DNA of 64,000 nucleotides from Bacteroidia bacterium (GTDB lineage Bacteria; Bacteroidota; Bacteroidia; NS11-12g; UBA9320): NCBI GenBank assembly GCA_017640445.1, contig JAEPQQ010000003.1:42543-106542 (forward strand), read 5' to 3'. The notes beneath the pieces were generated by a model. It made no database searches. It was not told the DNA's origin and saw only the letters and a program-made list of their open reading frames with translations. Position numbers and translations under genes: made by a program. Positions 1 through 64,000 of this stretch are shown piece by piece (within the stretch, counting starts at the first letter, position 1; each line of letters starts with the position of its first letter).

Positions 1-1487
1 ACTTTGGAGACCCAACGACTGATGCTGACACCTCGCACGAAGTAAATCCAACATGGGTATATCCAGGCAACGGAGAATATCTGGCGGTTTTGCATGCCTC
101 CAATGATGTATGTGAAGCAGAATACAAGTTTGTAGTTCGCGTTAAATCTAAAATAGATGTTGAACTAGGACCCGACCTGTACTTCTGCGACAAGGTTGAT
201 CGTTTTCTTTCGCCGCGCATATTTGACGCCACTAAAATTAAGTGGAACACAGGTCAATTCGGGCCATCTATTCGCGCCCAGGACACAGGCAAATACAAAG
301 CCACCGTTTATTATGGGAACTGTACAGGAAGCGACTCGTTAAACCTTCATCTCGATCCAGTAGAATTTTCCATGATTCCTGACACCCTTTTCTGTACAGA
401 AGATGAGGTAGACGTGATGTTGGATGCAGGTGTTGAAGAGCACAGGTATAGATGGAATACATCTCACAAAGACACATTTCAAACCCTTCATGTGACAAAA
501 TCAGGTACCTATTGGGTGCACGTCAGCAATAGAAACTGCTCAAAGGTAGATTCGACCAAAGTATACGTTGCCGACCCTGAACTGCCTGAATACATGTTTG
601 TTTGCAACGAGTTCGAAAAAGAATTTGACGGAGGAGACGACTACATCGGTGGGGCCACCTTCTTATGGAACGATGGTTCGACCGAAAGGAGAAAAATTCT
701 CGACACTGCCGGTCTCCATTGGGTACGGGTAACCTTCAAGCACTGCGTTGTAACCGACTCCATATTTATTGAAAACCCCGTTATCAATCTTGATTTGGGC
801 AACGACACAAATTACTGTGACGACTTATATCGATTCATGTCTGCGCCTGACGATATGTTCAGCTATTTGTGGCACGACAATTCTACGAACCAAACCTTCG
901 AGACGAATGAGCCAGGAACATTTCACGTAGCGGTTGTTGATACCAACGGTTGTGAGAAATCGGATACGCTAAACCTCACCATGACGTATTCTCCGTCCAT
1001 CGACCTTGGCAATGACACGACCATTTGTCTCCGAAGTGTGGTTGACTTTGGAGTAAATCAGGATTTCACGGAGTATATATGGAATACGGGAGAGTCCAGC
1101 GCCTTTATTGAAGCATCTGACTCTGGTTATTACGTGTTAAAGGTTATTGACGAGCATGGTTGTTTTGCCACTGACAGCGTCTACTTATCGGTGGACCCTG
1201 AGGCATTGCCGAACAACCTGTTTATCCCGAATGCCTTTAGCCCGGATGGAAATGGACTAAACGAACTCTTCCCATTTAGTGAGCTTATTCCACAACCAGA
1301 ATATCGCGTGCGGATTTTCAACCGTTGGGGTGAAAAGATATTTGATTCTGATGTGGATGGCCAGCGATGGGATGCTACCCATCAGGGTAAACCCGTAGAA
1401 CCTGAGGCATATATGTACATGGTTGATTACCGTGCATGCAACGGTGAACTCAAACGAACAAACGGCACCATCACTGTAATGAAATAA
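1..1487 (+). CDS. PKD-repeat surface protein with gliding-motility-associated (T9SS type B/CHU_C) C-terminal domain; 5' end lies outside the window
   Basis: Frame is open from base 3 (FGDPTTDADTSHEVNPTWVYPGNGEY, PKD-like). Repeated LGNDT..C / YxWN units. C-terminus FIPNAFSPDGNGLNE...IFNRWGE...WD...Y...GTIT is the CHU_C signature. Confidence 0.85.
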   Translation, partial: FGDPTTDADTSHEVNPTWVYPGNGEYLAVLHASNDVCEAEYKFVVRVKSKIDVELGPDLYFCDKVDRFLSPRIFDATKIKWNTGQFGPSIRAQDTGKYKATVYYGNCTGSDSLNLHLDPVEFSMIPDTLFCTEDEVDVMLDAGVEEHRYRWNTSHKDTFQTLHVTKSGTYWVHVSNRNCSKVDSTKVYVADPELPEYMFVCNEFEKEFDGGDDYIGGATFLWNDGSTERRKILDTAGLHWVRVTFKHCVVTDSIFIENPVINLDLGNDTNYCDDLYRFMSAPDDMFSYLWHDNSTNQTFETNEPGTFHVAVVDTNGCEKSDTLNLTMTYSPSIDLGNDTTICLRSVVDFGVNQDFTEYIWNTGESSAFIEASDSGYYVLKVIDEHGCFATDSVYLSVDPEALPNNLFIPNAFSPDGNGLNELFPFSELIPQPEYRVRIFNRWGEKIFDSDVDGQRWDATHQGKPVEPEAYMYMVDYRACNGELKRTNGTITVMK

Positions 1488-1528
1488 AGCCGATCGGCGT
1501 ATTTTTGCTCTAAGCTAAAAACACGCCT

Positions 1529-3088
1529 ATGCCAATTCGAATGGTCGATGATCCCCAGGATCCCAAACGCAATAACACAAATAACAATAAGAAACGTGGC
1601 GGAGTACCTCCTGCTCTACTCCTTTTACTTCCTTCGCTGCTAAAATTCCTATTCAAACGGCCAAAACTGTTGATTGGTGTTATTGTTATTGCAGGCCTGT
1701 TTTATTTCTTTGGTGGAAACCTAACACCTGAACAACCATCATCCATCGCCGAAGAAGAAGTTTCGGCCGACTTTAGCACTGGCTTAAACATGAGCCAGGA
1801 GATGTATGACAAAAGCGAGATTTTCGAACCGCTTGTGGCTGGGTACAAGAACCAACTCCCATCTCAGGTAAGTCTTGAACAGTATTGCCCCGATCGCCTA
1901 AACCAGGGTTCTCAAGGTTCATGCGTTGGATGGAGCAGCTCTTATGCCGCTCGAACTATTCTGGAAAGCAGGAATTCTGGTTTACCTCCCAACCAGGTGG
2001 CGTTTAGCCCGTCGTCGCTGTATAATCAAATTCGACTACCCAATTGCCAGGGCGCATATATCCATACCGCCATGAAGGTAATGAAGGAGCGTGGTGTTCT
2101 CCCCTTTCAAGAGTTTAAATACAACCAATACGACTGTGAACGTACACCGAGCCGGAACCAGATGAGTCGGGCAAATCAGTTTAGAACCAGAGGTTTCCAA
2201 CGCCTATGGGAAAACGAAGGAGGAACCGATATTCTGGCAATCAAGCAAAACATTGCCCAAGGTGCTCCCGTGGTTGTAGGCATGCTTGTTGGTGGTAGTT
2301 TTATGAACGCTATGCAGGGAAAGGCCGTTTGGAGACCAACCCGAACCGATTACCGCATGCGGGGATTTGGTGGCCATGCCATGTGCCTTGTAGGATATGA
2401 CGATAATAAAGAAGGTGGGGCTTTTCAAATCATGAACAGCTGGGGTGAAAACTGGGGCGACGATGGTTTTTGCTGGGTACGCTATTCCGACTTTGAACAT
2501 TTTACACGTGAGGCTTACGGACTTTACCCGATGGGTAATGCGGAGCGAAACGACCCTAATAAACTGGCAGTGGACTTTGGTTTGGTAGAGAATTCTAGCA
2601 TGAGCAACATTCCTTTGTCCATGGCAGGCCAACATAATGGTGTTGCACTTTTTCGTACTTCAAGAGCCGTTCCGAAAGGAACCAGATTCAAAATCGAAGT
2701 AAGTAATAGTGTAGAATGTTACGTCTACATAATTGGCGAAGAAACCGACGGCAGCAATTATGTTTTATTCCCATACACAGAAAAACATTCGCCTTACTGT
2801 GGTATAACCGGTACACGATTGTTCCCACGTAACCAGTCGTTGATGATTGACGACCTGGGTTCTCGCGACCGAATGGCCGTAATTGTGAGTAAAGTTCCTC
2901 TTGACATAAACTACTTGAACACTGTACTTAACCAAATACGTGGGACTTTCCTTCAGGATCTGACTCAAGTACTAGAGCCTTACACTATACGTCAAGTCAA
3001 GTTTCAGTCGGGTAATGTCATTCACTTTGATGCCATAACCGATGGCAATAAAGCCGTTGCCATGCTCATAGAGGTTGACAAAAACTAG
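1529..3088 (+). CDS. Membrane-anchored C1 (papain-like) cysteine peptidase with a C-terminal DUF4384-like domain
   Basis: NQGSQGSCVGW (catalytic Cys), GGHAMCLVGYDD (His), IMNSWG (Asn). N-terminal hydrophobic segment. C-terminal CYVYII...VLFP pattern. Confidence 0.85.
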   Translation: MPIRMVDDPQDPKRNNTNNNKKRGGVPPALLLLLPSLLKFLFKRPKLLIGVIVIAGLFYFFGGNLTPEQPSSIAEEEVSADFSTGLNMSQEMYDKSEIFEPLVAGYKNQLPSQVSLEQYCPDRLNQGSQGSCVGWSSSYAARTILESRNSGLPPNQVAFSPSSLYNQIRLPNCQGAYIHTAMKVMKERGVLPFQEFKYNQYDCERTPSRNQMSRANQFRTRGFQRLWENEGGTDILAIKQNIAQGAPVVVGMLVGGSFMNAMQGKAVWRPTRTDYRMRGFGGHAMCLVGYDDNKEGGAFQIMNSWGENWGDDGFCWVRYSDFEHFTREAYGLYPMGNAERNDPNKLAVDFGLVENSSMSNIPLSMAGQHNGVALFRTSRAVPKGTRFKIEVSNSVECYVYIIGEETDGSNYVLFPYTEKHSPYCGITGTRLFPRNQSLMIDDLGSRDRMAVIVSKVPLDINYLNTVLNQIRGTFLQDLTQVLEPYTIRQVKFQSGNVIHFDAITDGNKAVAMLIEVDKN

Positions 3089-3091
3089 TCT

Positions 3092-4504
3092 TTACAACTC
3101 GAGTTTGTACGACTGCCCCAGGTGAGGTATTTCTACGGTTGAGAACTTATTTTCTTCAAGTGCCTCCTTGAAGGCCTCTTGACGTTTAAGATCTCCATGC
3201 ACCAGAAACGTCTTTTTGAGTTTGTGACGATTTAGATTTTCCAGGTAATCGAGCATTTCCTGTTGATCACCATGGGCGCTAAAGGAGTCGAGCACTTTTA
3301 CCTCGGCATTTACCTTGTAGTGCACACCAAAGATTCGAACCTCTTCATCGCCTGCCCGTATTCTACCGCCCAGGGTTCCAGGCGAACAGTAACCTACTAC
3401 CAAAATGGTATTTCGAGGGTCGCTAATAGTGTTGGCCAGGTGATGTTTTACCCTGCCTGCCGACATCATTCCACTTGCACTTATTATGATGGCCGGTTCT
3501 TTCAGGTTGTTGATCTTTTTTGATTGATCTACACTGCGCACGTACTTCAATCCATTAAAACCAAATGGGTTGGGATCTTCGCTCATGTAGTCCAGAATGT
3601 TCTCATCGAAACATTCCGGATGCATGGTAAAGATATCCGTGGCGTTCACCGCCAGTGGGCTATCAACAAACACGGGAATCCTTGGTAATTTACCTTCTCG
3701 TTCCAACTGGTCCAACATGTATACAATCTCCTGTGTTCGTCCTACGCTAAACGCTGGAATGATGAGTTTGCCCTTCTTGTCAACACAGGTATGATGAATC
3801 ACATCCAGCAATTCCTGCTTGTTATCGGGCATACCACCGTGCTTTCTACCACCGTACGTGGATTCGCAAATCAGGTAATCAACATCATCAAGAGGTTGTG
3901 GGTCCCGAAGAATCGGTCGCTCTGGCCTGCCTATATCACCCGTAAACCCGATGTATTTCTTGTACCCGCCTTCCATCTCAACACGGATGGTTACGCTGGC
4001 ACTACCCAGAATATGCCCGCTATCCCGAAACCGGACCGATACGGTGTCGTTGATCCGATACCATCTGTTATACCCTACACCTACAAATTGGTCCATGCAC
4101 ATACGTGCATCTTCAACGGTATAAAGCGGTTTTACAGGTTTGAGTCCAAGTCGCTCCTTACGCTTGTTTACGTATACTACATCCTTCTCCTGAATGTATG
4201 CACTATCCATGAGCATAATAGACGCCAAATCACGTGTGGCACTGGTACAAATTATGTCTCCCTTAAAACCATCCTTACTCAATTTCGGAATGCGACCACT
4301 GTGATCGATATGTGCATGACTCAGCACCAGGTAGTCTATTTCTTCAGGGTTAAATAGCCACTCCCGATTAAAATTCTCATATTTATCCTCATTCCCCTGA
4401 TACAAACCGCAATCCAATAAAATGGTTGTACCATCGTCGAGGGTTATCAGGTGACTGCTTCCGGTAACCGTTTGCGCAGCACCACAAAACTTGATTTTTG
4501 CCAT
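3092..4504 (-). CDS. MBL-fold beta-CASP ribonuclease (Ysh1/CPSF-73-like)
   Basis: GAAQTVTGS, LLDCG, SHAHIDHSG, GHILGS, ESTYG, PAFSVGRTQE, FSAHGD and VHG motifs. Confidence 0.9.
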   Translation of the reverse strand: MAKIKFCGAAQTVTGSSHLITLDDGTTILLDCGLYQGNEDKYENFNREWLFNPEEIDYLVLSHAHIDHSGRIPKLSKDGFKGDIICTSATRDLASIMLMDSAYIQEKDVVYVNKRKERLGLKPVKPLYTVEDARMCMDQFVGVGYNRWYRINDTVSVRFRDSGHILGSASVTIRVEMEGGYKKYIGFTGDIGRPERPILRDPQPLDDVDYLICESTYGGRKHGGMPDNKQELLDVIHHTCVDKKGKLIIPAFSVGRTQEIVYMLDQLEREGKLPRIPVFVDSPLAVNATDIFTMHPECFDENILDYMSEDPNPFGFNGLKYVRSVDQSKKINNLKEPAIIISASGMMSAGRVKHHLANTISDPRNTILVVGYCSPGTLGGRIRAGDEEVRIFGVHYKVNAEVKVLDSFSAHGDQQEMLDYLENLNRHKLKKTFLVHGDLKRQEAFKEALEENKFSTVEIPHLGQSYKLEL

Positions 4505-4539
4505 AGATGATTAATTACTACAAGGTTAATCTATTTCAT

Positions 4540-4568
4540 AAAAAAGAGGGCACTAATGCACCCTCTTT
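4540..4568 (-). terminator. Rho-independent terminator downstream of degP
   Basis: Minus strand reads AAAGAGGGTGC-ATTA-GTGCCCTC followed by a T run; the stem includes G-U pairs. Confidence 0.7.
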
Positions 4569-4590
4569 AAAAACCGTATAAATCGTTGGA

Positions 4591-6048
4591 TTACTTCTCA
4601 ACCCGGATCGCAAACGACTCTTCATCGCCGTTTGGCATAACGCCATCAATCAATATGGATCCTTCTTTGTTTTCAAGTAATTTTTCAACGTCTTTGGTGG
4701 TGTAAACCCGTTGTTTGTCAATGGTTGTGATTACAAATCCTTCAGGAACATCCTTATCCTTCAGTGGTCCTTTTCCGATCTTCTTAATACGGACACCATT
4801 GGAAATTTTCAACTCCATTTTCTCTGTATGACCAAGGTTTTCAAAGGTACCTCCCAGTACTACTTTTTCCTCTCGGATCGCCTCCGTGGTAATTTCCTTT
4901 TTCCCATCCTTGCTCAATAGCTTTACCGACTTCTCGATTTGCTCGTTATCTCTCTTTAAAACGACTACGATATCGTCGCCCGGGTGGAACCGGCTTATTT
5001 CCTCTTGTAGCTCAGAAGCTTTGTTTACGGCCTCTCCATCAATGCTCAGTATCACATCTCCCGGTTTTATGCCCGCCTTATCTGCAGCTCCACCATCCAC
5101 AACATCTGGCACATAAACTCCTTCAATATCCTTGATTCCTTTCTCCATAGCCAGTTCAGCCGTTACATCCTGAATTCGAACTCCCAGAATGGCACGTTTT
5201 ACCTCACCATACTTACGCAAATCGTCTAGTATCTTTTTGGCAATGTTTACCGGAACAGCAAAAGAGTATCCTGCATAAGACCCGGTTTGCGAAGCAATGG
5301 CCGTATTAATGCCAATGAGTTCTCCTTTTGTATTAACCAACGCACCTCCACTGTTTCCGGGGTTTACGGCAGCATCAGTTTGAATGAAGTTCTCAATTGC
5401 ATATTCACTATTCTGTCGAAGCAGGTTGATGTTTCTTCCCTTTGCACTTACAATACCGGCGGTAACTGTGCTGGTTAGGTTAAAGGGGTTTCCCACAGCC
5501 ACTACCCACTCACCAACACGTACGTCGTCGGAGTTTCCGAACGAAAGGAAAGGAAGATCCTTTTCCTCGATCTTAAGCAATGCCAAATCCGTTTCAGGGT
5601 CGCGCCCTACCAATTCGGCATCGTAACTTCGTTTATCATTAAGGATTACCTCAATCTTCGAAGCGTTTTCAATCACGTGATTATTCGTAGCAATGTAACC
5701 GTTGTTCATGATAATCACACCTGAACCAGAAGCCTGTCTTGGCTGGTTTCGTTTGAAACGTGGATCATCAAAGAACCCAAATGGATCAAACATTTCGGTT
5801 GTATTTCCTGACTGCGCCAAATCAATTTCGGTTTTGATATGCACAACGGCCGGAGTTGCATGTTCGGACACCTCAACGAAGTCTCCACCGATCTCCGCAA
5901 CTACCGATTCCTGATTGGCAAACTGCACCTTTTGTTGTTCCTCAAATGATTGTGGCATTGTCTTTTCGCTAAAAAAGAAATGGTTGAGACCCAATGCTAC
6001 TGCACCTCCTACAAAGGCTATTGCCAAAATTCCTAAAAACTTCTTCAT
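4591..6048 (-). CDS. degP: HtrA/DegP (Do) family periplasmic serine protease with PDZ domains
   Basis: TNNHV, DLALLK and NPGNSGGAL catalytic triad motifs; two PDZ-like regions. Start moved to ATG 6048 (MKKFLG, signal/anchor). Confidence 0.9.
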   Translation of the reverse strand: MKKFLGILAIAFVGGAVALGLNHFFFSEKTMPQSFEEQQKVQFANQESVVAEIGGDFVEVSEHATPAVVHIKTEIDLAQSGNTTEMFDPFGFFDDPRFKRNQPRQASGSGVIIMNNGYIATNNHVIENASKIEVILNDKRSYDAELVGRDPETDLALLKIEEKDLPFLSFGNSDDVRVGEWVVAVGNPFNLTSTVTAGIVSAKGRNINLLRQNSEYAIENFIQTDAAVNPGNSGGALVNTKGELIGINTAIASQTGSYAGYSFAVPVNIAKKILDDLRKYGEVKRAILGVRIQDVTAELAMEKGIKDIEGVYVPDVVDGGAADKAGIKPGDVILSIDGEAVNKASELQEEISRFHPGDDIVVVLKRDNEQIEKSVKLLSKDGKKEITTEAIREEKVVLGGTFENLGHTEKMELKISNGVRIKKIGKGPLKDKDVPEGFVITTIDKQRVYTTKDVEKLLENKEGSILIDGVMPNGDEESFAIRVEK

Positions 6049-6204
6049 ACTCACTTTTTCTTTAATCTGTTGGTTATTAACATTCACGAATTTAATCATG
6101 AAGTTAAATTGTCACTTAAAATTCGATATTTGTAACGTTTTAAAAGCTAAAGTTCATTTACATCGTTTACCAGATTCGATTAAATAATATTAACCCTCTA
6201 CAAA

Positions 6205-6774
6205 ATGCTCTTAAACAAACGATTTTCTGATTCTCAACTCGTTGAGGAGATCAAAGCAGGAAACGAAGATGCATTAGTAGTTATGTACAAATCATATTAT
6301 GCGATGGTCAAGAACTTTATACTTAAAAACAACGGTTCGGAGGATGAAGTAGACGACGTCTTGCAAGATGGGTTAATTGCAGTTTGGCGCAACGTAAACA
6401 AATCAAACTTCTCGCTCACCGTAAAAATGAGCACCTACCTAATGGCCATAGTGAAAAACCTGTGGTTCAAACAACTCAAGAAAAAAACACGGTTTACGGT
6501 AGTTGATGAATCCCTGCAGGAAAAAATCACTGCCGATGACATTTCAACGGATCACCTGGACCACAGCGTTATTCATACGTTGGTGGCCGAACTTGACGAA
6601 ACCTGTAAGAAGTTGCTCTCTTACTTCTATTTCGATGGCTTAGAAAACAAAGTCATTGCCGAAAAGATGGGTTTTGCCAATACCGACACGGTTAAATCCA
6701 AGAAATACCAATGTTTTAAGCGACTTCAGAGCGCTGTGACCTCGCAATTCAAAAAAGAAGACTTCTTTAACTGA
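6205..6774 (+). CDS. ECF-type RNA polymerase sigma-70 factor
   Basis: Region 2 (DDVLQDGLIAVW...TYLMAIVKNLW) and region 4 HTH (VIAEKMG...TVKSKKYQC). Confidence 0.9.
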   Translation: MLLNKRFSDSQLVEEIKAGNEDALVVMYKSYYAMVKNFILKNNGSEDEVDDVLQDGLIAVWRNVNKSNFSLTVKMSTYLMAIVKNLWFKQLKKKTRFTVVDESLQEKITADDISTDHLDHSVIHTLVAELDETCKKLLSYFYFDGLENKVIAEKMGFANTDTVKSKKYQCFKRLQSAVTSQFKKEDFFN

Positions 6775-6779
6775 CAGCC

Positions 6780-7853
6780 ATGACCGAGGAACAGCACATA
6801 CACGAATTGATCGATCAGTACCTGAGAGGTGAACTGTTCGGGCAGGAATTGGATAAATTTAAGATCCGACTCAAAGATGATGAAGCCTTTTTGCAACAAG
6901 TTCAATTGCAGAAGGCGATCATCCAAAGCATAGAGGCCAACCGAAATGCCGAGCTCAAGGAAATGTTGAAAAAACGCACTCAACGAAGTAGCTTTTTTAT
7001 TCCTTTTGGGAAACGACCTCTGGCCATAGCCGCCACCCTCCTTTCTTTATTGGCATTTGGGCTGGTTCTAAAAACCATGCTGCCGTCTAACATGTCGGAG
7101 CTTGCTGAAAACTATGAAGATTCAGCTTCTGATGAAGAAGTTGCTGAGTACAAAGTAGAAGACACTGGCCAGAAAGAAGAAACCAATAATGGCACCCCAA
7201 CGGAAACTAAGGAAGAGGGCGCATTACCCAATACGGACGAAGAGCCTAATCCTGAGCTTGCCTTCTCATACGATGAAGTAGAAGAAGACGCTGATGTTCA
7301 ACTCTCTGCCGACGATGAGGAGATTGACATTTCTCGTCTCAAAGCGGACGAAGATCAGCTTGACGGAAGCAACGTTACCGCACAACGCGACACGTTGCTT
7401 GGGTCTAAAAACATCCCTGTGTGGGCCTATTTGGTTGCTCAGCAAGAAACCCGTGCCGAATACCTCGAAGAAGATGGGGTTGAAACCACCGAAGTTTCCA
7501 AGGATACGCGCAAGAAAACACGGAGGGAGCGAAAAATAGTGGAAGCTGAACGTGCAGATAACGTAGACATAACTGACAAACAGCCCCCTGCCACCACATT
7601 TGAGCAAAAGCAGTCCGGATCGTTACGAATCGAATACTGGCACAGCATTGTTAATTTTAAGGGATACAAATTCGACGGTTCAAAATTATTGCTGTTCGAC
7701 ACCCCGCAAGACCTCCCTTTGAAGGTTATTCAGTACAATGGCAGCACCTATCTGAAAAAGGGAAGCACCTTCTATCAGGTCATTCCAAACAATAACTTCA
7801 ATCATTTGTCTAAAGTATCAGACAACGAAGTACTCAAGATATTAAACAAGTAA
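6780..7853 (+). CDS. Putative anti-sigma factor (single TM, acidic extracytoplasmic linker)
   Basis: Directly follows the ECF sigma. N-terminus LIDQYLRGEL...F is typical of Bacteroidota anti-sigma N-domains. One TM helix, then a long D/E-rich segment. Confidence 0.55.
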   Translation: MTEEQHIHELIDQYLRGELFGQELDKFKIRLKDDEAFLQQVQLQKAIIQSIEANRNAELKEMLKKRTQRSSFFIPFGKRPLAIAATLLSLLAFGLVLKTMLPSNMSELAENYEDSASDEEVAEYKVEDTGQKEETNNGTPTETKEEGALPNTDEEPNPELAFSYDEVEEDADVQLSADDEEIDISRLKADEDQLDGSNVTAQRDTLLGSKNIPVWAYLVAQQETRAEYLEEDGVETTEVSKDTRKKTRRERKIVEAERADNVDITDKQPPATTFEQKQSGSLRIEYWHSIVNFKGYKFDGSKLLLFDTPQDLPLKVIQYNGSTYLKKGSTFYQVIPNNNFNHLSKVSDNEVLKILNK

Positions 7854-7859
7854 AACGGG

Positions 7860-8642
7860 TTGAAACTTCAATTTGAAAAATACCAGGGAACAGGTAACGA
7901 CTTTGTAATGATCGATAACCGATCGAAGGCGTTTGACACAGGCAAACTACCTGTCTCCAAAATTTGTGACCGAAAATTTGGAATCGGAGCAGATGGTTTA
8001 ATTGTTATTGAACATCACGACACACTCGACTTCAACATGATTTACTTCAATTCTGATGGCAGTCAAAGCTTTTGTGGGAATGGAAGCCGATGTGCAGTAG
8101 CATACGCCAAATCTTTGGGAATGATCAACTCTTCTACCCATTTCTTGTCTACCGACGGAGAACACTATGCCGAGATTTCGGATACAGGTGAAGTACGATT
8201 AAAGATGCACGATGTACACAACGTGGAACGGCGTTCGAATGACTTTATACTGGATACCGGATCACCTCACTACATCATCTTTGAAGATGACCTGGAAAAC
8301 CTCGACCTTGTGAACCGAGCGAGGGAAATACGGTACAACTCTGAGTTCAAGGGAGAAGGCATCAATGTAAACTTCATTAAACCCACTTCTGAAATACTGG
8401 AAATTCGAACGTATGAACGAGGTGTGGAAGACGAAACCTTAAGTTGTGGAACTGGCGTTACAGCAGCCGTATTGGCTGACTTTGCCTCGTCGGGCGCAAC
8501 GGGTTCTCTTCATAAACGCACGGTCAAAAGTCAAGGAGGTACGCTTCGAGTAGAATTCAAAAAAGCAGATAATGGCTTTAACGATATTTATTTGATCGGA
8601 CCGGCAAAAAAGACCTTTCAGGGAGTTATCGAACTAACATAA
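7860..8642 (+). CDS. dapF: Diaminopimelate epimerase
   Basis: KYQGTGNDF, FCGNGSRC, TGSPH, ERGVEDETLSCGTG. Confidence 0.95.
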   Translation: MKLQFEKYQGTGNDFVMIDNRSKAFDTGKLPVSKICDRKFGIGADGLIVIEHHDTLDFNMIYFNSDGSQSFCGNGSRCAVAYAKSLGMINSSTHFLSTDGEHYAEISDTGEVRLKMHDVHNVERRSNDFILDTGSPHYIIFEDDLENLDLVNRAREIRYNSEFKGEGINVNFIKPTSEILEIRTYERGVEDETLSCGTGVTAAVLADFASSGATGSLHKRTVKSQGGTLRVEFKKADNGFNDIYLIGPAKKTFQGVIELT

Positions 8643-8670
8643 TCGATTCCCTCTTTCCGATACCGACGAC

Positions 8671-8678
8671 TATCTTTG
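8671..8678 (+). promoter_or_regulatory. Bacteroidota -7 promoter element (TAnnTTTG)
   Basis: TATCTTTG just before the GTG at 8683. The same motif precedes several other genes (10806, 14169, 19185, 23752, 32108, 37718, 43785, 54751, 57128). Confidence 0.55.
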
Positions 8679-8682
8679 TCCG

Positions 8683-10137
8683 GTGCAAAAAACAAGTGGT
8701 GCTTTCTGGTTTTTAATAGGAGCTTTATTTCTTAGCTTATTCTGGATCACACGCAACGACCCCTTCTTTGGTGATGCTATATCATCTATTGCCAGGGCAT
8801 CCAACCACATTTACTTTTCCAACTTTGGAGAAATACGCTATCCCAAAAACCTTGATCCCGGGCATCCTTTGACGTTTCCCCTTGCCCACGCGGCGTTATG
8901 GAGTCTTTTTGGACGAGCTTTATGGGTTAGTCATCTGTTTCAACTCACATTTGGTCTTCTCACCATTTGGCTTATGGTTAAATGGGGTAAAAAAGAAGCT
9001 TCATCAACAAGTGCTTTTATTGCCGCTGCCTGGCTCGCAGTTACTCCATTGTTTATGTCACAATCGGTAAACCCGAACATGCACCTCCCTATGACTTTCT
9101 TCGCCCTGGGACTAGGCTATAGTTTGAAGTTTAACAAAACCTGGGGCCAGTTCCTCTTCTCACTGGCGCTGGTGATAAGTCATTTACAAGGACTTTACTA
9201 TTTAACCCCCTTATGGTTGTGGTGGTTTTTCACGTCCAACAGCCCCATCAAAGAACGGATCGGTCATGGTGCCAAATTACTTACCCTCCCGGCAATTTTG
9301 TTTCTGGCCTGGTTGTACTATCACCAATCCATTACAGGTTGGGCCCTCAGTTCGCCAGACTACGCGGGTCACAGGGGCTTTCCCGGAATTAAACGATTTG
9401 TGGTGAATTTGATCCTATCCGATTGGCGAATGGTCGACTACGGACAAATTGCCTTTTTTGTCCTTCCATGTATTGCACTGATAAAAGGAAAAGCGAAATG
9501 GTCCAAACGACATCCCATGGTGGTTTTTCTCACTATTTACCTCTTCAATGCACTTGCTCTGGCCGTCACCACTAAAACAGGCCCCATGCATCGGTACCTC
9601 CTTCCGTGCCTACCCTTCATAATACTTGCCAATCTGGACTATCTGGATAAGCTGGGTAATTGGAAAAAGGCCCTCCTCTCTCTTGTTCTTCTAAGTGGAC
9701 ACTTTTGGTTTTATCCAGGCAAGGTAATGGGTGACGCCACATTGGCTTATCGTAACATATTCCCTTTGTTAAAAGAAGCAAAAGAAGAATTTGGTCACCC
9801 CGTTTTTCACACCTACGCTCCACTCAGTAATCCTGAGTTCGACACCTATCTGGGTACCAGCAAAACAGATTACCGCGCTCTTTATTCACTTGAACTGGAA
9901 GATGCTCACCATGTCATTGTCAGCAATATCAGTGGTGACTTTAGCCAACGTGAACTCAACACACTCCATTCAAACTGGCCTGTAAAAACATATGAACGAC
10001 GCAACGTGTACCTGGAAGTTTATAGTAATCCGGAAAAAGTTAAACATCCGATAACGGGGCCAAAACGAAAAATTGGCAAGTTAGAACAGTGGATCATCTG
10101 GTTGAAACATAAGATAAAGGGTAAGGATAGCGTTTAG
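8683..10137 (+). CDS. Polytopic membrane protein, probable GT-C (ArnT/PMT-like) glycosyltransferase
   Basis: Many TM helices, D-P-G-H-P in the first loop and a late RYLLP motif, as in GT-C fold enzymes. Confidence 0.55.
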   Translation: MQKTSGAFWFLIGALFLSLFWITRNDPFFGDAISSIARASNHIYFSNFGEIRYPKNLDPGHPLTFPLAHAALWSLFGRALWVSHLFQLTFGLLTIWLMVKWGKKEASSTSAFIAAAWLAVTPLFMSQSVNPNMHLPMTFFALGLGYSLKFNKTWGQFLFSLALVISHLQGLYYLTPLWLWWFFTSNSPIKERIGHGAKLLTLPAILFLAWLYYHQSITGWALSSPDYAGHRGFPGIKRFVVNLILSDWRMVDYGQIAFFVLPCIALIKGKAKWSKRHPMVVFLTIYLFNALALAVTTKTGPMHRYLLPCLPFIILANLDYLDKLGNWKKALLSLVLLSGHFWFYPGKVMGDATLAYRNIFPLLKEAKEEFGHPVFHTYAPLSNPEFDTYLGTSKTDYRALYSLELEDAHHVIVSNISGDFSQRELNTLHSNWPVKTYERRNVYLEVYSNPEKVKHPITGPKRKIGKLEQWIIWLKHKIKGKDSV

Positions 10138-10177
10138 ATTTGGCACGGGAATTGATTTAATTGAAGAAAACAAAGGC

Positions 10178-10786
10178 ATGAAACGATCAGTACTTACATT
10201 TCTTAGTGTAATGATAGTTACACTGGCCTCTGCACAGGCCGATTCGACCAAAGCAAAGAAACAGCATCCTGTAAATCTTGATTCGATTGAGGTTGTACGG
10301 GTTATTGTAGACTCCGCTAGCGGAGACACCTTGTTGTTTTATCGGTTTGAAGAAGTTGTATTAAAAGACTTTAACACACCTGAACAGAAAGAGGAATACA
10401 GAAGATTAAAGTACAATGTCAAGAAAGTAATGCCGTATGCCAAGCTCGCTGCCTTCCGTTTACAAATGATGGAAGACAACCTCCTGCTCATAAACGACCC
10501 CAAAGCAAGAGAGAAATACATCAAAGAAACCGAAAAGTCGTTGAAAGAAGATTTTATGGAGACGCTCAAAGGCTTCTCCAGGTCTCAAGGCTTGCTTCTA
10601 ATCAAGTTGATGCACCGGGAAACAGGTAAAACGACGTACGACATCTTAAAAGGCTACCGCGGAAACGTGGAAACCTTCTATTGGAGTGCTTTTGCTAAAA
10701 TGTACAACGCTAACCTCAAGGTGGAGTACGACCCTATTGTTGACTACCAGCTCGACATGATTATTAAGGCCTATAACCTGGAATAG
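10178..10786 (+). CDS. DUF4294-family protein
   Basis: Signal peptide; NVKKVMPYAK, SQGLLLIKLMHRETG, LKVEYDP pattern recalled for this Bacteroidota family. Confidence 0.75.
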   Translation: MKRSVLTFLSVMIVTLASAQADSTKAKKQHPVNLDSIEVVRVIVDSASGDTLLFYRFEEVVLKDFNTPEQKEEYRRLKYNVKKVMPYAKLAAFRLQMMEDNLLLINDPKAREKYIKETEKSLKEDFMETLKGFSRSQGLLLIKLMHRETGKTTYDILKGYRGNVETFYWSAFAKMYNANLKVEYDPIVDYQLDMIIKAYNLE

Positions 10787-10823
10787 TCACCAACAAATTA
10801 ATGGCTAGATTTGTTGCCTAGTC

Positions 10824-11552
10824 ATGGCGGTAGAGAAATTAGACATCCTGGCCTTTGCGGCCCACCCGGATGATGCAGAACTTGCATGCTCGGGCACACT
10901 TCTTAAACACATTCAACTAGGATATAAAGTAGGCGTTGTAGACCTGACTCAGGGCGACCTCGGAACCAGAGGCAGCATTGAGATTCGAGCCAGGGAAGCG
11001 GAGAAGTCCTCTCAAATTCTTGGGTTATCGGCACGTGAAAACTTAAAAATGCCGGATGGCTTTTTTGACCAAACGGAGGAAAACCTAAAGAAAATAATCT
11101 ACGCAATCCGCAAGTATCAACCAGATGTTTTATTTGCCAATGCTATTCACGACCGACATCCTGATCATGGAAGAGGTTCTGAAATTGTTTCGCGGGCAAA
11201 CTTCTTAAGCGGTCTGGCGAAAATAAAAACCTACGACCACGATGGACAAGAACAGGCACCCTGGCGCCCTTCGAACGTCTATCACTACATTCAGTTTCGT
11301 CACATCAAGCCTGATTTTATTGTTGACATTACACAACAATGGCCTACCAAGCTGGAAGCGATAAAAGCATTCGAAAGTCAGTTCTTTAATCCTGATTCAG
11401 ACGAGCCCGAAACGTTAATAGCTTCCGAAAAATTCCTAAAATACATCGAAGCCAGAGCGCGAGAGTTTGGAGCCGCCATTGAAACCGAATTTGGTGAAGG
11501 TTTTACCACTGAAAAACCCATTGGCGTGCACGATGTGCTGCGCTTAACCTAA
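10824..11552 (+). CDS. bshB1: Bacillithiol biosynthesis deacetylase (PIG-L family)
   Basis: AHPDDAEL, DLTQGDLGTRG, DRHPDH, EGF motifs. Confidence 0.9.
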   Translation: MAVEKLDILAFAAHPDDAELACSGTLLKHIQLGYKVGVVDLTQGDLGTRGSIEIRAREAEKSSQILGLSARENLKMPDGFFDQTEENLKKIIYAIRKYQPDVLFANAIHDRHPDHGRGSEIVSRANFLSGLAKIKTYDHDGQEQAPWRPSNVYHYIQFRHIKPDFIVDITQQWPTKLEAIKAFESQFFNPDSDEPETLIASEKFLKYIEARAREFGAAIETEFGEGFTTEKPIGVHDVLRLT

Positions 11553-14105
11553 TCACCGAGCTACGGTAAACCCTTTTTTATACCGTCGGTGATTACCTTC
11601 CAGGTCCAGTGTTTCAATCAGCACGACATAAACGCCTGGCTCTACCAGGTTTCCGTGTTGCGTAATTCCATCCCACAAAAAGATATTCTTTTCCCCGGCC
11701 AGGGCAGTGTTAACGGGAAACGCAACAAGTCTGCCTAAACGGTCAAATATGCGTACATGCACATTGGTATTGGGCGTCAAACGGCTGTAATAAATCTGAA
11801 GCACGTCGTCTTTACCATCTCCATTGGGTAAAAATGGGTCCGGCAGCACTTCGACATCCACACCGTCAACCAACTCTATAAACTGTGAATTCTGATACCC
11901 AGGTGTACCGTAATTCTCGGCATATGAAGCCGATGCCCAATTGGAACTATCGTTGGAGGGCCACTCAAAACTTCGCCTCTCCAGGCTTACCCCTTTTGTG
12001 TCATCCAGAAGACCAAAATGCATGTTGCGGTGGTAATGAAAACTATCAATGATCTGCCCCGATCTGTTCAACACATAAACGTCACCTTCTTCCTGCGGAA
12101 GTCCTGGAACTCTCATTTCAATAAATCTCGAGTTGAACGATTTAGGATAGTGAAGGCGCACCGACGATGGATTAAGGGTAAGGAGGAGATACTCACCTGA
12201 CTTCCATATACCGGGTTTATCCTGGACAGGCACCTTCTCTTTCCATGTGTTTACGTGCTCGCCACGGGTTGCAAGATATAGTTGTGAAACATCAATCACC
12301 TTTCCACTAACATTTACCAGTTCTACAAAATCACTGACGCCTGCAACAGGGTCGAACAGCACCTCGTTAATCCTCAGATCGCCAGGGGCAGGCGTTTCAG
12401 CAATCGCTACAGGCACGTGTTCTTCTAACACGGCGTTCCCGTGACAATCACGGACATTTCTATAAATGAGGTTGTAGATCCGAGACGTTTCGATTTTCTC
12501 GAAAAATCCAAGTGCAAGAACATTCTCCTCGGGTTGATTAACGGAATTCGGATGTTGACCGTTCAGCTCAAAATCTTCTACCATTCCCTGATAACCGTTC
12601 AGTGATTCGTCGAATTCCAGATGAACTGTGTTCCACCCCGAGACATAACTATTCAGTAGTTTGGGCGGCTCTTCATCGTTCGAACTACCCCGCACCGAAT
12701 TCTGTTCACCGGGGCTTCCTCCTCGTAAATCGGCTGTCGAGTTCCAATTTGAGCCTGTGTGGCAGCGAAGTGACTCATCAATAAGTTCGAGGCTCCAACC
12801 ACCTTCCTGTTTCCATTGCGTACCATGCCAGGATTTTTGATAATCGAGCACGTCTATCACCTCCTGATACTCATTTTTAAGCACGAGATTGTCGCCGCCA
12901 TTGTTCAGGGTAATCATTGATGAAGTCGTTACCACTGAAGTGATATCTGCCCAATCCATAACATCCTTGCGATCGATGATAATAACCGACTGGTTTGGTT
13001 TTAGCTCCAGGCTATCGAGATACGCCATCTTGCCTGGATCGGAGATGGACCAGCCCCCCAACTGAACCAGGGAGTCTGTGGTGTTGATGATCTCCACATA
13101 TTCCTTGTCAGGAAGTCCAACCACGGGCGATGGGTCGGCCATGATTTCAGATATCCTGACCTCCCACCGGGAGGGACGCCATGGCTTCTGGTAATGCAGG
13201 TCAACAACGGTGTCGGTACAATTCTGATGGATGTCGCACAAGTTTGAGATGACGAGGCTTTGCACACCTTCTTTCAAGCTCTCATTAAGGTCCAAATCAA
13301 CAACTACGCTATCTACTACCAGGGTATTTATGGTGTTCTTATCCAGAGAAAATGTTGCTAAACGGGTGCCATTGGCATTAAGCACCTCATCGAATACAAG
13401 CTGCAGCTGTGTTTCGGATACCACTTCCACATGAGCCAGTTGCGGTGCCAGGGAGTCTACCCGAATAGAGCCTACATACATGTTATCGATTAGGTGTTTC
13501 CGATGAAAGGAAGCACTCGATTGTTGTATCGCTAATCCAGTACTTTTCACCTCCTCTTTTAAATGATGAGTTGCCCCCTCCATGAGGTCGTAAACTCCAT
13601 CGTGACGTTGATCTACATGCAGTGTCCAGTGTCGATTTTCACGAAGGGTCACCGTAATTCTTCCTTCGAAATGGTGGGTCATTCCATCCGGACCATCCAC
13701 TAACACCTGCCAGGTGTCACTTTCCCTATGGAGTAACCGAATGTCGTCTTTCACTCCACCAATTCGAACAACAACGCCGTTACCAGATACTTGTTCAGAA
13801 TCGCTGGTTAAAACCAGGTCCAGATAGTTAACAGACGACGTATTGAAGTGTAATTGAACATCAAACGACCATTCCATATCGGATTGGCCCTTGATTTTTG
13901 TCATCATACTAAACCGATGGTTGGCCGAATTGCTCGCCGACCTGAGATAATGCGAGGAATAATCAAAAAGCTGGGTATCCCCCATCCAGACTCCCCTCAA
14001 TCGAGGAGTGTTAAAGTTTTCATACACCAGAGTATCTTGTGCATGTAACGAGGTAAAAAGTGTGCATAACAGTGCTGTAAAAACAGCGGTTCGATTTGTT
14101 TTCAT
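11553..14105 (-). CDS. Secreted lamin-tail-domain protein with a T9SS-type C-terminal domain
   Basis: Signal peptide; two LTD motifs (ISEIMADP...EYVEI, INEVLFDP...DFVEL); GTPG.NS; C-terminal PNGDGKDD...IFD..G..V...WDG...GVY. Confidence 0.8.
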   Translation of the reverse strand: MKTNRTAVFTALLCTLFTSLHAQDTLVYENFNTPRLRGVWMGDTQLFDYSSHYLRSASNSANHRFSMMTKIKGQSDMEWSFDVQLHFNTSSVNYLDLVLTSDSEQVSGNGVVVRIGGVKDDIRLLHRESDTWQVLVDGPDGMTHHFEGRITVTLRENRHWTLHVDQRHDGVYDLMEGATHHLKEEVKSTGLAIQQSSASFHRKHLIDNMYVGSIRVDSLAPQLAHVEVVSETQLQLVFDEVLNANGTRLATFSLDKNTINTLVVDSVVVDLDLNESLKEGVQSLVISNLCDIHQNCTDTVVDLHYQKPWRPSRWEVRISEIMADPSPVVGLPDKEYVEIINTTDSLVQLGGWSISDPGKMAYLDSLELKPNQSVIIIDRKDVMDWADITSVVTTSSMITLNNGGDNLVLKNEYQEVIDVLDYQKSWHGTQWKQEGGWSLELIDESLRCHTGSNWNSTADLRGGSPGEQNSVRGSSNDEEPPKLLNSYVSGWNTVHLEFDESLNGYQGMVEDFELNGQHPNSVNQPEENVLALGFFEKIETSRIYNLIYRNVRDCHGNAVLEEHVPVAIAETPAPGDLRINEVLFDPVAGVSDFVELVNVSGKVIDVSQLYLATRGEHVNTWKEKVPVQDKPGIWKSGEYLLLTLNPSSVRLHYPKSFNSRFIEMRVPGLPQEEGDVYVLNRSGQIIDSFHYHRNMHFGLLDDTKGVSLERRSFEWPSNDSSNWASASYAENYGTPGYQNSQFIELVDGVDVEVLPDPFLPNGDGKDDVLQIYYSRLTPNTNVHVRIFDRLGRLVAFPVNTALAGEKNIFLWDGITQHGNLVEPGVYVVLIETLDLEGNHRRYKKGFTVAR

Positions 14106-14191
14106 GGTTTTGGTAAGGTTATTCTAGTCAAAAGTACTAAAGAACTCTAAATTGGCTTTGATTTACGTTAAATTTGCCGTCTTGCAAAAAG

Positions 14192-17050
14192 TTGGCAGCC
14201 GGGAAAGACATATTCGAACAGGGTAGTATCAACATAATTGGTGCTCGGGAACACAACCTAAAAAACGTCAATCTGACCATTCCCAGAGGGAAATTGGTGG
14301 TGTTTACAGGCTTGAGTGGTAGTGGTAAGTCGTCGTTGGCTTTTGATACCATTTTTGCCGAAGGACAACGCCGATATATGGACACTTTTTCGGCTTACGC
14401 TCGCCAGTTTATCGGCGACATGAAACGACCTGACGTTGACAAGATTGAAGGTTTAAGTCCGGTTATCTCCATTGAACAAAAGACGGTAAGTAAAAATCCT
14501 CGTTCTACGGTTGGAACCATTACCGAGATTTATGACTTCCTTCGACTGCTCTATGCCAGGGCCGGAGAGGCGTACAGTTACCTAAGCAACAAGCCAATGA
14601 CCAGGTTTTCAGAGGACCAGGTTATCAATCTAATTCTCGACAACTTTGACGGGAAAAAAGTAGCTGTACTCGCTCCTATTGTTAAAGGAAGAAAGGGACA
14701 CTATCGCGACCTGTTCGAGCAATATGCCAAAAAAGGTTATTCAAAAATGCGGGTGGATGGCGAGATCGTTCGAATCGACCCGGGCATGCAACTCGACCGA
14801 TACAAAGTGCATGATATTGAATTGGTGATTGACCGAATCGAAGTAAGTGGCGACAATCGCTTCCGGGTAAGCGAATCGGTTAAAGCCGGACTTAAAGCCG
14901 GAAACGGCATCATCATGCTGTTTGACTTTGAAACAGAAGAGGTTCAGCATTTTAGCAAGAACCTGATGGACGCTGAAACGGGACTCGCTTACGATGAGCC
15001 TCAGCCCAATACCTTCTCATTCAATTCACCCTATGGTGCCTGCCCAAAGTGTAATGGACTTGGAACACTCGCCGATATTGAGGAAGAACTTATCATTCCC
15101 AACCCTAAACTAAGTATTAACAAAGGAGGTATTGCCCCGCTTGGTCAGTATCGATCCAATTGGACTTTTACACAGCTTAGGGCCATGGCCAAGAAGATGA
15201 AATTCAGCCTGGCCGACCCTATAAACAAACTAAGCCGTGAGGTGCTCGACGCTATTTTGAATGGCAGTCAGGAAAAGTTTGAAGTAACCTATACCTATTC
15301 GGGCGGTGGACAACAAACGTATGAAACCGCGTTTAAAGGGGTTATTCCAATGCTCCAGCATTCTTACATGCAGAAGTCGCAAGACAGTTTGCACCAATGG
15401 GCTGATGAGTTTATGGTTATGCGAACCTGCCCTGAATGTGATGGGTTCCGCTTGAAAAAAGAGGCCCTGCATTACTTTATAGCAGGAAAACAAATTGGTG
15501 AGCTCGGTGAAATGAACATTTCCGAACTGGCCGAATGGCTTGACGGGTTGGATGATCAATTGAACGACCGACAAAAGACCATTGCTACCGAACTCCTCAA
15601 AGAGATACGAAGCCGAATTGGCTTTCTTACCAACGTTGGACTTGGCTACTTGAGTCTGAATAATCCTGCCCGAACGCTGTCAGGAGGTGAAGCGCAGCGT
15701 ATTCGACTGGCAACTCAAATAGGTTCTCAGTTAGAAGAAGTGCTTTACATTCTGGATGAACCAAGTATTGGCCTTCATCAGCGCGACAATATGCGACTCA
15801 TCGAATCGCTTAAACAACTTAGAGACGTTGGGAACTCGGTGATTGTTGTGGAACATGATAAAGACATGATCCTGGAAAGCGACTATGTGGTTGATATTGG
15901 GCCCAAAGCCGGGAAACACGGTGGCGACATTACGGCATCGGGCAACTGGGAGAGCATTCGCTCTGCGGGTAGTTTGACTTCCGACTATCTAAGTGGAGCA
16001 AAGGAGATTGAAGTTCCCAAACGTCGGAGAAAAGGAAATGGAAAAAAAATAAGCCTTAAAGGCTGTACCGGAAACAACCTAAAGAAGGTGAACGTCGACT
16101 TCCCTCTGGGGAAATTTATATGCGTTACGGGTGTTTCGGGCAGTGGCAAAAGTTCATTGATCAATGAGACACTCCACCCCATTCTGTCGCACCACATTTA
16201 TGGCTCTCGTAAAAGGCCTCTTGGGTACGACAAGATCACAGGACTTAACAGCATTGACAAAGTCATCAAAATTGACCAATCGCCAATCGGACGATCTCCG
16301 CGTTCAAACCCGGCCACATACGTAGGTTTCTTCACCGACATACGCAATCTGTTTAGTGAACTTCCAGAAGCTAAGATCAGAGGCTATAAACCAGGCCGGT
16401 TCTCTTTTAACGTAAAAGGTGGTAGATGTGAAACCTGCAAAGGAGGAGGAAGAAGAATTATTGAAATGAATTTTCTTCCCGACGTTGAAGTGGAATGCGA
16501 AACCTGTTTGGGTAAACGCTACAACCGCGACACGCTCGAAATTCGGTATCGAGGTAAATCCATCAGCGATGTACTCGACATGAGCGTTGACGAAGCCACC
16601 AAATTCTTCGAAAACATCCCTTCGATCTATCGAAAGATTAAGGCGTTGCAAGATGTTGGTTTAGGCTACATCACCCTTGGTCAGAGCAGCACTACCATTT
16701 CAGGTGGTGAGGCCCAACGGGTAAAACTGTCAAGCGAGTTGAGCAAGATCAGTACAGGAAACACGTTTTACATTCTCGATGAACCTACTACAGGTCTTCA
16801 TTTCGAAGATATACGTGTGCTGCTTTCGGTACTTCAAAACCTAACCGACCTGGGCAACACAGTTCTGGTTGTTGAACACAATCTGGACGTTGTTAAAGTG
16901 GCCGATCACTTGATTGATCTGGGACCAGAAGGAGGTAAAGGCGGAGGGCAAATCATTGCAACCGGCACACCCGAACAATTGATTAAGAACAAAGAAAGCC
17001 ATACCGCTCGTTTCCTAAAGCCGGAATTGGAAACCTCTAAAACCAAGTAG
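14192..17050 (+). CDS. uvrA: Excinuclease ABC subunit A
   Basis: GAREHNLKN, two Walker A motifs (GLSGSGKSS, GVSGSGKSS), LSGGEAQR and zinc fingers. Start placed at TTG 14192 because the ORF-track start at 14174 falls inside the TAAATTTG -7 box. Confidence 0.95.
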   Translation: MAAGKDIFEQGSINIIGAREHNLKNVNLTIPRGKLVVFTGLSGSGKSSLAFDTIFAEGQRRYMDTFSAYARQFIGDMKRPDVDKIEGLSPVISIEQKTVSKNPRSTVGTITEIYDFLRLLYARAGEAYSYLSNKPMTRFSEDQVINLILDNFDGKKVAVLAPIVKGRKGHYRDLFEQYAKKGYSKMRVDGEIVRIDPGMQLDRYKVHDIELVIDRIEVSGDNRFRVSESVKAGLKAGNGIIMLFDFETEEVQHFSKNLMDAETGLAYDEPQPNTFSFNSPYGACPKCNGLGTLADIEEELIIPNPKLSINKGGIAPLGQYRSNWTFTQLRAMAKKMKFSLADPINKLSREVLDAILNGSQEKFEVTYTYSGGGQQTYETAFKGVIPMLQHSYMQKSQDSLHQWADEFMVMRTCPECDGFRLKKEALHYFIAGKQIGELGEMNISELAEWLDGLDDQLNDRQKTIATELLKEIRSRIGFLTNVGLGYLSLNNPARTLSGGEAQRIRLATQIGSQLEEVLYILDEPSIGLHQRDNMRLIESLKQLRDVGNSVIVVEHDKDMILESDYVVDIGPKAGKHGGDITASGNWESIRSAGSLTSDYLSGAKEIEVPKRRRKGNGKKISLKGCTGNNLKKVNVDFPLGKFICVTGVSGSGKSSLINETLHPILSHHIYGSRKRPLGYDKITGLNSIDKVIKIDQSPIGRSPRSNPATYVGFFTDIRNLFSELPEAKIRGYKPGRFSFNVKGGRCETCKGGGRRIIEMNFLPDVEVECETCLGKRYNRDTLEIRYRGKSISDVLDMSVDEATKFFENIPSIYRKIKALQDVGLGYITLGQSSTTISGGEAQRVKLSSELSKISTGNTFYILDEPTTGLHFEDIRVLLSVLQNLTDLGNTVLVVEHNLDVVKVADHLIDLGPEGGKGGGQIIATGTPEQLIKNKESHTARFLKPELETSKTK

Positions 17051-17123
17051 GTTCTATTTTTTACACCTTCACGACATGAGTTCCTGAACGGTTTGTTAGC
17101 TTTGGTAGCTTACCACTTTGAAC

Positions 17124-18008
17124 ATGACTAAAGTCTACGTCGCTCTCTGCACATTGAGCTTAATCGGTTTCTCTGCCTGTACCAAAAAAGACCCTCTTAT
17201 TGGAGAACCACATCGAACCGGCCATCTTAGCCCCCGATGGGCATCCACCGTGAAACAACCGCGGAACGTAGTGCTCGAATACTTCCAGGGAGTACGGACT
17301 CCCTACTCTGCCTCGGCCGATCAGATAGTTGAAGAGTTAGAAGGTCGATATGGTGATCGGGTTCTTCCCATTGCTATTCACGCTGGAACGTTTGCAGCCC
17401 CTCTTTCGGGGTGGGCAAATTTCACTTGTCGCTATGGTGCTGAAATACTTAGCCAGGCAGAACCCTCAGGTTTTCCATTTGGAACGGTTAATCGTTCCAT
17501 CTTTTTGGGTAAAGGAATGAACGGAAATCTAAGCATGGCCATGAGCAGGCAAGACTGGGAGTCGACGTTTTCAGGCCTGCACAGGGACACTTCGTACGTG
17601 AACATCGGTGGTGAAGCGATTATTGACCTCTCGCAAGAGAAAATGTCGGTAACGGTTGAACTGTATTACACCGATAACAACTATTTCGATAACTATATAA
17701 ATATAGCCCTGCTCCAGGATGGTCTCAAAGCGTTGTTGACGGGTCAAAATACGGGCTATGTCCACAATCACGTTCTGCGCGATTTACTAACTGGTCAATG
17801 GGGTGTTGAGGTTCCTGCCGACACCATGAGAAAAGGCAACGTCTATCGTCAAACTTTTCACTATCCCATTCCTCGAAACTACAACGGGGCGTTGATCCCA
17901 CCCGGAGGTGGTCCAACCGTTTATGAAGACCTTGACCTGGTGGTGTTTGTATCCCGAAAACAAACCAATATTATAACCGGAATACGACTTCCGATACGGA
18001 TTGAATAA
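17124..18008 (+). CDS. Omp28-related thioredoxin-fold lipoprotein (lacks CxxC)
   Basis: Lipobox FSAC; VVLEYFQG, GFP.GTVNR, YVHNHVLRD; clear paralogue of the next gene. Confidence 0.8.
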   Translation: MTKVYVALCTLSLIGFSACTKKDPLIGEPHRTGHLSPRWASTVKQPRNVVLEYFQGVRTPYSASADQIVEELEGRYGDRVLPIAIHAGTFAAPLSGWANFTCRYGAEILSQAEPSGFPFGTVNRSIFLGKGMNGNLSMAMSRQDWESTFSGLHRDTSYVNIGGEAIIDLSQEKMSVTVELYYTDNNYFDNYINIALLQDGLKALLTGQNTGYVHNHVLRDLLTGQWGVEVPADTMRKGNVYRQTFHYPIPRNYNGALIPPGGGPTVYEDLDLVVFVSRKQTNIITGIRLPIRIE

Positions 18009-18216
18009 GCTCGAAAAGCGTCCTTTTCATAACCTTTTATTAACTCAATGGAAAAGTGGGTATAAGTTGGATAAATCGGAAGATTTGCCACCGTTGGTCT
18101 AAATTTGACAGAAATGTGGCCTGCAACTGGTAATTCAGATACACATCGCTTGTTTTTCTGAAGATTTAAAATCAACTTCGAAACCCTAATAGATGTATTA
18201 GTTTTAATTATTGAAT

Positions 18217-19107
18217 ATGAAAAAGATTTTTTTACTAAGTGTTGTAGCAACCATGGTTCTATTTGGTTGTTCAGAAGACACAACTCCAGGTACTGGAAAT
18301 GGTAATGGCGATGGAAATGGAAACTCAGGTCCTACACTTGCTTCTACAGAGCAGGAAAACCGTAATGCCGTACTAGAAGATTTTACTGGTGTTCGATGTG
18401 GATATTGCCCACAAGGACACGAAATCGCTCAAGGTTTGATCGACCAGTATCCTAACGATGTAGTTGTTATTGGTGTTAACGCAGGTGGGTATGCAGCCCC
18501 AGCTCCAGGATGGGCTAACTTCACAACTTCTTATGGTCAGGCTTGGATCGACCAAAGTAGTGTTAAGGGTTACCCAGCAGGAACCGTTAACCGTCAGGCA
18601 TTTGCGGGAAGAAGCCAGGACAAAGGAACTGGTTTGGCTATGAGCCGTGGTTCTTGGGCTGCTTCTGCTCAGGAAATTATGCAAGAGCCTTCTCCGGTAA
18701 ACTTGGGTGCAACTGCTACTCTTGATACTGCTACTATGGAGTTGACTGTAACTGTAGAAGCTTACTACACTGGTGACGAGTCAGCTAACGAAAACCGAAT
18801 CAACGTTGCATTGATGCAAAGTGGAATGGTTGCGAATCAAAGCGGTGGTGGACCGAACTACGTTCACAAGCACGTTCTTCGCGACATGGTAACTGGTCAG
18901 TGGGGTGCAGAAGTTACTTCTGACAAGTCTAAAGGATCTGTTTACAAAGAAACTTTCACTTACGATGTACCAACTGATTACAATGGTGCAATGATTCCTC
19001 CAGGTGGTGGAGTTGTTATTCCTGCTGATCTTGACGTAGCAGTTTACATTGCTCGTGGACACGTAGACGTAATCACAGGTATTAACGTACCACTTACACT
19101 TAAGTAA
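18217..19107 (+). CDS. Omp28-related thioredoxin-fold lipoprotein
   Basis: Lipobox LFGC; VLEDFTGVRCGYCP; GYPAGTVNR; YVHKHVLRD. Confidence 0.85.
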   Translation: MKKIFLLSVVATMVLFGCSEDTTPGTGNGNGDGNGNSGPTLASTEQENRNAVLEDFTGVRCGYCPQGHEIAQGLIDQYPNDVVVIGVNAGGYAAPAPGWANFTTSYGQAWIDQSSVKGYPAGTVNRQAFAGRSQDKGTGLAMSRGSWAASAQEIMQEPSPVNLGATATLDTATMELTVTVEAYYTGDESANENRINVALMQSGMVANQSGGGPNYVHKHVLRDMVTGQWGAEVTSDKSKGSVYKETFTYDVPTDYNGAMIPPGGGVVIPADLDVAVYIARGHVDVITGINVPLTLK

Positions 19108-19127
19108 GAAATAAAATTTATACGCTT

Positions 19128-19159
19128 AAAGCCGTTGTCGATCGACAACGGCTTTTTTT
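19128..19159 (+). terminator. Rho-independent terminator (perfect 28-bp palindrome plus T tract)
   Basis: AAAGCCGTTGTCGA|TCGACAACGGCTTT then TTTT, just after the Omp28 gene. Confidence 0.85.
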
Positions 19160-19196
19160 GTGGCCGTAATCAAACCGCATTCCATACCTTTGCCTC

Positions 19197-19889
19197 GTGT
19201 CTGAACAAGCGAATACAAATGGGCATCTAACCTTGGTGCCAACACCTATTGGCAATTTAGAGGACATGACGTTTCGTGCACTTAACCACCTGCGTTCGTG
19301 CGACCTGATTCTTGCTGAGGATACCCGACAAACGAAGAAGCTTCTAAACCATTTTGAAATCAACAACTCGGTTGAGTCATACCATCAAAACAATGAACAT
19401 GGTAAGCTGTCGTACGTCATCCATAAATTGACCCAGGGGCTCCATATAACCTATTGCACAGATGCTGGAACGCCTGGTATTTCCGACCCCGGCTTTTTAC
19501 TGGTTCGAGAAGCTATCGCTCAAAACATCAAGGTAGAATGTTTACCAGGTGCAACGGCGTTTGTTCCCGCTCTGGTAGCCTCTGGACTTCCATGTGACCG
19601 ATTTGTATTTGAAGGCTTTTTACCCCACAAAAAAGGAAGGCAAAAGAGACTGACCAATCTCATTGATGAAGAACGAACCATGGTGTTCTACGAGAGTCCA
19701 CACCGTATCCTAAAAACCCTCAACCAATTTGTTGAGTTCTTTGGATCAGAACGAGGTGCTTCCATATCGCGTGAAATTAGCAAGATGCACGAAAGCCAAT
19801 ACCGTGGCACACTGGCTGAAGTTATCGAACAACTGGCGGCAGACACCGTGAAAGGAGAGTTTGTTGTATGCATAGCAGGCAAACCATGA
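19197..19889 (+). CDS. rsmI: 16S rRNA (cytidine1402-2'-O)-methyltransferase
   Basis: PTPIGNLEDMT.RA, AEDTR, DAGTPGISDPG, FYESPHR, REISK.HE, KGEFV. Confidence 0.95.
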   Translation: MSEQANTNGHLTLVPTPIGNLEDMTFRALNHLRSCDLILAEDTRQTKKLLNHFEINNSVESYHQNNEHGKLSYVIHKLTQGLHITYCTDAGTPGISDPGFLLVREAIAQNIKVECLPGATAFVPALVASGLPCDRFVFEGFLPHKKGRQKRLTNLIDEERTMVFYESPHRILKTLNQFVEFFGSERGASISREISKMHESQYRGTLAEVIEQLAADTVKGEFVVCIAGKP

Positions 19890-21487
19890 GTAAAAGACTA
19901 ACATATCTTGGACTGGCGTTGTTGGGCGGCGTTTTACCCGCCATTGGCTGGCCCCCTCACAAACTTTCGTTTCTACTGTTTTTTGCGTTTGTGCCTTTCC
20001 TCCTTCTGGAAACGCACTTCGTTGAAAAGAAAAGGGGTATCTGGTTTGGTCTATACGCATACCTTGGGCTATTCGTTTTTAATCTCATTACTACATGGTG
20101 GGTTTGGAACGCTTCCCCCGGAGGTGCTGTGTTTATGCTTTTCGCAAACAGCTTCCTTATGCTCATCCCATTCCTGAGCTACCGATTCTGTAAAAAAATA
20201 CTAGGACAGGGACGTGGCCTGCTCATGTTTATTGCCACTTGGCTGACCTTCGAATATTTTCATTTTCGCTGGGACCTAAACTATCCGTGGTTAACCCTCG
20301 GAAACGGGTTTGCTACGTCTACAAGCCTGGTTCAATGGTACGAATATACGGGAGCCCCCGGAGGCAGTTTATGGATTCTCCTATCCAATGCCCTTATATT
20401 TCTCCTTGTCACCCAGTACAAACGTTCCATTGCCGTTTGCACGGCGCTATTGCTTCTAGTTCCCATTGGTTGGTCATGGATTCTTGGGCGTACGCAGAAC
20501 ACGTGTAAAGCAAAAAACGAGATCCTCATTATTCAACCCAACATTGACCCGTATAAAAAATTTGACGCAGGAAAAGACGTTGAACAACTCGAGCTTTTCC
20601 TTAAGTTGTGCCAAGAAGGGGTTACGCCCGACACCCGGCTTATTGTTTTACCTGAAACAGCTCTGGTTGGTAACACTAATGAGACCTACCTGTCCAGAAG
20701 CTATGCGGTACGGCAGCTAAAAGCCTTTCTGAGCCAACACCCAGGGGTTGGCATGCTGATAGGTGCATCTACCCACCGGTTTTACAAAGAAGGTGAGTCC
20801 CTTCCTCCCTATCCAAGATATTATGAACCTGAAGATCGCTATTACGATTCCTACAACACCGCCGTTCAACTAAAGTCAGATGGCTCAATAGAACTTTACC
20901 ATAAATCTAAACTCGTACCAGGAGTAGAAAGTCTTCCTTTCCCGCAATTCTTTAAGGAATTCGATGCAATTCTGAAGTTAGACTTTGGTGGAGAGTCGGG
21001 TAACCTGGGCAAGGACAAGCAGGCTAAGACGTTCTATTACGAAGCACCTGACACCACCTCAAAGCCCCAATTGGGTGTTGCTCCCCTGATCTGTTATGAA
21101 TCTATTTTTGGTGAGTACGTTGGTGATTTTGTGCGTAAAAAGGCAACGGTACTTGCCGTTATAACCAACGACGGTTGGTGGAAAAATACGGCCGGACACA
21201 AACAGCATATGCATTACGCCCGTTTACGAGCCATTGAGTATCGCAGATATGTAATTCGTAGTGCAAACACGGGCATAAGCTGTGTGATAGACGACAACGG
21301 AAACGTACTGGAGGAACTGGGTTGGTGGCAAGAAGGAAGCATCCGGGCCCGAGTACCGTCTCTTACCTATGAGACGTTTTATTCACGTTCGGGTGACTAT
21401 TTAGGCAAACTTGCTGTGTTTATTTTTGTTTTTATGGGTCTAAGCATTGTGGTAAAATGGAGAGTACAAAAATCGGAATTGAAGTAA
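19886..21487 (+). CDS. lnt: Apolipoprotein N-acyltransferase
   Basis: TM N-terminal half; QPNI, PETA, KSKLVPGVE, ICYES, TNDGW, RSANTGIS nitrilase-fold motifs; ATGA overlap with rsmI. Confidence 0.9.
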   Translation: MSKRLTYLGLALLGGVLPAIGWPPHKLSFLLFFAFVPFLLLETHFVEKKRGIWFGLYAYLGLFVFNLITTWWVWNASPGGAVFMLFANSFLMLIPFLSYRFCKKILGQGRGLLMFIATWLTFEYFHFRWDLNYPWLTLGNGFATSTSLVQWYEYTGAPGGSLWILLSNALIFLLVTQYKRSIAVCTALLLLVPIGWSWILGRTQNTCKAKNEILIIQPNIDPYKKFDAGKDVEQLELFLKLCQEGVTPDTRLIVLPETALVGNTNETYLSRSYAVRQLKAFLSQHPGVGMLIGASTHRFYKEGESLPPYPRYYEPEDRYYDSYNTAVQLKSDGSIELYHKSKLVPGVESLPFPQFFKEFDAILKLDFGGESGNLGKDKQAKTFYYEAPDTTSKPQLGVAPLICYESIFGEYVGDFVRKKATVLAVITNDGWWKNTAGHKQHMHYARLRAIEYRRYVIRSANTGISCVIDDNGNVLEELGWWQEGSIRARVPSLTYETFYSRSGDYLGKLAVFIFVFMGLSIVVKWRVQKSELK

Positions 21488-22113
21488 AACGCCTTGGAGC
21501 GATAGACTACCAAAAGGCCTGGGACCTTCAAAAAAGTACGGTTGATCTGCGACTGAAAGGCGAGGCACGAGACCGTCTTATTTTGTGTGAGCACAACCAT
21601 GTCTATACTTTTGGAAAAAGTGCCGACCAAAACAACCTGCTGATCAATGATGTTTTCCTAAAAAACATAGGCGCGCAAAAATTCGAAATAGAACGAGGAG
21701 GAGATATTACTTATCATGGTCCGGGTCAATTGGTTGGGTACCCAATTCTTAACCTACACGAGTTAGGCATTGGGGTTAAGCGTTACGTAGACCTTTTGGA
21801 GGAAAGTTTGATTGTGACGCTTGAAAAATTTGGTATTCAAACAACCCGAATTGACAGCCTTACAGGTATTTGGCTGGTGGATGGTCCACCGCGAAAGATA
21901 GCAGCAATAGGGATCAAAGTAAGCCGGGGAATTACCATGCACGGCTTTGCGTTAAACGTAAACACTGATCTTTCGTACTTTAATCATATTGTTCCCTGTG
22001 GAATTACCGATAAGTCGGTTACCTCAATGGAAAAAGAACTCGGCAAGACGTTGGATTTCGAGCATGTAACCCAGGTGTATGAAACCGTTTTCCAGGAAAT
22101 TTTATACAGCTAA
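21457..22113 (+). CDS. lipB: Lipoyl(octanoyl) transferase
   Basis: CEHNHVYT.G, RGGDITYHGPGQ, KIAAIG, HGFALN, PCGI. Confidence 0.95.
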   Translation: MESTKIGIEVKRLGAIDYQKAWDLQKSTVDLRLKGEARDRLILCEHNHVYTFGKSADQNNLLINDVFLKNIGAQKFEIERGGDITYHGPGQLVGYPILNLHELGIGVKRYVDLLEESLIVTLEKFGIQTTRIDSLTGIWLVDGPPRKIAAIGIKVSRGITMHGFALNVNTDLSYFNHIVPCGITDKSVTSMEKELGKTLDFEHVTQVYETVFQEILYS

Positions 22114-22139
22114 AGTACTTCCTGCACCATTTTCTCAAA

Positions 22140-22330
22140 CGATACAGGTCGTACTTGATAGCTACTCATTACGTGTCGTAAACTTTACATTACGTTGGCA
22201 ATCTCACTCACTTGCCAGGTCCTTAGTTCTCACGCTAAAGAATTGATTAACACGTAACTCCTTTACCCAGATTGAAATGCAATCTGGCTTTTGACATCAG
22301 AGGTTGCCCTCTGGTTCTAATTACCGTATT
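22140..22330 (-). ncRNA. Candidate structured small RNA (boundaries approximate, family unknown)
   Basis: Stems at 22298-22313 (GCAA tetraloop on the minus strand), 22267-22287 and 22196-22217, plus a long-range pair 22169-22176/22250-22257. No long ORF. Confidence 0.35.
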
Positions 22331-22370
22331 ACAGACGATTGTGGGCGCAGTTTTGATGCCTTAGTGCGCC

Positions 22371-22406
22371 CTTAAAAACTCTTAAAATATCTTAAAAAAG
22401 TCTTAA
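22371..22406. repeat. Four phased CTTAA direct repeats (putative response-regulator binding sites)
   Basis: CTTAAAAACT CTTAAAATAT CTTAAAAAAG T CTTAA; copies at 22371, 22381, 22391 and 22402. Confidence 0.7.
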
Positions 22407-22411
22407 CTGGC

Positions 22412-23623
22412 TCATTGTTTCAGTATGGTTTCGTGGCGCGAAAAGCCCTGCATATCTATTGTCACAACATGATACATGCCAGGTTGAAGTGCTGAAATAT
22501 TGAGGGTTGCCTCTCCATCCTGAGCCTCTAAAACAACTCGCCCCAGTTGGTCTGTGATCAACACTTCTGCAATGGATTGGCCCACGTTAATTTCACCTTG
22601 AGCGGGATTTGGGTAGATTCTGGCATCGGTTCTCTCCGAAACATCCCTAACGGCAACCGTTGCATCGGATACCGTAGCAACGTAAAACTTGTTCGAATGG
22701 TCGAATCCACCTGACAGGTTGGTACCTGTACCCATGTACACCTTATCGTCTACAACTTCTGACACCGACCAAGACAAACCTGACCCACTTGCGAAACCCA
22801 ACTTAAAGGCCTTGCTCCAGGTGTTGTTTTCTGGATCATAGGCAAAGAAGTCGTCGTACTGAGTACTGTAATTGGTCTCTCCCCCACCAATAAAACCGTA
22901 CCCCTTGGCCGCAAAGCCAATCGCCGCCTTTCGGGGTGCACCAGGAAAACGCGCCTTTTCAACCCAGGTATTTGTTTCAGGTGTAAACTCATAGAAACTC
23001 GATTCGCCTGCCAGCGCATCCCTACTACCTGTGCCCATATATATTTTACCGTTCAGCACAAAACCCGCTGCAAAGATTGATCGCCCACCTGGATAGTGCT
23101 CCAATTGCTTCCATTCATCTTTATCGGGGTCGTATTCCCAGGTTTCAAACTGATAATCGCTTCCATCGTATCCTCCAATAACGTAGCCTTTCCCATTTAA
23201 TGAACAGGCAAAAGACCCGTTTATGAGCCCCCCTCCAAAATCTGCAATGGCTGTCCACTCGTCTAACGCCGGATCATACTTGTAGAAGTCCTGCGTCAAA
23301 TTGTTCCCTGACTTGTCTCCGCCACCGATGTATCCCATTCCATTGAGGCTAAAGGAAACAGCCCACGTACGACCATGGTCTCCGGGAATAGGCGCTTTTT
23401 CCGACCACGTATTGTTGGCCGTGTTAAGCGCATAAAACCGATTGGTGTCTGATCCATGACTTACGTATACCACGTTGTCAATCTCAAACGAAGTACAGCT
23501 GTTTGTTGCTTCTCCCGGAAAGTCAGCTATGGCTGTCCATTGTCCGAATGTTTGCATAACCCCAGCCGTTAACAAGGTTATGATTGCCGAAATAAATCGT
23601 GTTTTTTGATGTATTGTTTTCAT
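22412..23623 (-). CDS. Kelch-repeat beta-propeller protein with T9SS type A sorting domain
   Basis: Signal peptide; repeated GG...YDP..W Kelch units; C-terminal IYPNPA...LQPGMY. Confidence 0.85.
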   Translation of the reverse strand: MKTIHQKTRFISAIITLLTAGVMQTFGQWTAIADFPGEATNSCTSFEIDNVVYVSHGSDTNRFYALNTANNTWSEKAPIPGDHGRTWAVSFSLNGMGYIGGGDKSGNNLTQDFYKYDPALDEWTAIADFGGGLINGSFACSLNGKGYVIGGYDGSDYQFETWEYDPDKDEWKQLEHYPGGRSIFAAGFVLNGKIYMGTGSRDALAGESSFYEFTPETNTWVEKARFPGAPRKAAIGFAAKGYGFIGGGETNYSTQYDDFFAYDPENNTWSKAFKLGFASGSGLSWSVSEVVDDKVYMGTGTNLSGGFDHSNKFYVATVSDATVAVRDVSERTDARIYPNPAQGEINVGQSIAEVLITDQLGRVVLEAQDGEATLNISALQPGMYHVVTIDMQGFSRHETILKQ

Positions 23624-23666
23624 ATTTACCGTTTGACCCGAGATACGGCAGGCAACTTTATTGCTG

Positions 23667-23730
23667 CCTAAAGCCTCTCTTAAAAAGGCCTAAAAACACT
23701 TAAAAAATGCTTAAAGTGCTGTGCTTAAAA
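23667..23730. promoter_or_regulatory. Phased C(T/C)TAAA repeat array in the divergent Kelch/histidine-kinase promoter
   Basis: Copies at 23667, 23679, 23689, 23699, 23710 and 23724; mostly 10-12 bp spacing. Confidence 0.6.
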
Positions 23731-23771
23731 CACCCTCACTTTAAGAATTTCTAAGTTTGTTGTACATCGTA

Positions 23772-25259
23772 ATGGAAAAACGGAAAAGACTGGGTATACT
23801 AATTGTCTTTGTGTCGGTTTCTTTTCTGGGACTGTTGTGGACTCAATATCTCTGGATCAGAAACAACATAAAGCAATCAAACAATGAGTTCGACCAAAAG
23901 GTAAATGCCCTGGTCGTGAAGGTAGTCCGTGAGGTTGAAAACGAAAACTACTGCGTTGACATGTTTAGCAAGGTAGACCTGCCTCAAGGACAAACGCTTC
24001 GCATTCTGGCCATGAACGATAGTACACAGAAAGCAGACACAATCCCATTGTACCTCTACTTCCAAAATGCCAATAAGGTTGATTCTTTGTACAGCTTCGA
24101 CAGTCTCCTGTTTTCGTACCCTACCGAGATCCAGATGAACTTGGATGTGACTTTTCTGGAGCACAACATCGTTAATCCAAACCCGCCTATTCACGACTTT
24201 CATGGATTCGAACGAAGGTTTGAAGATAACAGCCTAAATGTGCACATGCTCGACACCCTGCTGCATCGTGAATTTAAAAAGAACGACATTGATCGCACAT
24301 TTCATTTCTTGCTACAGAGCCCCAGAACAGGGAACCAGTTTTTCACTAGCAACGCTGAAATATCACCCGACGATATTCGCTCTGGAATTCGTTCCATTAT
24401 TTTCAACAATTCCCGTTACTACGAACCGTTGGAACTGTTTGTGTTTTTCCCAGACCGGAACACACATTCCATTACAAGCAATCTTATTACTATCCTAAGC
24501 TCTTTCGTTCTGGTTGTTATGATCGTTCTATTGTTTGTTTTCTTCTTCAGAATGCTGGTTCAGGAACGGCGACTATCTGAAATGAAGGTAGACTTTGTAA
24601 ATAACATAACACACGAGTTCAGAACACCACTTTCCAATATCAAACTGGCAGCAAACGCACTTCGCAAAGACATGCCACAAACCGGGCAAAAGCTAATTGA
24701 GATTATTGAAGAGGAAAACGAACGTCTTCAAAAAGGCATTGATCTGGCTTTGACTACCTCGCTTCTCAACAAAGACGAAATTCTATTGGATCGTGAAGAA
24801 AAAGACATTCATGAACTCTTACGACGGCTAGTTCAAGGCAGTTTGCTAGTTGCCGAAGAAAAAAATGGTAGTATTCACCTCCATCTTAAATCCACCCACC
24901 ATACGTTGTTTATAGATGAACTTCACATGACTAATGTATTTAGTAACCTAATTTACAACGCATTAAAATATTCGAATGCTTCGCCGGCAATTCACATCGA
25001 TAGTGAACTTCACAAAAACGAACTGCATATTGCGGTTAAAGACAATGGTATAGGCATTGCCGAACGAGACCTGCCATACATTTTTGACCGCTTCTACCGC
25101 GTATCAACCCAAAACCGACACGAAACCCGGGGGTATGGCATCGGGCTATACTACGTAAAGATGATTGTGGAGGCCCATGGCGGGCGTATTTCTGCTACCT
25201 CAAGCCTCGGTAAAGGGACAACGTTTAACTTATACCTACCTACAAATGCAAATGAATAA
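23772..25259 (+). CDS. Two-component sensor histidine kinase
   Basis: Two TM helices; FVNNITHEFRTPL (H-box); NLIYNALKY, DNGIGI, IFDRFYR, GYGIGL (HATPase). Confidence 0.93.
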   Translation: MEKRKRLGILIVFVSVSFLGLLWTQYLWIRNNIKQSNNEFDQKVNALVVKVVREVENENYCVDMFSKVDLPQGQTLRILAMNDSTQKADTIPLYLYFQNANKVDSLYSFDSLLFSYPTEIQMNLDVTFLEHNIVNPNPPIHDFHGFERRFEDNSLNVHMLDTLLHREFKKNDIDRTFHFLLQSPRTGNQFFTSNAEISPDDIRSGIRSIIFNNSRYYEPLELFVFFPDRNTHSITSNLITILSSFVLVVMIVLLFVFFFRMLVQERRLSEMKVDFVNNITHEFRTPLSNIKLAANALRKDMPQTGQKLIEIIEEENERLQKGIDLALTTSLLNKDEILLDREEKDIHELLRRLVQGSLLVAEEKNGSIHLHLKSTHHTLFIDELHMTNVFSNLIYNALKYSNASPAIHIDSELHKNELHIAVKDNGIGIAERDLPYIFDRFYRVSTQNRHETRGYGIGLYYVKMIVEAHGGRISATSSLGKGTTFNLYLPTNANE

Positions 25260-25935
25260 TACGATACTCGTTGTTGAAGACGACAAGAATACGGGCTTCC
25301 TTCTTGAGAAGCGTCTTAAGGAAGAGGGATTTGATGTAGTGATATGCACCGATGGCAAACAGGCTCTGGACGCCTTCGAACCCCATGCTTTCTGCTTGTG
25401 TATTTTGGATGTAATGCTGCCGAGCAAAGATGGCCTGGAGCTTGGAAGGGACATACGGGAAGAAGACGACACAACTCCGGTAATCTTTCTAACCGCCAGA
25501 AATCTCAAAAGCGACAAAGTGAGAGGTTATAAAACGGGTTGCGACGACTACATTACGAAACCTTTTGACGTAGATGAATTGGTATTTAAGATTCGTGCTA
25601 TTCTCAAAAGAAGTGTTCGTAAGCAACCCCTCGAAAACAAAATAACGGTATCGGATTTAACCTTGCATCGCGATGAGCGATTGATTGTAACAGGTGACAA
25701 AACCACCACGGTTAGCCATAAGGAACTGTTGTTACTCGACCTGTTCTTTTCTCATTTCAATGAGGTGATTCCAAGAAAAGAATTACTTATGAAATGTTGG
25801 GGTAATGACGATTACTTCTCTTCAAAGATTCTGGACGTTTACCTTACCAAGGTTCGTAAGATTCTTAAACTTGATGAGAAGTTAAGACTTCAGAACATCC
25901 ATGGCCATGGTTACAAATTGGTTGCCTCTAAATAA
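25252..25935 (+). CDS. OmpR/PhoB-family response regulator
   Basis: ILVVEDD, LDVMLP, FLTA, DDYITKPF and a winged-helix tail (LDVYLTKVRK, HGHGY); overlaps the kinase stop. Confidence 0.93.
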   Translation: MNNTILVVEDDKNTGFLLEKRLKEEGFDVVICTDGKQALDAFEPHAFCLCILDVMLPSKDGLELGRDIREEDDTTPVIFLTARNLKSDKVRGYKTGCDDYITKPFDVDELVFKIRAILKRSVRKQPLENKITVSDLTLHRDERLIVTGDKTTTVSHKELLLLDLFFSHFNEVIPRKELLMKCWGNDDYFSSKILDVYLTKVRKILKLDEKLRLQNIHGHGYKLVASK

Positions 25936-25943
25936 CCAATCTG

Positions 25944-26918
25944 TTAGCCAAACACCTTGTTTACCAACAGGGTAGCTGCCGCTCTCGACGAAGTCTTCTG
26001 CTCAACCACTTTGTTTCTTAGTTCCTCGTGTAGCTTAGCCAGCCCTTTATCGCGCTGAAACCGATCCAATAGTAGGTTTCCTACTTGTTCCTCAAACCAT
26101 TTAGCCGATTGCTCTTTGCGTGTTCGATCGAAGCTGGCGTTTGCTTTTTGTATATCGACAAAGTGCAGCGCAGTCTTCCATACTTTATGGAGATTTTTCT
26201 CAGATATCGAGTCGACTTGCGTTACTTCTACCTTCCAGTCACGCCGTGCGCTATGTAACAATTGTAGCGCATTTTTGTAGTGGTTTTCGGCTTCTTTAGC
26301 CAGTTTTGGGTTGGTATCTGACTTATTGATCAGAATGGCGTCGGCCATTTCAACAATGCCTCGTTTGATGCCCTGAAGTTCATCGCCTGCTCCAGGAAGT
26401 AGCAATAGCAAAAAGAGGTCAACCATAGAATGCACCAATGTTTCACTTTGTCCCACCCCCACTGTTTCCACCAGAACAACGTCGTATCCAGCCGCCTCGC
26501 AAAGCAGGATGGATTCTCTGGTTTGAGCGGCAACACCACCTAAGGCTGTACCACTTGGAGAAGGTCTAACAAAAGCGTGCTCGGAAGATGCAAGTCGGTT
26601 CATTCGTGTTTTATCACCAAGGATGCTGCCACGGGTTTGCTGGCTTGAAGGGTCAATAGCCAATACCGCTACCTTCTTGTGGCATTGGTCGATCAAATAG
26701 TGGCCAAAGGCATCGATGAAGGTGCTTTTACCAACACCTGGCACACCTGTTATTGCAATTCTGATGGAGTTTCCAGAATGGGGAAGGCACAAATCCAACA
26801 CTTCGTTGGCTAGAAGCTGATGTTGGTCCAAACTGCTTTCCATCAATGTTATAGCTTTCGCCAGGGCCGCCCGATCTCCGCTCAGGATGTCGTTACATAT
26901 GCGTTGTGAGGTATTCAC
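25944..26918 (-). CDS. meaB: Methylmalonyl-CoA mutase-associated GTPase
   Basis: GVPGVGKST, AIDPSS, GDKTRM, ETVGVGQSE, GDELQGIKRG. Confidence 0.93.
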   Translation of the reverse strand: MNTSQRICNDILSGDRAALAKAITLMESSLDQHQLLANEVLDLCLPHSGNSIRIAITGVPGVGKSTFIDAFGHYLIDQCHKKVAVLAIDPSSQQTRGSILGDKTRMNRLASSEHAFVRPSPSGTALGGVAAQTRESILLCEAAGYDVVLVETVGVGQSETLVHSMVDLFLLLLLPGAGDELQGIKRGIVEMADAILINKSDTNPKLAKEAENHYKNALQLLHSARRDWKVEVTQVDSISEKNLHKVWKTALHFVDIQKANASFDRTRKEQSAKWFEEQVGNLLLDRFQRDKGLAKLHEELRNKVVEQKTSSRAAATLLVNKVFG

Positions 26919-28270
26919 TAAAGAAGAAGGTTACCGATAACAAAATACAGAAACAAACCGAGCAAATCGTTACTGGTTGTTATAAATGGCCCTGTTGCCA
27001 GTGCCGGGTCAATCTTAAAACGGTCGAGTAAAAGGGGCACCACAGTTCCAACAACAGCAGCCAGCAGAATAACTGACAGAAGTGCGATGCTCACTGTGGT
27101 CATAATGTCGTTTGAATTACCTGATATCAACCCATAGGCCATTAATAGTGCTGAACAAACCAGTCCGTTGATTAATGCCACCATAAGTTCCTTACCCAAT
27201 TTACCCCAGAGTCCATCACTTTTTATGGTGTTGTTAGCCAACCCCTGAACCATTATAGACGATGACTGTACTCCAATATTTCCGGCCATTGCCATAATGA
27301 GGGGCATAAACAAGGCGAGTTGAACATTGTCTTGCAATTCGGTTTTAAACTGTCCGATCACAATGGAGCTCATCACACCGCCGAATAACCCAATGATAAG
27401 CCATGGCAGGCGCGCTTTCGACAATACCCAAACACGATCTTTTAGCTCTACACTTTGGCTGATACCCGATAGCATTTGATAATCTTTATCGGCTTCCTCT
27501 TTAATAAAATCAACCACGTCGTCGATTGTTACCCGACCCAAAAGTCGCTTGAGTGAGTCAACAATGGGCAACGCAATCAAATCATATTTCTTCATCTTGT
27601 TTGCAATCTCCTCGCCAGAAGAGTTCACATTGGCAAATAAGATGTTGCTATCGAAGATTTCTGAAATAGGTGTATTGGCCTTCGCCAGAATGATCTTTTT
27701 CAACGACACCCATCCCAGCAGTATATCGCTGTCGTCAACCACATATACTGTGTAAACCCGGCTCACTTCCTCTGCCTGTTTTCGTATTTCGTCGGTACAT
27801 TCCTTAACGTTCCAGTTGATATTAACCTTGATCAACTCGCCCCCCATCAAACCACCTGCCGTATCATCCGGATATCGGAGCAGCCGTGTGAGATAGAGTG
27901 ACGTAGGCTTATCAGGAAGAAGTGATATAATTTCAGAAGCCAGTCCGGTATCCAAAACACTAAGCACATCTACTGCATCATCGCTATCCATATGTTGGAT
28001 AAACTCAAGTGCAATTTGCTCTTTACTAAAGCCTTTGAAGAACTTGACACGCACTTCAGGCTCCAATTCAGCAAGAACTTCAATCTTTTTGTCGGAATCG
28101 AGTAACGAGGTTACGTAAACCGCTTGCTCCAGATTGAGATCGTCAAAAATCTCTGCGATATCGGCAGGATACAGACGGGCAAGGACAGGCCTTAGTTCAT
28201 CCTCCTTTTGAAGGTCTATTTGAAGAACAAACTCTTCAATAAATTCCTTATTTAACTCGAAGGTTTCCAT
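26918..28270 (-). CDS. mgtE: Magnesium transporter MgtE
   Basis: PADIAE, CBS pair, RLPWL, GNIGVQ, DPALATGPFITT. Confidence 0.93.
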   Translation of the reverse strand: METFELNKEFIEEFVLQIDLQKEDELRPVLARLYPADIAEIFDDLNLEQAVYVTSLLDSDKKIEVLAELEPEVRVKFFKGFSKEQIALEFIQHMDSDDAVDVLSVLDTGLASEIISLLPDKPTSLYLTRLLRYPDDTAGGLMGGELIKVNINWNVKECTDEIRKQAEEVSRVYTVYVVDDSDILLGWVSLKKIILAKANTPISEIFDSNILFANVNSSGEEIANKMKKYDLIALPIVDSLKRLLGRVTIDDVVDFIKEEADKDYQMLSGISQSVELKDRVWVLSKARLPWLIIGLFGGVMSSIVIGQFKTELQDNVQLALFMPLIMAMAGNIGVQSSSIMVQGLANNTIKSDGLWGKLGKELMVALINGLVCSALLMAYGLISGNSNDIMTTVSIALLSVILLAAVVGTVVPLLLDRFKIDPALATGPFITTSNDLLGLFLYFVIGNLLL

Positions 28271-28273
28271 GCC

Positions 28274-29041
28274 TCAACTACGATATCGCTCTACAAATTC
28301 GGTTAAGTCTTTAAAATCCTGTACAGTCAGGTTTTCAGCACGCAATTTAAACAAATGATTGCTGAGAACTTGGTCCTTCTCCAGGTTAAATTTCTTTAAA
28401 GCATTTGCTACCGTTTTGCGTCGTTGCTGAAAAGCGGTCTTTACAACATCAAAAAACAGAGGTACGTTCCAGTCGATTTCCTGTTCAATCCGACGACCCG
28501 ACAAAACGCCCGACATCACCTTTGGTGGAGGGTTGAACACAGTGGGTGGTATTTCAAACTCCAACTTCGTTTCGTAGAAGGCCTGGATCAAAACAGACAA
28601 GATGCCATAGGTTTTGTTGTTGGGTTCTGCAGCAATGCGCCTGGCTACTTCTAATTGAAACATACCGCAAAACGCAGGTATTCTGTCTACATGGTCAAGA
28701 ATCTTAAAAAGAATCTGAGAAGAGATGTTGTAAGGGAAATTACCAATTACACCAAACTCCGATTCAAACAACTGTGTTATATCGTGCTTGAGAAAGTCGC
28801 CCGAAACGACTTGAAGTCCCACCACAGTTCGCTCCAGGTAATCAACCGACTCCCGATCCAGCTCAATGGCCTTAAATTTAATGTCCTTGGGCAGGAGATA
28901 CTGGGTTAAAACCCCCATACCAGGCCCTACTTCCAACCAGGCTTGAACTGACGTTGTGTCGATCCAATCGGCTGTTCGCTGTGCAATAGACGTATCCTTA
29001 AGGAAGTGTTGTCCCAGATGTTTTTTTGCTCGTACCTTCAT
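28274..29041 (-). CDS. rsmA: 16S rRNA dimethyladenosine transferase
   Basis: KKHLGQHFL, EVGPG.G.LT, NFPYNIS, PPPKV.S, QRRK. Confidence 0.95.
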   Translation of the reverse strand: MKVRAKKHLGQHFLKDTSIAQRTADWIDTTSVQAWLEVGPGMGVLTQYLLPKDIKFKAIELDRESVDYLERTVVGLQVVSGDFLKHDITQLFESEFGVIGNFPYNISSQILFKILDHVDRIPAFCGMFQLEVARRIAAEPNNKTYGILSVLIQAFYETKLEFEIPPTVFNPPPKVMSGVLSGRRIEQEIDWNVPLFFDVVKTAFQQRRKTVANALKKFNLEKDQVLSNHLFKLRAENLTVQDFKDLTEFVERYRS

Positions 29042-30030
29042 CACAACTTCTCTTTTATTCTTGCCAAAAGTTCCACTTCTCCCTCTATTTCAAACCGCAC
29101 AGACTGGACGAACACACTTACGTCTGCTCCTAATTCTTCAAAGATGGGTTTGAGTTTAACCCAGTCCTTATTGGTTGTAACGATTACATAGTCCAACTCC
29201 TCACTTCTATTAACCATCCGAAGAACATCCTTCGTTGTATATCGGTGATGATCGGAAAACGACAATGTTTCTACGTTGGTTAGAGTCTGTTTTATTTGTT
29301 GGGCAAACCGTTGGTTGTTAGCTAAGCCACTTACGGCAAGTGCCGACGACAACATTCGTTCATCTCCATACACCAGTTGAAGCTGATCGGCAGTAGTTCG
29401 AGCATAATACGTAGGTTTCGACAACCCCGAATAGGCCTTGTAACCATGTGGACTTTTGGTAAACACGAGTAAATCGGCCCGATCTATGTTTTTTCTGAAC
29501 TCCCGCAAGCGCCCCATTGGCATTACAAAATCGGAGAAAAACGGTTGGTCGTATATGCTCAAAACGATAGACACCGATGGTTTTACGTACTGATGTTGAA
29601 ACGCATCATCGAGGATAACCAGATTCACTTCAGGGTCGAGATTAAGCAACTGAGGTATTCCAACTACCCGATCTTCACAGACAGCGACTATCGTTTGAGG
29701 ACTGTGTTGCTTGATTTCGAGTGGTTCATCTCCACAGTCAGAGGCTGTACCCGTTTCAGATACTTCTAAAAAACCTTTTGTTCTTCGGCCATACCCTCTG
29801 CTCAAAACACCGATCTTGTAGTCATCAGAAAGCGCTTCTATAAGGTATTTCACCATCGGTGTTTTTCCAGTACCACCAACTGCCAGGTTACCCACCGAGA
29901 TCACAGGTACGTCGAACTCAACCGATTTCAGTATCCGTTTTCTGAACAAGAAATTCCGAATTTCCATTATCGAACCATACAGGATCGAAAAAGGCCAAAG
30001 TATCCATCTCAAGGTTTTCAAGCTCTGCAA
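29041..30030 (-). CDS. lpxK: Tetraacyldisaccharide 4'-kinase
   Basis: SVGNLAVGGTGKTP, SRGYG, GDEP, LDDAFQH, DHH. Confidence 0.93.
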   Translation of the reverse strand: MQSLKTLRWILWPFSILYGSIMEIRNFLFRKRILKSVEFDVPVISVGNLAVGGTGKTPMVKYLIEALSDDYKIGVLSRGYGRRTKGFLEVSETGTASDCGDEPLEIKQHSPQTIVAVCEDRVVGIPQLLNLDPEVNLVILDDAFQHQYVKPSVSIVLSIYDQPFFSDFVMPMGRLREFRKNIDRADLLVFTKSPHGYKAYSGLSKPTYYARTTADQLQLVYGDERMLSSALAVSGLANNQRFAQQIKQTLTNVETLSFSDHHRYTTKDVLRMVNRSEELDYVIVTTNKDWVKLKPIFEELGADVSVFVQSVRFEIEGEVELLARIKEKL

Positions 30031-30168
30031 AGTTGCACTATTTCAAACACTTATGATGATGAATTGACTCCTCCATCTATTTATGTTCGGGCTTAGGTTG
30101 TACGCTTAGGTAAAATTGTGTTGTTTTGTCCGGCTGACCGCCAACTAACCCCAAACAAAATATATGGG

Positions 30169-31269
30169 ATGAAACTTCGAAAGATAACACAACTCCTAAC
30201 TGAAATAGCTCCTCTGAGTCTTCAGGAAAGCTATGACAATGCCGGATTGATTGTAGGAAAAAACAACTGGGAAATCTCTGGCATCCTCGTTTGCCTTGAT
30301 GCGACAGAAGAAGTACTGGACGAGGCGATGGAAAACAACTGCAATCTGGTGATAGCCCACCACCCGATTGTCTTTAAAGGCTTGAAACAATTCAATGGTA
30401 AGAATTACGTAGAACGTGTAGTGATCAAAGCCATCAAAAACGACATTGCGATTTATGCCATTCACACCAACCTCGACAATGTTCTTCATAATGGTGTGAA
30501 TCAAAAAATTGCTGAAAAGCTTGGACTTTCGGGGCTTGAAATTCTTCAACGCCGGCCGAGCGATCTCCTTAAACTGGTGACTTATGTTCCCAAAGACAAT
30601 CTGAAGGAAGTTCGTGAGGCGCTTTTTGATGCTGGAGGAGGTCACATTGGCAACTACGACAAGTGCAGTTTTTCGAGCATGGGTACAGGCACCTTCAGGG
30701 CCGGAGAAAATGCAGACCCTCACGTTGGAAAGAAAGGAAACATGCATCAGGAATCTGAATCCCGACTTGAATTGGTTTTACCAAGACACAAACAGGTCTC
30801 TGTGGTGAATGCGCTGCTCAAGGCTCATCCGTATGAAGAAGTAGCATACGACTTATTGGAGCTCCAGAACAAGTCGACTCTCACCGGTGCTGGTGTGGTT
30901 GGCGAGCTTCCGGAAGCACTGAAGAAGGATGACTTTTTGGCCCACCTTAAAACCAGCATGCAGGCTCATGTGGTGAAGTATACGCACAGCGAACGGGATG
31001 TGATCAAACGCGTTGCCGTTTGCGGGGGATCCGGAAGCTTCCTCATTCACGCCGCAAGAAGCTCAGGGGCAGACGCTTACGTCACGTCCGACATAAAATA
31101 TCACGAGTTCTTTGACGGAGAAAATGACTTGATGATATGCGACATCGGACATTATGAAAGTGAGCAATTTACAATCGAGTTATTAGGAGACTTTTTATCG
31201 GAAAAAATCCCTAATTTTGCAGTCATTTTCACGAAAACGGTTACAAACCCGGTTAGATATTTTTATTAA
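30169..31269 (+). CDS. Nif3-like dinuclear metal-centre protein
   Basis: YDNAGL, AHHP, HTNLD, HPYEEVAYD, CGGSG, GHYESE. Confidence 0.9.
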   Translation: MKLRKITQLLTEIAPLSLQESYDNAGLIVGKNNWEISGILVCLDATEEVLDEAMENNCNLVIAHHPIVFKGLKQFNGKNYVERVVIKAIKNDIAIYAIHTNLDNVLHNGVNQKIAEKLGLSGLEILQRRPSDLLKLVTYVPKDNLKEVREALFDAGGGHIGNYDKCSFSSMGTGTFRAGENADPHVGKKGNMHQESESRLELVLPRHKQVSVVNALLKAHPYEEVAYDLLELQNKSTLTGAGVVGELPEALKKDDFLAHLKTSMQAHVVKYTHSERDVIKRVAVCGGSGSFLIHAARSSGADAYVTSDIKYHEFFDGENDLMICDIGHYESEQFTIELLGDFLSEKIPNFAVIFTKTVTNPVRYFY

Positions 31270-31280
31270 AATATTCATTC

Positions 31281-32060
31281 ATGGCATCAATAGAAGAAAA
31301 ACTTCAAGGTTTATGGAATCTCCAAACCATCGATAAAAGACTAGACGACCTACAAGCTATTCGGGGAGAGCTTCCAATGGAAGTAGCAGATTTGGAAGAT
31401 GAGATTGCAGGTTTGCAAACACGTCTTGAAAACTTTGAACAAGAAATCACCGACTTTGAGTCTGGGATAACCGGTAACAAGGAAAAAATCAGCCAGGCAC
31501 AACAACTAAGCAAGCGTTACAACGAGCAGTTGAACAAAGTAAAAAACAACCGTGAGTACGATGCCTTGAATAAGGAAATTGAGATACAGGGACTTGAGGT
31601 GCTTGCCGCTGAGAAAAAGATTGGTGAACTTCAGAACAGCATTCAACTTAAAAAGGAACTGATCGAAGAAGTAAAACAAGATCTTGAAGGCCGTAACATT
31701 GATCTCGAAAACAAGAAAAAAGAGCTTGAAGAGATCACTTCTGAAACCGAAAAAGAAGAAGGAAAAATAGCCAAAGACCGTGACAAGGCGCTTAAAGTAG
31801 CAGACGACAAGTTACTCAAGGCGTACGAGCGAATCCGCAAAAGCGTTTTCAATGGTTTGGCAGTTGCTCCGGTATTAAGAGGTTCGTGTGGTGGTTGTTT
31901 CGCCAAGATTCCACCTCAGCTTCAATCTGACATTCGTCAACGTAAGAAAATCGTTATTTGCGAACACTGCGGTCGTATCAATGTGGATGCAGAGATGGCA
32001 GGAATTGTTGAAGAAGTGGTTGAAGAAAAGCCAAAATCAAGAAGAAGACGTAAGGCTTAA
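31281..32060 (+). CDS. Coiled-coil protein with C4 zinc ribbon (usual Nif3 neighbour)
   Basis: LQTID, NNREY.AL.KEIE, CGGC...CEHCGRI. Confidence 0.88.
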   Translation: MASIEEKLQGLWNLQTIDKRLDDLQAIRGELPMEVADLEDEIAGLQTRLENFEQEITDFESGITGNKEKISQAQQLSKRYNEQLNKVKNNREYDALNKEIEIQGLEVLAAEKKIGELQNSIQLKKELIEEVKQDLEGRNIDLENKKKELEEITSETEKEEGKIAKDRDKALKVADDKLLKAYERIRKSVFNGLAVAPVLRGSCGGCFAKIPPQLQSDIRQRKKIVICEHCGRINVDAEMAGIVEEVVEEKPKSRRRRKA

Positions 32061-32120
32061 TAACATCCGCCTTTTACCTTTTTTATCTTTTCCTAATGGA
32101 CAAGTAATACTTTTGTCCTG

Positions 32121-33614
32121 ATGCGTTTCTTAAAACACGCTTTATTTTTCGTTTCTCTGTTTGCGTTGGTTACCAATGGTACCGCCCAAACGATTGACTT
32201 CTCACCATCGTGCCTTCAGGCACAGGAATACATCTATCAACTTCGGTTGAAAGAAAGTTCCACGCTTTTGGAGAAAGCCTCAGTTGAAGAAAAAGATAAT
32301 GTTGTAGTCGACTACCTAAAAGTAGTGTCATCCATGTTGGACTATGTTACCTCAGAGAACAATTCAACGTTCATTCGATTTATGGTTGTTCGGGATTTGG
32401 CCATTGACCGCATCAAAAAATGTGATGACCACAACGGATACAAAGACTTCCTTCTGGAGGAAATCTATTTCTACTCTTCGGTGGCCAATGGAAAAAAGAA
32501 CAAGGCGGTTGCAGCAGCGAATGACGTACGAAATGCCTACAACCATGGCAGTGCGGTATTAAAGAACTACCCATCTTTTACCGCCGCAAAAAAAACCATG
32601 GGCCTGCTTCAGTCTGGGTTCGGAAGCTTACCTAATTCGTATCAGAGAATGGTTCGGTTTCTTGGCTATGAGAGCAATATGAATCAAGGAATCGGTATGC
32701 TGGAGGACTTTATAAATGACAAAAATGTTCCCGACGAATGGTCACTCATGCAAAAAGAGGCCGCCTTCTACCTGGCTTCCATCAATTTGTATTTAAAGAA
32801 TGACAAAACCACGGCCTGGAATCAAATAAACGCCCTAACCTCCGACTATCGAAGTAATCCACTGAGTGCCTTTGCCCGCGTAAACTTTGCCGACAAATGC
32901 AAAAAAAACGAGGAAGTAATCAAGACCATTCGCGGGCTACCCACTGACAACCGATATCAAACCATTCCTTTCTTATGGTTTATGATGGGTAAAGCCAAAC
33001 TTCAACGACTCGACAAAGATGCCAACTCTTATTTGACGCGCTTCGTAAACGAAACCGAAGGTGAGAGCTATTTAAAAAGTTGCTATCAGAAACTCTCCTG
33101 GCACGCACTGATCCAAGGCAACGAAGCCAAGTACAAGGAATACAAGTCCAAGATTCTTTCGTGCGGAAGCACCGGACTTGAGGAAGATGCTCAAGCACAA
33201 AAGTTTGCTAAAGAAGTGCAGGCACCGAACCTACAGCTTCTAAAAACCCGTATGTTGTATGATGGAGGATATTACAAACTCGCATTGGACATTATACGTC
33301 CTCTTAAATCCAGGAACTTCGAAACCAATATCCTCAAAACGGAGTATTCATATCGAAAAGCGAGGATATACGATGCCCTTGGAAGGGAAGACATCGCCAC
33401 CGCCTTTTACAAAGGGGCAATTGAGAGAGGAAAGACATTGAATGCCTATTATGCATCGTACTCTGCTCTTTATCTGGCAGAGATGTACGAAAGCAATGAA
33501 CAAATTAACGAGGCCAGGCATTACTTTAAAATGGCCACAACGTTCTCTGCCAATAAACAATATAAAAAAAGCATCGAACACAGGGCCAAAAGTGGGTTAA
33601 ACCGCACTAAATAG
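32121..33614 (+). CDS. Exported TPR-like protein
   Basis: Signal peptide; helical repeats; LYDGGYY and YRKARIY motifs. Confidence 0.6.
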   Translation: MRFLKHALFFVSLFALVTNGTAQTIDFSPSCLQAQEYIYQLRLKESSTLLEKASVEEKDNVVVDYLKVVSSMLDYVTSENNSTFIRFMVVRDLAIDRIKKCDDHNGYKDFLLEEIYFYSSVANGKKNKAVAAANDVRNAYNHGSAVLKNYPSFTAAKKTMGLLQSGFGSLPNSYQRMVRFLGYESNMNQGIGMLEDFINDKNVPDEWSLMQKEAAFYLASINLYLKNDKTTAWNQINALTSDYRSNPLSAFARVNFADKCKKNEEVIKTIRGLPTDNRYQTIPFLWFMMGKAKLQRLDKDANSYLTRFVNETEGESYLKSCYQKLSWHALIQGNEAKYKEYKSKILSCGSTGLEEDAQAQKFAKEVQAPNLQLLKTRMLYDGGYYKLALDIIRPLKSRNFETNILKTEYSYRKARIYDALGREDIATAFYKGAIERGKTLNAYYASYSALYLAEMYESNEQINEARHYFKMATTFSANKQYKKSIEHRAKSGLNRTK

Positions 33615-33644
33615 GTTTCATAATTCTACCTTATTTTTGACGAC

Positions 33645-34205
33645 TTGAACATCACACGAGTACTTCTGGTTATAATGGTTATTTCGGGATGTTCGCGGCA
33701 GCCTTCACTTCCGGGAAACACCTCAACATTTGTCGATATAAGTGAATTTACTTCCTCCGAACTAAACTGGCTTACATCGGAACAACCAGACTTATTAAAA
33801 CGGTCTAACTGGCAAGGTACCTCGAAAACGGACACATTGAACCATGTTGACTGGGAAAAAGAGCTATACCCTTTTCTGGAACTGAACATAAAACCAACGG
33901 TGTGGAGCACTGATTTCACGTTGTCTGACTCTATGGTTTTTGACAACAAGATCATTCGAACCTATCGAACCACCAACCCGCGGCAAAGAGTAAAAGAGTT
34001 TCAGATCACCACCTTGATGGCCGATGGGTCGATCGAACGGCTGGAAGCTACCATCGAGGACCATACCCGCCTTACTTCCTCAAACCAACAAATCAGTCTT
34101 ACCCGTGGTGTAGGCTACAGTTTAGCCGGGCTTCGAAAAACGAAAATGCTCGGAAATGAAGATTACCAACTAATCGGACAATATCTAACAAAAAACAACG
34201 ACTAA
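33645..34205 (+). CDS. Hypothetical lipoprotein
   Basis: Lipobox-like ISGC; fills the gap before fabD on the same strand. Confidence 0.55.
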   Translation: MNITRVLLVIMVISGCSRQPSLPGNTSTFVDISEFTSSELNWLTSEQPDLLKRSNWQGTSKTDTLNHVDWEKELYPFLELNIKPTVWSTDFTLSDSMVFDNKIIRTYRTTNPRQRVKEFQITTLMADGSIERLEATIEDHTRLTSSNQQISLTRGVGYSLAGLRKTKMLGNEDYQLIGQYLTKNND

Positions 34206-34220
34206 TAATAGATTATCACA

Positions 34221-35102
34221 ATGACAAAGGCTTACGTTTTTCCTGGACAAGGAGCGCAATTCCCGGGAATGGGAAAAGAACTTTACGAATCGAATGCAGA
34301 GGCTAAGGCTTTATTCGAACAGGCCAATGCTATACTTGGTTTTGACATTACCGATGTTATGTTTAACGGAACACCGGAAGATCTGAAGCAAACCAAGATT
34401 ACCCAACCCGCTGTTTTTCTTCATTCGGTTGTATTGGCCAAGACCATGGATGATTTCGAACCTGCCATGGTGGCGGGCCACTCACTTGGAGAGATTTCGG
34501 CTCTGGTTGCGGCTGACGCATTGAGCTTTGAGGATGGACTTAAGCTGGTAAGTATACGAGCCATGGCTATGCAAAAAGCCTGTGAACAAAATCCTTCTAC
34601 CATGGCGGCCATTCTGGGCCTTGACGACGCAGTTGTGGAAGAAACTTGTAATGGTATATCCGCCGAAACAGTGGTTGCAGCGAATTACAACTGCCCTGGT
34701 CAATTGGTCATCTCTGGCAGCAATGAAGGAGTAAAACAGGCTTGTGAGCTTCTGCTTGAAAAAGGTGCCAAGCGTGCACTCCCCCTTCCTGTGGGTGGCG
34801 CTTTCCATTCACCCTTAATGGAACCAGCACGGGAAGAACTGGCCGAAGCCATTGCAAAAGCTACTTTCAATACGCCTAAATGTCCTGTTTATCAAAACGT
34901 ATCAACGCAAGGAGAAACAGACCCTCAAACGATCAAAGACAATTTGGTTGCACAGTTAACGGCCCCTGTTAAATGGACCCAAAGTGTACAGAACATGATG
35001 GCAGCTGGTGCTACCAAGTTTGTTGAAGTTGGTCCGGGTCGCGCTTTGCAAGGCATGGTAAAGAAGATCGACCGTGCAACTCAAGTAAGCGGTATTAGCT
35101 AG
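34221..35102 (+). CDS. fabD: Malonyl CoA-ACP transacylase
   Basis: FPGQGAQ, TQPA, GHSLGE, GAFHS, EVGPG. Confidence 0.96.
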   Translation: MTKAYVFPGQGAQFPGMGKELYESNAEAKALFEQANAILGFDITDVMFNGTPEDLKQTKITQPAVFLHSVVLAKTMDDFEPAMVAGHSLGEISALVAADALSFEDGLKLVSIRAMAMQKACEQNPSTMAAILGLDDAVVEETCNGISAETVVAANYNCPGQLVISGSNEGVKQACELLLEKGAKRALPLPVGGAFHSPLMEPAREELAEAIAKATFNTPKCPVYQNVSTQGETDPQTIKDNLVAQLTAPVKWTQSVQNMMAAGATKFVEVGPGRALQGMVKKIDRATQVSGIS

Positions 35103-35105
35103 GGT

Positions 35106-35747
35106 TTACAGAACACCAAATACTTCGTTCCAGGCGTGCCTTCCCAAAACGGTGTAAAAAAAGAAGGCACCTAACCATCCGTGATACACGCCCATCACTA
35201 CAAGGTTACGTCCTTGGTGAAACAGGTGGGTATATACCAATGCGAGAAGGAAGGTACCGTAAACGAGGTGGATGTAAGGGTAATGTGCCACTGCAAAAAT
35301 GACGGCGGTTAGCAGTACCACTAGCACATGGGGCACCTTTTGGTTTCGAAGACCGCTGGAAAGGATGCCGATTACTATGAATTGTTGAACAATTCCCCAA
35401 ATCGGATAGATTAGAAGAATCGGGATTATTGTCCAATCCACCATCAGGGTGTTTTGATAGTGGCCAATGATGAAAAAAATTCCAATGGCTAAAACAGCTA
35501 TTGGAAGAAGCTGAAGGAAGGTTCGCTTCGCTCCCTTGAGGTGCAGCCCCCATTGCTCCAACATACCCGGTGTTTTAGTTGTGCGAATGGCTACGTATAC
35601 GATCCAGAAAATACAGGCAGATGCGATGTAAACGAATCGCAAATCCAGCCAATCCATCAATATAAACTTGGCTATGCCGGTGAGAACAACGGCGAGGATC
35701 TCTATTCGTTCTGATTTGCTGGTAGCATTATTTGTAGCAGCACCCAT
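35106..35747 (-). CDS. CPBP/Abi-family intramembrane protein
   Basis: Polytopic; FAVAH and later H motifs. The canonical EE motif appears as QQ (WGIVQQF). Confidence 0.6.
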   Translation of the reverse strand: MGAATNNATSKSERIEILAVVLTGIAKFILMDWLDLRFVYIASACIFWIVYVAIRTTKTPGMLEQWGLHLKGAKRTFLQLLPIAVLAIGIFFIIGHYQNTLMVDWTIIPILLIYPIWGIVQQFIVIGILSSGLRNQKVPHVLVVLLTAVIFAVAHYPYIHLVYGTFLLALVYTHLFHQGRNLVVMGVYHGWLGAFFFYTVLGRHAWNEVFGVL

Positions 35748-35756
35748 CCACCAATC

Positions 35757-36038
35757 TTATTCCTCCTTGAGTAGAAACAAGTCTTCATTAGGGCGTTTCA
35801 TTAGAAACTGCTCCCGGGCGTATCGCTCGAGCATTTCTTCATCGGTATTCAGCGCTTCACGCTGTTCTTTCAGCAATTGAATCTCCTTTTCGTAAAAGGT
35901 CTTTTCCTTTTCAAGCTCTTCAATTTGCTTTCCAAGTTTATACTGATATACGAAGTTGTTTTGGTCAAAAAACGTAAGCCAGATGGCCAGGGCTGCGAAA
36001 ACCAGCACATATCTGTTTTTATACCACGGACTTGACAT
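35757..36038 (-). CDS. FtsB/DivIC septum formation initiator family protein
   Basis: TM helix, coiled coil, ERYAREQFLMKRPNEDLF. Confidence 0.85.
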   Translation of the reverse strand: MSSPWYKNRYVLVFAALAIWLTFFDQNNFVYQYKLGKQIEELEKEKTFYEKEIQLLKEQREALNTDEEMLERYAREQFLMKRPNEDLFLLKEE

Positions 36039-36104
36039 AGAACAAAGTTAATGGAAGTTGGTTGTTCGTTTACACTGGGTAATGAACACGAACAAAAAAA
36101 TGTC

Positions 36105-37637
36105 CTATTGCGGTGAAACCAGGGATGTAGAAGCAGATTCCATTCGGTTCACTACTCTTTCCTGACCCAACAGCTCAATCATTTCCCAGATGGGAGGACC
36201 TCCGGCTTTTCCACTCACAGAAAGTCTTAAAGGCTGCATTAACCCTCCTGGCGACACCTCATTCTCTTCAGCAAAAGCTTTAAAGCTTGACTCAAGTGAC
36301 TCCGCGTTAAACGATGTCAAATCCTTCCAGGTGGAAGCCAGTTTTCCGATCAAAGCAGGAATTTCACCTTTCCACTTTTTACGGAGTACTTTCTCATCGT
36401 AATTGGTTGGCTCGGTAAAGAAAAAATCGCCAGCTTCCAGTATCTCGTGTGTAAAGTTGACTTTTTCCTTGATCAGATTTACAACCGAAGTAGTGTATTC
36501 GGTGTCGTTCTTCCAACCTCTTCTTTCCAACTCCGGAGCCAGGTCGTTCGCAATTACCTCGTTGTTTTTTGCTTGTAAATAGCGGTTATTGAACCACTTT
36601 GCTTTGTCTGCGTCAAACTTTGCACCGCTCTTAGAAACTTTTTCAATGCTAAACGCCTCTATCAATTCGGTAAGGTCGAATAATTCCCGATTATCAGACG
36701 GATGCCATCCAAGCAGGGCCAACATATTAAGAACCGCTTCTGGCAGGTATCCATCTTCCCTGTAACCCGAACTTATTTCTCCCGATGCAGGATCGGTCCA
36801 CTGCAGAGGAAAAACGGGAAAGCCCAATCGGTCGCCATCTCGTTTACTTAATTTACCTTTTCCATCAGGCTTCAGCAACAATGAAAGGTGGGCAAACTTG
36901 GGCATGGTTTCTTCCCATCCAAGGTATCGATATAAAAGTACGTGCAGGGGTGCAGAAGGAAGCCACTCCTCTCCTCGAATAACGTGTGAGATTTCCATGA
37001 TGTGATCATCTACAACGTTCGCCAGGTGATAGGTTGGCAGGCCATCTTGTTTCAACAAAACCTTGTCATCCATCTGGCTGGTATGCACCACTACCCATCC
37101 TCTCACCTCATCGTGAAAGCGAACTTCTTCTTTCCGTGGCAGTTTGATTCTTACCACATAAGGGTCTCCGTTATCGAGTCGTTTTTGTACTTCATCCTCA
37201 CTTAAACTCAACGAGTTCTTCATACTCATCCTCGAACTTGCATCGTACTTAGCCGGCATTCGCGCAGCTTCTAACTTTGCTCGCATTTCGTTCAACTCGT
37301 CGCTGGTATCAAATGCATAATACGCGTATCCAGATGCGATCAATTGATCAGCATACTGTTTGTACATGTCCATTCGCTCACTTTGTCGATAGGGCGTATG
37401 ATCTCCACCCTCACGAACTCCTTCATTGGGGCTAATGCCTAACCAGGCAAGAGCTTCGTTAATGTAATCTTCTGCTCCGGGCACAAACCTTTTTTGGTCG
37501 GTATCCTCAATACGAAGGATAAAATCGCCACCGTGTTTCTTGGCAAACAGGTAGTTAAACAGGGCCGTGCGCACTCCTCCAATGTGGAGTGGGCCTGTAG
37601 GGCTTGGGGCAAATCGAACGCGTACTTTTCTTTCCAT
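36105..37637 (-). CDS. gltX: Glutamate--tRNA ligase
   Basis: RFAPSPTGPLHIGG (HIGH), RIEDTD, KLSKR (KMSKS). Confidence 0.97.
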   Translation of the reverse strand: MERKVRVRFAPSPTGPLHIGGVRTALFNYLFAKKHGGDFILRIEDTDQKRFVPGAEDYINEALAWLGISPNEGVREGGDHTPYRQSERMDMYKQYADQLIASGYAYYAFDTSDELNEMRAKLEAARMPAKYDASSRMSMKNSLSLSEDEVQKRLDNGDPYVVRIKLPRKEEVRFHDEVRGWVVVHTSQMDDKVLLKQDGLPTYHLANVVDDHIMEISHVIRGEEWLPSAPLHVLLYRYLGWEETMPKFAHLSLLLKPDGKGKLSKRDGDRLGFPVFPLQWTDPASGEISSGYREDGYLPEAVLNMLALLGWHPSDNRELFDLTELIEAFSIEKVSKSGAKFDADKAKWFNNRYLQAKNNEVIANDLAPELERRGWKNDTEYTTSVVNLIKEKVNFTHEILEAGDFFFTEPTNYDEKVLRKKWKGEIPALIGKLASTWKDLTSFNAESLESSFKAFAEENEVSPGGLMQPLRLSVSGKAGGPPIWEMIELLGQERVVNRMESASTSLVSPQ

Positions 37638-37742
37638 GTGTAAAAAACAGGCGCAAAGATAGTGGATTGGCCTTGTCTGAGAAAAGCATTCTTCAGCTGT
37701 AAAATCCAGAAATTTTATACCTTTGTTTTGGTCAACACCTCT

Positions 37743-39005
37743 ATGGAATACCCCTATCTGGTTATTTTATTCATGCTGCTTCTGTCAGCATTCTTTTCAG
37801 GCTTGGAAATTGCCTTTTTATCTGCCAATAAACTTCGGATCGAGCTTAAGAGCAATCAGGGGGTCGGATGGGCTAAAATATGTGCGCGATACATAAAAGC
37901 GCCTTCCAAGTTCATCAGTACAATTCTGGTTGGGAACAACATTGCCATTGTTATTTATGGTTTGGCCATGGAACAGGTCTTACGGGAAAGTCTTTTAGAC
38001 GGGCTCGGATTAAAAGACTTTGGCGAAATGATACTGGTGACTCTGGCTTCCACACTAGTGGTTTTAGTTATCGCCGAATTCATGCCAAAAACCCTGTTTA
38101 GGATCAATCCAACCGGCATTCTGAGTATCCTCATATACCCATTTCAATTCTTCGCAAAACTTTTATACCCGGTGGTTCGATTTGCCTTGTGGTTGGCTAA
38201 GCGCATCCTTCGAGTTGTGCTAAAAAAAGAGTTTACCGAAGAGAGTCCAACCTTCAGTCGACTCGACCTGGATCACTACATCACGGAAAGTCAAAAACAC
38301 AAAAACGAAGACGATCGCGACGTAGATACAGACATTCTGAAAAATGCGCTCGATTTTGGTTCGGTTCAGATTCGTGACTGTATGGTTCCAAGAACGGCTA
38401 TAAAGGCGGTTGACCTGGAGTGTACTGTAGATGAATTACTTGCCATTTTTATGGAAACCGGCCATAGCAAGATTCTGGTGTACCGCGAAACCATAGACAA
38501 CATTATTGGATACGTTCACCACATAGACCTGTTTAAAGAACCTAAAACGGTAAGTTCCATCCTGATCCCGATTCTGATCACAAACGAATCGAAGTTAGCC
38601 AACGATATGCTCAACGATTTCACCATCAATCGGAAAAGCATTGCAGTAGTGGTAGACGAGTTTGGTGGAACTGCGGGAATCGTAACAGCCGAAGACATCA
38701 TTGAGGAAATTTTCGGGGAAATTGAAGATGAGCACGACGATCATGATAATACGGTAGAACGTAAAATTAGTGATCTGGAATACGAACTCTCCGCCTCTCT
38801 TGAAGTGGATTATCTGAACGAAAAGTACAACTTAAACCTGCCGGAAGGTGATTACGAGACTCTTGGGGGTTACATCATCAACCAACACGAAAGCATACCG
38901 GAAGAGGGAGACACCATTGACCTCGGTCGCTTTGTGTTTACCATTCTCCACTCCATGAACCACCGTATAGAAACGGTACATCTCAAGATTGACACCAGCG
39001 AATAG
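37743..39005 (+). CDS. Hemolysin-family CNNM/CBS/CorC protein
   Basis: SAFFSG.EIA, TILVGNN, EFMPK, MVPR, VDEFGGTAGIVT.EDIIEEIFGEIEDEHD, YETLGG. Confidence 0.9.
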   Translation: MEYPYLVILFMLLLSAFFSGLEIAFLSANKLRIELKSNQGVGWAKICARYIKAPSKFISTILVGNNIAIVIYGLAMEQVLRESLLDGLGLKDFGEMILVTLASTLVVLVIAEFMPKTLFRINPTGILSILIYPFQFFAKLLYPVVRFALWLAKRILRVVLKKEFTEESPTFSRLDLDHYITESQKHKNEDDRDVDTDILKNALDFGSVQIRDCMVPRTAIKAVDLECTVDELLAIFMETGHSKILVYRETIDNIIGYVHHIDLFKEPKTVSSILIPILITNESKLANDMLNDFTINRKSIAVVVDEFGGTAGIVTAEDIIEEIFGEIEDEHDDHDNTVERKISDLEYELSASLEVDYLNEKYNLNLPEGDYETLGGYIINQHESIPEEGDTIDLGRFVFTILHSMNHRIETVHLKIDTSE

Positions 39006-39180
39006 CCTTTCGTCGAGTATTTCCTTTGACTTTGGCTATTATCGACTAAGATCCCCACAACCAGCAGGTTAACTCTTAAAACCATTCGCATAGAAAGTCG
39101 AACTCTTTGACATAAACAAGTCAATTTCTATTAACGATACAACGTCGGCATACGTTTTAGCTATCTTAGTAGCGACCCAC

Positions 39181-42129
39181 ATGAACCGCTTACGTATTAA
39201 CTCATTGACCAAATCAGTACTAGTTTTACTGGTTGTATTTATTCAAAGTGTCTCTTCCGGTCTTGCGCAAGAGATTAAACTCTTAAAAGACATTTGGGAT
39301 GCCGAGGATCCCGGGAGGTCTTCTACACCTCAACATTTCATTGAATACGGCGACCTGCTGTTGTTTGTTGCGCAAGAAGAAAAAACGGGAGTCGAACTAT
39401 GGTCTACCGACGGAACTGAGGCAGGAACCAAGTTAGTTAAGGATATTTACCAGGGCCCCGCCCCCTCACAGGTCTCACAATTAACGTTATACCAAAACGA
39501 AGTATACTTCACAGCGAACGATGGGGTTCATGGACAAGAACTATGGAAAACGGATGGAACCGAGGCAGGCACGCAAATAGTGGTAGACGCAAACCTAGGT
39601 GCATTAGGCTCCTCCCCTCTCTATCTCACAGCACACGATGGATTCCTTTATTTCTCAGCATGGGATGCTGATCGTGGTCGAGAACTTTGGAAAACCGACG
39701 GTACTTCAGCGGGAACCACTTCGTTCGATCTGGTAACCGGTCGTTTTAGCGGTGACCCAATCTCCATGGTTAGTTATAAAGGTTACCTGTATTTTGGTGG
39801 TAATGACGTTAGCAGCCTTCATAGTCATGACCTGTGGAGAACAGATGGAACCCCCGAAGGAACCGAAAAGATTGGAACAGGCAGCGATCGCTCTGACGTT
39901 TCTGTATCTGCCCTGACAATTTCAGGGAATAATTTATTCTTTAATGCCTTTTCCGACGGGTCAATTAACAAACAACTTTGGGTTACCGATGGTTCAAAAA
40001 CGGGCACCCGCCTGGTCAAAAAAATTGATTACCGGTTTGGCGACAGACAGGGACCTCAATCGATGACACCTGTCAATAATGGCATCTACTTCAGTGCAAT
40101 GGATTCGTTACATGGACGAGAACTCTGGTGGAGCGATGGCACTGAACAAGGCACCTATCTAGTTAAAGATCTGGAACCTGGTGTTGGGAGTTCAGTTCCA
40201 AACTCTTTCACCGAATGGAAGGGCAAGGTTATTTTCAACGCTCACACAAGCCTCTTTGGCCAGGAGCCTTGGTCTACCGATGGCACGGAACAAGGAACTC
40301 AACTGATTAAAGACATAGCCCCCGGAACGTTTAGATCGGTCATTGGTAACAACAGCTATGTACCGTTCAATGGAAGGTTATACTTTACCGCGAATGATGT
40401 TGCACATGGCGATGAGCTTTGGCGAACCGACGGTGATTTTAGTAGTACGGAATTAGTAAAAGACCTATCACCGGGTCTCCCTGGATCGTCACCCTTTTTC
40501 CTAACCCCGTTTAAAAACAAACTGATCTTTGCTGCCGGTGATACAGCTGTTGGCAGGGAGTTGTGGATATCCGATGGCACCGAGCATGGCACCAAGGTAC
40601 TTGCGAACATTTATTCGTATCCGGGCAGTTCGCAACCAATCGGAATTACAGTAGTAGGCAACGACTTATATTTCAATGCAAATCATCCGGTTAACGGGTT
40701 CGAGCTTTGGAAATCAGATGGGACAGAAGATGGTACCTTTCTCGTACACGATATTCTTCCCGGAAAAGATGGTTCTTTCCCCCAATTCATGACGGCCGGA
40801 GAGGGCAACGTTTTCTTCATTGCCACCGATGAAGACCATGGAAGAGAACCCTGGTTTAGCGACGGAAATGAGACCCGACTTGTAAAAGACGTCAACCAGG
40901 GAATCGCAAGCTCCTCCCCCTTTAGCCTCACTCGCTTTAAGGACCATATTTATTACGTAACCCGGAATGAGATTTCGGGCTTCATGCTCCGAAGGATGAA
41001 TGTTCACACGGGCAAGTCATCCTTGGTTAAAAGCTTCTTCATCGGGTTTCAGTCTACGTCACCTGGTCAGCTAACCGTATGCCGTGGTCGTTTGTTTTTT
41101 ACCGTTTTCCACGAAGAAACTGGATCTGAACTGTGGTCTACCGATGGAACTGAAGCCGGGACCAAACTGGTTAAAGATATTTGTCCAGGTATCTGTTCAT
41201 CATCCCCTAGAAACCTGTTCAACCACAATGAAATTCTGTACTTTACCGCTCGCGGTGAAACTACCGGAACTGAATTGTGGCGATCAGACGGAACACCCGA
41301 GGGTACCCGACTGGTTAAGGATGTTCGCACGGGGTCGGGACATGCAGAATCACGCCCCATGATTAGCCTGGGAGACCTCCTGTTCTTTTCGGCAATCGAT
41401 CTTAGCGGCAGGTATGGACTATGGAAAACGGATGGCACAACCGCAGGCTCCCGACGAGTTAAAGATGTGAGCCCAGGTTTCTTATCGTCAGGCTTTCTGG
41501 ATGCTGTGGTTATGGACGGCATCGTTTACTTCTCGGCATCGCAATACGGGTCAAACAATTACGAGTTATGGCGCAGTGATGGAACTGAAAAAGGCACGTT
41601 TCTGATTAAAGACATTAATCCAAAACCCTATGGTTCCAACCCTAGCCAGTTTACTAACTTCTATGGCCAACTGTATTTTATTGCAACCGACGAACAGGGC
41701 ACCGAACTATGGACGAGCGATGGTACAGAAGACGGTACGCGTATGGTGCAAGACCTATACCCAGGTCTATGGGCGTCTCACCCTCAGGAATTAACGATTG
41801 TTGGACAACGATTATACTTTGTAGCAACTACTTACGATCACGGACGAGAGATCTACTACATAGAGGACCCCAGCATCGTTTTGCCCGAACCAGACCCAAT
41901 ACCGCACTGGTATTATCCAAATCCTTCTAACGGTTTGTTAACGATTGAACTTCAGGAGTTTGATTATACCGCGCCCGTCGGTTTTGAGATCATTGACGTT
42001 ACTGGGCGCCTTCATATGGTTGGGCAGGTAAAAAACCCAAAACAAGACATCGATGTTTCGCGACTTCTTAATGGTATGTATATCGTGAAATTGTCGAACG
42101 GACTGTCAGGTAAACTGATCCGATTTTAA
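39181..42129 (+). CDS. ELWxxDGT-repeat protein with T9SS type A sorting domain
   Basis: About 16 recognisable (E)LWxxDGT repeats; signal peptide; C-terminal YPNPS...GMYIVK. Confidence 0.9.
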   Translation: MNRLRINSLTKSVLVLLVVFIQSVSSGLAQEIKLLKDIWDAEDPGRSSTPQHFIEYGDLLLFVAQEEKTGVELWSTDGTEAGTKLVKDIYQGPAPSQVSQLTLYQNEVYFTANDGVHGQELWKTDGTEAGTQIVVDANLGALGSSPLYLTAHDGFLYFSAWDADRGRELWKTDGTSAGTTSFDLVTGRFSGDPISMVSYKGYLYFGGNDVSSLHSHDLWRTDGTPEGTEKIGTGSDRSDVSVSALTISGNNLFFNAFSDGSINKQLWVTDGSKTGTRLVKKIDYRFGDRQGPQSMTPVNNGIYFSAMDSLHGRELWWSDGTEQGTYLVKDLEPGVGSSVPNSFTEWKGKVIFNAHTSLFGQEPWSTDGTEQGTQLIKDIAPGTFRSVIGNNSYVPFNGRLYFTANDVAHGDELWRTDGDFSSTELVKDLSPGLPGSSPFFLTPFKNKLIFAAGDTAVGRELWISDGTEHGTKVLANIYSYPGSSQPIGITVVGNDLYFNANHPVNGFELWKSDGTEDGTFLVHDILPGKDGSFPQFMTAGEGNVFFIATDEDHGREPWFSDGNETRLVKDVNQGIASSSPFSLTRFKDHIYYVTRNEISGFMLRRMNVHTGKSSLVKSFFIGFQSTSPGQLTVCRGRLFFTVFHEETGSELWSTDGTEAGTKLVKDICPGICSSSPRNLFNHNEILYFTARGETTGTELWRSDGTPEGTRLVKDVRTGSGHAESRPMISLGDLLFFSAIDLSGRYGLWKTDGTTAGSRRVKDVSPGFLSSGFLDAVVMDGIVYFSASQYGSNNYELWRSDGTEKGTFLIKDINPKPYGSNPSQFTNFYGQLYFIATDEQGTELWTSDGTEDGTRMVQDLYPGLWASHPQELTIVGQRLYFVATTYDHGREIYYIEDPSIVLPEPDPIPHWYYPNPSNGLLTIELQEFDYTAPVGFEIIDVTGRLHMVGQVKNPKQDIDVSRLLNGMYIVKLSNGLSGKLIRF

Positions 42130-42695
42130 GATAACATCTTACCCACCTGTTGCTCTACGGCCTCAAACAAGTGCTCAGGCTTTTTGGTTTTCCAGTTCCA
42201 GGTAGCCTCGTCATCCTCCTCCAGGCGAACGTAGGAATCAATACCCGCAGCCTCCATCTCATCCATAACGTGGTCCCGAAAATGTAAGAAAGCCACCCAA
42301 CCACCCGGGGTATCTTCCCACCACTCCTGGTAATACGAATCATCGCTGGCATGAAAGTTCAACACGTTTTCACCTAGAAGTATGAACTTCTCAATTCCAC
42401 ATTCCAACATTTCATCAATGATTTCTCGCTTTAATGTTGCGATGTCGTTGTTAATACAATCGTTCCACTCTCCTATCATCTCAAGAATGGCATACCCCTT
42501 CTCATAATCAACAAACAATACTTTTAGGAGCAACGTATCACTTCCAAAGTAGTCCCACTGCGGATGAATAGCATAGTTGTATATTTTGTTCGTAAACTCG
42601 AACTGGCTATGTTCCGTGTTATAAAAGGGACTGTCGGCATCGTCGCTGGCCCGATACAAGTGTCTCCAAAGAAAATGTGGTTCAATCTGATGCAT
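42126..42695 (-). CDS. Hypothetical protein, possibly STAS-like
   Basis: Overlaps the GT2 stop; IGEWND motif; C-terminal half resembles the STAS pattern. Confidence 0.6.
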   Translation of the reverse strand: MHQIEPHFLWRHLYRASDDADSPFYNTEHSQFEFTNKIYNYAIHPQWDYFGSDTLLLKVLFVDYEKGYAILEMIGEWNDCINNDIATLKREIIDEMLECGIEKFILLGENVLNFHASDDSYYQEWWEDTPGGWVAFLHFRDHVMDEMEAAGIDSYVRLEEDDEATWNWKTKKPEHLFEAVEQQVGKMLS

Positions 42696-43614
42696 GTTCG
42701 ATATTGGAATCCTGTATTACATACAACGGACGCTCCTTAATGTTTTCATTAATTCGACTGATGTATTCGCCAATGATTCCAATTCCGATGAGTTGAATGC
42801 CTCCGATAAATACCATTGTCACCATTTGCGACGCCCAACCCGGCTGATAATCTTTGATTACATAGCGCGAATACAATGTATAGAGTATGAGCAAAAAACC
42901 TATAAACGAGAAAACAAATCCCGATATCGTTGCAATTTTCAGCGGCCAGTTACTAAACGATGTAATACCATCCAATGCAAACCGTATCATTTTAGCATAA
43001 CTGTAACCCGTTTCCCCACTCATTCGCTCCTCGCGTTCGTAGGTCACATCAGTTTGGTTAAAACCGATCCATGATATCTGCCCCCTCAGAAACTTCTGAC
43101 GTTCAGGCATCTTACGAAGCTGTTGTACCACTTTTCGATCGATGATCCGGAAATCACCTGTATCTAATGGAATGTCAATTTGTGTAATACGGTTTAACAC
43201 CCGATAAAACCACTTAGCAGTGGCTCGTTTCATTATGGACTCACCTTTACGTTGTGCACGTTTGGCATACACAACCTCGTATCCTTCCAGGCTTTTTAGA
43301 TACAGTTGTTCAATCACCTCCGGCGGATCCTGGCCATCAGCATCAATGATCACCACCTTATCTCCGGTAACATGATCGAGGCCCGCACTAACTGCAATTT
43401 GATGACCAAAATTGCGACTGAAGTGAATGTACTTCACCTCCTGGTGTTCCTTAGCCAATTGGTTCAACACCTGTTTGCTACTGTCTGAGCTTCCATCATT
43501 CACATAAACAAACTCCCCTTCCACATTCAGCTTTTCCAACACGGCAGTAATACGCTCGTACATGGGCACGATGTTGTCTTCTTCATTGTAAATGGGAATG
43601 ATTACAGAAATCAT
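42682..43614 (-). CDS. GT2 glycosyltransferase (GtrB/YkoT-like, polyprenyl-phosphate)
   Basis: VIIPIYNEE, VNDGSSD, SRNFGHQ, DADGQDPP, TGDFR, two C-terminal TM helices, RPLY. Confidence 0.92.
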   Translation of the reverse strand: MISVIIPIYNEEDNIVPMYERITAVLEKLNVEGEFVYVNDGSSDSSKQVLNQLAKEHQEVKYIHFSRNFGHQIAVSAGLDHVTGDKVVIIDADGQDPPEVIEQLYLKSLEGYEVVYAKRAQRKGESIMKRATAKWFYRVLNRITQIDIPLDTGDFRIIDRKVVQQLRKMPERQKFLRGQISWIGFNQTDVTYEREERMSGETGYSYAKMIRFALDGITSFSNWPLKIATISGFVFSFIGFLLILYTLYSRYVIKDYQPGWASQMVTMVFIGGIQLIGIGIIGEYISRINENIKERPLYVIQDSNIEHASD

Positions 43615-43819
43615 GGTTCAAAGAAAGTACTTTTAGTTATAATTCTCTGTAACTAAAATCAAGGTGGTGCGTAATACCTATAACTGCACAAACCTTTATT
43701 GTCACTCATGTAGACCCTATATTTCCCTTATCTTAAAAAAGATAGTCCGTTTCCAACTAACTAGCTAATTTGAGCCCTTTATCATAAATTTGGGCAACTT
43801 AAAAATTAATTCAAAATCT

Positions 43820-45193
43820 ATGTCTGATTCTTTTGATTTACTTGACCAATTAGGTGACCAGAAAAAAGTAGAAAACCTTAAAGCAAAACTTGAAAAAAAG
43901 TCCAACGAAAACATTGCAACCAAACTGGACAAAATAGAAGCCGAAATCGAGAAAGCAGTTGGCGAAAACCGCTCTTCTGAAGAAATCGTTAGCAATATTA
44001 TTAACTCCAACTTCGATACGTTAAACGGCGATGTGGAGGCCACTGAACAAGACCTTCAGGAACTCATGCTTCACCTCCGGTCCATGCTGGACAGTTGTGG
44101 TGGGGAGTTTTCTAAACTTCAGGAGTTAAACACGTCGGAACAGAAGTTGATCGACAACGCAACAAAAGCCCGGGAAGAGGCTGAACAAGAAGCCAAAGAT
44201 GCTGAGTCTATGTCGAATGCCTGGAACATTTTGTTTGGGTATAAAAACAGCAAGGTAAAACGTACAAAAGCCGAACTCGAGCAGAAAGTAGAAGCGCTGA
44301 AAGCAGCCGAGGCAGAAGCGCAGAAACGTTATCGCGACCGACTTAAAAATGCCGACATCGGTGAAAGTCTGAACCGTATCATTAGCCAGGTTCAAGGAAT
44401 GGTTGGTATCGTAGAGGAAATGATTCTGGAAGTTGACAACCAGATTGTTGCCCTGAAAAACCGTAAAGAGCTTGCTTTCGAAACCAAGGAAAAAGCAGCT
44501 CAGGTTATGGAAGATCGGAAAACCGACCTCGAAGAGGTTGAGAACCAACTGAAACAAGCGGAGACCGAACTAACTGAACTTCCGAACAACAGCCCTGAAT
44601 ATACGGAACAACAGAAAAAAGTTGCTGACTTGAAAGAACGTCGTGCCGACTTAAAAGGAAAATTCAACATTGCGCTTGGTATTTTCCAGTCGAAGGAACG
44701 TTTTGTTGATCAGATTGTAGTTCACCTGGAAGCACAAACCACTACCAAAAACAACTTAAAACAGTTGATTGGTCAGTTGAAGAGTGACACGGAAGAGCGT
44801 GTAACCACGTATGAATCAGGATTACAGCTTATTCAGTCTGCAACGGCTCAGGAAGCTGCCTCTATGTATGAGGAAGCAGGTGTAAAGACCGATCAGAAAA
44901 TTACTGAGATCGCTGCCAAGGTATTGGTGGGTTCCGAAAAAGATCGTATCGAGCGTGTGAAGAAACATCCTCAGCGTATGACGGAACTTCACAAGGTGCT
45001 TGTTGCCATGGCTGAAGCTACCGCCAAATACAAAGCAGAAGATGCTAAGATAATGGAAGAGCACAGCAAAAAGTTTGGCATCGACGTTAGCCAAACATTC
45101 TCCCATAAATACGAGAAAAACAGCGAACCGTCGAACAACGATGGTGGTTCTTCTGAGCCAACAAATGATTCTGTAAACGAATTGATGGACTAA
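43820..45193 (+). CDS. Long coiled-coil protein of unknown function (first gene of the AAA operon)
   Basis: Heptad-rich, E/K/Q/A-rich, almost all helical. TAAATTTG -7 box at 43785 supports ATG 43820. Confidence 0.75.
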   Translation: MSDSFDLLDQLGDQKKVENLKAKLEKKSNENIATKLDKIEAEIEKAVGENRSSEEIVSNIINSNFDTLNGDVEATEQDLQELMLHLRSMLDSCGGEFSKLQELNTSEQKLIDNATKAREEAEQEAKDAESMSNAWNILFGYKNSKVKRTKAELEQKVEALKAAEAEAQKRYRDRLKNADIGESLNRIISQVQGMVGIVEEMILEVDNQIVALKNRKELAFETKEKAAQVMEDRKTDLEEVENQLKQAETELTELPNNSPEYTEQQKKVADLKERRADLKGKFNIALGIFQSKERFVDQIVVHLEAQTTTKNNLKQLIGQLKSDTEERVTTYESGLQLIQSATAQEAASMYEEAGVKTDQKITEIAAKVLVGSEKDRIERVKKHPQRMTELHKVLVAMAEATAKYKAEDAKIMEEHSKKFGIDVSQTFSHKYEKNSEPSNNDGGSSEPTNDSVNELMD

Positions 45194-45212
45194 GGCCCGC
45201 GAAAACTGAAAT

Positions 45213-46310
45213 TTGAAGACAATTGACATAAACAATCACTTTACAGAGCTCGACCGAAGCATTCTGGAAGGTGAAACTGCATACTCTGATTACTTCAACT
45301 ACGTTCGGGATTGTTTGAACATCTTATTAAGCTCGTTCGACAACATCACCACGCAAAGCTCGCTTGAAATCAAAGTGCTTAAGAGTTTCTCTCAGAAGTT
45401 CTTAAATACGATTGAAGCATTTCGACTCAAGTATGCCTTTGAGGATGAAAGCCCCATGCGTATTGACTTGACAGAAAGTGGCTTCCCGAACTTTATGGAG
45501 TTTAAGAAGTTAAACGACGACATTGATCGAAAGGAGACTGCTTTGGAGAAACTACCTAGTCAGGACTCACTCAAACAAAGTATTCTGGACCACCTGATTC
45601 GAAAAAAAGAGGACCCAAGGCACCTACTTAAGCAACTGAGCCGATCGAGCTATTACATACGTTTGAAATGGAGCAACCTGTTTACAGAATTCACTCCAGG
45701 AACACTGGAACTTCTGAATGAACATACCGATAAAGCTCGTACCCGAACGTATTTCTACTCCTGGGCGTCTTACGACAGTGTAACAAACAAGCCTTTCATT
45801 TACACCATGGTCTTCGACAACAAGGCCATCTCGAAAGAAGGCGTCACCGACGTAGACAAAGACCCCGGTTTTGTTGAAACAATTAAACGTGTAACGCACA
45901 ATACTTCTCCATTGAAGGTAATTGCTTCCGACATCGACAATGCCTACGAAAGTGTTATGCCCAAGGTAATCAAACGTATTGAAATTGGTCCAATCTTCGG
46001 GAAGTATGCACAGGACAAACATCCGCATACACTGCTTATAAAAAAGCAATTTTCGGACGACGATTTCATCTTTACATACAACACAGAAATCGTCTTTTCA
46101 ACAGGTGAAAAACGAACCAAGTCCTTCCTGTCTAAAGGGGAGCTCCGGCAGGTGTTCTATGTCGACGAGTCGAACAAGGAGTGTATGGAAAAAATGGTCT
46201 CCGACTATCATACATACCTGATCACTTCTCACAAGGTACTGCAATACCTTAACGACAATGAACCCGACATGTTAAAGGATCTTTCGGCACCTGTTTACAC
46301 CTACAACTGA
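45213..46310 (+). CDS. Hypothetical cytoplasmic protein (AAA operon)
   Basis: 365-aa ORF in a tight operon; ESGFP and WASYDS motifs; no recognisable catalytic signature. Confidence 0.7.
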   Translation: MKTIDINNHFTELDRSILEGETAYSDYFNYVRDCLNILLSSFDNITTQSSLEIKVLKSFSQKFLNTIEAFRLKYAFEDESPMRIDLTESGFPNFMEFKKLNDDIDRKETALEKLPSQDSLKQSILDHLIRKKEDPRHLLKQLSRSSYYIRLKWSNLFTEFTPGTLELLNEHTDKARTRTYFYSWASYDSVTNKPFIYTMVFDNKAISKEGVTDVDKDPGFVETIKRVTHNTSPLKVIASDIDNAYESVMPKVIKRIEIGPIFGKYAQDKHPHTLLIKKQFSDDDFIFTYNTEIVFSTGEKRTKSFLSKGELRQVFYVDESNKECMEKMVSDYHTYLITSHKVLQYLNDNEPDMLKDLSAPVYTYN

Positions 46311-46311
46311 T

Positions 46312-48270
46312 ATGGAAAAACAAGAATCATCATTATTAAAAATTAAGGAGGATGACCTCCTTGTCTATAAAGACGACATAACGGCGTACCTGAAACAAGT
46401 AAGCTGGCTGCCCGATGGGAAGTCTTCTACAACCATTGATCTGAACTTCTTAACCAACGTTAGTAAGGCTCTTGATCTGAACCAGGAAGACACAGTTTCC
46501 ATTTTAAAGGAAGCCGTTCGAATCAGCAACGACCGAGTTATTCTATCGAATGCAAGCAATCATGTGCTTAACGCTGTTCGGAAAGGTTATACCATTGGTA
46601 AATATCTGGCCAACCTTTATTCGGAAGCGAGTGGGCTTGAACTGCTTCAGCAAAAGAATCAAAACGGTAGTCTTCACCAGTCGGAGCTACCCGAGTTTCA
46701 CGATAAAAGTCAAACTCAGAGTGCTGTTTTATTGTTCGGTTCAGCGTCTTACATCAAGTTTGCGTTGCAGGATTATTTGGCGGACCAGGTTTCAAGCATT
46801 CAGATCGACTTTGGCGGAATACCTCAGCTTAGTCTTACACGCCCGTCAAAGGCCATACAATGTAGCCTTTATTATTTCGGCGCCTATTTGGAGCGATCGG
46901 GTGTGGTTACATCCGACCTGCACCTTGTCAAACTGACCTTACTGTACTTTGAACGGGTTATTGAAGAGGTGCTTCTTCGAAAGAACGCCTTGAAATATTT
47001 GGAAGCCTTTAACCAGAACCATTACAAACTGGAAAACTCTGAGTTTATGGTTCAGGGGCTTGAAGCTCCCTCTTCCATTTCAGTTAAGGGCATGCAATTC
47101 AACCCTACCCGAATGGAGGACATTGTTGCCAATAAACAGGCTAAGCACTTATTTAAGCGATATGCTGAACGACTGCTTTGTTATGATTTTGACGCACGAA
47201 AAAACCCCATCAACGAACTTGGTGGCTTGCCGTCTATAACCATGGCTGATGGGAAGCCCGGTACAGGTAAGAGTATGCTCATTGCCGCAACTGCTACCTT
47301 GCTCCAGGAACGTTGTGATCAATTGGGTCACAACTTCTTGTTCTGGCCACTTCCAGAGACCATTGTTTCGACCTTTCAAGGAGGAACCGCCGAGCGGGCA
47401 ATGGAGTGGTTCAAACCCATGCAGGACCCTAACAAAATTGTATTTGCACCAATAGACGATGCAGAAAACAACCTGGAAGAGCGAACTCGTCAGGGAGTAT
47501 CTGCCGGTGTTCGAGAGTTTATCGGGGTATTCCTCCGAAATACTGAAGGTGCATACGCCATCAATCACGGAAACCGGTTAATGAGTCTGTTTACCAATAT
47601 TCCCGACCAAATTGACAAGGCCGTTTTGTCACGGATTCAAATGCGCATCTCGATGGAGGGAGCCACCTCCAAATATGACTTTATCGATCAGGATTACCTA
47701 TGGTGGAAAAAGTACAACGAACTGGATTCCAAATTCGTAGACAATAAAAAACCAAAGGCTTATGAATACATGGAAGCCCAAAAGGCCGCTACCTCGATCA
47801 ACGAACTTGTAGCAACCCAATATCGCTTTGGCAACACCGACGTGGAAGAAATGTTCCATGCCGTACAAAAAGAAATGGATGTTCAAAGCCATGAATTCTT
47901 TGGCGTATTCTACAATCGGATTTTGGAAAAGTATCCGTTCTTTTCATCGCGCGACCTTCGTAACATTCAGAAGGCGGTAGATGCGCGATTAATAGACTTT
48001 GACCTGCCATCGGTGTGGTGGGACAACCCGGATGACTTCTTTAACCAGGCGTATGACAAAAAGCTCGACATCCTTAAAGACCTGATGAAGCAAAACATGA
48101 AGGGAGTTTCGTTTGGCGATGTGCGACTTTATGAGGCCTTGAACTACATAGAGAACTCCATTCGTATCAACGAAACGGGAGTAAACAGAGAAATTAAAGC
48201 CCGCGCAAAACAACTGTATATACAGCAGCAGGCAAACGAAGAATTAAGGAAGGGAAACATCCATGATTAA
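46312..48270 (+). CDS. Classic-clade AAA+ ATPase with long N-terminal domain
   Basis: Walker A GKPGTGKS (47251-47274), pore loop VSTFQG, Walker B-like APIDDAE, SRH TNIPDQIDKAVLSR, lid FSSRDLRNI. Confidence 0.88.
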   Translation: MEKQESSLLKIKEDDLLVYKDDITAYLKQVSWLPDGKSSTTIDLNFLTNVSKALDLNQEDTVSILKEAVRISNDRVILSNASNHVLNAVRKGYTIGKYLANLYSEASGLELLQQKNQNGSLHQSELPEFHDKSQTQSAVLLFGSASYIKFALQDYLADQVSSIQIDFGGIPQLSLTRPSKAIQCSLYYFGAYLERSGVVTSDLHLVKLTLLYFERVIEEVLLRKNALKYLEAFNQNHYKLENSEFMVQGLEAPSSISVKGMQFNPTRMEDIVANKQAKHLFKRYAERLLCYDFDARKNPINELGGLPSITMADGKPGTGKSMLIAATATLLQERCDQLGHNFLFWPLPETIVSTFQGGTAERAMEWFKPMQDPNKIVFAPIDDAENNLEERTRQGVSAGVREFIGVFLRNTEGAYAINHGNRLMSLFTNIPDQIDKAVLSRIQMRISMEGATSKYDFIDQDYLWWKKYNELDSKFVDNKKPKAYEYMEAQKAATSINELVATQYRFGNTDVEEMFHAVQKEMDVQSHEFFGVFYNRILEKYPFFSSRDLRNIQKAVDARLIDFDLPSVWWDNPDDFFNQAYDKKLDILKDLMKQNMKGVSFGDVRLYEALNYIENSIRINETGVNREIKARAKQLYIQQQANEELRKGNIHD

Positions 48271-49534
48271 ACTGATCCAAAACGGTTTATTTGGTCATTC
48301 ACTGGTACAAGTGAGTACCGAGTCGATGATTAAACGATACAACGACTGTTTGAAGGATATTGGCCTTGCCCCAACGAGGTTGACGTCGTTTCACATCGAC
48401 GGCTGGGGTTGGAGTCCGGAGATTGCTGAGGAACAGGGTGACCGGTTTTATCTGTCTCACGGTTTGGCGAATCCATATGGGATTATAGTAAGTCCCAAAC
48501 AAGCTAATAGCTCCATCTATTTACCTTATCATAGTTTCGACAGGGCAATTCACAAGACCATATTTGAGCAGTACGCTGATCAAATCAAAGACATTACATC
48601 GCGATCGGGCCTATGGTTTGAACTTGACCAGGAAATATCGGCTTACCGATCACCGCAGGACCTACTGATGGTTGATTATGTGAAATTGAACTTCTTTTCA
48701 GTAGATCGCATTATGACCGCCGCTCAGGATCAACGGGCACTGATTCGGGAGTTCTACGACAAACCTCATGCCTGGTCGAACGACGAACTTCGACAACGCA
48801 TCATCGATAGCAGTGAGCGTCATGGAGACCTGAGGTACTCAAAATTTGAGATACCCGCTCATCCTTTCAACGAAATCGAGAACTTCTTCACGGTTGCTTT
48901 TAACGGTGTATACGTGTTTAAAAAACTTCCAAACGGCAAACCTCTTCTGGTACACCAGTCGGGCGATTCCAGCGTATCGGGAGAAACGAAACACGGGCAC
49001 GTAGAATACAACGTCAACGATCCTGAACTCATCAGCTATCTGTACAATGCGGGTATGATCTCGAACAACATCAAACTGTTTGAAGAGCACCCTGTGCTGT
49101 TGGAACTTATGCAAGAGCATCTTTTGTTAGAAGCCGCGTCCAAGTTAGAAGAACCAGTGGACTTCTCAACCATCAACGCTACGCAAAAGAAAGGTGTAGT
49201 GAATCGGCTGATGAAGCAAAACCTTCTTGGAGATGCCTACTTTGAGTTCGAACGGCTCATTATGGATGTTCGCGATGGTTCCGTTGGCGCGTCTTACTCT
49301 ATACCCGATGTTTTACGCCCGTTTTTGCTGAACCCTGAAGCCAAGCTTTCGTCTCAGGAAAAACTGGTGTTGTGGCAGTTGTTATGCACCTACAACCCGG
49401 CCAACCCGGTGTTCACCTATTTGTTTGACAAATCAAGTTTTTACTCTCAGTATAAAACCTGGGATGAAAAACTGCAGCTTTGGATTATCCAAAAAATACT
49501 CGCTCATAAAGAAATTTTTAACGCCTTGATTTAG
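48263..49534 (+). CDS. DUF6638-like protein
   Basis: N-terminus LI..GL...RYN..L...T.LT.FHID..G.SPEI..E.GD..YL matches my recollection of DUF6638, a family I recall beside AAA ATPases. Overlaps the ATPase stop. Confidence 0.6.
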   Translation: MIKLIQNGLFGHSLVQVSTESMIKRYNDCLKDIGLAPTRLTSFHIDGWGWSPEIAEEQGDRFYLSHGLANPYGIIVSPKQANSSIYLPYHSFDRAIHKTIFEQYADQIKDITSRSGLWFELDQEISAYRSPQDLLMVDYVKLNFFSVDRIMTAAQDQRALIREFYDKPHAWSNDELRQRIIDSSERHGDLRYSKFEIPAHPFNEIENFFTVAFNGVYVFKKLPNGKPLLVHQSGDSSVSGETKHGHVEYNVNDPELISYLYNAGMISNNIKLFEEHPVLLELMQEHLLLEAASKLEEPVDFSTINATQKKGVVNRLMKQNLLGDAYFEFERLIMDVRDGSVGASYSIPDVLRPFLLNPEAKLSSQEKLVLWQLLCTYNPANPVFTYLFDKSSFYSQYKTWDEKLQLWIIQKILAHKEIFNALI

Positions 49535-49541
49535 CGCTTCT

Positions 49542-50057
49542 ATGGATACTTTTTTATCACTACTTGTCGGTTTCGTTATTGGGATTCTGTTCTTTGCCTG
49601 GGACAACAAAAAAGGATATGTGTGGTACAAACGTTGGTACGACCTAAGCCATAAAACACCCCTGGATTCGGACAATGTTTACAGTTTTATAAACAACCAG
49701 CCGTTTTCAAAGAGGCTGGTTCCTGCAATCATCTTAACCGTTCTTTTCGCCTGGGGCTCGTGGTTATTAGGTGACCTAAACCTCATTATTACGCTGGTTA
49801 CCGGTATGCTTTCACTGGTTGGTGTGATAGCCGGTTTCTACGTTGGCCCGATGGTTATGAACAAATTACCTAAAGGTTTAAAAGAGGCAAATAAAACCCT
49901 TAAGAAGATTGACGAATTAGAGAAAGACCTTCTCGACGACCAAAAAGAACCGAAACCGCAACAACCCCAGGCTCCTGAACAAAGCTCAAGCGACAAAACC
50001 GACGACAAAAAAGATACCGATTGGAGAAAAGGTGTTCAGGATTTTCTTGATAAATAA
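49542..50057 (+). CDS. Small membrane protein (about 3 TM) with charged C-terminal tail
   Basis: Three hydrophobic segments; acidic/polar tail ending in amphipathic DWRKGVQDFLDK. Confidence 0.7.
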   Translation: MDTFLSLLVGFVIGILFFAWDNKKGYVWYKRWYDLSHKTPLDSDNVYSFINNQPFSKRLVPAIILTVLFAWGSWLLGDLNLIITLVTGMLSLVGVIAGFYVGPMVMNKLPKGLKEANKTLKKIDELEKDLLDDQKEPKPQQPQAPEQSSSDKTDDKKDTDWRKGVQDFLDK

Positions 50058-50068
50058 CAAAACCACAC

Positions 50069-51658
50069 ATGGAAGAAACCACCGAACAACAAAACAACAG
50101 ACTCTATTGGATTGTCGTAAATCTACGAACCAGAATTTCGACAGCCTTAAAGAAATTCATTAAGAAACGTCCCATCCTTTCCGGGATTGTGATGTTGGTA
50201 ATTGCCTACTTCATCTTTACCGGACGCAGTGGAATTCAACCCGCGTTTCTGTTAATTCGGAAGTTCTTCTTATTGGCGTTGCTGTCGTTGGTGATTTTGT
50301 GGTGGTATTTTAAGGGGTGGAAAACACGTACCAACAGGGGCAACATAATCGGAACGATCTTCCTGCTTGGTTTTGCTGCGTTTAGCTATTTCATTGGACC
50401 AGGTCTGTTTCGATACCTGAGCCTTTATACGCACTACACCAAGCTCGAAAAGGTGGCTTTGACCGAACTGCCCCCTACTGGATTTGAACGGATTCAACCC
50501 ATCAATTCAGTTAGTACCTTAATTAATCAGGAAGCACTGCGGGAAACCGAAGATGCAACACCTCCACGGTTCATGAGAGGTAAAGACGGTAGATATTATT
50601 ACAGTTGTGCTGTTGGACCAGCGAAAGAATATAAGATTCAACAGGTGAGCAAGAATATGTACAAGGTCATTTTTGTACCATCCGACCTACCGGCTCCTGT
50701 GTTCTCTGGCAAATACCGTTCGGATGTAAGTTTTGACATTGGTGAACTTCTCTTGTTCAGTAAAAAGACAACAAGTGCCGTTATCAAAAGATTTACACCG
50801 TTGCAATTCCTAAACTACGAGCCAGCCGAACCGCTTTTTCTTCAAAACGACGAAGGTAAATGGGTTCAGGTGGTCCCTCTCATCAAATGGAGAGGCTTTC
50901 TGTTTCCAAGACCCGTCTTTGGTGGGGTGATGGTTATTGAGGATAAGTCAACCTCGAAAGGCTATTTCTCAAGGGTATTTTTTGGCAAGGGAACGTTCAT
51001 CCCAAAAGCTGAAATTTCCAAGCACCCTTATCTGGTTGGGCAAAACCTCATTCCAAAACAAGTTGCACGGTTTGTTGCCGAAAGCTTTCGCTTTGCCAAT
51101 GGCTTCTTTGCCCCAATGCCTTACTACCATGAGGGTGACATACGTATTCCACACCTGCCAAACGACGTAAACCCACAACCGTTTGTTACCTACTTCAATG
51201 TTCCGGGCGCTCCTAAACTGTACAACTTCTTTGGGCTCGAACCGTATCAGGAAACCAAGAAAGGGCTTAGCCTTAGTCTTCTCATTCCAGGTGACGACGA
51301 TGAACGGGTGTTCTACATGGATCATCGCCAATCGGAAAACACCTATATCGGAAGCAGTGCCATCTCTGCAAAAATTATTGAAAGCAAAAAGAACTACGAC
51401 TGGAGCAAGAACTACCCGGCTGAAAGTCGTCCGTTTGTTCGAAAAGTTGATGGAAAGTCAAGGTTTATGTGGTTAAGCACCATTGTAACAAAGGCTGGCG
51501 ATCAGGGAGAGTACATCGGTGGTAGTATACCGGAACTTACTCTAACGGATGCCACCCATGGGAAAGTGGTCTGGATCAATTCCGACTCCCTCATCAACAA
51601 CGATAGTTGGATCCATCTGGCTGAAGAGGAATTGCAGGAATATTGGCGAAAAGAATGA
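50069..51658 (+). CDS. Membrane protein (3 N-terminal TM) with large extracytoplasmic domain, unknown function
   Basis: Three hydrophobic helices, then about 400 aa of soluble Pro/Phe-rich sequence; 11 bp after the previous gene. Confidence 0.72.
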   Translation: MEETTEQQNNRLYWIVVNLRTRISTALKKFIKKRPILSGIVMLVIAYFIFTGRSGIQPAFLLIRKFFLLALLSLVILWWYFKGWKTRTNRGNIIGTIFLLGFAAFSYFIGPGLFRYLSLYTHYTKLEKVALTELPPTGFERIQPINSVSTLINQEALRETEDATPPRFMRGKDGRYYYSCAVGPAKEYKIQQVSKNMYKVIFVPSDLPAPVFSGKYRSDVSFDIGELLLFSKKTTSAVIKRFTPLQFLNYEPAEPLFLQNDEGKWVQVVPLIKWRGFLFPRPVFGGVMVIEDKSTSKGYFSRVFFGKGTFIPKAEISKHPYLVGQNLIPKQVARFVAESFRFANGFFAPMPYYHEGDIRIPHLPNDVNPQPFVTYFNVPGAPKLYNFFGLEPYQETKKGLSLSLLIPGDDDERVFYMDHRQSENTYIGSSAISAKIIESKKNYDWSKNYPAESRPFVRKVDGKSRFMWLSTIVTKAGDQGEYIGGSIPELTLTDATHGKVVWINSDSLINNDSWIHLAEEELQEYWRKE

Positions 51659-52869
51659 TTGGCCTAAGACTTGCATTAACGACTTGCCTGATGCTGACGG
51701 CTTGTTTTTCCTTTTGCCAAAAAGTCAAACGAGTTAAGCAGAAAATGGAAAACAAAACCATCAAGCACATTTATGTGAGGCAAGATGGTTTGGAACATTT
51801 GGAAACGGGCGAGTTCTACCTGATTCAAAAGAAAGACACCTTGTCGAAAGGCAGGTCTTTTGCAAATGGCCTGATTCACACCTATGCTGGTGACACCACC
51901 TGGGTCACGCATAAGGACCGACCAGAGTACAAAGGCATGATGATCAACGGTAAAAAAGAAGGTCAATGGGTATTTGTGCATCGCCTGGGATACACAGGAC
52001 ACCTCCTCTACAAGAACGACAAACAAGTTGGTGATGTCTCATCCTTTTTTCCCAATGGCAAACCCTTTGTTCATTACCATCTCGACGACTCTTCAAAACA
52101 AGACGGACGTTTCGTTTTAATGAACGCCCAAAACGACACTGCTGCTGTCATACATTTTAAGGCCGACAAGCCACATGGCACCATGTGGACCAAATACTCC
52201 TCAGGGAACTACTTCTGCAAGGCCATATACCGGAATGGTAAGCTCTGGACCTACGATGAATTCGACTCAGAGGGTAAACTCAATCCCGAATCATCTGTAA
52301 AAGACGGTAATGGTACAGTGCTAATTAAGAGTGCCACGGAGTCCAAAACAGAACCGATCATGGAAGTACGTTTTGAAAACGGTTACCTGCACGGCCCGTC
52401 CACCAATTTTCAGGTAACCAATGGAGAGAATATGGAGTTTTACAAAAAAGGCGTTCTTGTTGAAAGCATGTACGAAAAATCAAGTGATTCCTCCACTAAC
52501 TGGTCGTCATGGTTTGCCTACATGATGTTCAAAGACAAGAGTGGTCGTTATCTGGGCTATGGACGAGCCAAATTTGGTGATACTGAATTGGAATTGGCGC
52601 TGGATCGATACGTTGATGATAACATACGCGTTCCTGACATTGCTTACGAAATGGCAAAATCGGGTCAGGTTATTGTGGAGTTTACGGTTGAACAAGATGG
52701 TAGGGTAAGCAATTTGACAATTGGATCAGACGTAAAATTAGGTTATGGGGTGGAACAGGCGTGTTTGAACGTTATTGAACAAACCAGTGGCTCGTGGCGC
52801 CCATTCACCCGGTTTGGTTTACCGCAACGAATTAGGTTTACCAAGCCAATCGGGTTTAACTTTTTCTAG
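51655..52869 (+). CDS. MORN-like repeat protein with TonB C-terminal domain
   Basis: Signal peptide; G.W..Y..NG-type repeats; C-terminal GQVIVEFTVEQDGRV...W.P....G...R.RFT.PI.F; ATGA overlap with the preceding gene. Confidence 0.75.
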   Translation: MIGLRLALTTCLMLTACFSFCQKVKRVKQKMENKTIKHIYVRQDGLEHLETGEFYLIQKKDTLSKGRSFANGLIHTYAGDTTWVTHKDRPEYKGMMINGKKEGQWVFVHRLGYTGHLLYKNDKQVGDVSSFFPNGKPFVHYHLDDSSKQDGRFVLMNAQNDTAAVIHFKADKPHGTMWTKYSSGNYFCKAIYRNGKLWTYDEFDSEGKLNPESSVKDGNGTVLIKSATESKTEPIMEVRFENGYLHGPSTNFQVTNGENMEFYKKGVLVESMYEKSSDSSTNWSSWFAYMMFKDKSGRYLGYGRAKFGDTELELALDRYVDDNIRVPDIAYEMAKSGQVIVEFTVEQDGRVSNLTIGSDVKLGYGVEQACLNVIEQTSGSWRPFTRFGLPQRIRFTKPIGFNFF

Positions 52870-54488
52870 AACACCTCAACCTTGGCATACCCCACCATAC
52901 CATTTTCAATAATGCGGATAAAGTAATGGCCCGGTTGGTTTAGCTCTACACCTACCCTGGCATTAGACGAAGTCAAGAATTTAACAATAGAGCCGTAGCT
53001 ATTAAATACTTCAATAACACGTTCTTCTCTCGACTCAAATTCCAATGTACAATGCCCGGAAGTTGGGTTGGGATACACTTTATGTAATCTGGGCGACACC
53101 AAATCGTTATTTCCAACAATCACATAAGTGCCACAAAAACGGTTGCTATCCAGATCCACCTCTAGTTTCCCATTCGGTGCCAGTGCCTCAAAGCACAAAT
53201 CCAGAATCGGGCCACGTTTAATACCCATAAAACGCGTTTTTGATTCAAATGTAGCTTCATCACCTGGTGCCAGGTTAAGGGAATCGAGCACCTCATAATA
53301 GATCGCATTTTGACACCAGGCAAGATGCCCTAGGTTGCAGAAGATAGCCACTGAGTGCAGTGTATCCAGGCCGACATTTTTGATTGCAAACTCTCCCTCT
53401 GCTGTAAAACTACCTACTTGGAATTCGTCAGTGGCAATGCGCCTCAATTGAGCTTGTTTTAGTTGTACATTGGGCGATGGTCTTTCGATGGGTCTTGTAC
53501 GCCAGGGTTGAGCGAACGCCATCATCTGGCCAGAGTACGAATTCCCGGTAAAAATGAACTCCGATTGGGTTCGATGAACATCGGTCACGTTACCTCCTGG
53601 ATTCTGATACATAATAGTGTTCCAGGATGAGTTGGTTTGTTCATGGAGCACGACCTGGTTCGTATCGGCTTCTATAATAAATACGGTGGCATCAATCAGT
53701 TTGATTTTTTTAAACTCTTTGGATGCCTGAAGCAAAGTATCCCTAACGATTAGTCCGGTATCCATTCGAAGAATTGACTTATCTGTTTGAAGTAACACAT
53801 TATCTCCTTGTAACACGGCACCCTGTATTCCGCCTATGTAGGAACTGGAATCAAGTAACACACCAGAAGTATCTGCCTTATAAACGCGCTCTTCGGTTGA
53901 CAACAAAAGCGTTGAACGATCAACAAAGACCATGGCCACCAGTGGTGACCCCATATTGAGCCACCTGGCTGATCCGATCTCGCGTGCAGCTGTATCAAAC
54001 GTAAACAAAGCATTATCAACGCCAATTGCGCCCAATCCATCCCCGTTAAAATCAACCAAAATGGGTTACTCCCAGGGAGGTTTAAGGTACAAGGGTTCTG
54101 TGGTTTCCAGCGTATAGAGCTGCTTCCCATTTGGGCTATATGCGGCAAAGACCACTCGTTCATCCATAACCACATCCCCACTATTGTATTCAACCCCTAC
54201 GGTATGAATAATCGAAGGAGTAGTAAAAATGGTTCGAAAGAACGCATTTGACGTATCCCTGGATGTTAAATGCCACTTTTCCACACCGTTTTGAAGAGTC
54301 ACAATACCTTGATAAAAACAAGACGGAACGGACAGTTTACCTCCAACAATCAATAGAGAATCGTTAAACACAGCTGAACCCAATAGAGTGGATTTGGTAT
54401 GCGAAGTTTCTGTATCAACCCACGACCAGGACTGGCACAACGCAAGGTTGGCATACAAAACGAACAAAAAACTAAGGAAGTGTTTCAT
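52866..54488 (-). pseudogene. T9SS type A-sorted protein interrupted by an in-frame TAA
   Basis: ORF 54488-54066 (signal peptide) and ORF 54059-52866 (C-terminal VYPNP...GHYFI) are in the same frame: ...PPWE-TAA-P-I-L-V-D-F... Confidence 0.7.
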
Positions 54489-54565
54489 GGTATCAAAAGT
54501 GTACGAAAGCTTCTCCGAAGATACGGCTTCCGAATATCACAGGCCGTCAGTTGGTTGTCATATAC

Positions 54566-54593
54566 AAAAAAGGCCCGACAATGTCGAGCCTTT
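54566..54593 (-). terminator. Rho-independent terminator at the island boundary
   Basis: Minus strand AAAGGCTCGACA-T-TGTCGGGCC followed by a T run. Confidence 0.7.
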
Positions 54594-54767
54594 CTGTGGT
54601 GTGGGGCGTACCACAACCATTTTATTTTATTTGACTACATTGTACTATTAAAGCCTAAAAATACAAATAATCTTCATATTAACAACACAATACAATCACA
54701 TCACATACATGTTGTTCGTCCCCAATATTGTCCCCCATTTGGATATATCATATATTTGCGGGGACAA

Positions 54768-56081
54768 ATGAACGTAATTAACATCCCAAATCCTACCATA
54801 AGTTTTCACCCTAAAAATCTCAAGGCCAAATCAAACACTGTACTTTACGCCAGGGTTTATTGGAAAGGGCAAGATTTTAAAGTTTATACCAACTCAAAAG
54901 TAGACCCCATCAAATGGAAGGAACATAAACGAAAATCCAAAAAGTCCGACTTTGATAGTCTTTTTGGAAAAACTTCCATCTATGGTGATCTAAACACAAT
55001 AAGAAATCAAATCATTAATGCATTCGAATTATATAAAGCTCAAGTGATTAATACGGGCAACGAATTTGTATTCAACGAATTCAAATCTTTATGCAGGGAC
55101 AATCTTACTAAAGACAAAAATGTTCAGCGCGGAGATTACCGAACTGACCTAATTGCTTTTGCTAAACACTATTACGCAGAACTTAACGGCCATAGGGCAA
55201 AAGGAACGCTAAAAACGTATAATACATTAATCACTCAGCTAGAAGCATTCAAAGAGACTAGTAACAAACTGTCTTTCGACCTGAAGGACATTGACCTTAA
55301 GTTCTATCATGAATTTGTTTCTTTCTTGTACTCTATCCCTACTCCTACCAAAACTCCAGTCAAAGCAAACACAGTAGGTAAGAAAGTCGCAATTCTTAAG
55401 GCATTTTTAAGGGAGTCGCATGACCGTGGCTATCACAACAACACTGCATACCTCAAAAGCAGTTTCAAAACACCAAGAGAAGAGGTGGATTCTGTTGTAC
55501 TATCTCCAGAACAGGTTCAAACAATTTCCAATTTGGACTTGAAAGAACACCCTGGTCTTTCTGCGGTTCGAGACATCTTTATTTTCAACGTAAAATGTGG
55601 CCTTAGGTATAGCGACCTACAAACCATAACACGTGACATTATGATTGTTGACAGTAACGACAATAGGCAGCTAAGAATCAAATCACAGAAAACTGGTAAG
55701 GACATCCTCCTTCCGTTGATTCCTGAAGCCCATGAAATTTGGGCACGATATGACTACAAATTCCCACATATATGGCCTCAGAAGTTTAATAAAAAGATCA
55801 AGACAATAGCAAAGTTGGCTGAGCTTCAAGATAATTTTTCAGTAGAACGGACTAGTGCCAAAAATGTAAAAACCAGAGAGACACGTCCTTTCTGTGACTG
55901 GATATGCACGCATACAATGAGAAGGACCTGGGCTACTACAGAGTATCGCAGTGGAATCCCTTTATACATAATATCTCGACTTTTGGGGCATAGCTCCGAA
56001 AAGGTCACTAGAAGATACTTAAAGATTGACCTTGACCAAGTAGCATCAGATTATTTCAGTTATAAGAAAAAAAATGACTGA
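54768..56081 (+). CDS. Tyrosine recombinase/integrase (arm-binding + SAM-like + catalytic domains)
   Basis: GLRYSD (R), SQKT (K), HTMRR (HxxR), LGHS, RYL (Y). Start at ATG 54768 after TATATTTG; the ORF-track extension to 54399 is judged spurious. Confidence 0.93.
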   Translation: MNVINIPNPTISFHPKNLKAKSNTVLYARVYWKGQDFKVYTNSKVDPIKWKEHKRKSKKSDFDSLFGKTSIYGDLNTIRNQIINAFELYKAQVINTGNEFVFNEFKSLCRDNLTKDKNVQRGDYRTDLIAFAKHYYAELNGHRAKGTLKTYNTLITQLEAFKETSNKLSFDLKDIDLKFYHEFVSFLYSIPTPTKTPVKANTVGKKVAILKAFLRESHDRGYHNNTAYLKSSFKTPREEVDSVVLSPEQVQTISNLDLKEHPGLSAVRDIFIFNVKCGLRYSDLQTITRDIMIVDSNDNRQLRIKSQKTGKDILLPLIPEAHEIWARYDYKFPHIWPQKFNKKIKTIAKLAELQDNFSVERTSAKNVKTRETRPFCDWICTHTMRRTWATTEYRSGIPLYIISRLLGHSSEKVTRRYLKIDLDQVASDYFSYKKKND

Positions 56082-57018
56082 GTATCAAATAAAATATGAC
56101 CCTTACCGTTTTAATTCGTTTAAAGAAGGTGAGTCAGAACTAATAACAAGTTATGGATCTTTTCCTAGACAGAGCGCTTTAGAAATGTTTCTCGCAATGG
56201 TCTTTGTATCATTCAATCCAGATGCGTCATATAGTATTATCTCCCCTTTAAAACGCAGCATCACAAATCTTCATGACGGCTACACATTTCATCCACCTAC
56301 AGTTTTGAGCAATAATGAATTAAAACCCACCCAAATTGAAATTGACATAGTGAACTCGTCCAGATTTGAAGAAATGATCGATCAAATATTCTACAAAACT
56401 GACTCAAGGCTCAACCTCTTTTGTTCAAAATATGGTCCTAACCATCCTGGGCAGTTAAGTTCTGTATTGTCCCAACTGGAAAATCTACTTTGTAGTGATA
56501 TCTATCCTCCCGAACAAAGTAATCTCCCCAAAATTGATGTTAAGTTATTTGACACTAAACGACTCATTGGAATCATGAGTGATAGGCAAGCTGAATTAAG
56601 AGGGGGATTGCACAAACAAAGAAAATATTATTGCCACTCATTTGTCAAAACTGAGGCCATAGAAATTTTTGAATTCAACAAATATGAAACTTTTATTAGG
56701 TTCGAATCTTTACACCTCAATGGCAGGTTTATCAACCTTCAGACCAAGAAATGGTTAAAAGGTGATACTGAATTTATATGTCTTTGTCTAGCTGTTGTTC
56801 AAAAGAATTACATTTTCAAACCAATACTCAATAAAGGAATCAGAAATAACAACAGGCTGCACAATGTAATTGCATATTATGAAAAAAGGTATAATTACAA
56901 ATTAGGGCCAAACTTAAGAAAGCCCTCTCAGTATGAAAAGCGATTTGGCAAATATGCTCCGCAGAGTAAAAAAGCTGAGTTTCGTGAGCCGTACTCCTAT
57001 CTCGTGAGTTACGTTTAA
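56074..57018 (+). CDS. Hypothetical protein translationally coupled to the integrase
   Basis: 314-aa ORF overlapping the integrase stop; no recognisable motif. Confidence 0.6.
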   Translation: MTEYQIKYDPYRFNSFKEGESELITSYGSFPRQSALEMFLAMVFVSFNPDASYSIISPLKRSITNLHDGYTFHPPTVLSNNELKPTQIEIDIVNSSRFEEMIDQIFYKTDSRLNLFCSKYGPNHPGQLSSVLSQLENLLCSDIYPPEQSNLPKIDVKLFDTKRLIGIMSDRQAELRGGLHKQRKYYCHSFVKTEAIEIFEFNKYETFIRFESLHLNGRFINLQTKKWLKGDTEFICLCLAVVQKNYIFKPILNKGIRNNNRLHNVIAYYEKRYNYKLGPNLRKPSQYEKRFGKYAPQSKKAEFREPYSYLVSYV

Positions 57019-57050
57019 GTTACATTTGATCTACATCTAGGTTACATATT
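57007..57050. repeat. Four tandem 11-bp repeats (core GTTAC) upstream of the excisionase-like gene
   Basis: AGTTACGTTTA AGTTACATTTG ATCTACATCTA GGTTACATATT; a fifth copy GGTTACGTTTT at 57094. Confidence 0.75.
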
Positions 57051-57139
57051 TTCAACACACAACGAATTTATGCACATTTAACTGAGGCCTATAGGTTACG
57101 TTTTAAGAGCCCCCCTATTTTCAGAATTAAATTTGTAGT

Positions 57140-57436
57140 GTGAAAACATCACTAAATATACAACTGTCAATTGAAGAACTCAAAGAGCTAATTGAGGGCA
57201 CAGTTCGTGCATCACTTTCAGCTCTATTGAACAATACTGGTGACAATAAAATGATGTCTGTTCGACGAGTTTGTGAATATCTCGACATCTCAAAACAGAC
57301 CTATTACAATTGGGTGAAGGGTGGTATCTTAAAACCATTCTATATCGGACATAAGCCTTATATAAGGGTTCAAGAACTTCAAGACGCTATATCAACCAGC
57401 CCAGTTAAGTCACAACATCAAATTGATTTATCTTAA
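57140..57436 (+). CDS. Excisionase-like helix-turn-helix protein (HTH_17/MerR-like)
   Basis: MMSVRRVCEYLDISKQTYYNWVKGGIL.P..IG pattern; N-terminal LSIEELKELI; TAAATTTG at 57128. Confidence 0.85.
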   Translation: MKTSLNIQLSIEELKELIEGTVRASLSALLNNTGDNKMMSVRRVCEYLDISKQTYYNWVKGGILKPFYIGHKPYIRVQELQDAISTSPVKSQHQIDLS

Positions 57437-57453
57437 ATCTAATCCATAAAAAT

Positions 57454-57642
57454 ATGAAAAACATAATTCACATAGATCCTGAAGTTAGTCGATATAAATA
57501 CTTTACGATTGTTCCAGACATAAATTTCACAAGCATTATTCCTGAAGAGCTACAGAATGAAAAAAACATTGACTTTGCTATTTATTTTATAAGTCTATTG
57601 TGCAAACGAATTGGCTACTCACTTAATGGACAATCATGCTAG
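57454..57642 (+). CDS. Short ORF, possibly the frameshifted N-terminus of the next gene
   Basis: 62 aa with an AT-rich leader; overlaps 57636 in a different frame. Confidence 0.4.
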   Translation: MKNIIHIDPEVSRYKYFTIVPDINFTSIIPEELQNEKNIDFAIYFISLLCKRIGYSLNGQSC

Positions 57643-58898
57643 GTCCAGTCCACAAATCTTACGACTCAAGTGTATCAATATGTGGACTCCGTTTGAAGGC
57701 TTTAAATAATAATTACGCCAAAATCATAAAACCACTTCTAGTAAATGAGAACCCTAACGGTTTTATAACTCGGGGCCCATACTCTGTAAAGGACCACAAA
57801 TGCTTCACCTACAGCATGCTTAAAGGCAGTTTAGATACTATGGTCTTAAAAGGTATTAATAACCAAAAGTTAATCAACAAACTAATATTACAGGAAACCA
57901 AGATTGATGACACAGTGTATAGTCGCTACCCTTTTCTTTTAAGACATTTCAACACAAAAAAACTCAAGATTAACACCTACAAAGCTTTAAAAATAATACA
58001 AGAAAAAAGTCAAAGTACAGAGGAGATATTCAGCCGACTCAGATGCATTCAGGACATACACAATGGAACCTATAGAATTTCTCTTAACCCTGAAACAGAT
58101 GGAAGAGTTCACACTCCTATCACCTCGTTGCCAAAAAGTGTTAGGCAACATGTTTCATACAACGGAAAACCGTTGGTTGAGATCGATATTTCGAATGCCG
58201 TCCCATTTTTCATATTCCTTTTCCTTAAAACTTCACACCAAAAAAACACCCCTAAAGTCTTTTCATCAAGTACTAACAACTGCTACCCTTTAGCTTCATT
58301 TCTTGATGTTTTAAGTTCTGTAGCCTTTATAACCTATTCTATGATTCTCAAAAAGCTGAGGCACGTTGATACCAATGAGTTTGAGCTCTTGCGCAGAACA
58401 ACTACGACAGGAACATTTTACGACCAATTCGTAGAAGATTTTAAAGAGTCCCATTCATACGCTGAATTAAAAAAAATGTCAATCGAAAATGGTGCTGATT
58501 TTAACGGAAGTCATAAAGACATAAAGAGGATTGTTAAAAAGAGAATGTTATCAATGATCTACGCTAAACCAAAGGGTTTCAAAAAAGAACAGGCAATATT
58601 TGCTAGACACTTTCCAACACTACTCCTTGCATTAAACTCGGCTAAAATCTCAGGCAAAGGCAAAGAAAGATACAAGAACCTTTCTCATTTGTTTATGCAG
58701 TTTGAAGCAAGCATCATGATAAATCTATGTGCACGTAGGTTCAATCAAAAGTTTGCGAGACATGCTCCTATATTTACCTTACATGACTGTCTAATTACAA
58801 CTGCTGATTACGCAGCTAAGCTTCAAGAGATAATAGAATCTGAATTTCTAGAGCATTTTTCAGTAAAGCCGAAACTTAAACGACAAATATGGAATTAA
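57636..58898 (+). CDS. Family A polymerase-like protein (palm/fingers only), putative element replication protein
   Basis: DGRVH, motif A-like VEIDIS, motif B-like KxxxK(x7)Y (KRIVKKRMLSMIY), QFEASIM, motif C-like TLHDC, in canonical order. Confidence 0.6.
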   Translation: MLGPVHKSYDSSVSICGLRLKALNNNYAKIIKPLLVNENPNGFITRGPYSVKDHKCFTYSMLKGSLDTMVLKGINNQKLINKLILQETKIDDTVYSRYPFLLRHFNTKKLKINTYKALKIIQEKSQSTEEIFSRLRCIQDIHNGTYRISLNPETDGRVHTPITSLPKSVRQHVSYNGKPLVEIDISNAVPFFIFLFLKTSHQKNTPKVFSSSTNNCYPLASFLDVLSSVAFITYSMILKKLRHVDTNEFELLRRTTTTGTFYDQFVEDFKESHSYAELKKMSIENGADFNGSHKDIKRIVKKRMLSMIYAKPKGFKKEQAIFARHFPTLLLALNSAKISGKGKERYKNLSHLFMQFEASIMINLCARRFNQKFARHAPIFTLHDCLITTADYAAKLQEIIESEFLEHFSVKPKLKRQIWN

Positions 58899-58904
58899 TA
58901 TAAT

Positions 58905-59279
58905 TCATGTAACAAAGTATATGTGTTGAATATTGGAATTCCTTCTGGAAACTAGAATTATTGACTGGCCTGTACCAGCTTGGAGTAAAATGTCAACTAA
59001 CTCGCCATCCGCATCCTCACAGCGATAGATATAGCTCGTGTTATTTCGCTCAATTTTATCAATCACATACTCTCTGGCTCCTCTTTTCGGAGTGTAGATG
59101 GACAAAATCATAGATACAGCATCAATTGACACACTTCCTGAAGTCGGCTTGATCATAGTGTGGTTTGGCTTAACACCCTTGCGAGCAATCAGATGACCTG
59201 TGATTCTAAACTCTATTTGAGCCAAGGATGGCTGGGAGAAACCGATAGAAGCAATTAATAGGAGGATAAGGTTTTTCAT
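58905..59279 (-). CDS. Small exported hypothetical protein
   Basis: Signal peptide MKNLILLLIASIGFSQPSLA; minus-strand TATCTTTG at 59333-59340. Confidence 0.6.
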   Translation of the reverse strand: MKNLILLLIASIGFSQPSLAQIEFRITGHLIARKGVKPNHTMIKPTSGSVSIDAVSMILSIYTPKRGAREYVIDKIERNNTSYIYRCEDADGELVDILLQAGTGQSIILVSRRNSNIQHIYFVT

Positions 59280-59407
59280 AGAATCAAATGATTATCGTGT
59301 GTAACTGATTTTAATGACTATTTGAAGTTTTGCAAAGATACACATTATTTGCCCATGGTTGACATATATGTTTACCTTCAAAGTTATTATTAGGTTCATC
59401 TTGCCTT

Positions 59408-59638
59408 GTGGCAAAGGATAACTTTGAATATGAACAGGTGCAAAAGGCATTTGGAGAAAGAATTAGAAAACTTCGGGAGGCCAAAGGCATGTCGTTACTT
59501 GATTTAGGCGTCATTACAGGGTTAGAAAAAACAGCCATATCACGCATCGAAAATGGGCGAACGAACGTAACACTTAGAACAGTCACCAAGCTCGCCAGAG
59601 GACTCAACACTGACCTGTTGGAACTTTTTAAGGAATGA
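59408..59638 (+). CDS. XRE-family HTH transcriptional regulator
   Basis: FGERIRKLR...GMS...L....G.....ISRIENG..NVTL..V.KLA..L. Confidence 0.88.
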   Translation: MAKDNFEYEQVQKAFGERIRKLREAKGMSLLDLGVITGLEKTAISRIENGRTNVTLRTVTKLARGLNTDLLELFKE

Positions 59639-59901
59639 CCTGGAAGGGGAGACACCTCATCCCGTTCAGTTTATTTGCAACGCGACAATCAATCGACTAC
59701 TTCTACGTGAGGCAACTGAGCGCCAAGTGTAGGCGGTAAAGAGAGGCATGCTTTAGAGCTGATTTTTTAAGTTACAACTCCATCCATAATTGAAATCAAT
59801 CGTATTATATAATGTATAATAGTATTTAATGGAGCTTTTAAGTAAATATTAAAATACATTTTGGGTGTGAATTAAGGAGGTGGTCGTTAGCGGTTTTGGA
59901 A

Positions 59902-60522
59902 TTACCAAGGTCGAGACCTTGATAGCTTTAGCTTCTCTTTAATTTCCGCATCGTCTTTAAATGATTCTAAAAGGCTTATCTCTCCTAGTTCTTTGGCTTG
60001 ATGCTTCCTCATTTCCCAATAGCTGTTATACGCACCGGGCAGTAGCCAAATAACGATGCATTGTTTGTTGTCTTGAAAATCATGTTGTATTTCTGAGACA
60101 TGGAAATAAGTTGTTCCTAGAAATTCTTTAAAAAACGGGAGTTGAACTATCTCACCTTTCCGAGGCACAACATGAAGATGATCATAATTCAAATTAATTG
60201 ACTCCCCAAATCCCTTAACGTAAAAAACGTACGAAACCTCAGCCGTGTTGAAAGGAAATTCTTCAGCCATCGGATAACTAGCAAGGTCATCATGTATGTT
60301 CTTAATTTGCTTACGAACTACATCGTAACTTTTGTTCACAGATAAACAAATGTTTTTGATTGTTGGCAGCGCTTGATCTTCATTACGATAGTAGTCTTCT
60401 TGAAGAAGACAATTGAGAATATCTCGATAACTTTTGTCTAAGTTTACAAATTTCTGTGCTCTTGATCTTTGGGAACATATATCCAAAATCATTCCCTTGG
60501 TTGACATTTTTCTCTGCATCAT
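59902..60522 (-). CDS. Hypothetical protein (possible N-terminal winged HTH)
   Basis: ORF with LPTIKNIC...SYDVVRKQIK HTH-like segment; start uncertain (60591, 60522 or 60507). Confidence 0.55.
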   Translation of the reverse strand: MMQRKMSTKGMILDICSQRSRAQKFVNLDKSYRDILNCLLQEDYYRNEDQALPTIKNICLSVNKSYDVVRKQIKNIHDDLASYPMAEEFPFNTAEVSYVFYVKGFGESINLNYDHLHVVPRKGEIVQLPFFKEFLGTTYFHVSEIQHDFQDNKQCIVIWLLPGAYNSYWEMRKHQAKELGEISLLESFKDDAEIKEKLKLSRSRPW

Positions 60523-60632
60523 ATTCACAAGGTATACAAACTGTAATATCGTAAAGGCCTTCTCATCAGAAATAAACTCACAATTGTGCATCTTGCAAAC
60601 TCCTTTTCTAACAATTCATTTTAATTTGAAGT

Positions 60633-61517
60633 ATGACACGAATCGAATCACGATATACCCCAATTTGGACTTACACGCTTTCTGGGGTTAATTGGTCTAT
60701 TGACCAAATAAATTACGCAGACAGCAACTCATTTGGAGAAGACTACTGTTGTACAAGGTCAGGAGTAAACGCTCAATTAATTGTCTCAATGGCCTCCGTG
60801 GTCGAAGGTTCTATGCGAGAATATCTACGAAATAAAGTAATTAATTTAGACAACCTTAAGAAGCATGTATCTCAAATTGAAACTGGTGAGATTAGTTCAA
60901 TGGATGACTTGGACAAATTAAAAGAGGAAATATTTGGAACTGAACAATTAATGGACCATTTAACTAACATTAGAATAAAAAATGAAATAAAAAACGGTAA
61001 AAAAATATGGAAGGTTCTGGGAATCATATCACCAAAATTTAGAAAATATTGTGAACGCAGACTAAAATCTAAACTTGTCAAAAAGTCCCAATACAAGTTA
61101 TACTCTCAAGAAGCCTCATTGGAATTAATAGAAGAGGGCGCATGGAATAAACTAAAACAGTATTACCATAAGTCGAATACGGTTGATCTAATGTCCATTC
61201 TTAGTCGTGTTAGTGTAAACCTTTTCAACGATGTTCTCATGCTAATGAAGTTCAGACACTTTTTTGTTCATGCTAGGATCATGGTTCATACTGAGAACTC
61301 GGTTAATTTCGAGGATGGTTCATTTACTGCAATACGAGATTATTTAACCAATAAACAATTGTACAACACATCAGAAGGCTATTACATTGATAAAATTGCG
61401 CCAATAGAAATCGTTAAACATTTTCAAGACTGTGTCACCACATTTTTACAGAGTTCAGTTTACTCTGATGATTCAAGAATATCTAACTCATTAATTCAGG
61501 TCTTTGGCATTAAATGA
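60633..61517 (+). CDS. Putative HEPN-domain protein
   Basis: N-terminal helix IVSMASVVEG..R and C-terminal RxxxxH (RHFFVH, 61254-61271). Confidence 0.5.
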   Translation: MTRIESRYTPIWTYTLSGVNWSIDQINYADSNSFGEDYCCTRSGVNAQLIVSMASVVEGSMREYLRNKVINLDNLKKHVSQIETGEISSMDDLDKLKEEIFGTEQLMDHLTNIRIKNEIKNGKKIWKVLGIISPKFRKYCERRLKSKLVKKSQYKLYSQEASLELIEEGAWNKLKQYYHKSNTVDLMSILSRVSVNLFNDVLMLMKFRHFFVHARIMVHTENSVNFEDGSFTAIRDYLTNKQLYNTSEGYYIDKIAPIEIVKHFQDCVTTFLQSSVYSDDSRISNSLIQVFGIK

Positions 61518-61587
61518 TAGTAGAATTAGTACTCGTGCAGAATCAAATTAACCCGTATTACTTGAATGCATGTAAAAACACAACGAT

Positions 61588-62292
61588 TCACACCATCAAT
61601 TTCTCCAAATAGTCCTTCGTTACCCTCCAGTTGGGATAAAGCTTTTCTAAAAGGTCGAAGAACGCTTTACTGTGGTTTAAATGAGCCAAATGACAAAGTT
61701 CATGGACAATTACATATTCTATACATTTCCTGGGCGCTTTGACCAATTCAATATTTAGGTGTATTCCTCCATTTCGGTCACAACTTCCCCATCGCTTTTT
61801 CATCCATCGATACTTCAGAACTGGCGTGCCGTTATAAAAGGAATTTGACAACGGAACCAATTCTTTAAACAGTTTCTCAAAGTACCTGGTTGCCTTGGCC
61901 TTGTACCAGGACCTGATTAGCTTCTCAACTTTTGAACTATCTGTTTTGTCTGGTAGCGACACTTCTAGCATTCCACCATGCAGTTTTACACTTTCGACAT
62001 CGTTCAGGATAAGTTTCAACTTGTATTGCTTGCCTAAATAAAGATGCGTTTCTCCGCTTACAAACTTCCTAGGTGGAGTTATTGGATGAAAAGACAAGAA
62101 AAAATCCTGTTGTCTTAATATCCATGCAGCCTTGCTTTTAACTTTCGTTTGAACATCTTCATTCGTAGCATCTAAAGGAGCTATCACACGAACGCTTTTG
62201 TCAGGATACACCTTTATCCCTAACGTCTTTCTTTCAGCATACTCTAATGAGTAGCCAATCGTTGAGGTGCCGTATTGAATCTGATCCTGCAT
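61588..62292 (-). CDS. YgjP/DUF45 (SprT/M48-like) zinc metallohydrolase associated with type I RM
   Basis: RKTL.I.V, GE...YLG, KRWGSC, YVIVHELCH...NHS..F; TAATG coupling to hsdR. Confidence 0.9.
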   Translation of the reverse strand: MQDQIQYGTSTIGYSLEYAERKTLGIKVYPDKSVRVIAPLDATNEDVQTKVKSKAAWILRQQDFFLSFHPITPPRKFVSGETHLYLGKQYKLKLILNDVESVKLHGGMLEVSLPDKTDSSKVEKLIRSWYKAKATRYFEKLFKELVPLSNSFYNGTPVLKYRWMKKRWGSCDRNGGIHLNIELVKAPRKCIEYVIVHELCHLAHLNHSKAFFDLLEKLYPNWRVTKDYLEKLMV

Positions 62293-64000
62293 TATTGATA
62301 CTTTAAGATGGCAATTTTCAAACATTCTTCGTTTATCGCATCAATCTTGCTCCAGTCTGTATCCACGTCGTATTTTGTCATAAGATCGTACAAGGCATCA
62401 CCAATTCCAATGTTAATTTTACCTACGATGTCTTCATTTTTATGCCAATCGACAATCTTTTTACTGTTCAAATAGATATGTTCCTTAACCATATTATCAA
62501 TCGACAAACTAACCTCAATGTGAAATTCCGTTTTCATCAACTCAGCGTCTTCAAAGATTGATTTACTGAAATTGTAAAAAGCCAGTGCCACTTCATTATT
62601 TGCAAGTTGCTCTGGCGCTCCTTCTGATCTACCTGTAAGGAATTTATCTTCGTGTTCTTTAGCCCTTTTTAGGTACTCCACTTCACTGATTCTCTTCTGA
62701 TGGTAGTCCGCAATTGTCTCTTTAATTAAATCTGCCAATTTCTTATAATAGATCGGGTCTTCCTGCATTTTTACATTTATTGCCTTGACCGTTCTGCTGG
62801 CTATATGATCAGCCTGGGCTGCTTTGCCTACAAGCTTTTCAACTTCTGCATCCCTTTCTTCCTTATCAAAAATATTCACCAACTCGGTGATCTTCAAGAT
62901 ATCTCCTTCAGTGGAAATGTGTTTATTGATCAACTTTTGAATTTGAGGTTCAAACTCTTTGTATGATATATCATCATTATACCTTCTCGTTACATCAACA
63001 CGAAGTTTAAGGAAGAACTTTGCGTCCTTTTTGAACGTATCTATATTCATTACATCAGTGTTAGTGACAAAGTCAACTGATGATAGTGCCATTTTAAGCA
63101 ACCGAGCGAATTGACTTACTTTCTCATAAAATTTATTTCGTCTGTCTTCAGCGGACAAATGCTCCTCATATGCAGTGACTTCAACATGCTTACCTTTTAA
63201 CGTTTTAAATATGTCCCAAACCTCAGAATGTGCTTGAGGAAGTTTCTTAATTTCTTCATTCAGTTTACTAAACGTGCCTTCCAAATCAGATTCATCAAAA
63301 CCTACCAAACCAGTAATTCCAGAATAGGTACTTAAGGCAGAGTCAAGGTTTTCTAGGTTGCCATAATAATCAATGATATAACCATAGTCTTTCCCAGGAT
63401 AAACTCGATTTACCCTTGCCACAGCTTGGAGTAAAGTGTGCTCTTTTAATGACCTGCACAGATATAGTACAGTATTATTTGGTGCATCAAAACCAGTAAG
63501 CAGCTTCGCAACCACGATTAAAATCTCTGGGTGGTCTCGTTTTTTGAACTGATTAATAATAGCCTTTTCATACTTTTTGACACTGCCATATTTGTCAATC
63601 ATTGAGTCGAAGTATTTATCCTCACGATCTTTCTCGTCGTTGATATTATAATAGGCATCTTCGGCACCTTCCCGCTGGTCTGATTGGGTTACTATAACTT
63701 CAGTGCTGACCATACCAATTTCATCCATATACTGTTTATACAGCAAGGCTGTTTTGATTGTTGGTGCAACAAGCTGCCCTTTGGGTTTGTATTTGTTGTC
63801 ATTCGTCTGAAAAAAGTTGGCGTAATGTTCACTAATATCCCAAGCACGATGGTAAACCACAGCCTCAGCTTTGTTCAATTCATTTATGGTGTTAAACTTC
63901 TTTTTTAAGCGTCCCTTCCCATATTCTGTGAGTGGTTCAGAAACCTTGTCAAAAAACCGATTAATTGGATCTTCATTTATTGTTATCAGATTGTGCCTTC
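62292..64000 (-). CDS. hsdR: Type I restriction endonuclease subunit R (3' part; 5' end outside the window)
   Basis: ILIVVAKLLTGFDAP, LY, HTLLQAVARVNR, GYIIDY. The frame stays open to base 64000. Confidence 0.92.
   Translation of the reverse strand, partial: RHNLITINEDPINRFFDKVSEPLTEYGKGRLKKKFNTINELNKAEAVVYHRAWDISEHYANFFQTNDNKYKPKGQLVAPTIKTALLYKQYMDEIGMVSTEVIVTQSDQREGAEDAYYNINDEKDREDKYFDSMIDKYGSVKKYEKAIINQFKKRDHPEILIVVAKLLTGFDAPNNTVLYLCRSLKEHTLLQAVARVNRVYPGKDYGYIIDYYGNLENLDSALSTYSGITGLVGFDESDLEGTFSKLNEEIKKLPQAHSEVWDIFKTLKGKHVEVTAYEEHLSAEDRRNKFYEKVSQFARLLKMALSSVDFVTNTDVMNIDTFKKDAKFFLKLRVDVTRRYNDDISYKEFEPQIQKLINKHISTEGDILKITELVNIFDKEERDAEVEKLVGKAAQADHIASRTVKAINVKMQEDPIYYKKLADLIKETIADYHQKRISEVEYLKRAKEHEDKFLTGRSEGAPEQLANNEVALAFYNFSKSIFEDAELMKTEFHIEVSLSIDNMVKEHIYLNSKKIVDWHKNEDIVGKINIGIGDALYDLMTKYDVDTDWSKIDAINEECLKIAILKYQ

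Follow-up and report, generated by a model that had tools for sequence, protein, structure and literature searches.

A conserved gene module combining a helical rod protein, an AAA ATPase and membrane partners: a candidate membrane-remodelling system in Bacteroidota and beyond

Introduction

The operon at positions 43820..52869 of the window (the whole 64,000-nt stretch of Bacteroidia DNA analysed here) raises the question of what a helical protein, an AAA ATPase and a set of membrane proteins accomplish together. An earlier note on this DNA had suggested a membrane-remodelling or envelope-stress machine, with an anti-phage role as the alternative, and that suggestion is followed up below.

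Organisation of the locus

Seven ORFs lie on the + strand with intergenic gaps of 19, 1, −8, 7, 11 and −4 nt, exactly as described in the earlier note. The first, g1 (43820..45193, ATG start), encodes a 457-aa protein modelled as an all-helical rod, and is followed by g2 (45213..46310, TTG start; 365 aa, soluble), g3 (46312..48270; a 652-aa single-ring AAA ATPase) and g4 (48263..49534; a soluble DUF6638 protein of 423 aa). Two predicted 3-TM proteins, g5 (49542..50057, 171 aa) and g6 (50069..51658, 529 aa), precede g7 (51655..52869), which specifies a 404-aa TonB_C protein and is translationally coupled in this locus. Pfam families above the cut-off were AAA in g3 (E 1e-8), DUF6638 in g4 (E 1.5e-30) and TonB_C in g7 (E 1.4e-6), with none for g1, g2, g5 or g6; the MORN part of the annotation proposed for g7 falls below the cut-off (MORN_2, E 0.039), whilst the TonB-C part holds. 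Hydropathy identifies three segments in each of g5 and g6, in agreement with the earlier 3-TM calls, none in g1–g4 and a single N-terminal segment in g7. No paralogy was found among g1–g6 (hhalign ≤3.6 %), and the GC content of the locus (0.42–0.45) is close to that of the genome (0.44).

The TAnnTTTG box reported ahead of the operon is present as TAAATTTG at 43785..43792 (+ strand), 35 nt 5′ of the g1 ATG, and we take it to be a Bacteroidota −7-type promoter box. Across the window, its pattern has 23 occurrences on the + strand. Within 150 nt upstream of the module it was found in 21/69 related loci, compared with 22/432 coding control windows, and in 11 close relatives it is positioned 32–35 nt upstream. 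The upstream motif of the Flavobacteriaceae loci displays no genome-wide enrichment.

Conservation and distribution of the module

With regard to conservation, g1–g6 form a conserved module. Among 66 related loci flanked by at least 4 kb upstream and at least 6 kb downstream, 55 have the full set of six in the same order; the related loci, mostly from two Bacteroidota clades, are not independent. The six-gene arrangement is kept together in both Bacteroidota and Patescibacteria. A deep second subtype, consisting of g1–g4, is found in rhizobia, on 0.9-Mb plasmids of Vibrio and in a 359-kb phage-like record, with the four genes in order in all four loci fetched (L046, L047, L048 and L056). DUF2333 takes the place of g5/g6 in three of these (L046, L048 and L056), such that a membrane partner adjoins the core in both subtypes; no membrane partner is annotated in the operon of L047, the Vibrio locus. 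Joint retention of the genes across phyla is thus supported, with a four-gene core extending beyond Bacteroidota and Patescibacteria. Reduced arrangements, judged from the surroundings of each locus only, comprise L114 and L116, where g1 and g2 are absent within 8 kb of the ATPase, L129, which lacks both g2 and g4, and L136, where the ATPase stands alone. The seventh gene was matched in 0/40 loci by tblastn and 0/124 by phmmer, and the host genome encodes TonB_C paralogues elsewhere; g7, previously counted as part of the machine, is a local passenger outside the conserved unit.

The module is patchily distributed. It was detected in 3/300 Bacteroidota genomes and, by rank, in 7/10 genomes of the genus, 16/65 of the family and 0/55 of the next family, as well as in 0/400 other genomes from the phylum of L037. 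A search of 50,697 GenBank phages returned no module match. Such patchiness (3/300 Bacteroidota) indicates that this is no general stress system, and its occurrence in reduced Patescibacteria genomes, megaplasmids and a jumbo-phage-like genome points to a function that repays both retention and transfer. Module genes are at least 90 % identical across many Sinorhizobium/Ensifer species. Literature searches on DUF6638, DUF2333 and SMc02730-35 found no description of the module and no paper naming DUF6638; this accords with the earlier statement that the system lacks a functional description, and five of the six module proteins lie outside any characterised family.

The AAA ATPase

The product of g3 possesses a helical N-domain of ~250 aa, an intact Walker A, a Walker B of the form hhhhDD, an S-x-F/Y-Q-G pore loop, a single Arg finger and a sensor-2-like Arg547. 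Walker A, sensor 1, the Arg finger and the aromatic pore loop are kept in 103/103 full-length relatives, as are D382-D383 of Walker B and R547 within an F-S-S-R motif, with position 440 being Ser in 102/103. From its position, R547 is probably sensor 2. The Walker B of classic remodeller AAA proteins is DE; in all 103 relatives the catalytic Glu position is occupied by Asp, so the motor may be slow, and the invariant aromatic pore loop points to threading. In the classic remodeller clade (NSF/p97/Vps4), two Arg fingers lie side by side and a sensor-2 Arg is lacking (PMC4439613). The g3 protein thus harbours the features of the AAA core (Walker A, aromatic pore loop 1, sensor 1 and SRH) and departs from the classic clade in its one Arg finger, sensor-2-like Arg and Walker B DD. 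Its best sequence relatives in the PDB are VAT, Cdc48, Afg2, Vps4, Rpt and Pch2, which are protein remodellers, with Vps4 matched at an E of about 1e-7 and Pch2 at about 2e-6 over the longest stretch. No gaps are needed to align the SRH to Msp1/ATAD1, spastin is matched as well, and the SRH spacing resembles that of Msp1/spastin, these alignments being weak and short (E 0.2–2). The classic-clade assignment made earlier accordingly stands as relatedness, and fails with respect to the motif set.

Modelling of the N-domain (258 aa) yields five long helices and several short strands (pTM 0.87), for which fold searches return no clear solved match (best Z 5.7, rmsd 5.8 over 138 residues). MIT is absent among the best 50 VIA matches and the Foldseek matches listed for this domain, and neither Pfam MIT nor Vps4_C matches g3 at E≤0.1. 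Vps4/CdvC enzymes are defined by an N-terminal MIT and a C-terminal oligomerisation domain (10.1101/2020.09.24.301986). Given its different N-domain, the missing Pfam MIT and the differing motifs, the reading of g3 as a Vps4-type ATPase is not supported. The protein resembles Pch2/TRIP13 in combining one Arg finger with a sensor-2-like Arg, the arrangement given for TRIP13 in PMC4439613, but differs in having a helical N-domain that is not NSF/p97-like and Asp in place of the catalytic Glu. No module gene has a Pfam match to HORMA.

The helical rod protein

The AF2 model of g1 is all-helical, as previously proposed, and is built of two long hairpins (pTM 0.59; tip region pLDDT 84–96). The protein carries aromatic/basic tip residues (133–142), a YGID motif (419–422) and a variable acidic tail. 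At the tip, W135 is found in 75/110 members and R/K142 in 98/110, and short forms retain an I/F-rich basic segment at this position; the tip is predicted to grip the bilayer. Relatives fall into 217 clusters at 50 % identity (E≤0.001), some of which may be generic coiled coils, and range from 360 to 460 aa, about twice the length of PspA, with the putative lipid-binding tip mid-chain. Amongst close relatives (L001–L015), g1 is the slowest-changing module gene (75–86 % identity).

Homology of this protein to PspA or TelA, to whose systems the earlier note drew a parallel, is not upheld, because profile scores are no better than those of reversed decoys. Against 19 PspA-locus ORFs hhalign gave 0.4–6.6 %, with 3.3–8.3 % for reversed-vs-reversed decoys. 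For TelA, suggested by eye on account of an all-helical chain of about 360 aa with a hydrophobic/basic segment early in it, the values were 0.1–0.8 % for 12 diverse sequences and up to 2.6 % for reversed decoys; in addition, TelA PF05816 has no Pfam match in g1, phage TelA appears only at rank 34 of a BFVD structure search (E 0.065, rmsd 35), and, in contrast to TelA/KlaB, the recurring flanks of the module are without Ter/XpaC neighbours. Neither PspA_IM30 nor Snf7 is among the best 25 of 104 Pfam families matched by 110 g1 members, the remaining 79 being matched by one member each. F-BAR was likewise rejected, its Foldseek matches being at E≥0.01 and rmsd>25. At the level of fold, PspA (4whe; Z 11.4, rmsd 2.2, 120 residues) lies within the noise band, and its score and that of Vipp1 (Z 10.3, rmsd 13.1, 190 aligned) do not exceed those of unrelated hairpins; SMC, HlyD/EmrA adaptors and YscO-like stalk-like hairpins match as well as PspA. 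Neither PspA nor TelA has a match in the host genome, which is 98 % complete. Complex prediction for g1 with the ATPase N-domain gave a median of 0.30, the mark being 0.32, a value that counts neither for nor against an interaction.

Soluble and membrane partners

The g2 protein, found in 4/4 fetched four-gene loci, displays conserved SGFP, W..YD...P and ID..PK.LKRI.LGP motifs, and both g2 and g4 contain many invariant polar residues. Profiles of the two gave no PDB sequence match and matched no enzyme family. For g2 and g6, ESM Atlas matches were confined to clusters of hypothetical proteins (best 0.88 and 0.92, respectively). In a weak search, none of 7999 candidates proved to be a longer, fused form of g2. 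We consider g2 a candidate adaptor, and g4 a candidate adaptor or regulator.

From hydropathy and positive-inside counts, g5 is predicted to have three TM segments, a basic loop and a low-complexity cytoplasmic tail that closes with a short helix-like motif, whilst g6 is predicted to combine three TM segments with a C-terminal domain of ~400 aa outside the inner membrane. The presence of such proteins within the module supports the earlier claim that the system is membrane-anchored. A suggested resemblance of g6 to UPF0182-type membrane proteins gained no Pfam backing among the best 25 of 33 families.

Phage-defence context

PADLOC 2.0 returned two partial matches to the module (E 0.003–0.004). 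In the flanks of 21 loci, 140 ORFs were compared with PADLOC; 11 match at E≤1e-15, just one of these over its full length (PDC-S13, L012). The flanks are mostly housekeeping and recur within clades, with no regulator gene recurring beside the module among the loci compared. As a known anti-phage system the module is thus not recognised, and the broader anti-phage alternative is weakened, since the flanks are mostly housekeeping and a phage-like genome itself carries the module.

A possible mechanism and its alternatives

We find it plausible, without calling it probable, that the ATPase recycles a membrane-bound rod, making the module an analogue of ESCRT-III/Vps4 by convergence and not a family member. 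The module would work at the inner membrane, using ATP to remodel or repair it in response to some presumed stress. The rod would grip the bilayer by its predicted aromatic/basic hairpin tip and then oligomerise, g3, presumably as a hexamer, would thread and recycle it, g2 and g4, both soluble, would together serve as adaptor or regulator, and g5/g6 (DUF2333 in the rhizobial/phage subtype) may provide the membrane anchor and a sensor facing the periplasm, the contacts between partners being conjectural. As in archaeal CdvB/CdvC and eukaryotic Snf7/Vps4, a helical-hairpin protein is accompanied by a single-ring AAA ATPase whose pore loop is aromatic. Unlike those systems, the module has two additional soluble and two membrane partners, none of known family, the tip of its 360–460-aa rod is mid-chain, and the ATPase bears its ~250-aa N-domain in place of Pfam MIT and Vps4_C. 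PspA/Vipp1 (IM30) is similar in its long antiparallel hairpin, 3-TM partners and operon layout, but g1 lacks the N-terminal amphipathic H0-type start. According to a recent review, bacterial PspA systems seem to have no Vps4-like ATPase, and none that regulates ESCRT-III polymers appears to occur in bacteria (PMC7619361). Doubtful, if possible, is a wider version in which bacteria arrived separately at a counterpart of ESCRT-III/Vps4, with a membrane-inserting rod polymerising at the inner membrane, a dedicated AAA family with a new N-domain that recycles this rod, and swappable periplasmic sensors, the whole captured by a jumbo phage and by megaplasmids for management of the host membrane.

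It is unlikely, yet worth serious attention, that the system is instead a membrane-protein extraction or assembly machine, in which an Msp1/ATAD1- or assembly-chaperone-like ATPase pulls at a client in the membrane, perhaps g5/g6 or DUF2333. In this scheme g1 would not polymerise and would act as a stalk or scaffold, and g2/g4 would be the adaptors. The gapless SRH alignment to Msp1/ATAD1 (weak and short, E 0.2), the variation of membrane partners between subtypes whilst g1–g4 stay constant, and the equal fit of g1 to generic stalk-like hairpins and to PspA are consistent with this. Msp1/ATAD1 differs, however, in that g3 has no TM anchor by hydropathy, and the conserved aromatic/basic tip of g1 suits direct lipid contact; the slow change of g1 among close relatives likewise counts against this reading.

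A role in biological conflict, whether against phages or plasmids or in superinfection exclusion, appears distinctly improbable; here g1 would be an effector that damages or seals membranes and is restrained by the ATPase. The patchy distribution, carriage on Vibrio plasmids and the phage-like record, noise-level resemblance of the g1 hairpin to translocator and pore-toxin hairpins (IpaB, Z 12.9, rmsd 14.5; AhlB, Z 9.8), and the motif likeness of g3 to Pch2/TRIP13, whose bacterial relatives are reported to regulate phage immunity, would all fit. Against these stand the partial PADLOC matches, the single full-length match in 140 flanking ORFs, flanks that recur within clades, a GC content near that of the genome and the retention of the genes in Sinorhizobium/Ensifer. 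The least probable of these readings is a nucleotide-gated switch or signalling scaffold, in which a slow Asp-Asp ATPase relays a periplasmic signal from g6/DUF2333 via g1 to g2/g4, one of them perhaps an enzyme. It draws on the invariant Walker B DD, on a single Arg finger combined with a sensor-2-like Arg, a pairing also found in TRIP13/ClpX (PMC4439613), and on the invariant polar residues of g2 and g4, which are missing together in L129; it sits poorly with the threading implied by the pore loop, with the lack of a recurring regulator beside the module and with the lack of any enzyme family matching g2 or g4.

Should recycling of a membrane-bound rod by the ATPase hold true, a rod-plus-AAA module unrelated to PspA, with an ATPase N-domain without a clear solved match, would mean that ATP-driven membrane remodelling has been reached a second time, by convergence. 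Sinorhizobium meliloti, which is non-pathogenic, carries the four-gene form and would provide a tractable model for the module. As a minor observation, g1 and g2 of S. meliloti fall in one shared 90 % cluster.

Composition and conservation of the operon

The operon comprises seven ORFs on the + strand, the lengths and six gaps of which match exactly the values in the earlier note. These encode a 457-aa rod (g1), a 365-aa soluble protein (g2), a 652-aa AAA ATPase (g3), a DUF6638 protein (g4), two predicted membrane proteins (g5 and g6) and a TonB_C protein (g7). The AAA, DUF6638 and TonB_C assignments were all borne out by Pfam; the MORN part ascribed to g7 fell under the cut-off. No family exceeded the cut-off in Pfam or NCBIfam for g1, g2, g5 or g6, and PHROGs matches to the module proteins were weak only. 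The genes are single copy, with the GC content of the genome, and the nearest ATPase relatives (80–84 %) derive from uncultured Bacteroidota MAGs, mostly labelled Bacteroidia. A candidate promoter box of the Bacteroidota −7 type, TAAATTTG, lies 35 nt 5′ of g1, a position kept in 11 close relatives.

Beside the operon, on the − strand (42126–43614), lie a divergent glycosyltransferase family 2 gene and a gene for a 189-aa protein of unknown kind, both of which flank it in five close relatives; 39181–42129 encodes a repeat protein of 982 aa, with a Por/T9SS sorting domain at its C terminus. To the right, 54399–58898 carries a tyrosine integrase (Pfam Phage_integrase) followed by ORFs of unknown kind, with GC falling to 0.34–0.40, and is a probable integrated element.

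Conservation was assessed in 124 loci around ATPase relatives: 40 from genomes, 80 from metagenomes (retained from at least 381 confirmed), three from 10 plasmid-collection records and one viral. The grouping proposed in the earlier note stood for g1–g6, present in order at 55 of the 66 loci whose sequence reaches 4 kb or more upstream and 6 kb or more downstream, and did not extend to g7, matched at 0/124 loci; as the loci come mostly from two Bacteroidota clades, these counts are not independent. Amongst the 11 exceptions, L004 and L010 miss length thresholds only, all six genes being present by tblastn, and L020 lacks a neighbouring g5/g6, its g6 being on a different contig. Four (L046, L047, L048 and L056) are of a four-gene subtype (g1–g4), L114 and L116 have no g1/g2 within 8 kb, L136 has the ATPase alone, and the metagenomic L129 (6508–12139) has g1, the ATPase, g5 and g6 only. 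The six-gene module with its four-gene core is a real, conserved and uncharacterised unit, for which we infer a function, and none of its components belongs to a studied system.

No paper on DUF6638 was found in a literature search, and further searches on the module returned no description. The tag SMc02733 presumably belongs to the Sinorhizobium meliloti operon. It appears in a ChvI binding screen, with no function given in the available text (PMC3687685).

The ATPase

Motifs were compared in 103 full-length g3 sequences (the window and 102 from loci, leaving out L046–L048). Walker A, the pore-loop aromatic F/Y355, sensor 1 N429, R441, R445 and R547 (within F-S-S-R) are invariant, as is D-D in Walker B (103/103), and position 440 is Arg in 0/103; the three plasmid-collection ATPases share these motifs. 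Amongst proteins of solved structure, g3 is closest to VAT, Cdc48, Afg2, Vps4, proteasome Rpt and Pch2 (E 1e-11 to 1e-6). Classic remodellers are described as carrying a pair of neighbouring arginines without a sensor-2 Arg, and TRIP13 as combining a single finger with a sensor-2 Arg (PMC4439613); the g3 family fits the TRIP13 pattern. R547 is a putative sensor 2 by position, and the structure comparison did not align it. The N-domain model (258 aa) is of high confidence (pLDDT 87.8, pTM 0.87), with no clear solved match (best Foldseek E 0.29, best VIA Z 5.7). Given its distinct motif set and this N-domain, g3 constitutes its own AAA subfamily.

The rod and its partners

Relatives of g1 number 217 at the 50 % cluster level. 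Its AF2 model (pLDDT 70, pTM 0.59; residues 344–390 unreliable) predicts a hairpin at 105–176 followed by a very long hairpin at 180–349. At the tip of the first are W135 (75/110 sequences), F/W136 (59/110) and R/K142 (98/110), and a YGID motif, with G420 in 96/110, closes the helical part. In the short subtype the first hairpin has shrunk to an I/F-rich basic segment and YGID is missing. Membrane wedges usually have an exposed aromatic/basic tip, and by this usual anatomy the g1 tip is a candidate wedge.

Kinship of g1 with PspA or TelA, to whose systems the earlier note had likened the module, found no backing: profile matches to 12 TelA and 19 PspA-locus sequences (one probably a wrong ORF) were no better than reversed decoys, and structure searches gave generic hairpins only, PspA amongst them within the noise band of the tool. 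A very distant kinship may exist.

The soluble proteins g2 and g4 have numerous invariant positions, and neither matched a PDB sequence; their joint absence from L129 is a hint, from this one locus, that the two work together. Three hydrophobic segments in each uphold the prediction that g5 and g6 are membrane proteins, and charge counts predict that the loop and tail of g5 lie inside and the large domain of g6 outside.

Possible function

We tentatively favour, at a little under even chances, an ATP-driven membrane-remodelling machine. In this scheme, g1 would attach to the inner membrane through its tip and then assemble, g3 would thread and recycle it, g2 and g4 would be adaptors or regulators, and g5/g6, or DUF2333 instead, would anchor the machine and sense the outside. 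The ESCRT-III/Vps4 parallel survives in that the module may work alike; membership failed in those tests run. Bacteria are stated to lack, it appears, a Vps4-like ATPase (PMC7619361), and amongst the AAA-linked PspA/Snf7 operons listed in the accessible part of the PSP survey (10.1101/2020.09.24.301986), none matched the module layout. g3 is likely a threading motor, and possibly a slow one. Extraction or assembly of membrane proteins is a less likely alternative, and a slow nucleotide switch is the least probable of the readings considered.

The module, for which an anti-phage role was also raised earlier, drew chance-level PADLOC matches only, and a conflict system is rated improbable. The flanks of 21 of the 40 genome loci yielded 140 ORFs, of which 11 had a PADLOC match at E ≤ 1e-15; one matches defence candidate PDC-S13 in full length, and the ten partial matches are put down to common folds (helicase, deaminase, sigma factor, ABC ATPase, exonuclease, kinase). 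The viral record L056 (IMG/VR; 359 kb, CheckV 94 %, classed provirus) is jumbo-phage-like and carries DUF2333 and the four-gene core (G305:C1, 127606–145369) amongst virion structural genes, topoisomerase II, clamp loader, PhoH and an Rz-like spanin; a short Gp23 match was present, and no terminase or sheath family was detected. Presence on a phage fits a membrane function serving cell and phage alike, and may also reflect inter-phage conflict. The core there adjoins FliG-middle and FliM-like genes, SmpB, DnaJ, peptide deformylase and the spanin, flagellar-switch homologues being unusual in phage.

Subtypes and distribution

A quick tree of 28 ATPases separates the six-gene from the four-gene subtype with full SH-aLRT support. 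The former covers two Bacteroidota clades, three Patescibacteria genomes and unnamed metagenome contigs; the latter, with a short 360-aa g1, covers Sinorhizobium, Shinella, a 0.9-Mb Vibrio plasmid and the viral record, a DUF2333 gene adjoining the core in three of four loci. The distribution is patchy: 7/10 genomes of the genus, 16/65 of the family, 0/55 of the next family, 3/300 Bacteroidota and 0/400 other genomes (incomplete MAGs) from the phylum of locus L037.

The rhizobial records, given their size (3.7–4.6 Mb) and thymidine kinase and formate-THF ligase neighbours, are probably chromosomes filed as plasmids. In S. meliloti (L046:6594–8892), g1 (362 aa) and g2 (382 aa) share one 90 % identity cluster, which may reflect a fused or read-through sequence; a search for such a fusion found none. 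On Vibrio plasmids of 0.88–0.94 Mb (L047:6473–12021, CP099927.1), g1–g4 lie directly upstream of mfd, the operon contains no gene annotated as a membrane partner, and sequence clusters of this form cover several Vibrio species.

A Nudix hydrolase gene separates the ATPase from DUF6638 at L018:10234–10818 and 16 other loci, an insertion seen in many Flavobacteriaceae loci and absent from the other clades; at L204:10641–11279 (G107) a 212-aa ORF with no Pfam family occupies this position. The motif CGA[AC][AC]TT occurs less than 100 nt before the g1 start, mostly at 38–56 nt (e.g. L191:1500–1512), in 53/54 Flavobacteriaceae-type loci versus 11/374 controls; it shows no genome-wide enrichment and is probably a promoter variant.
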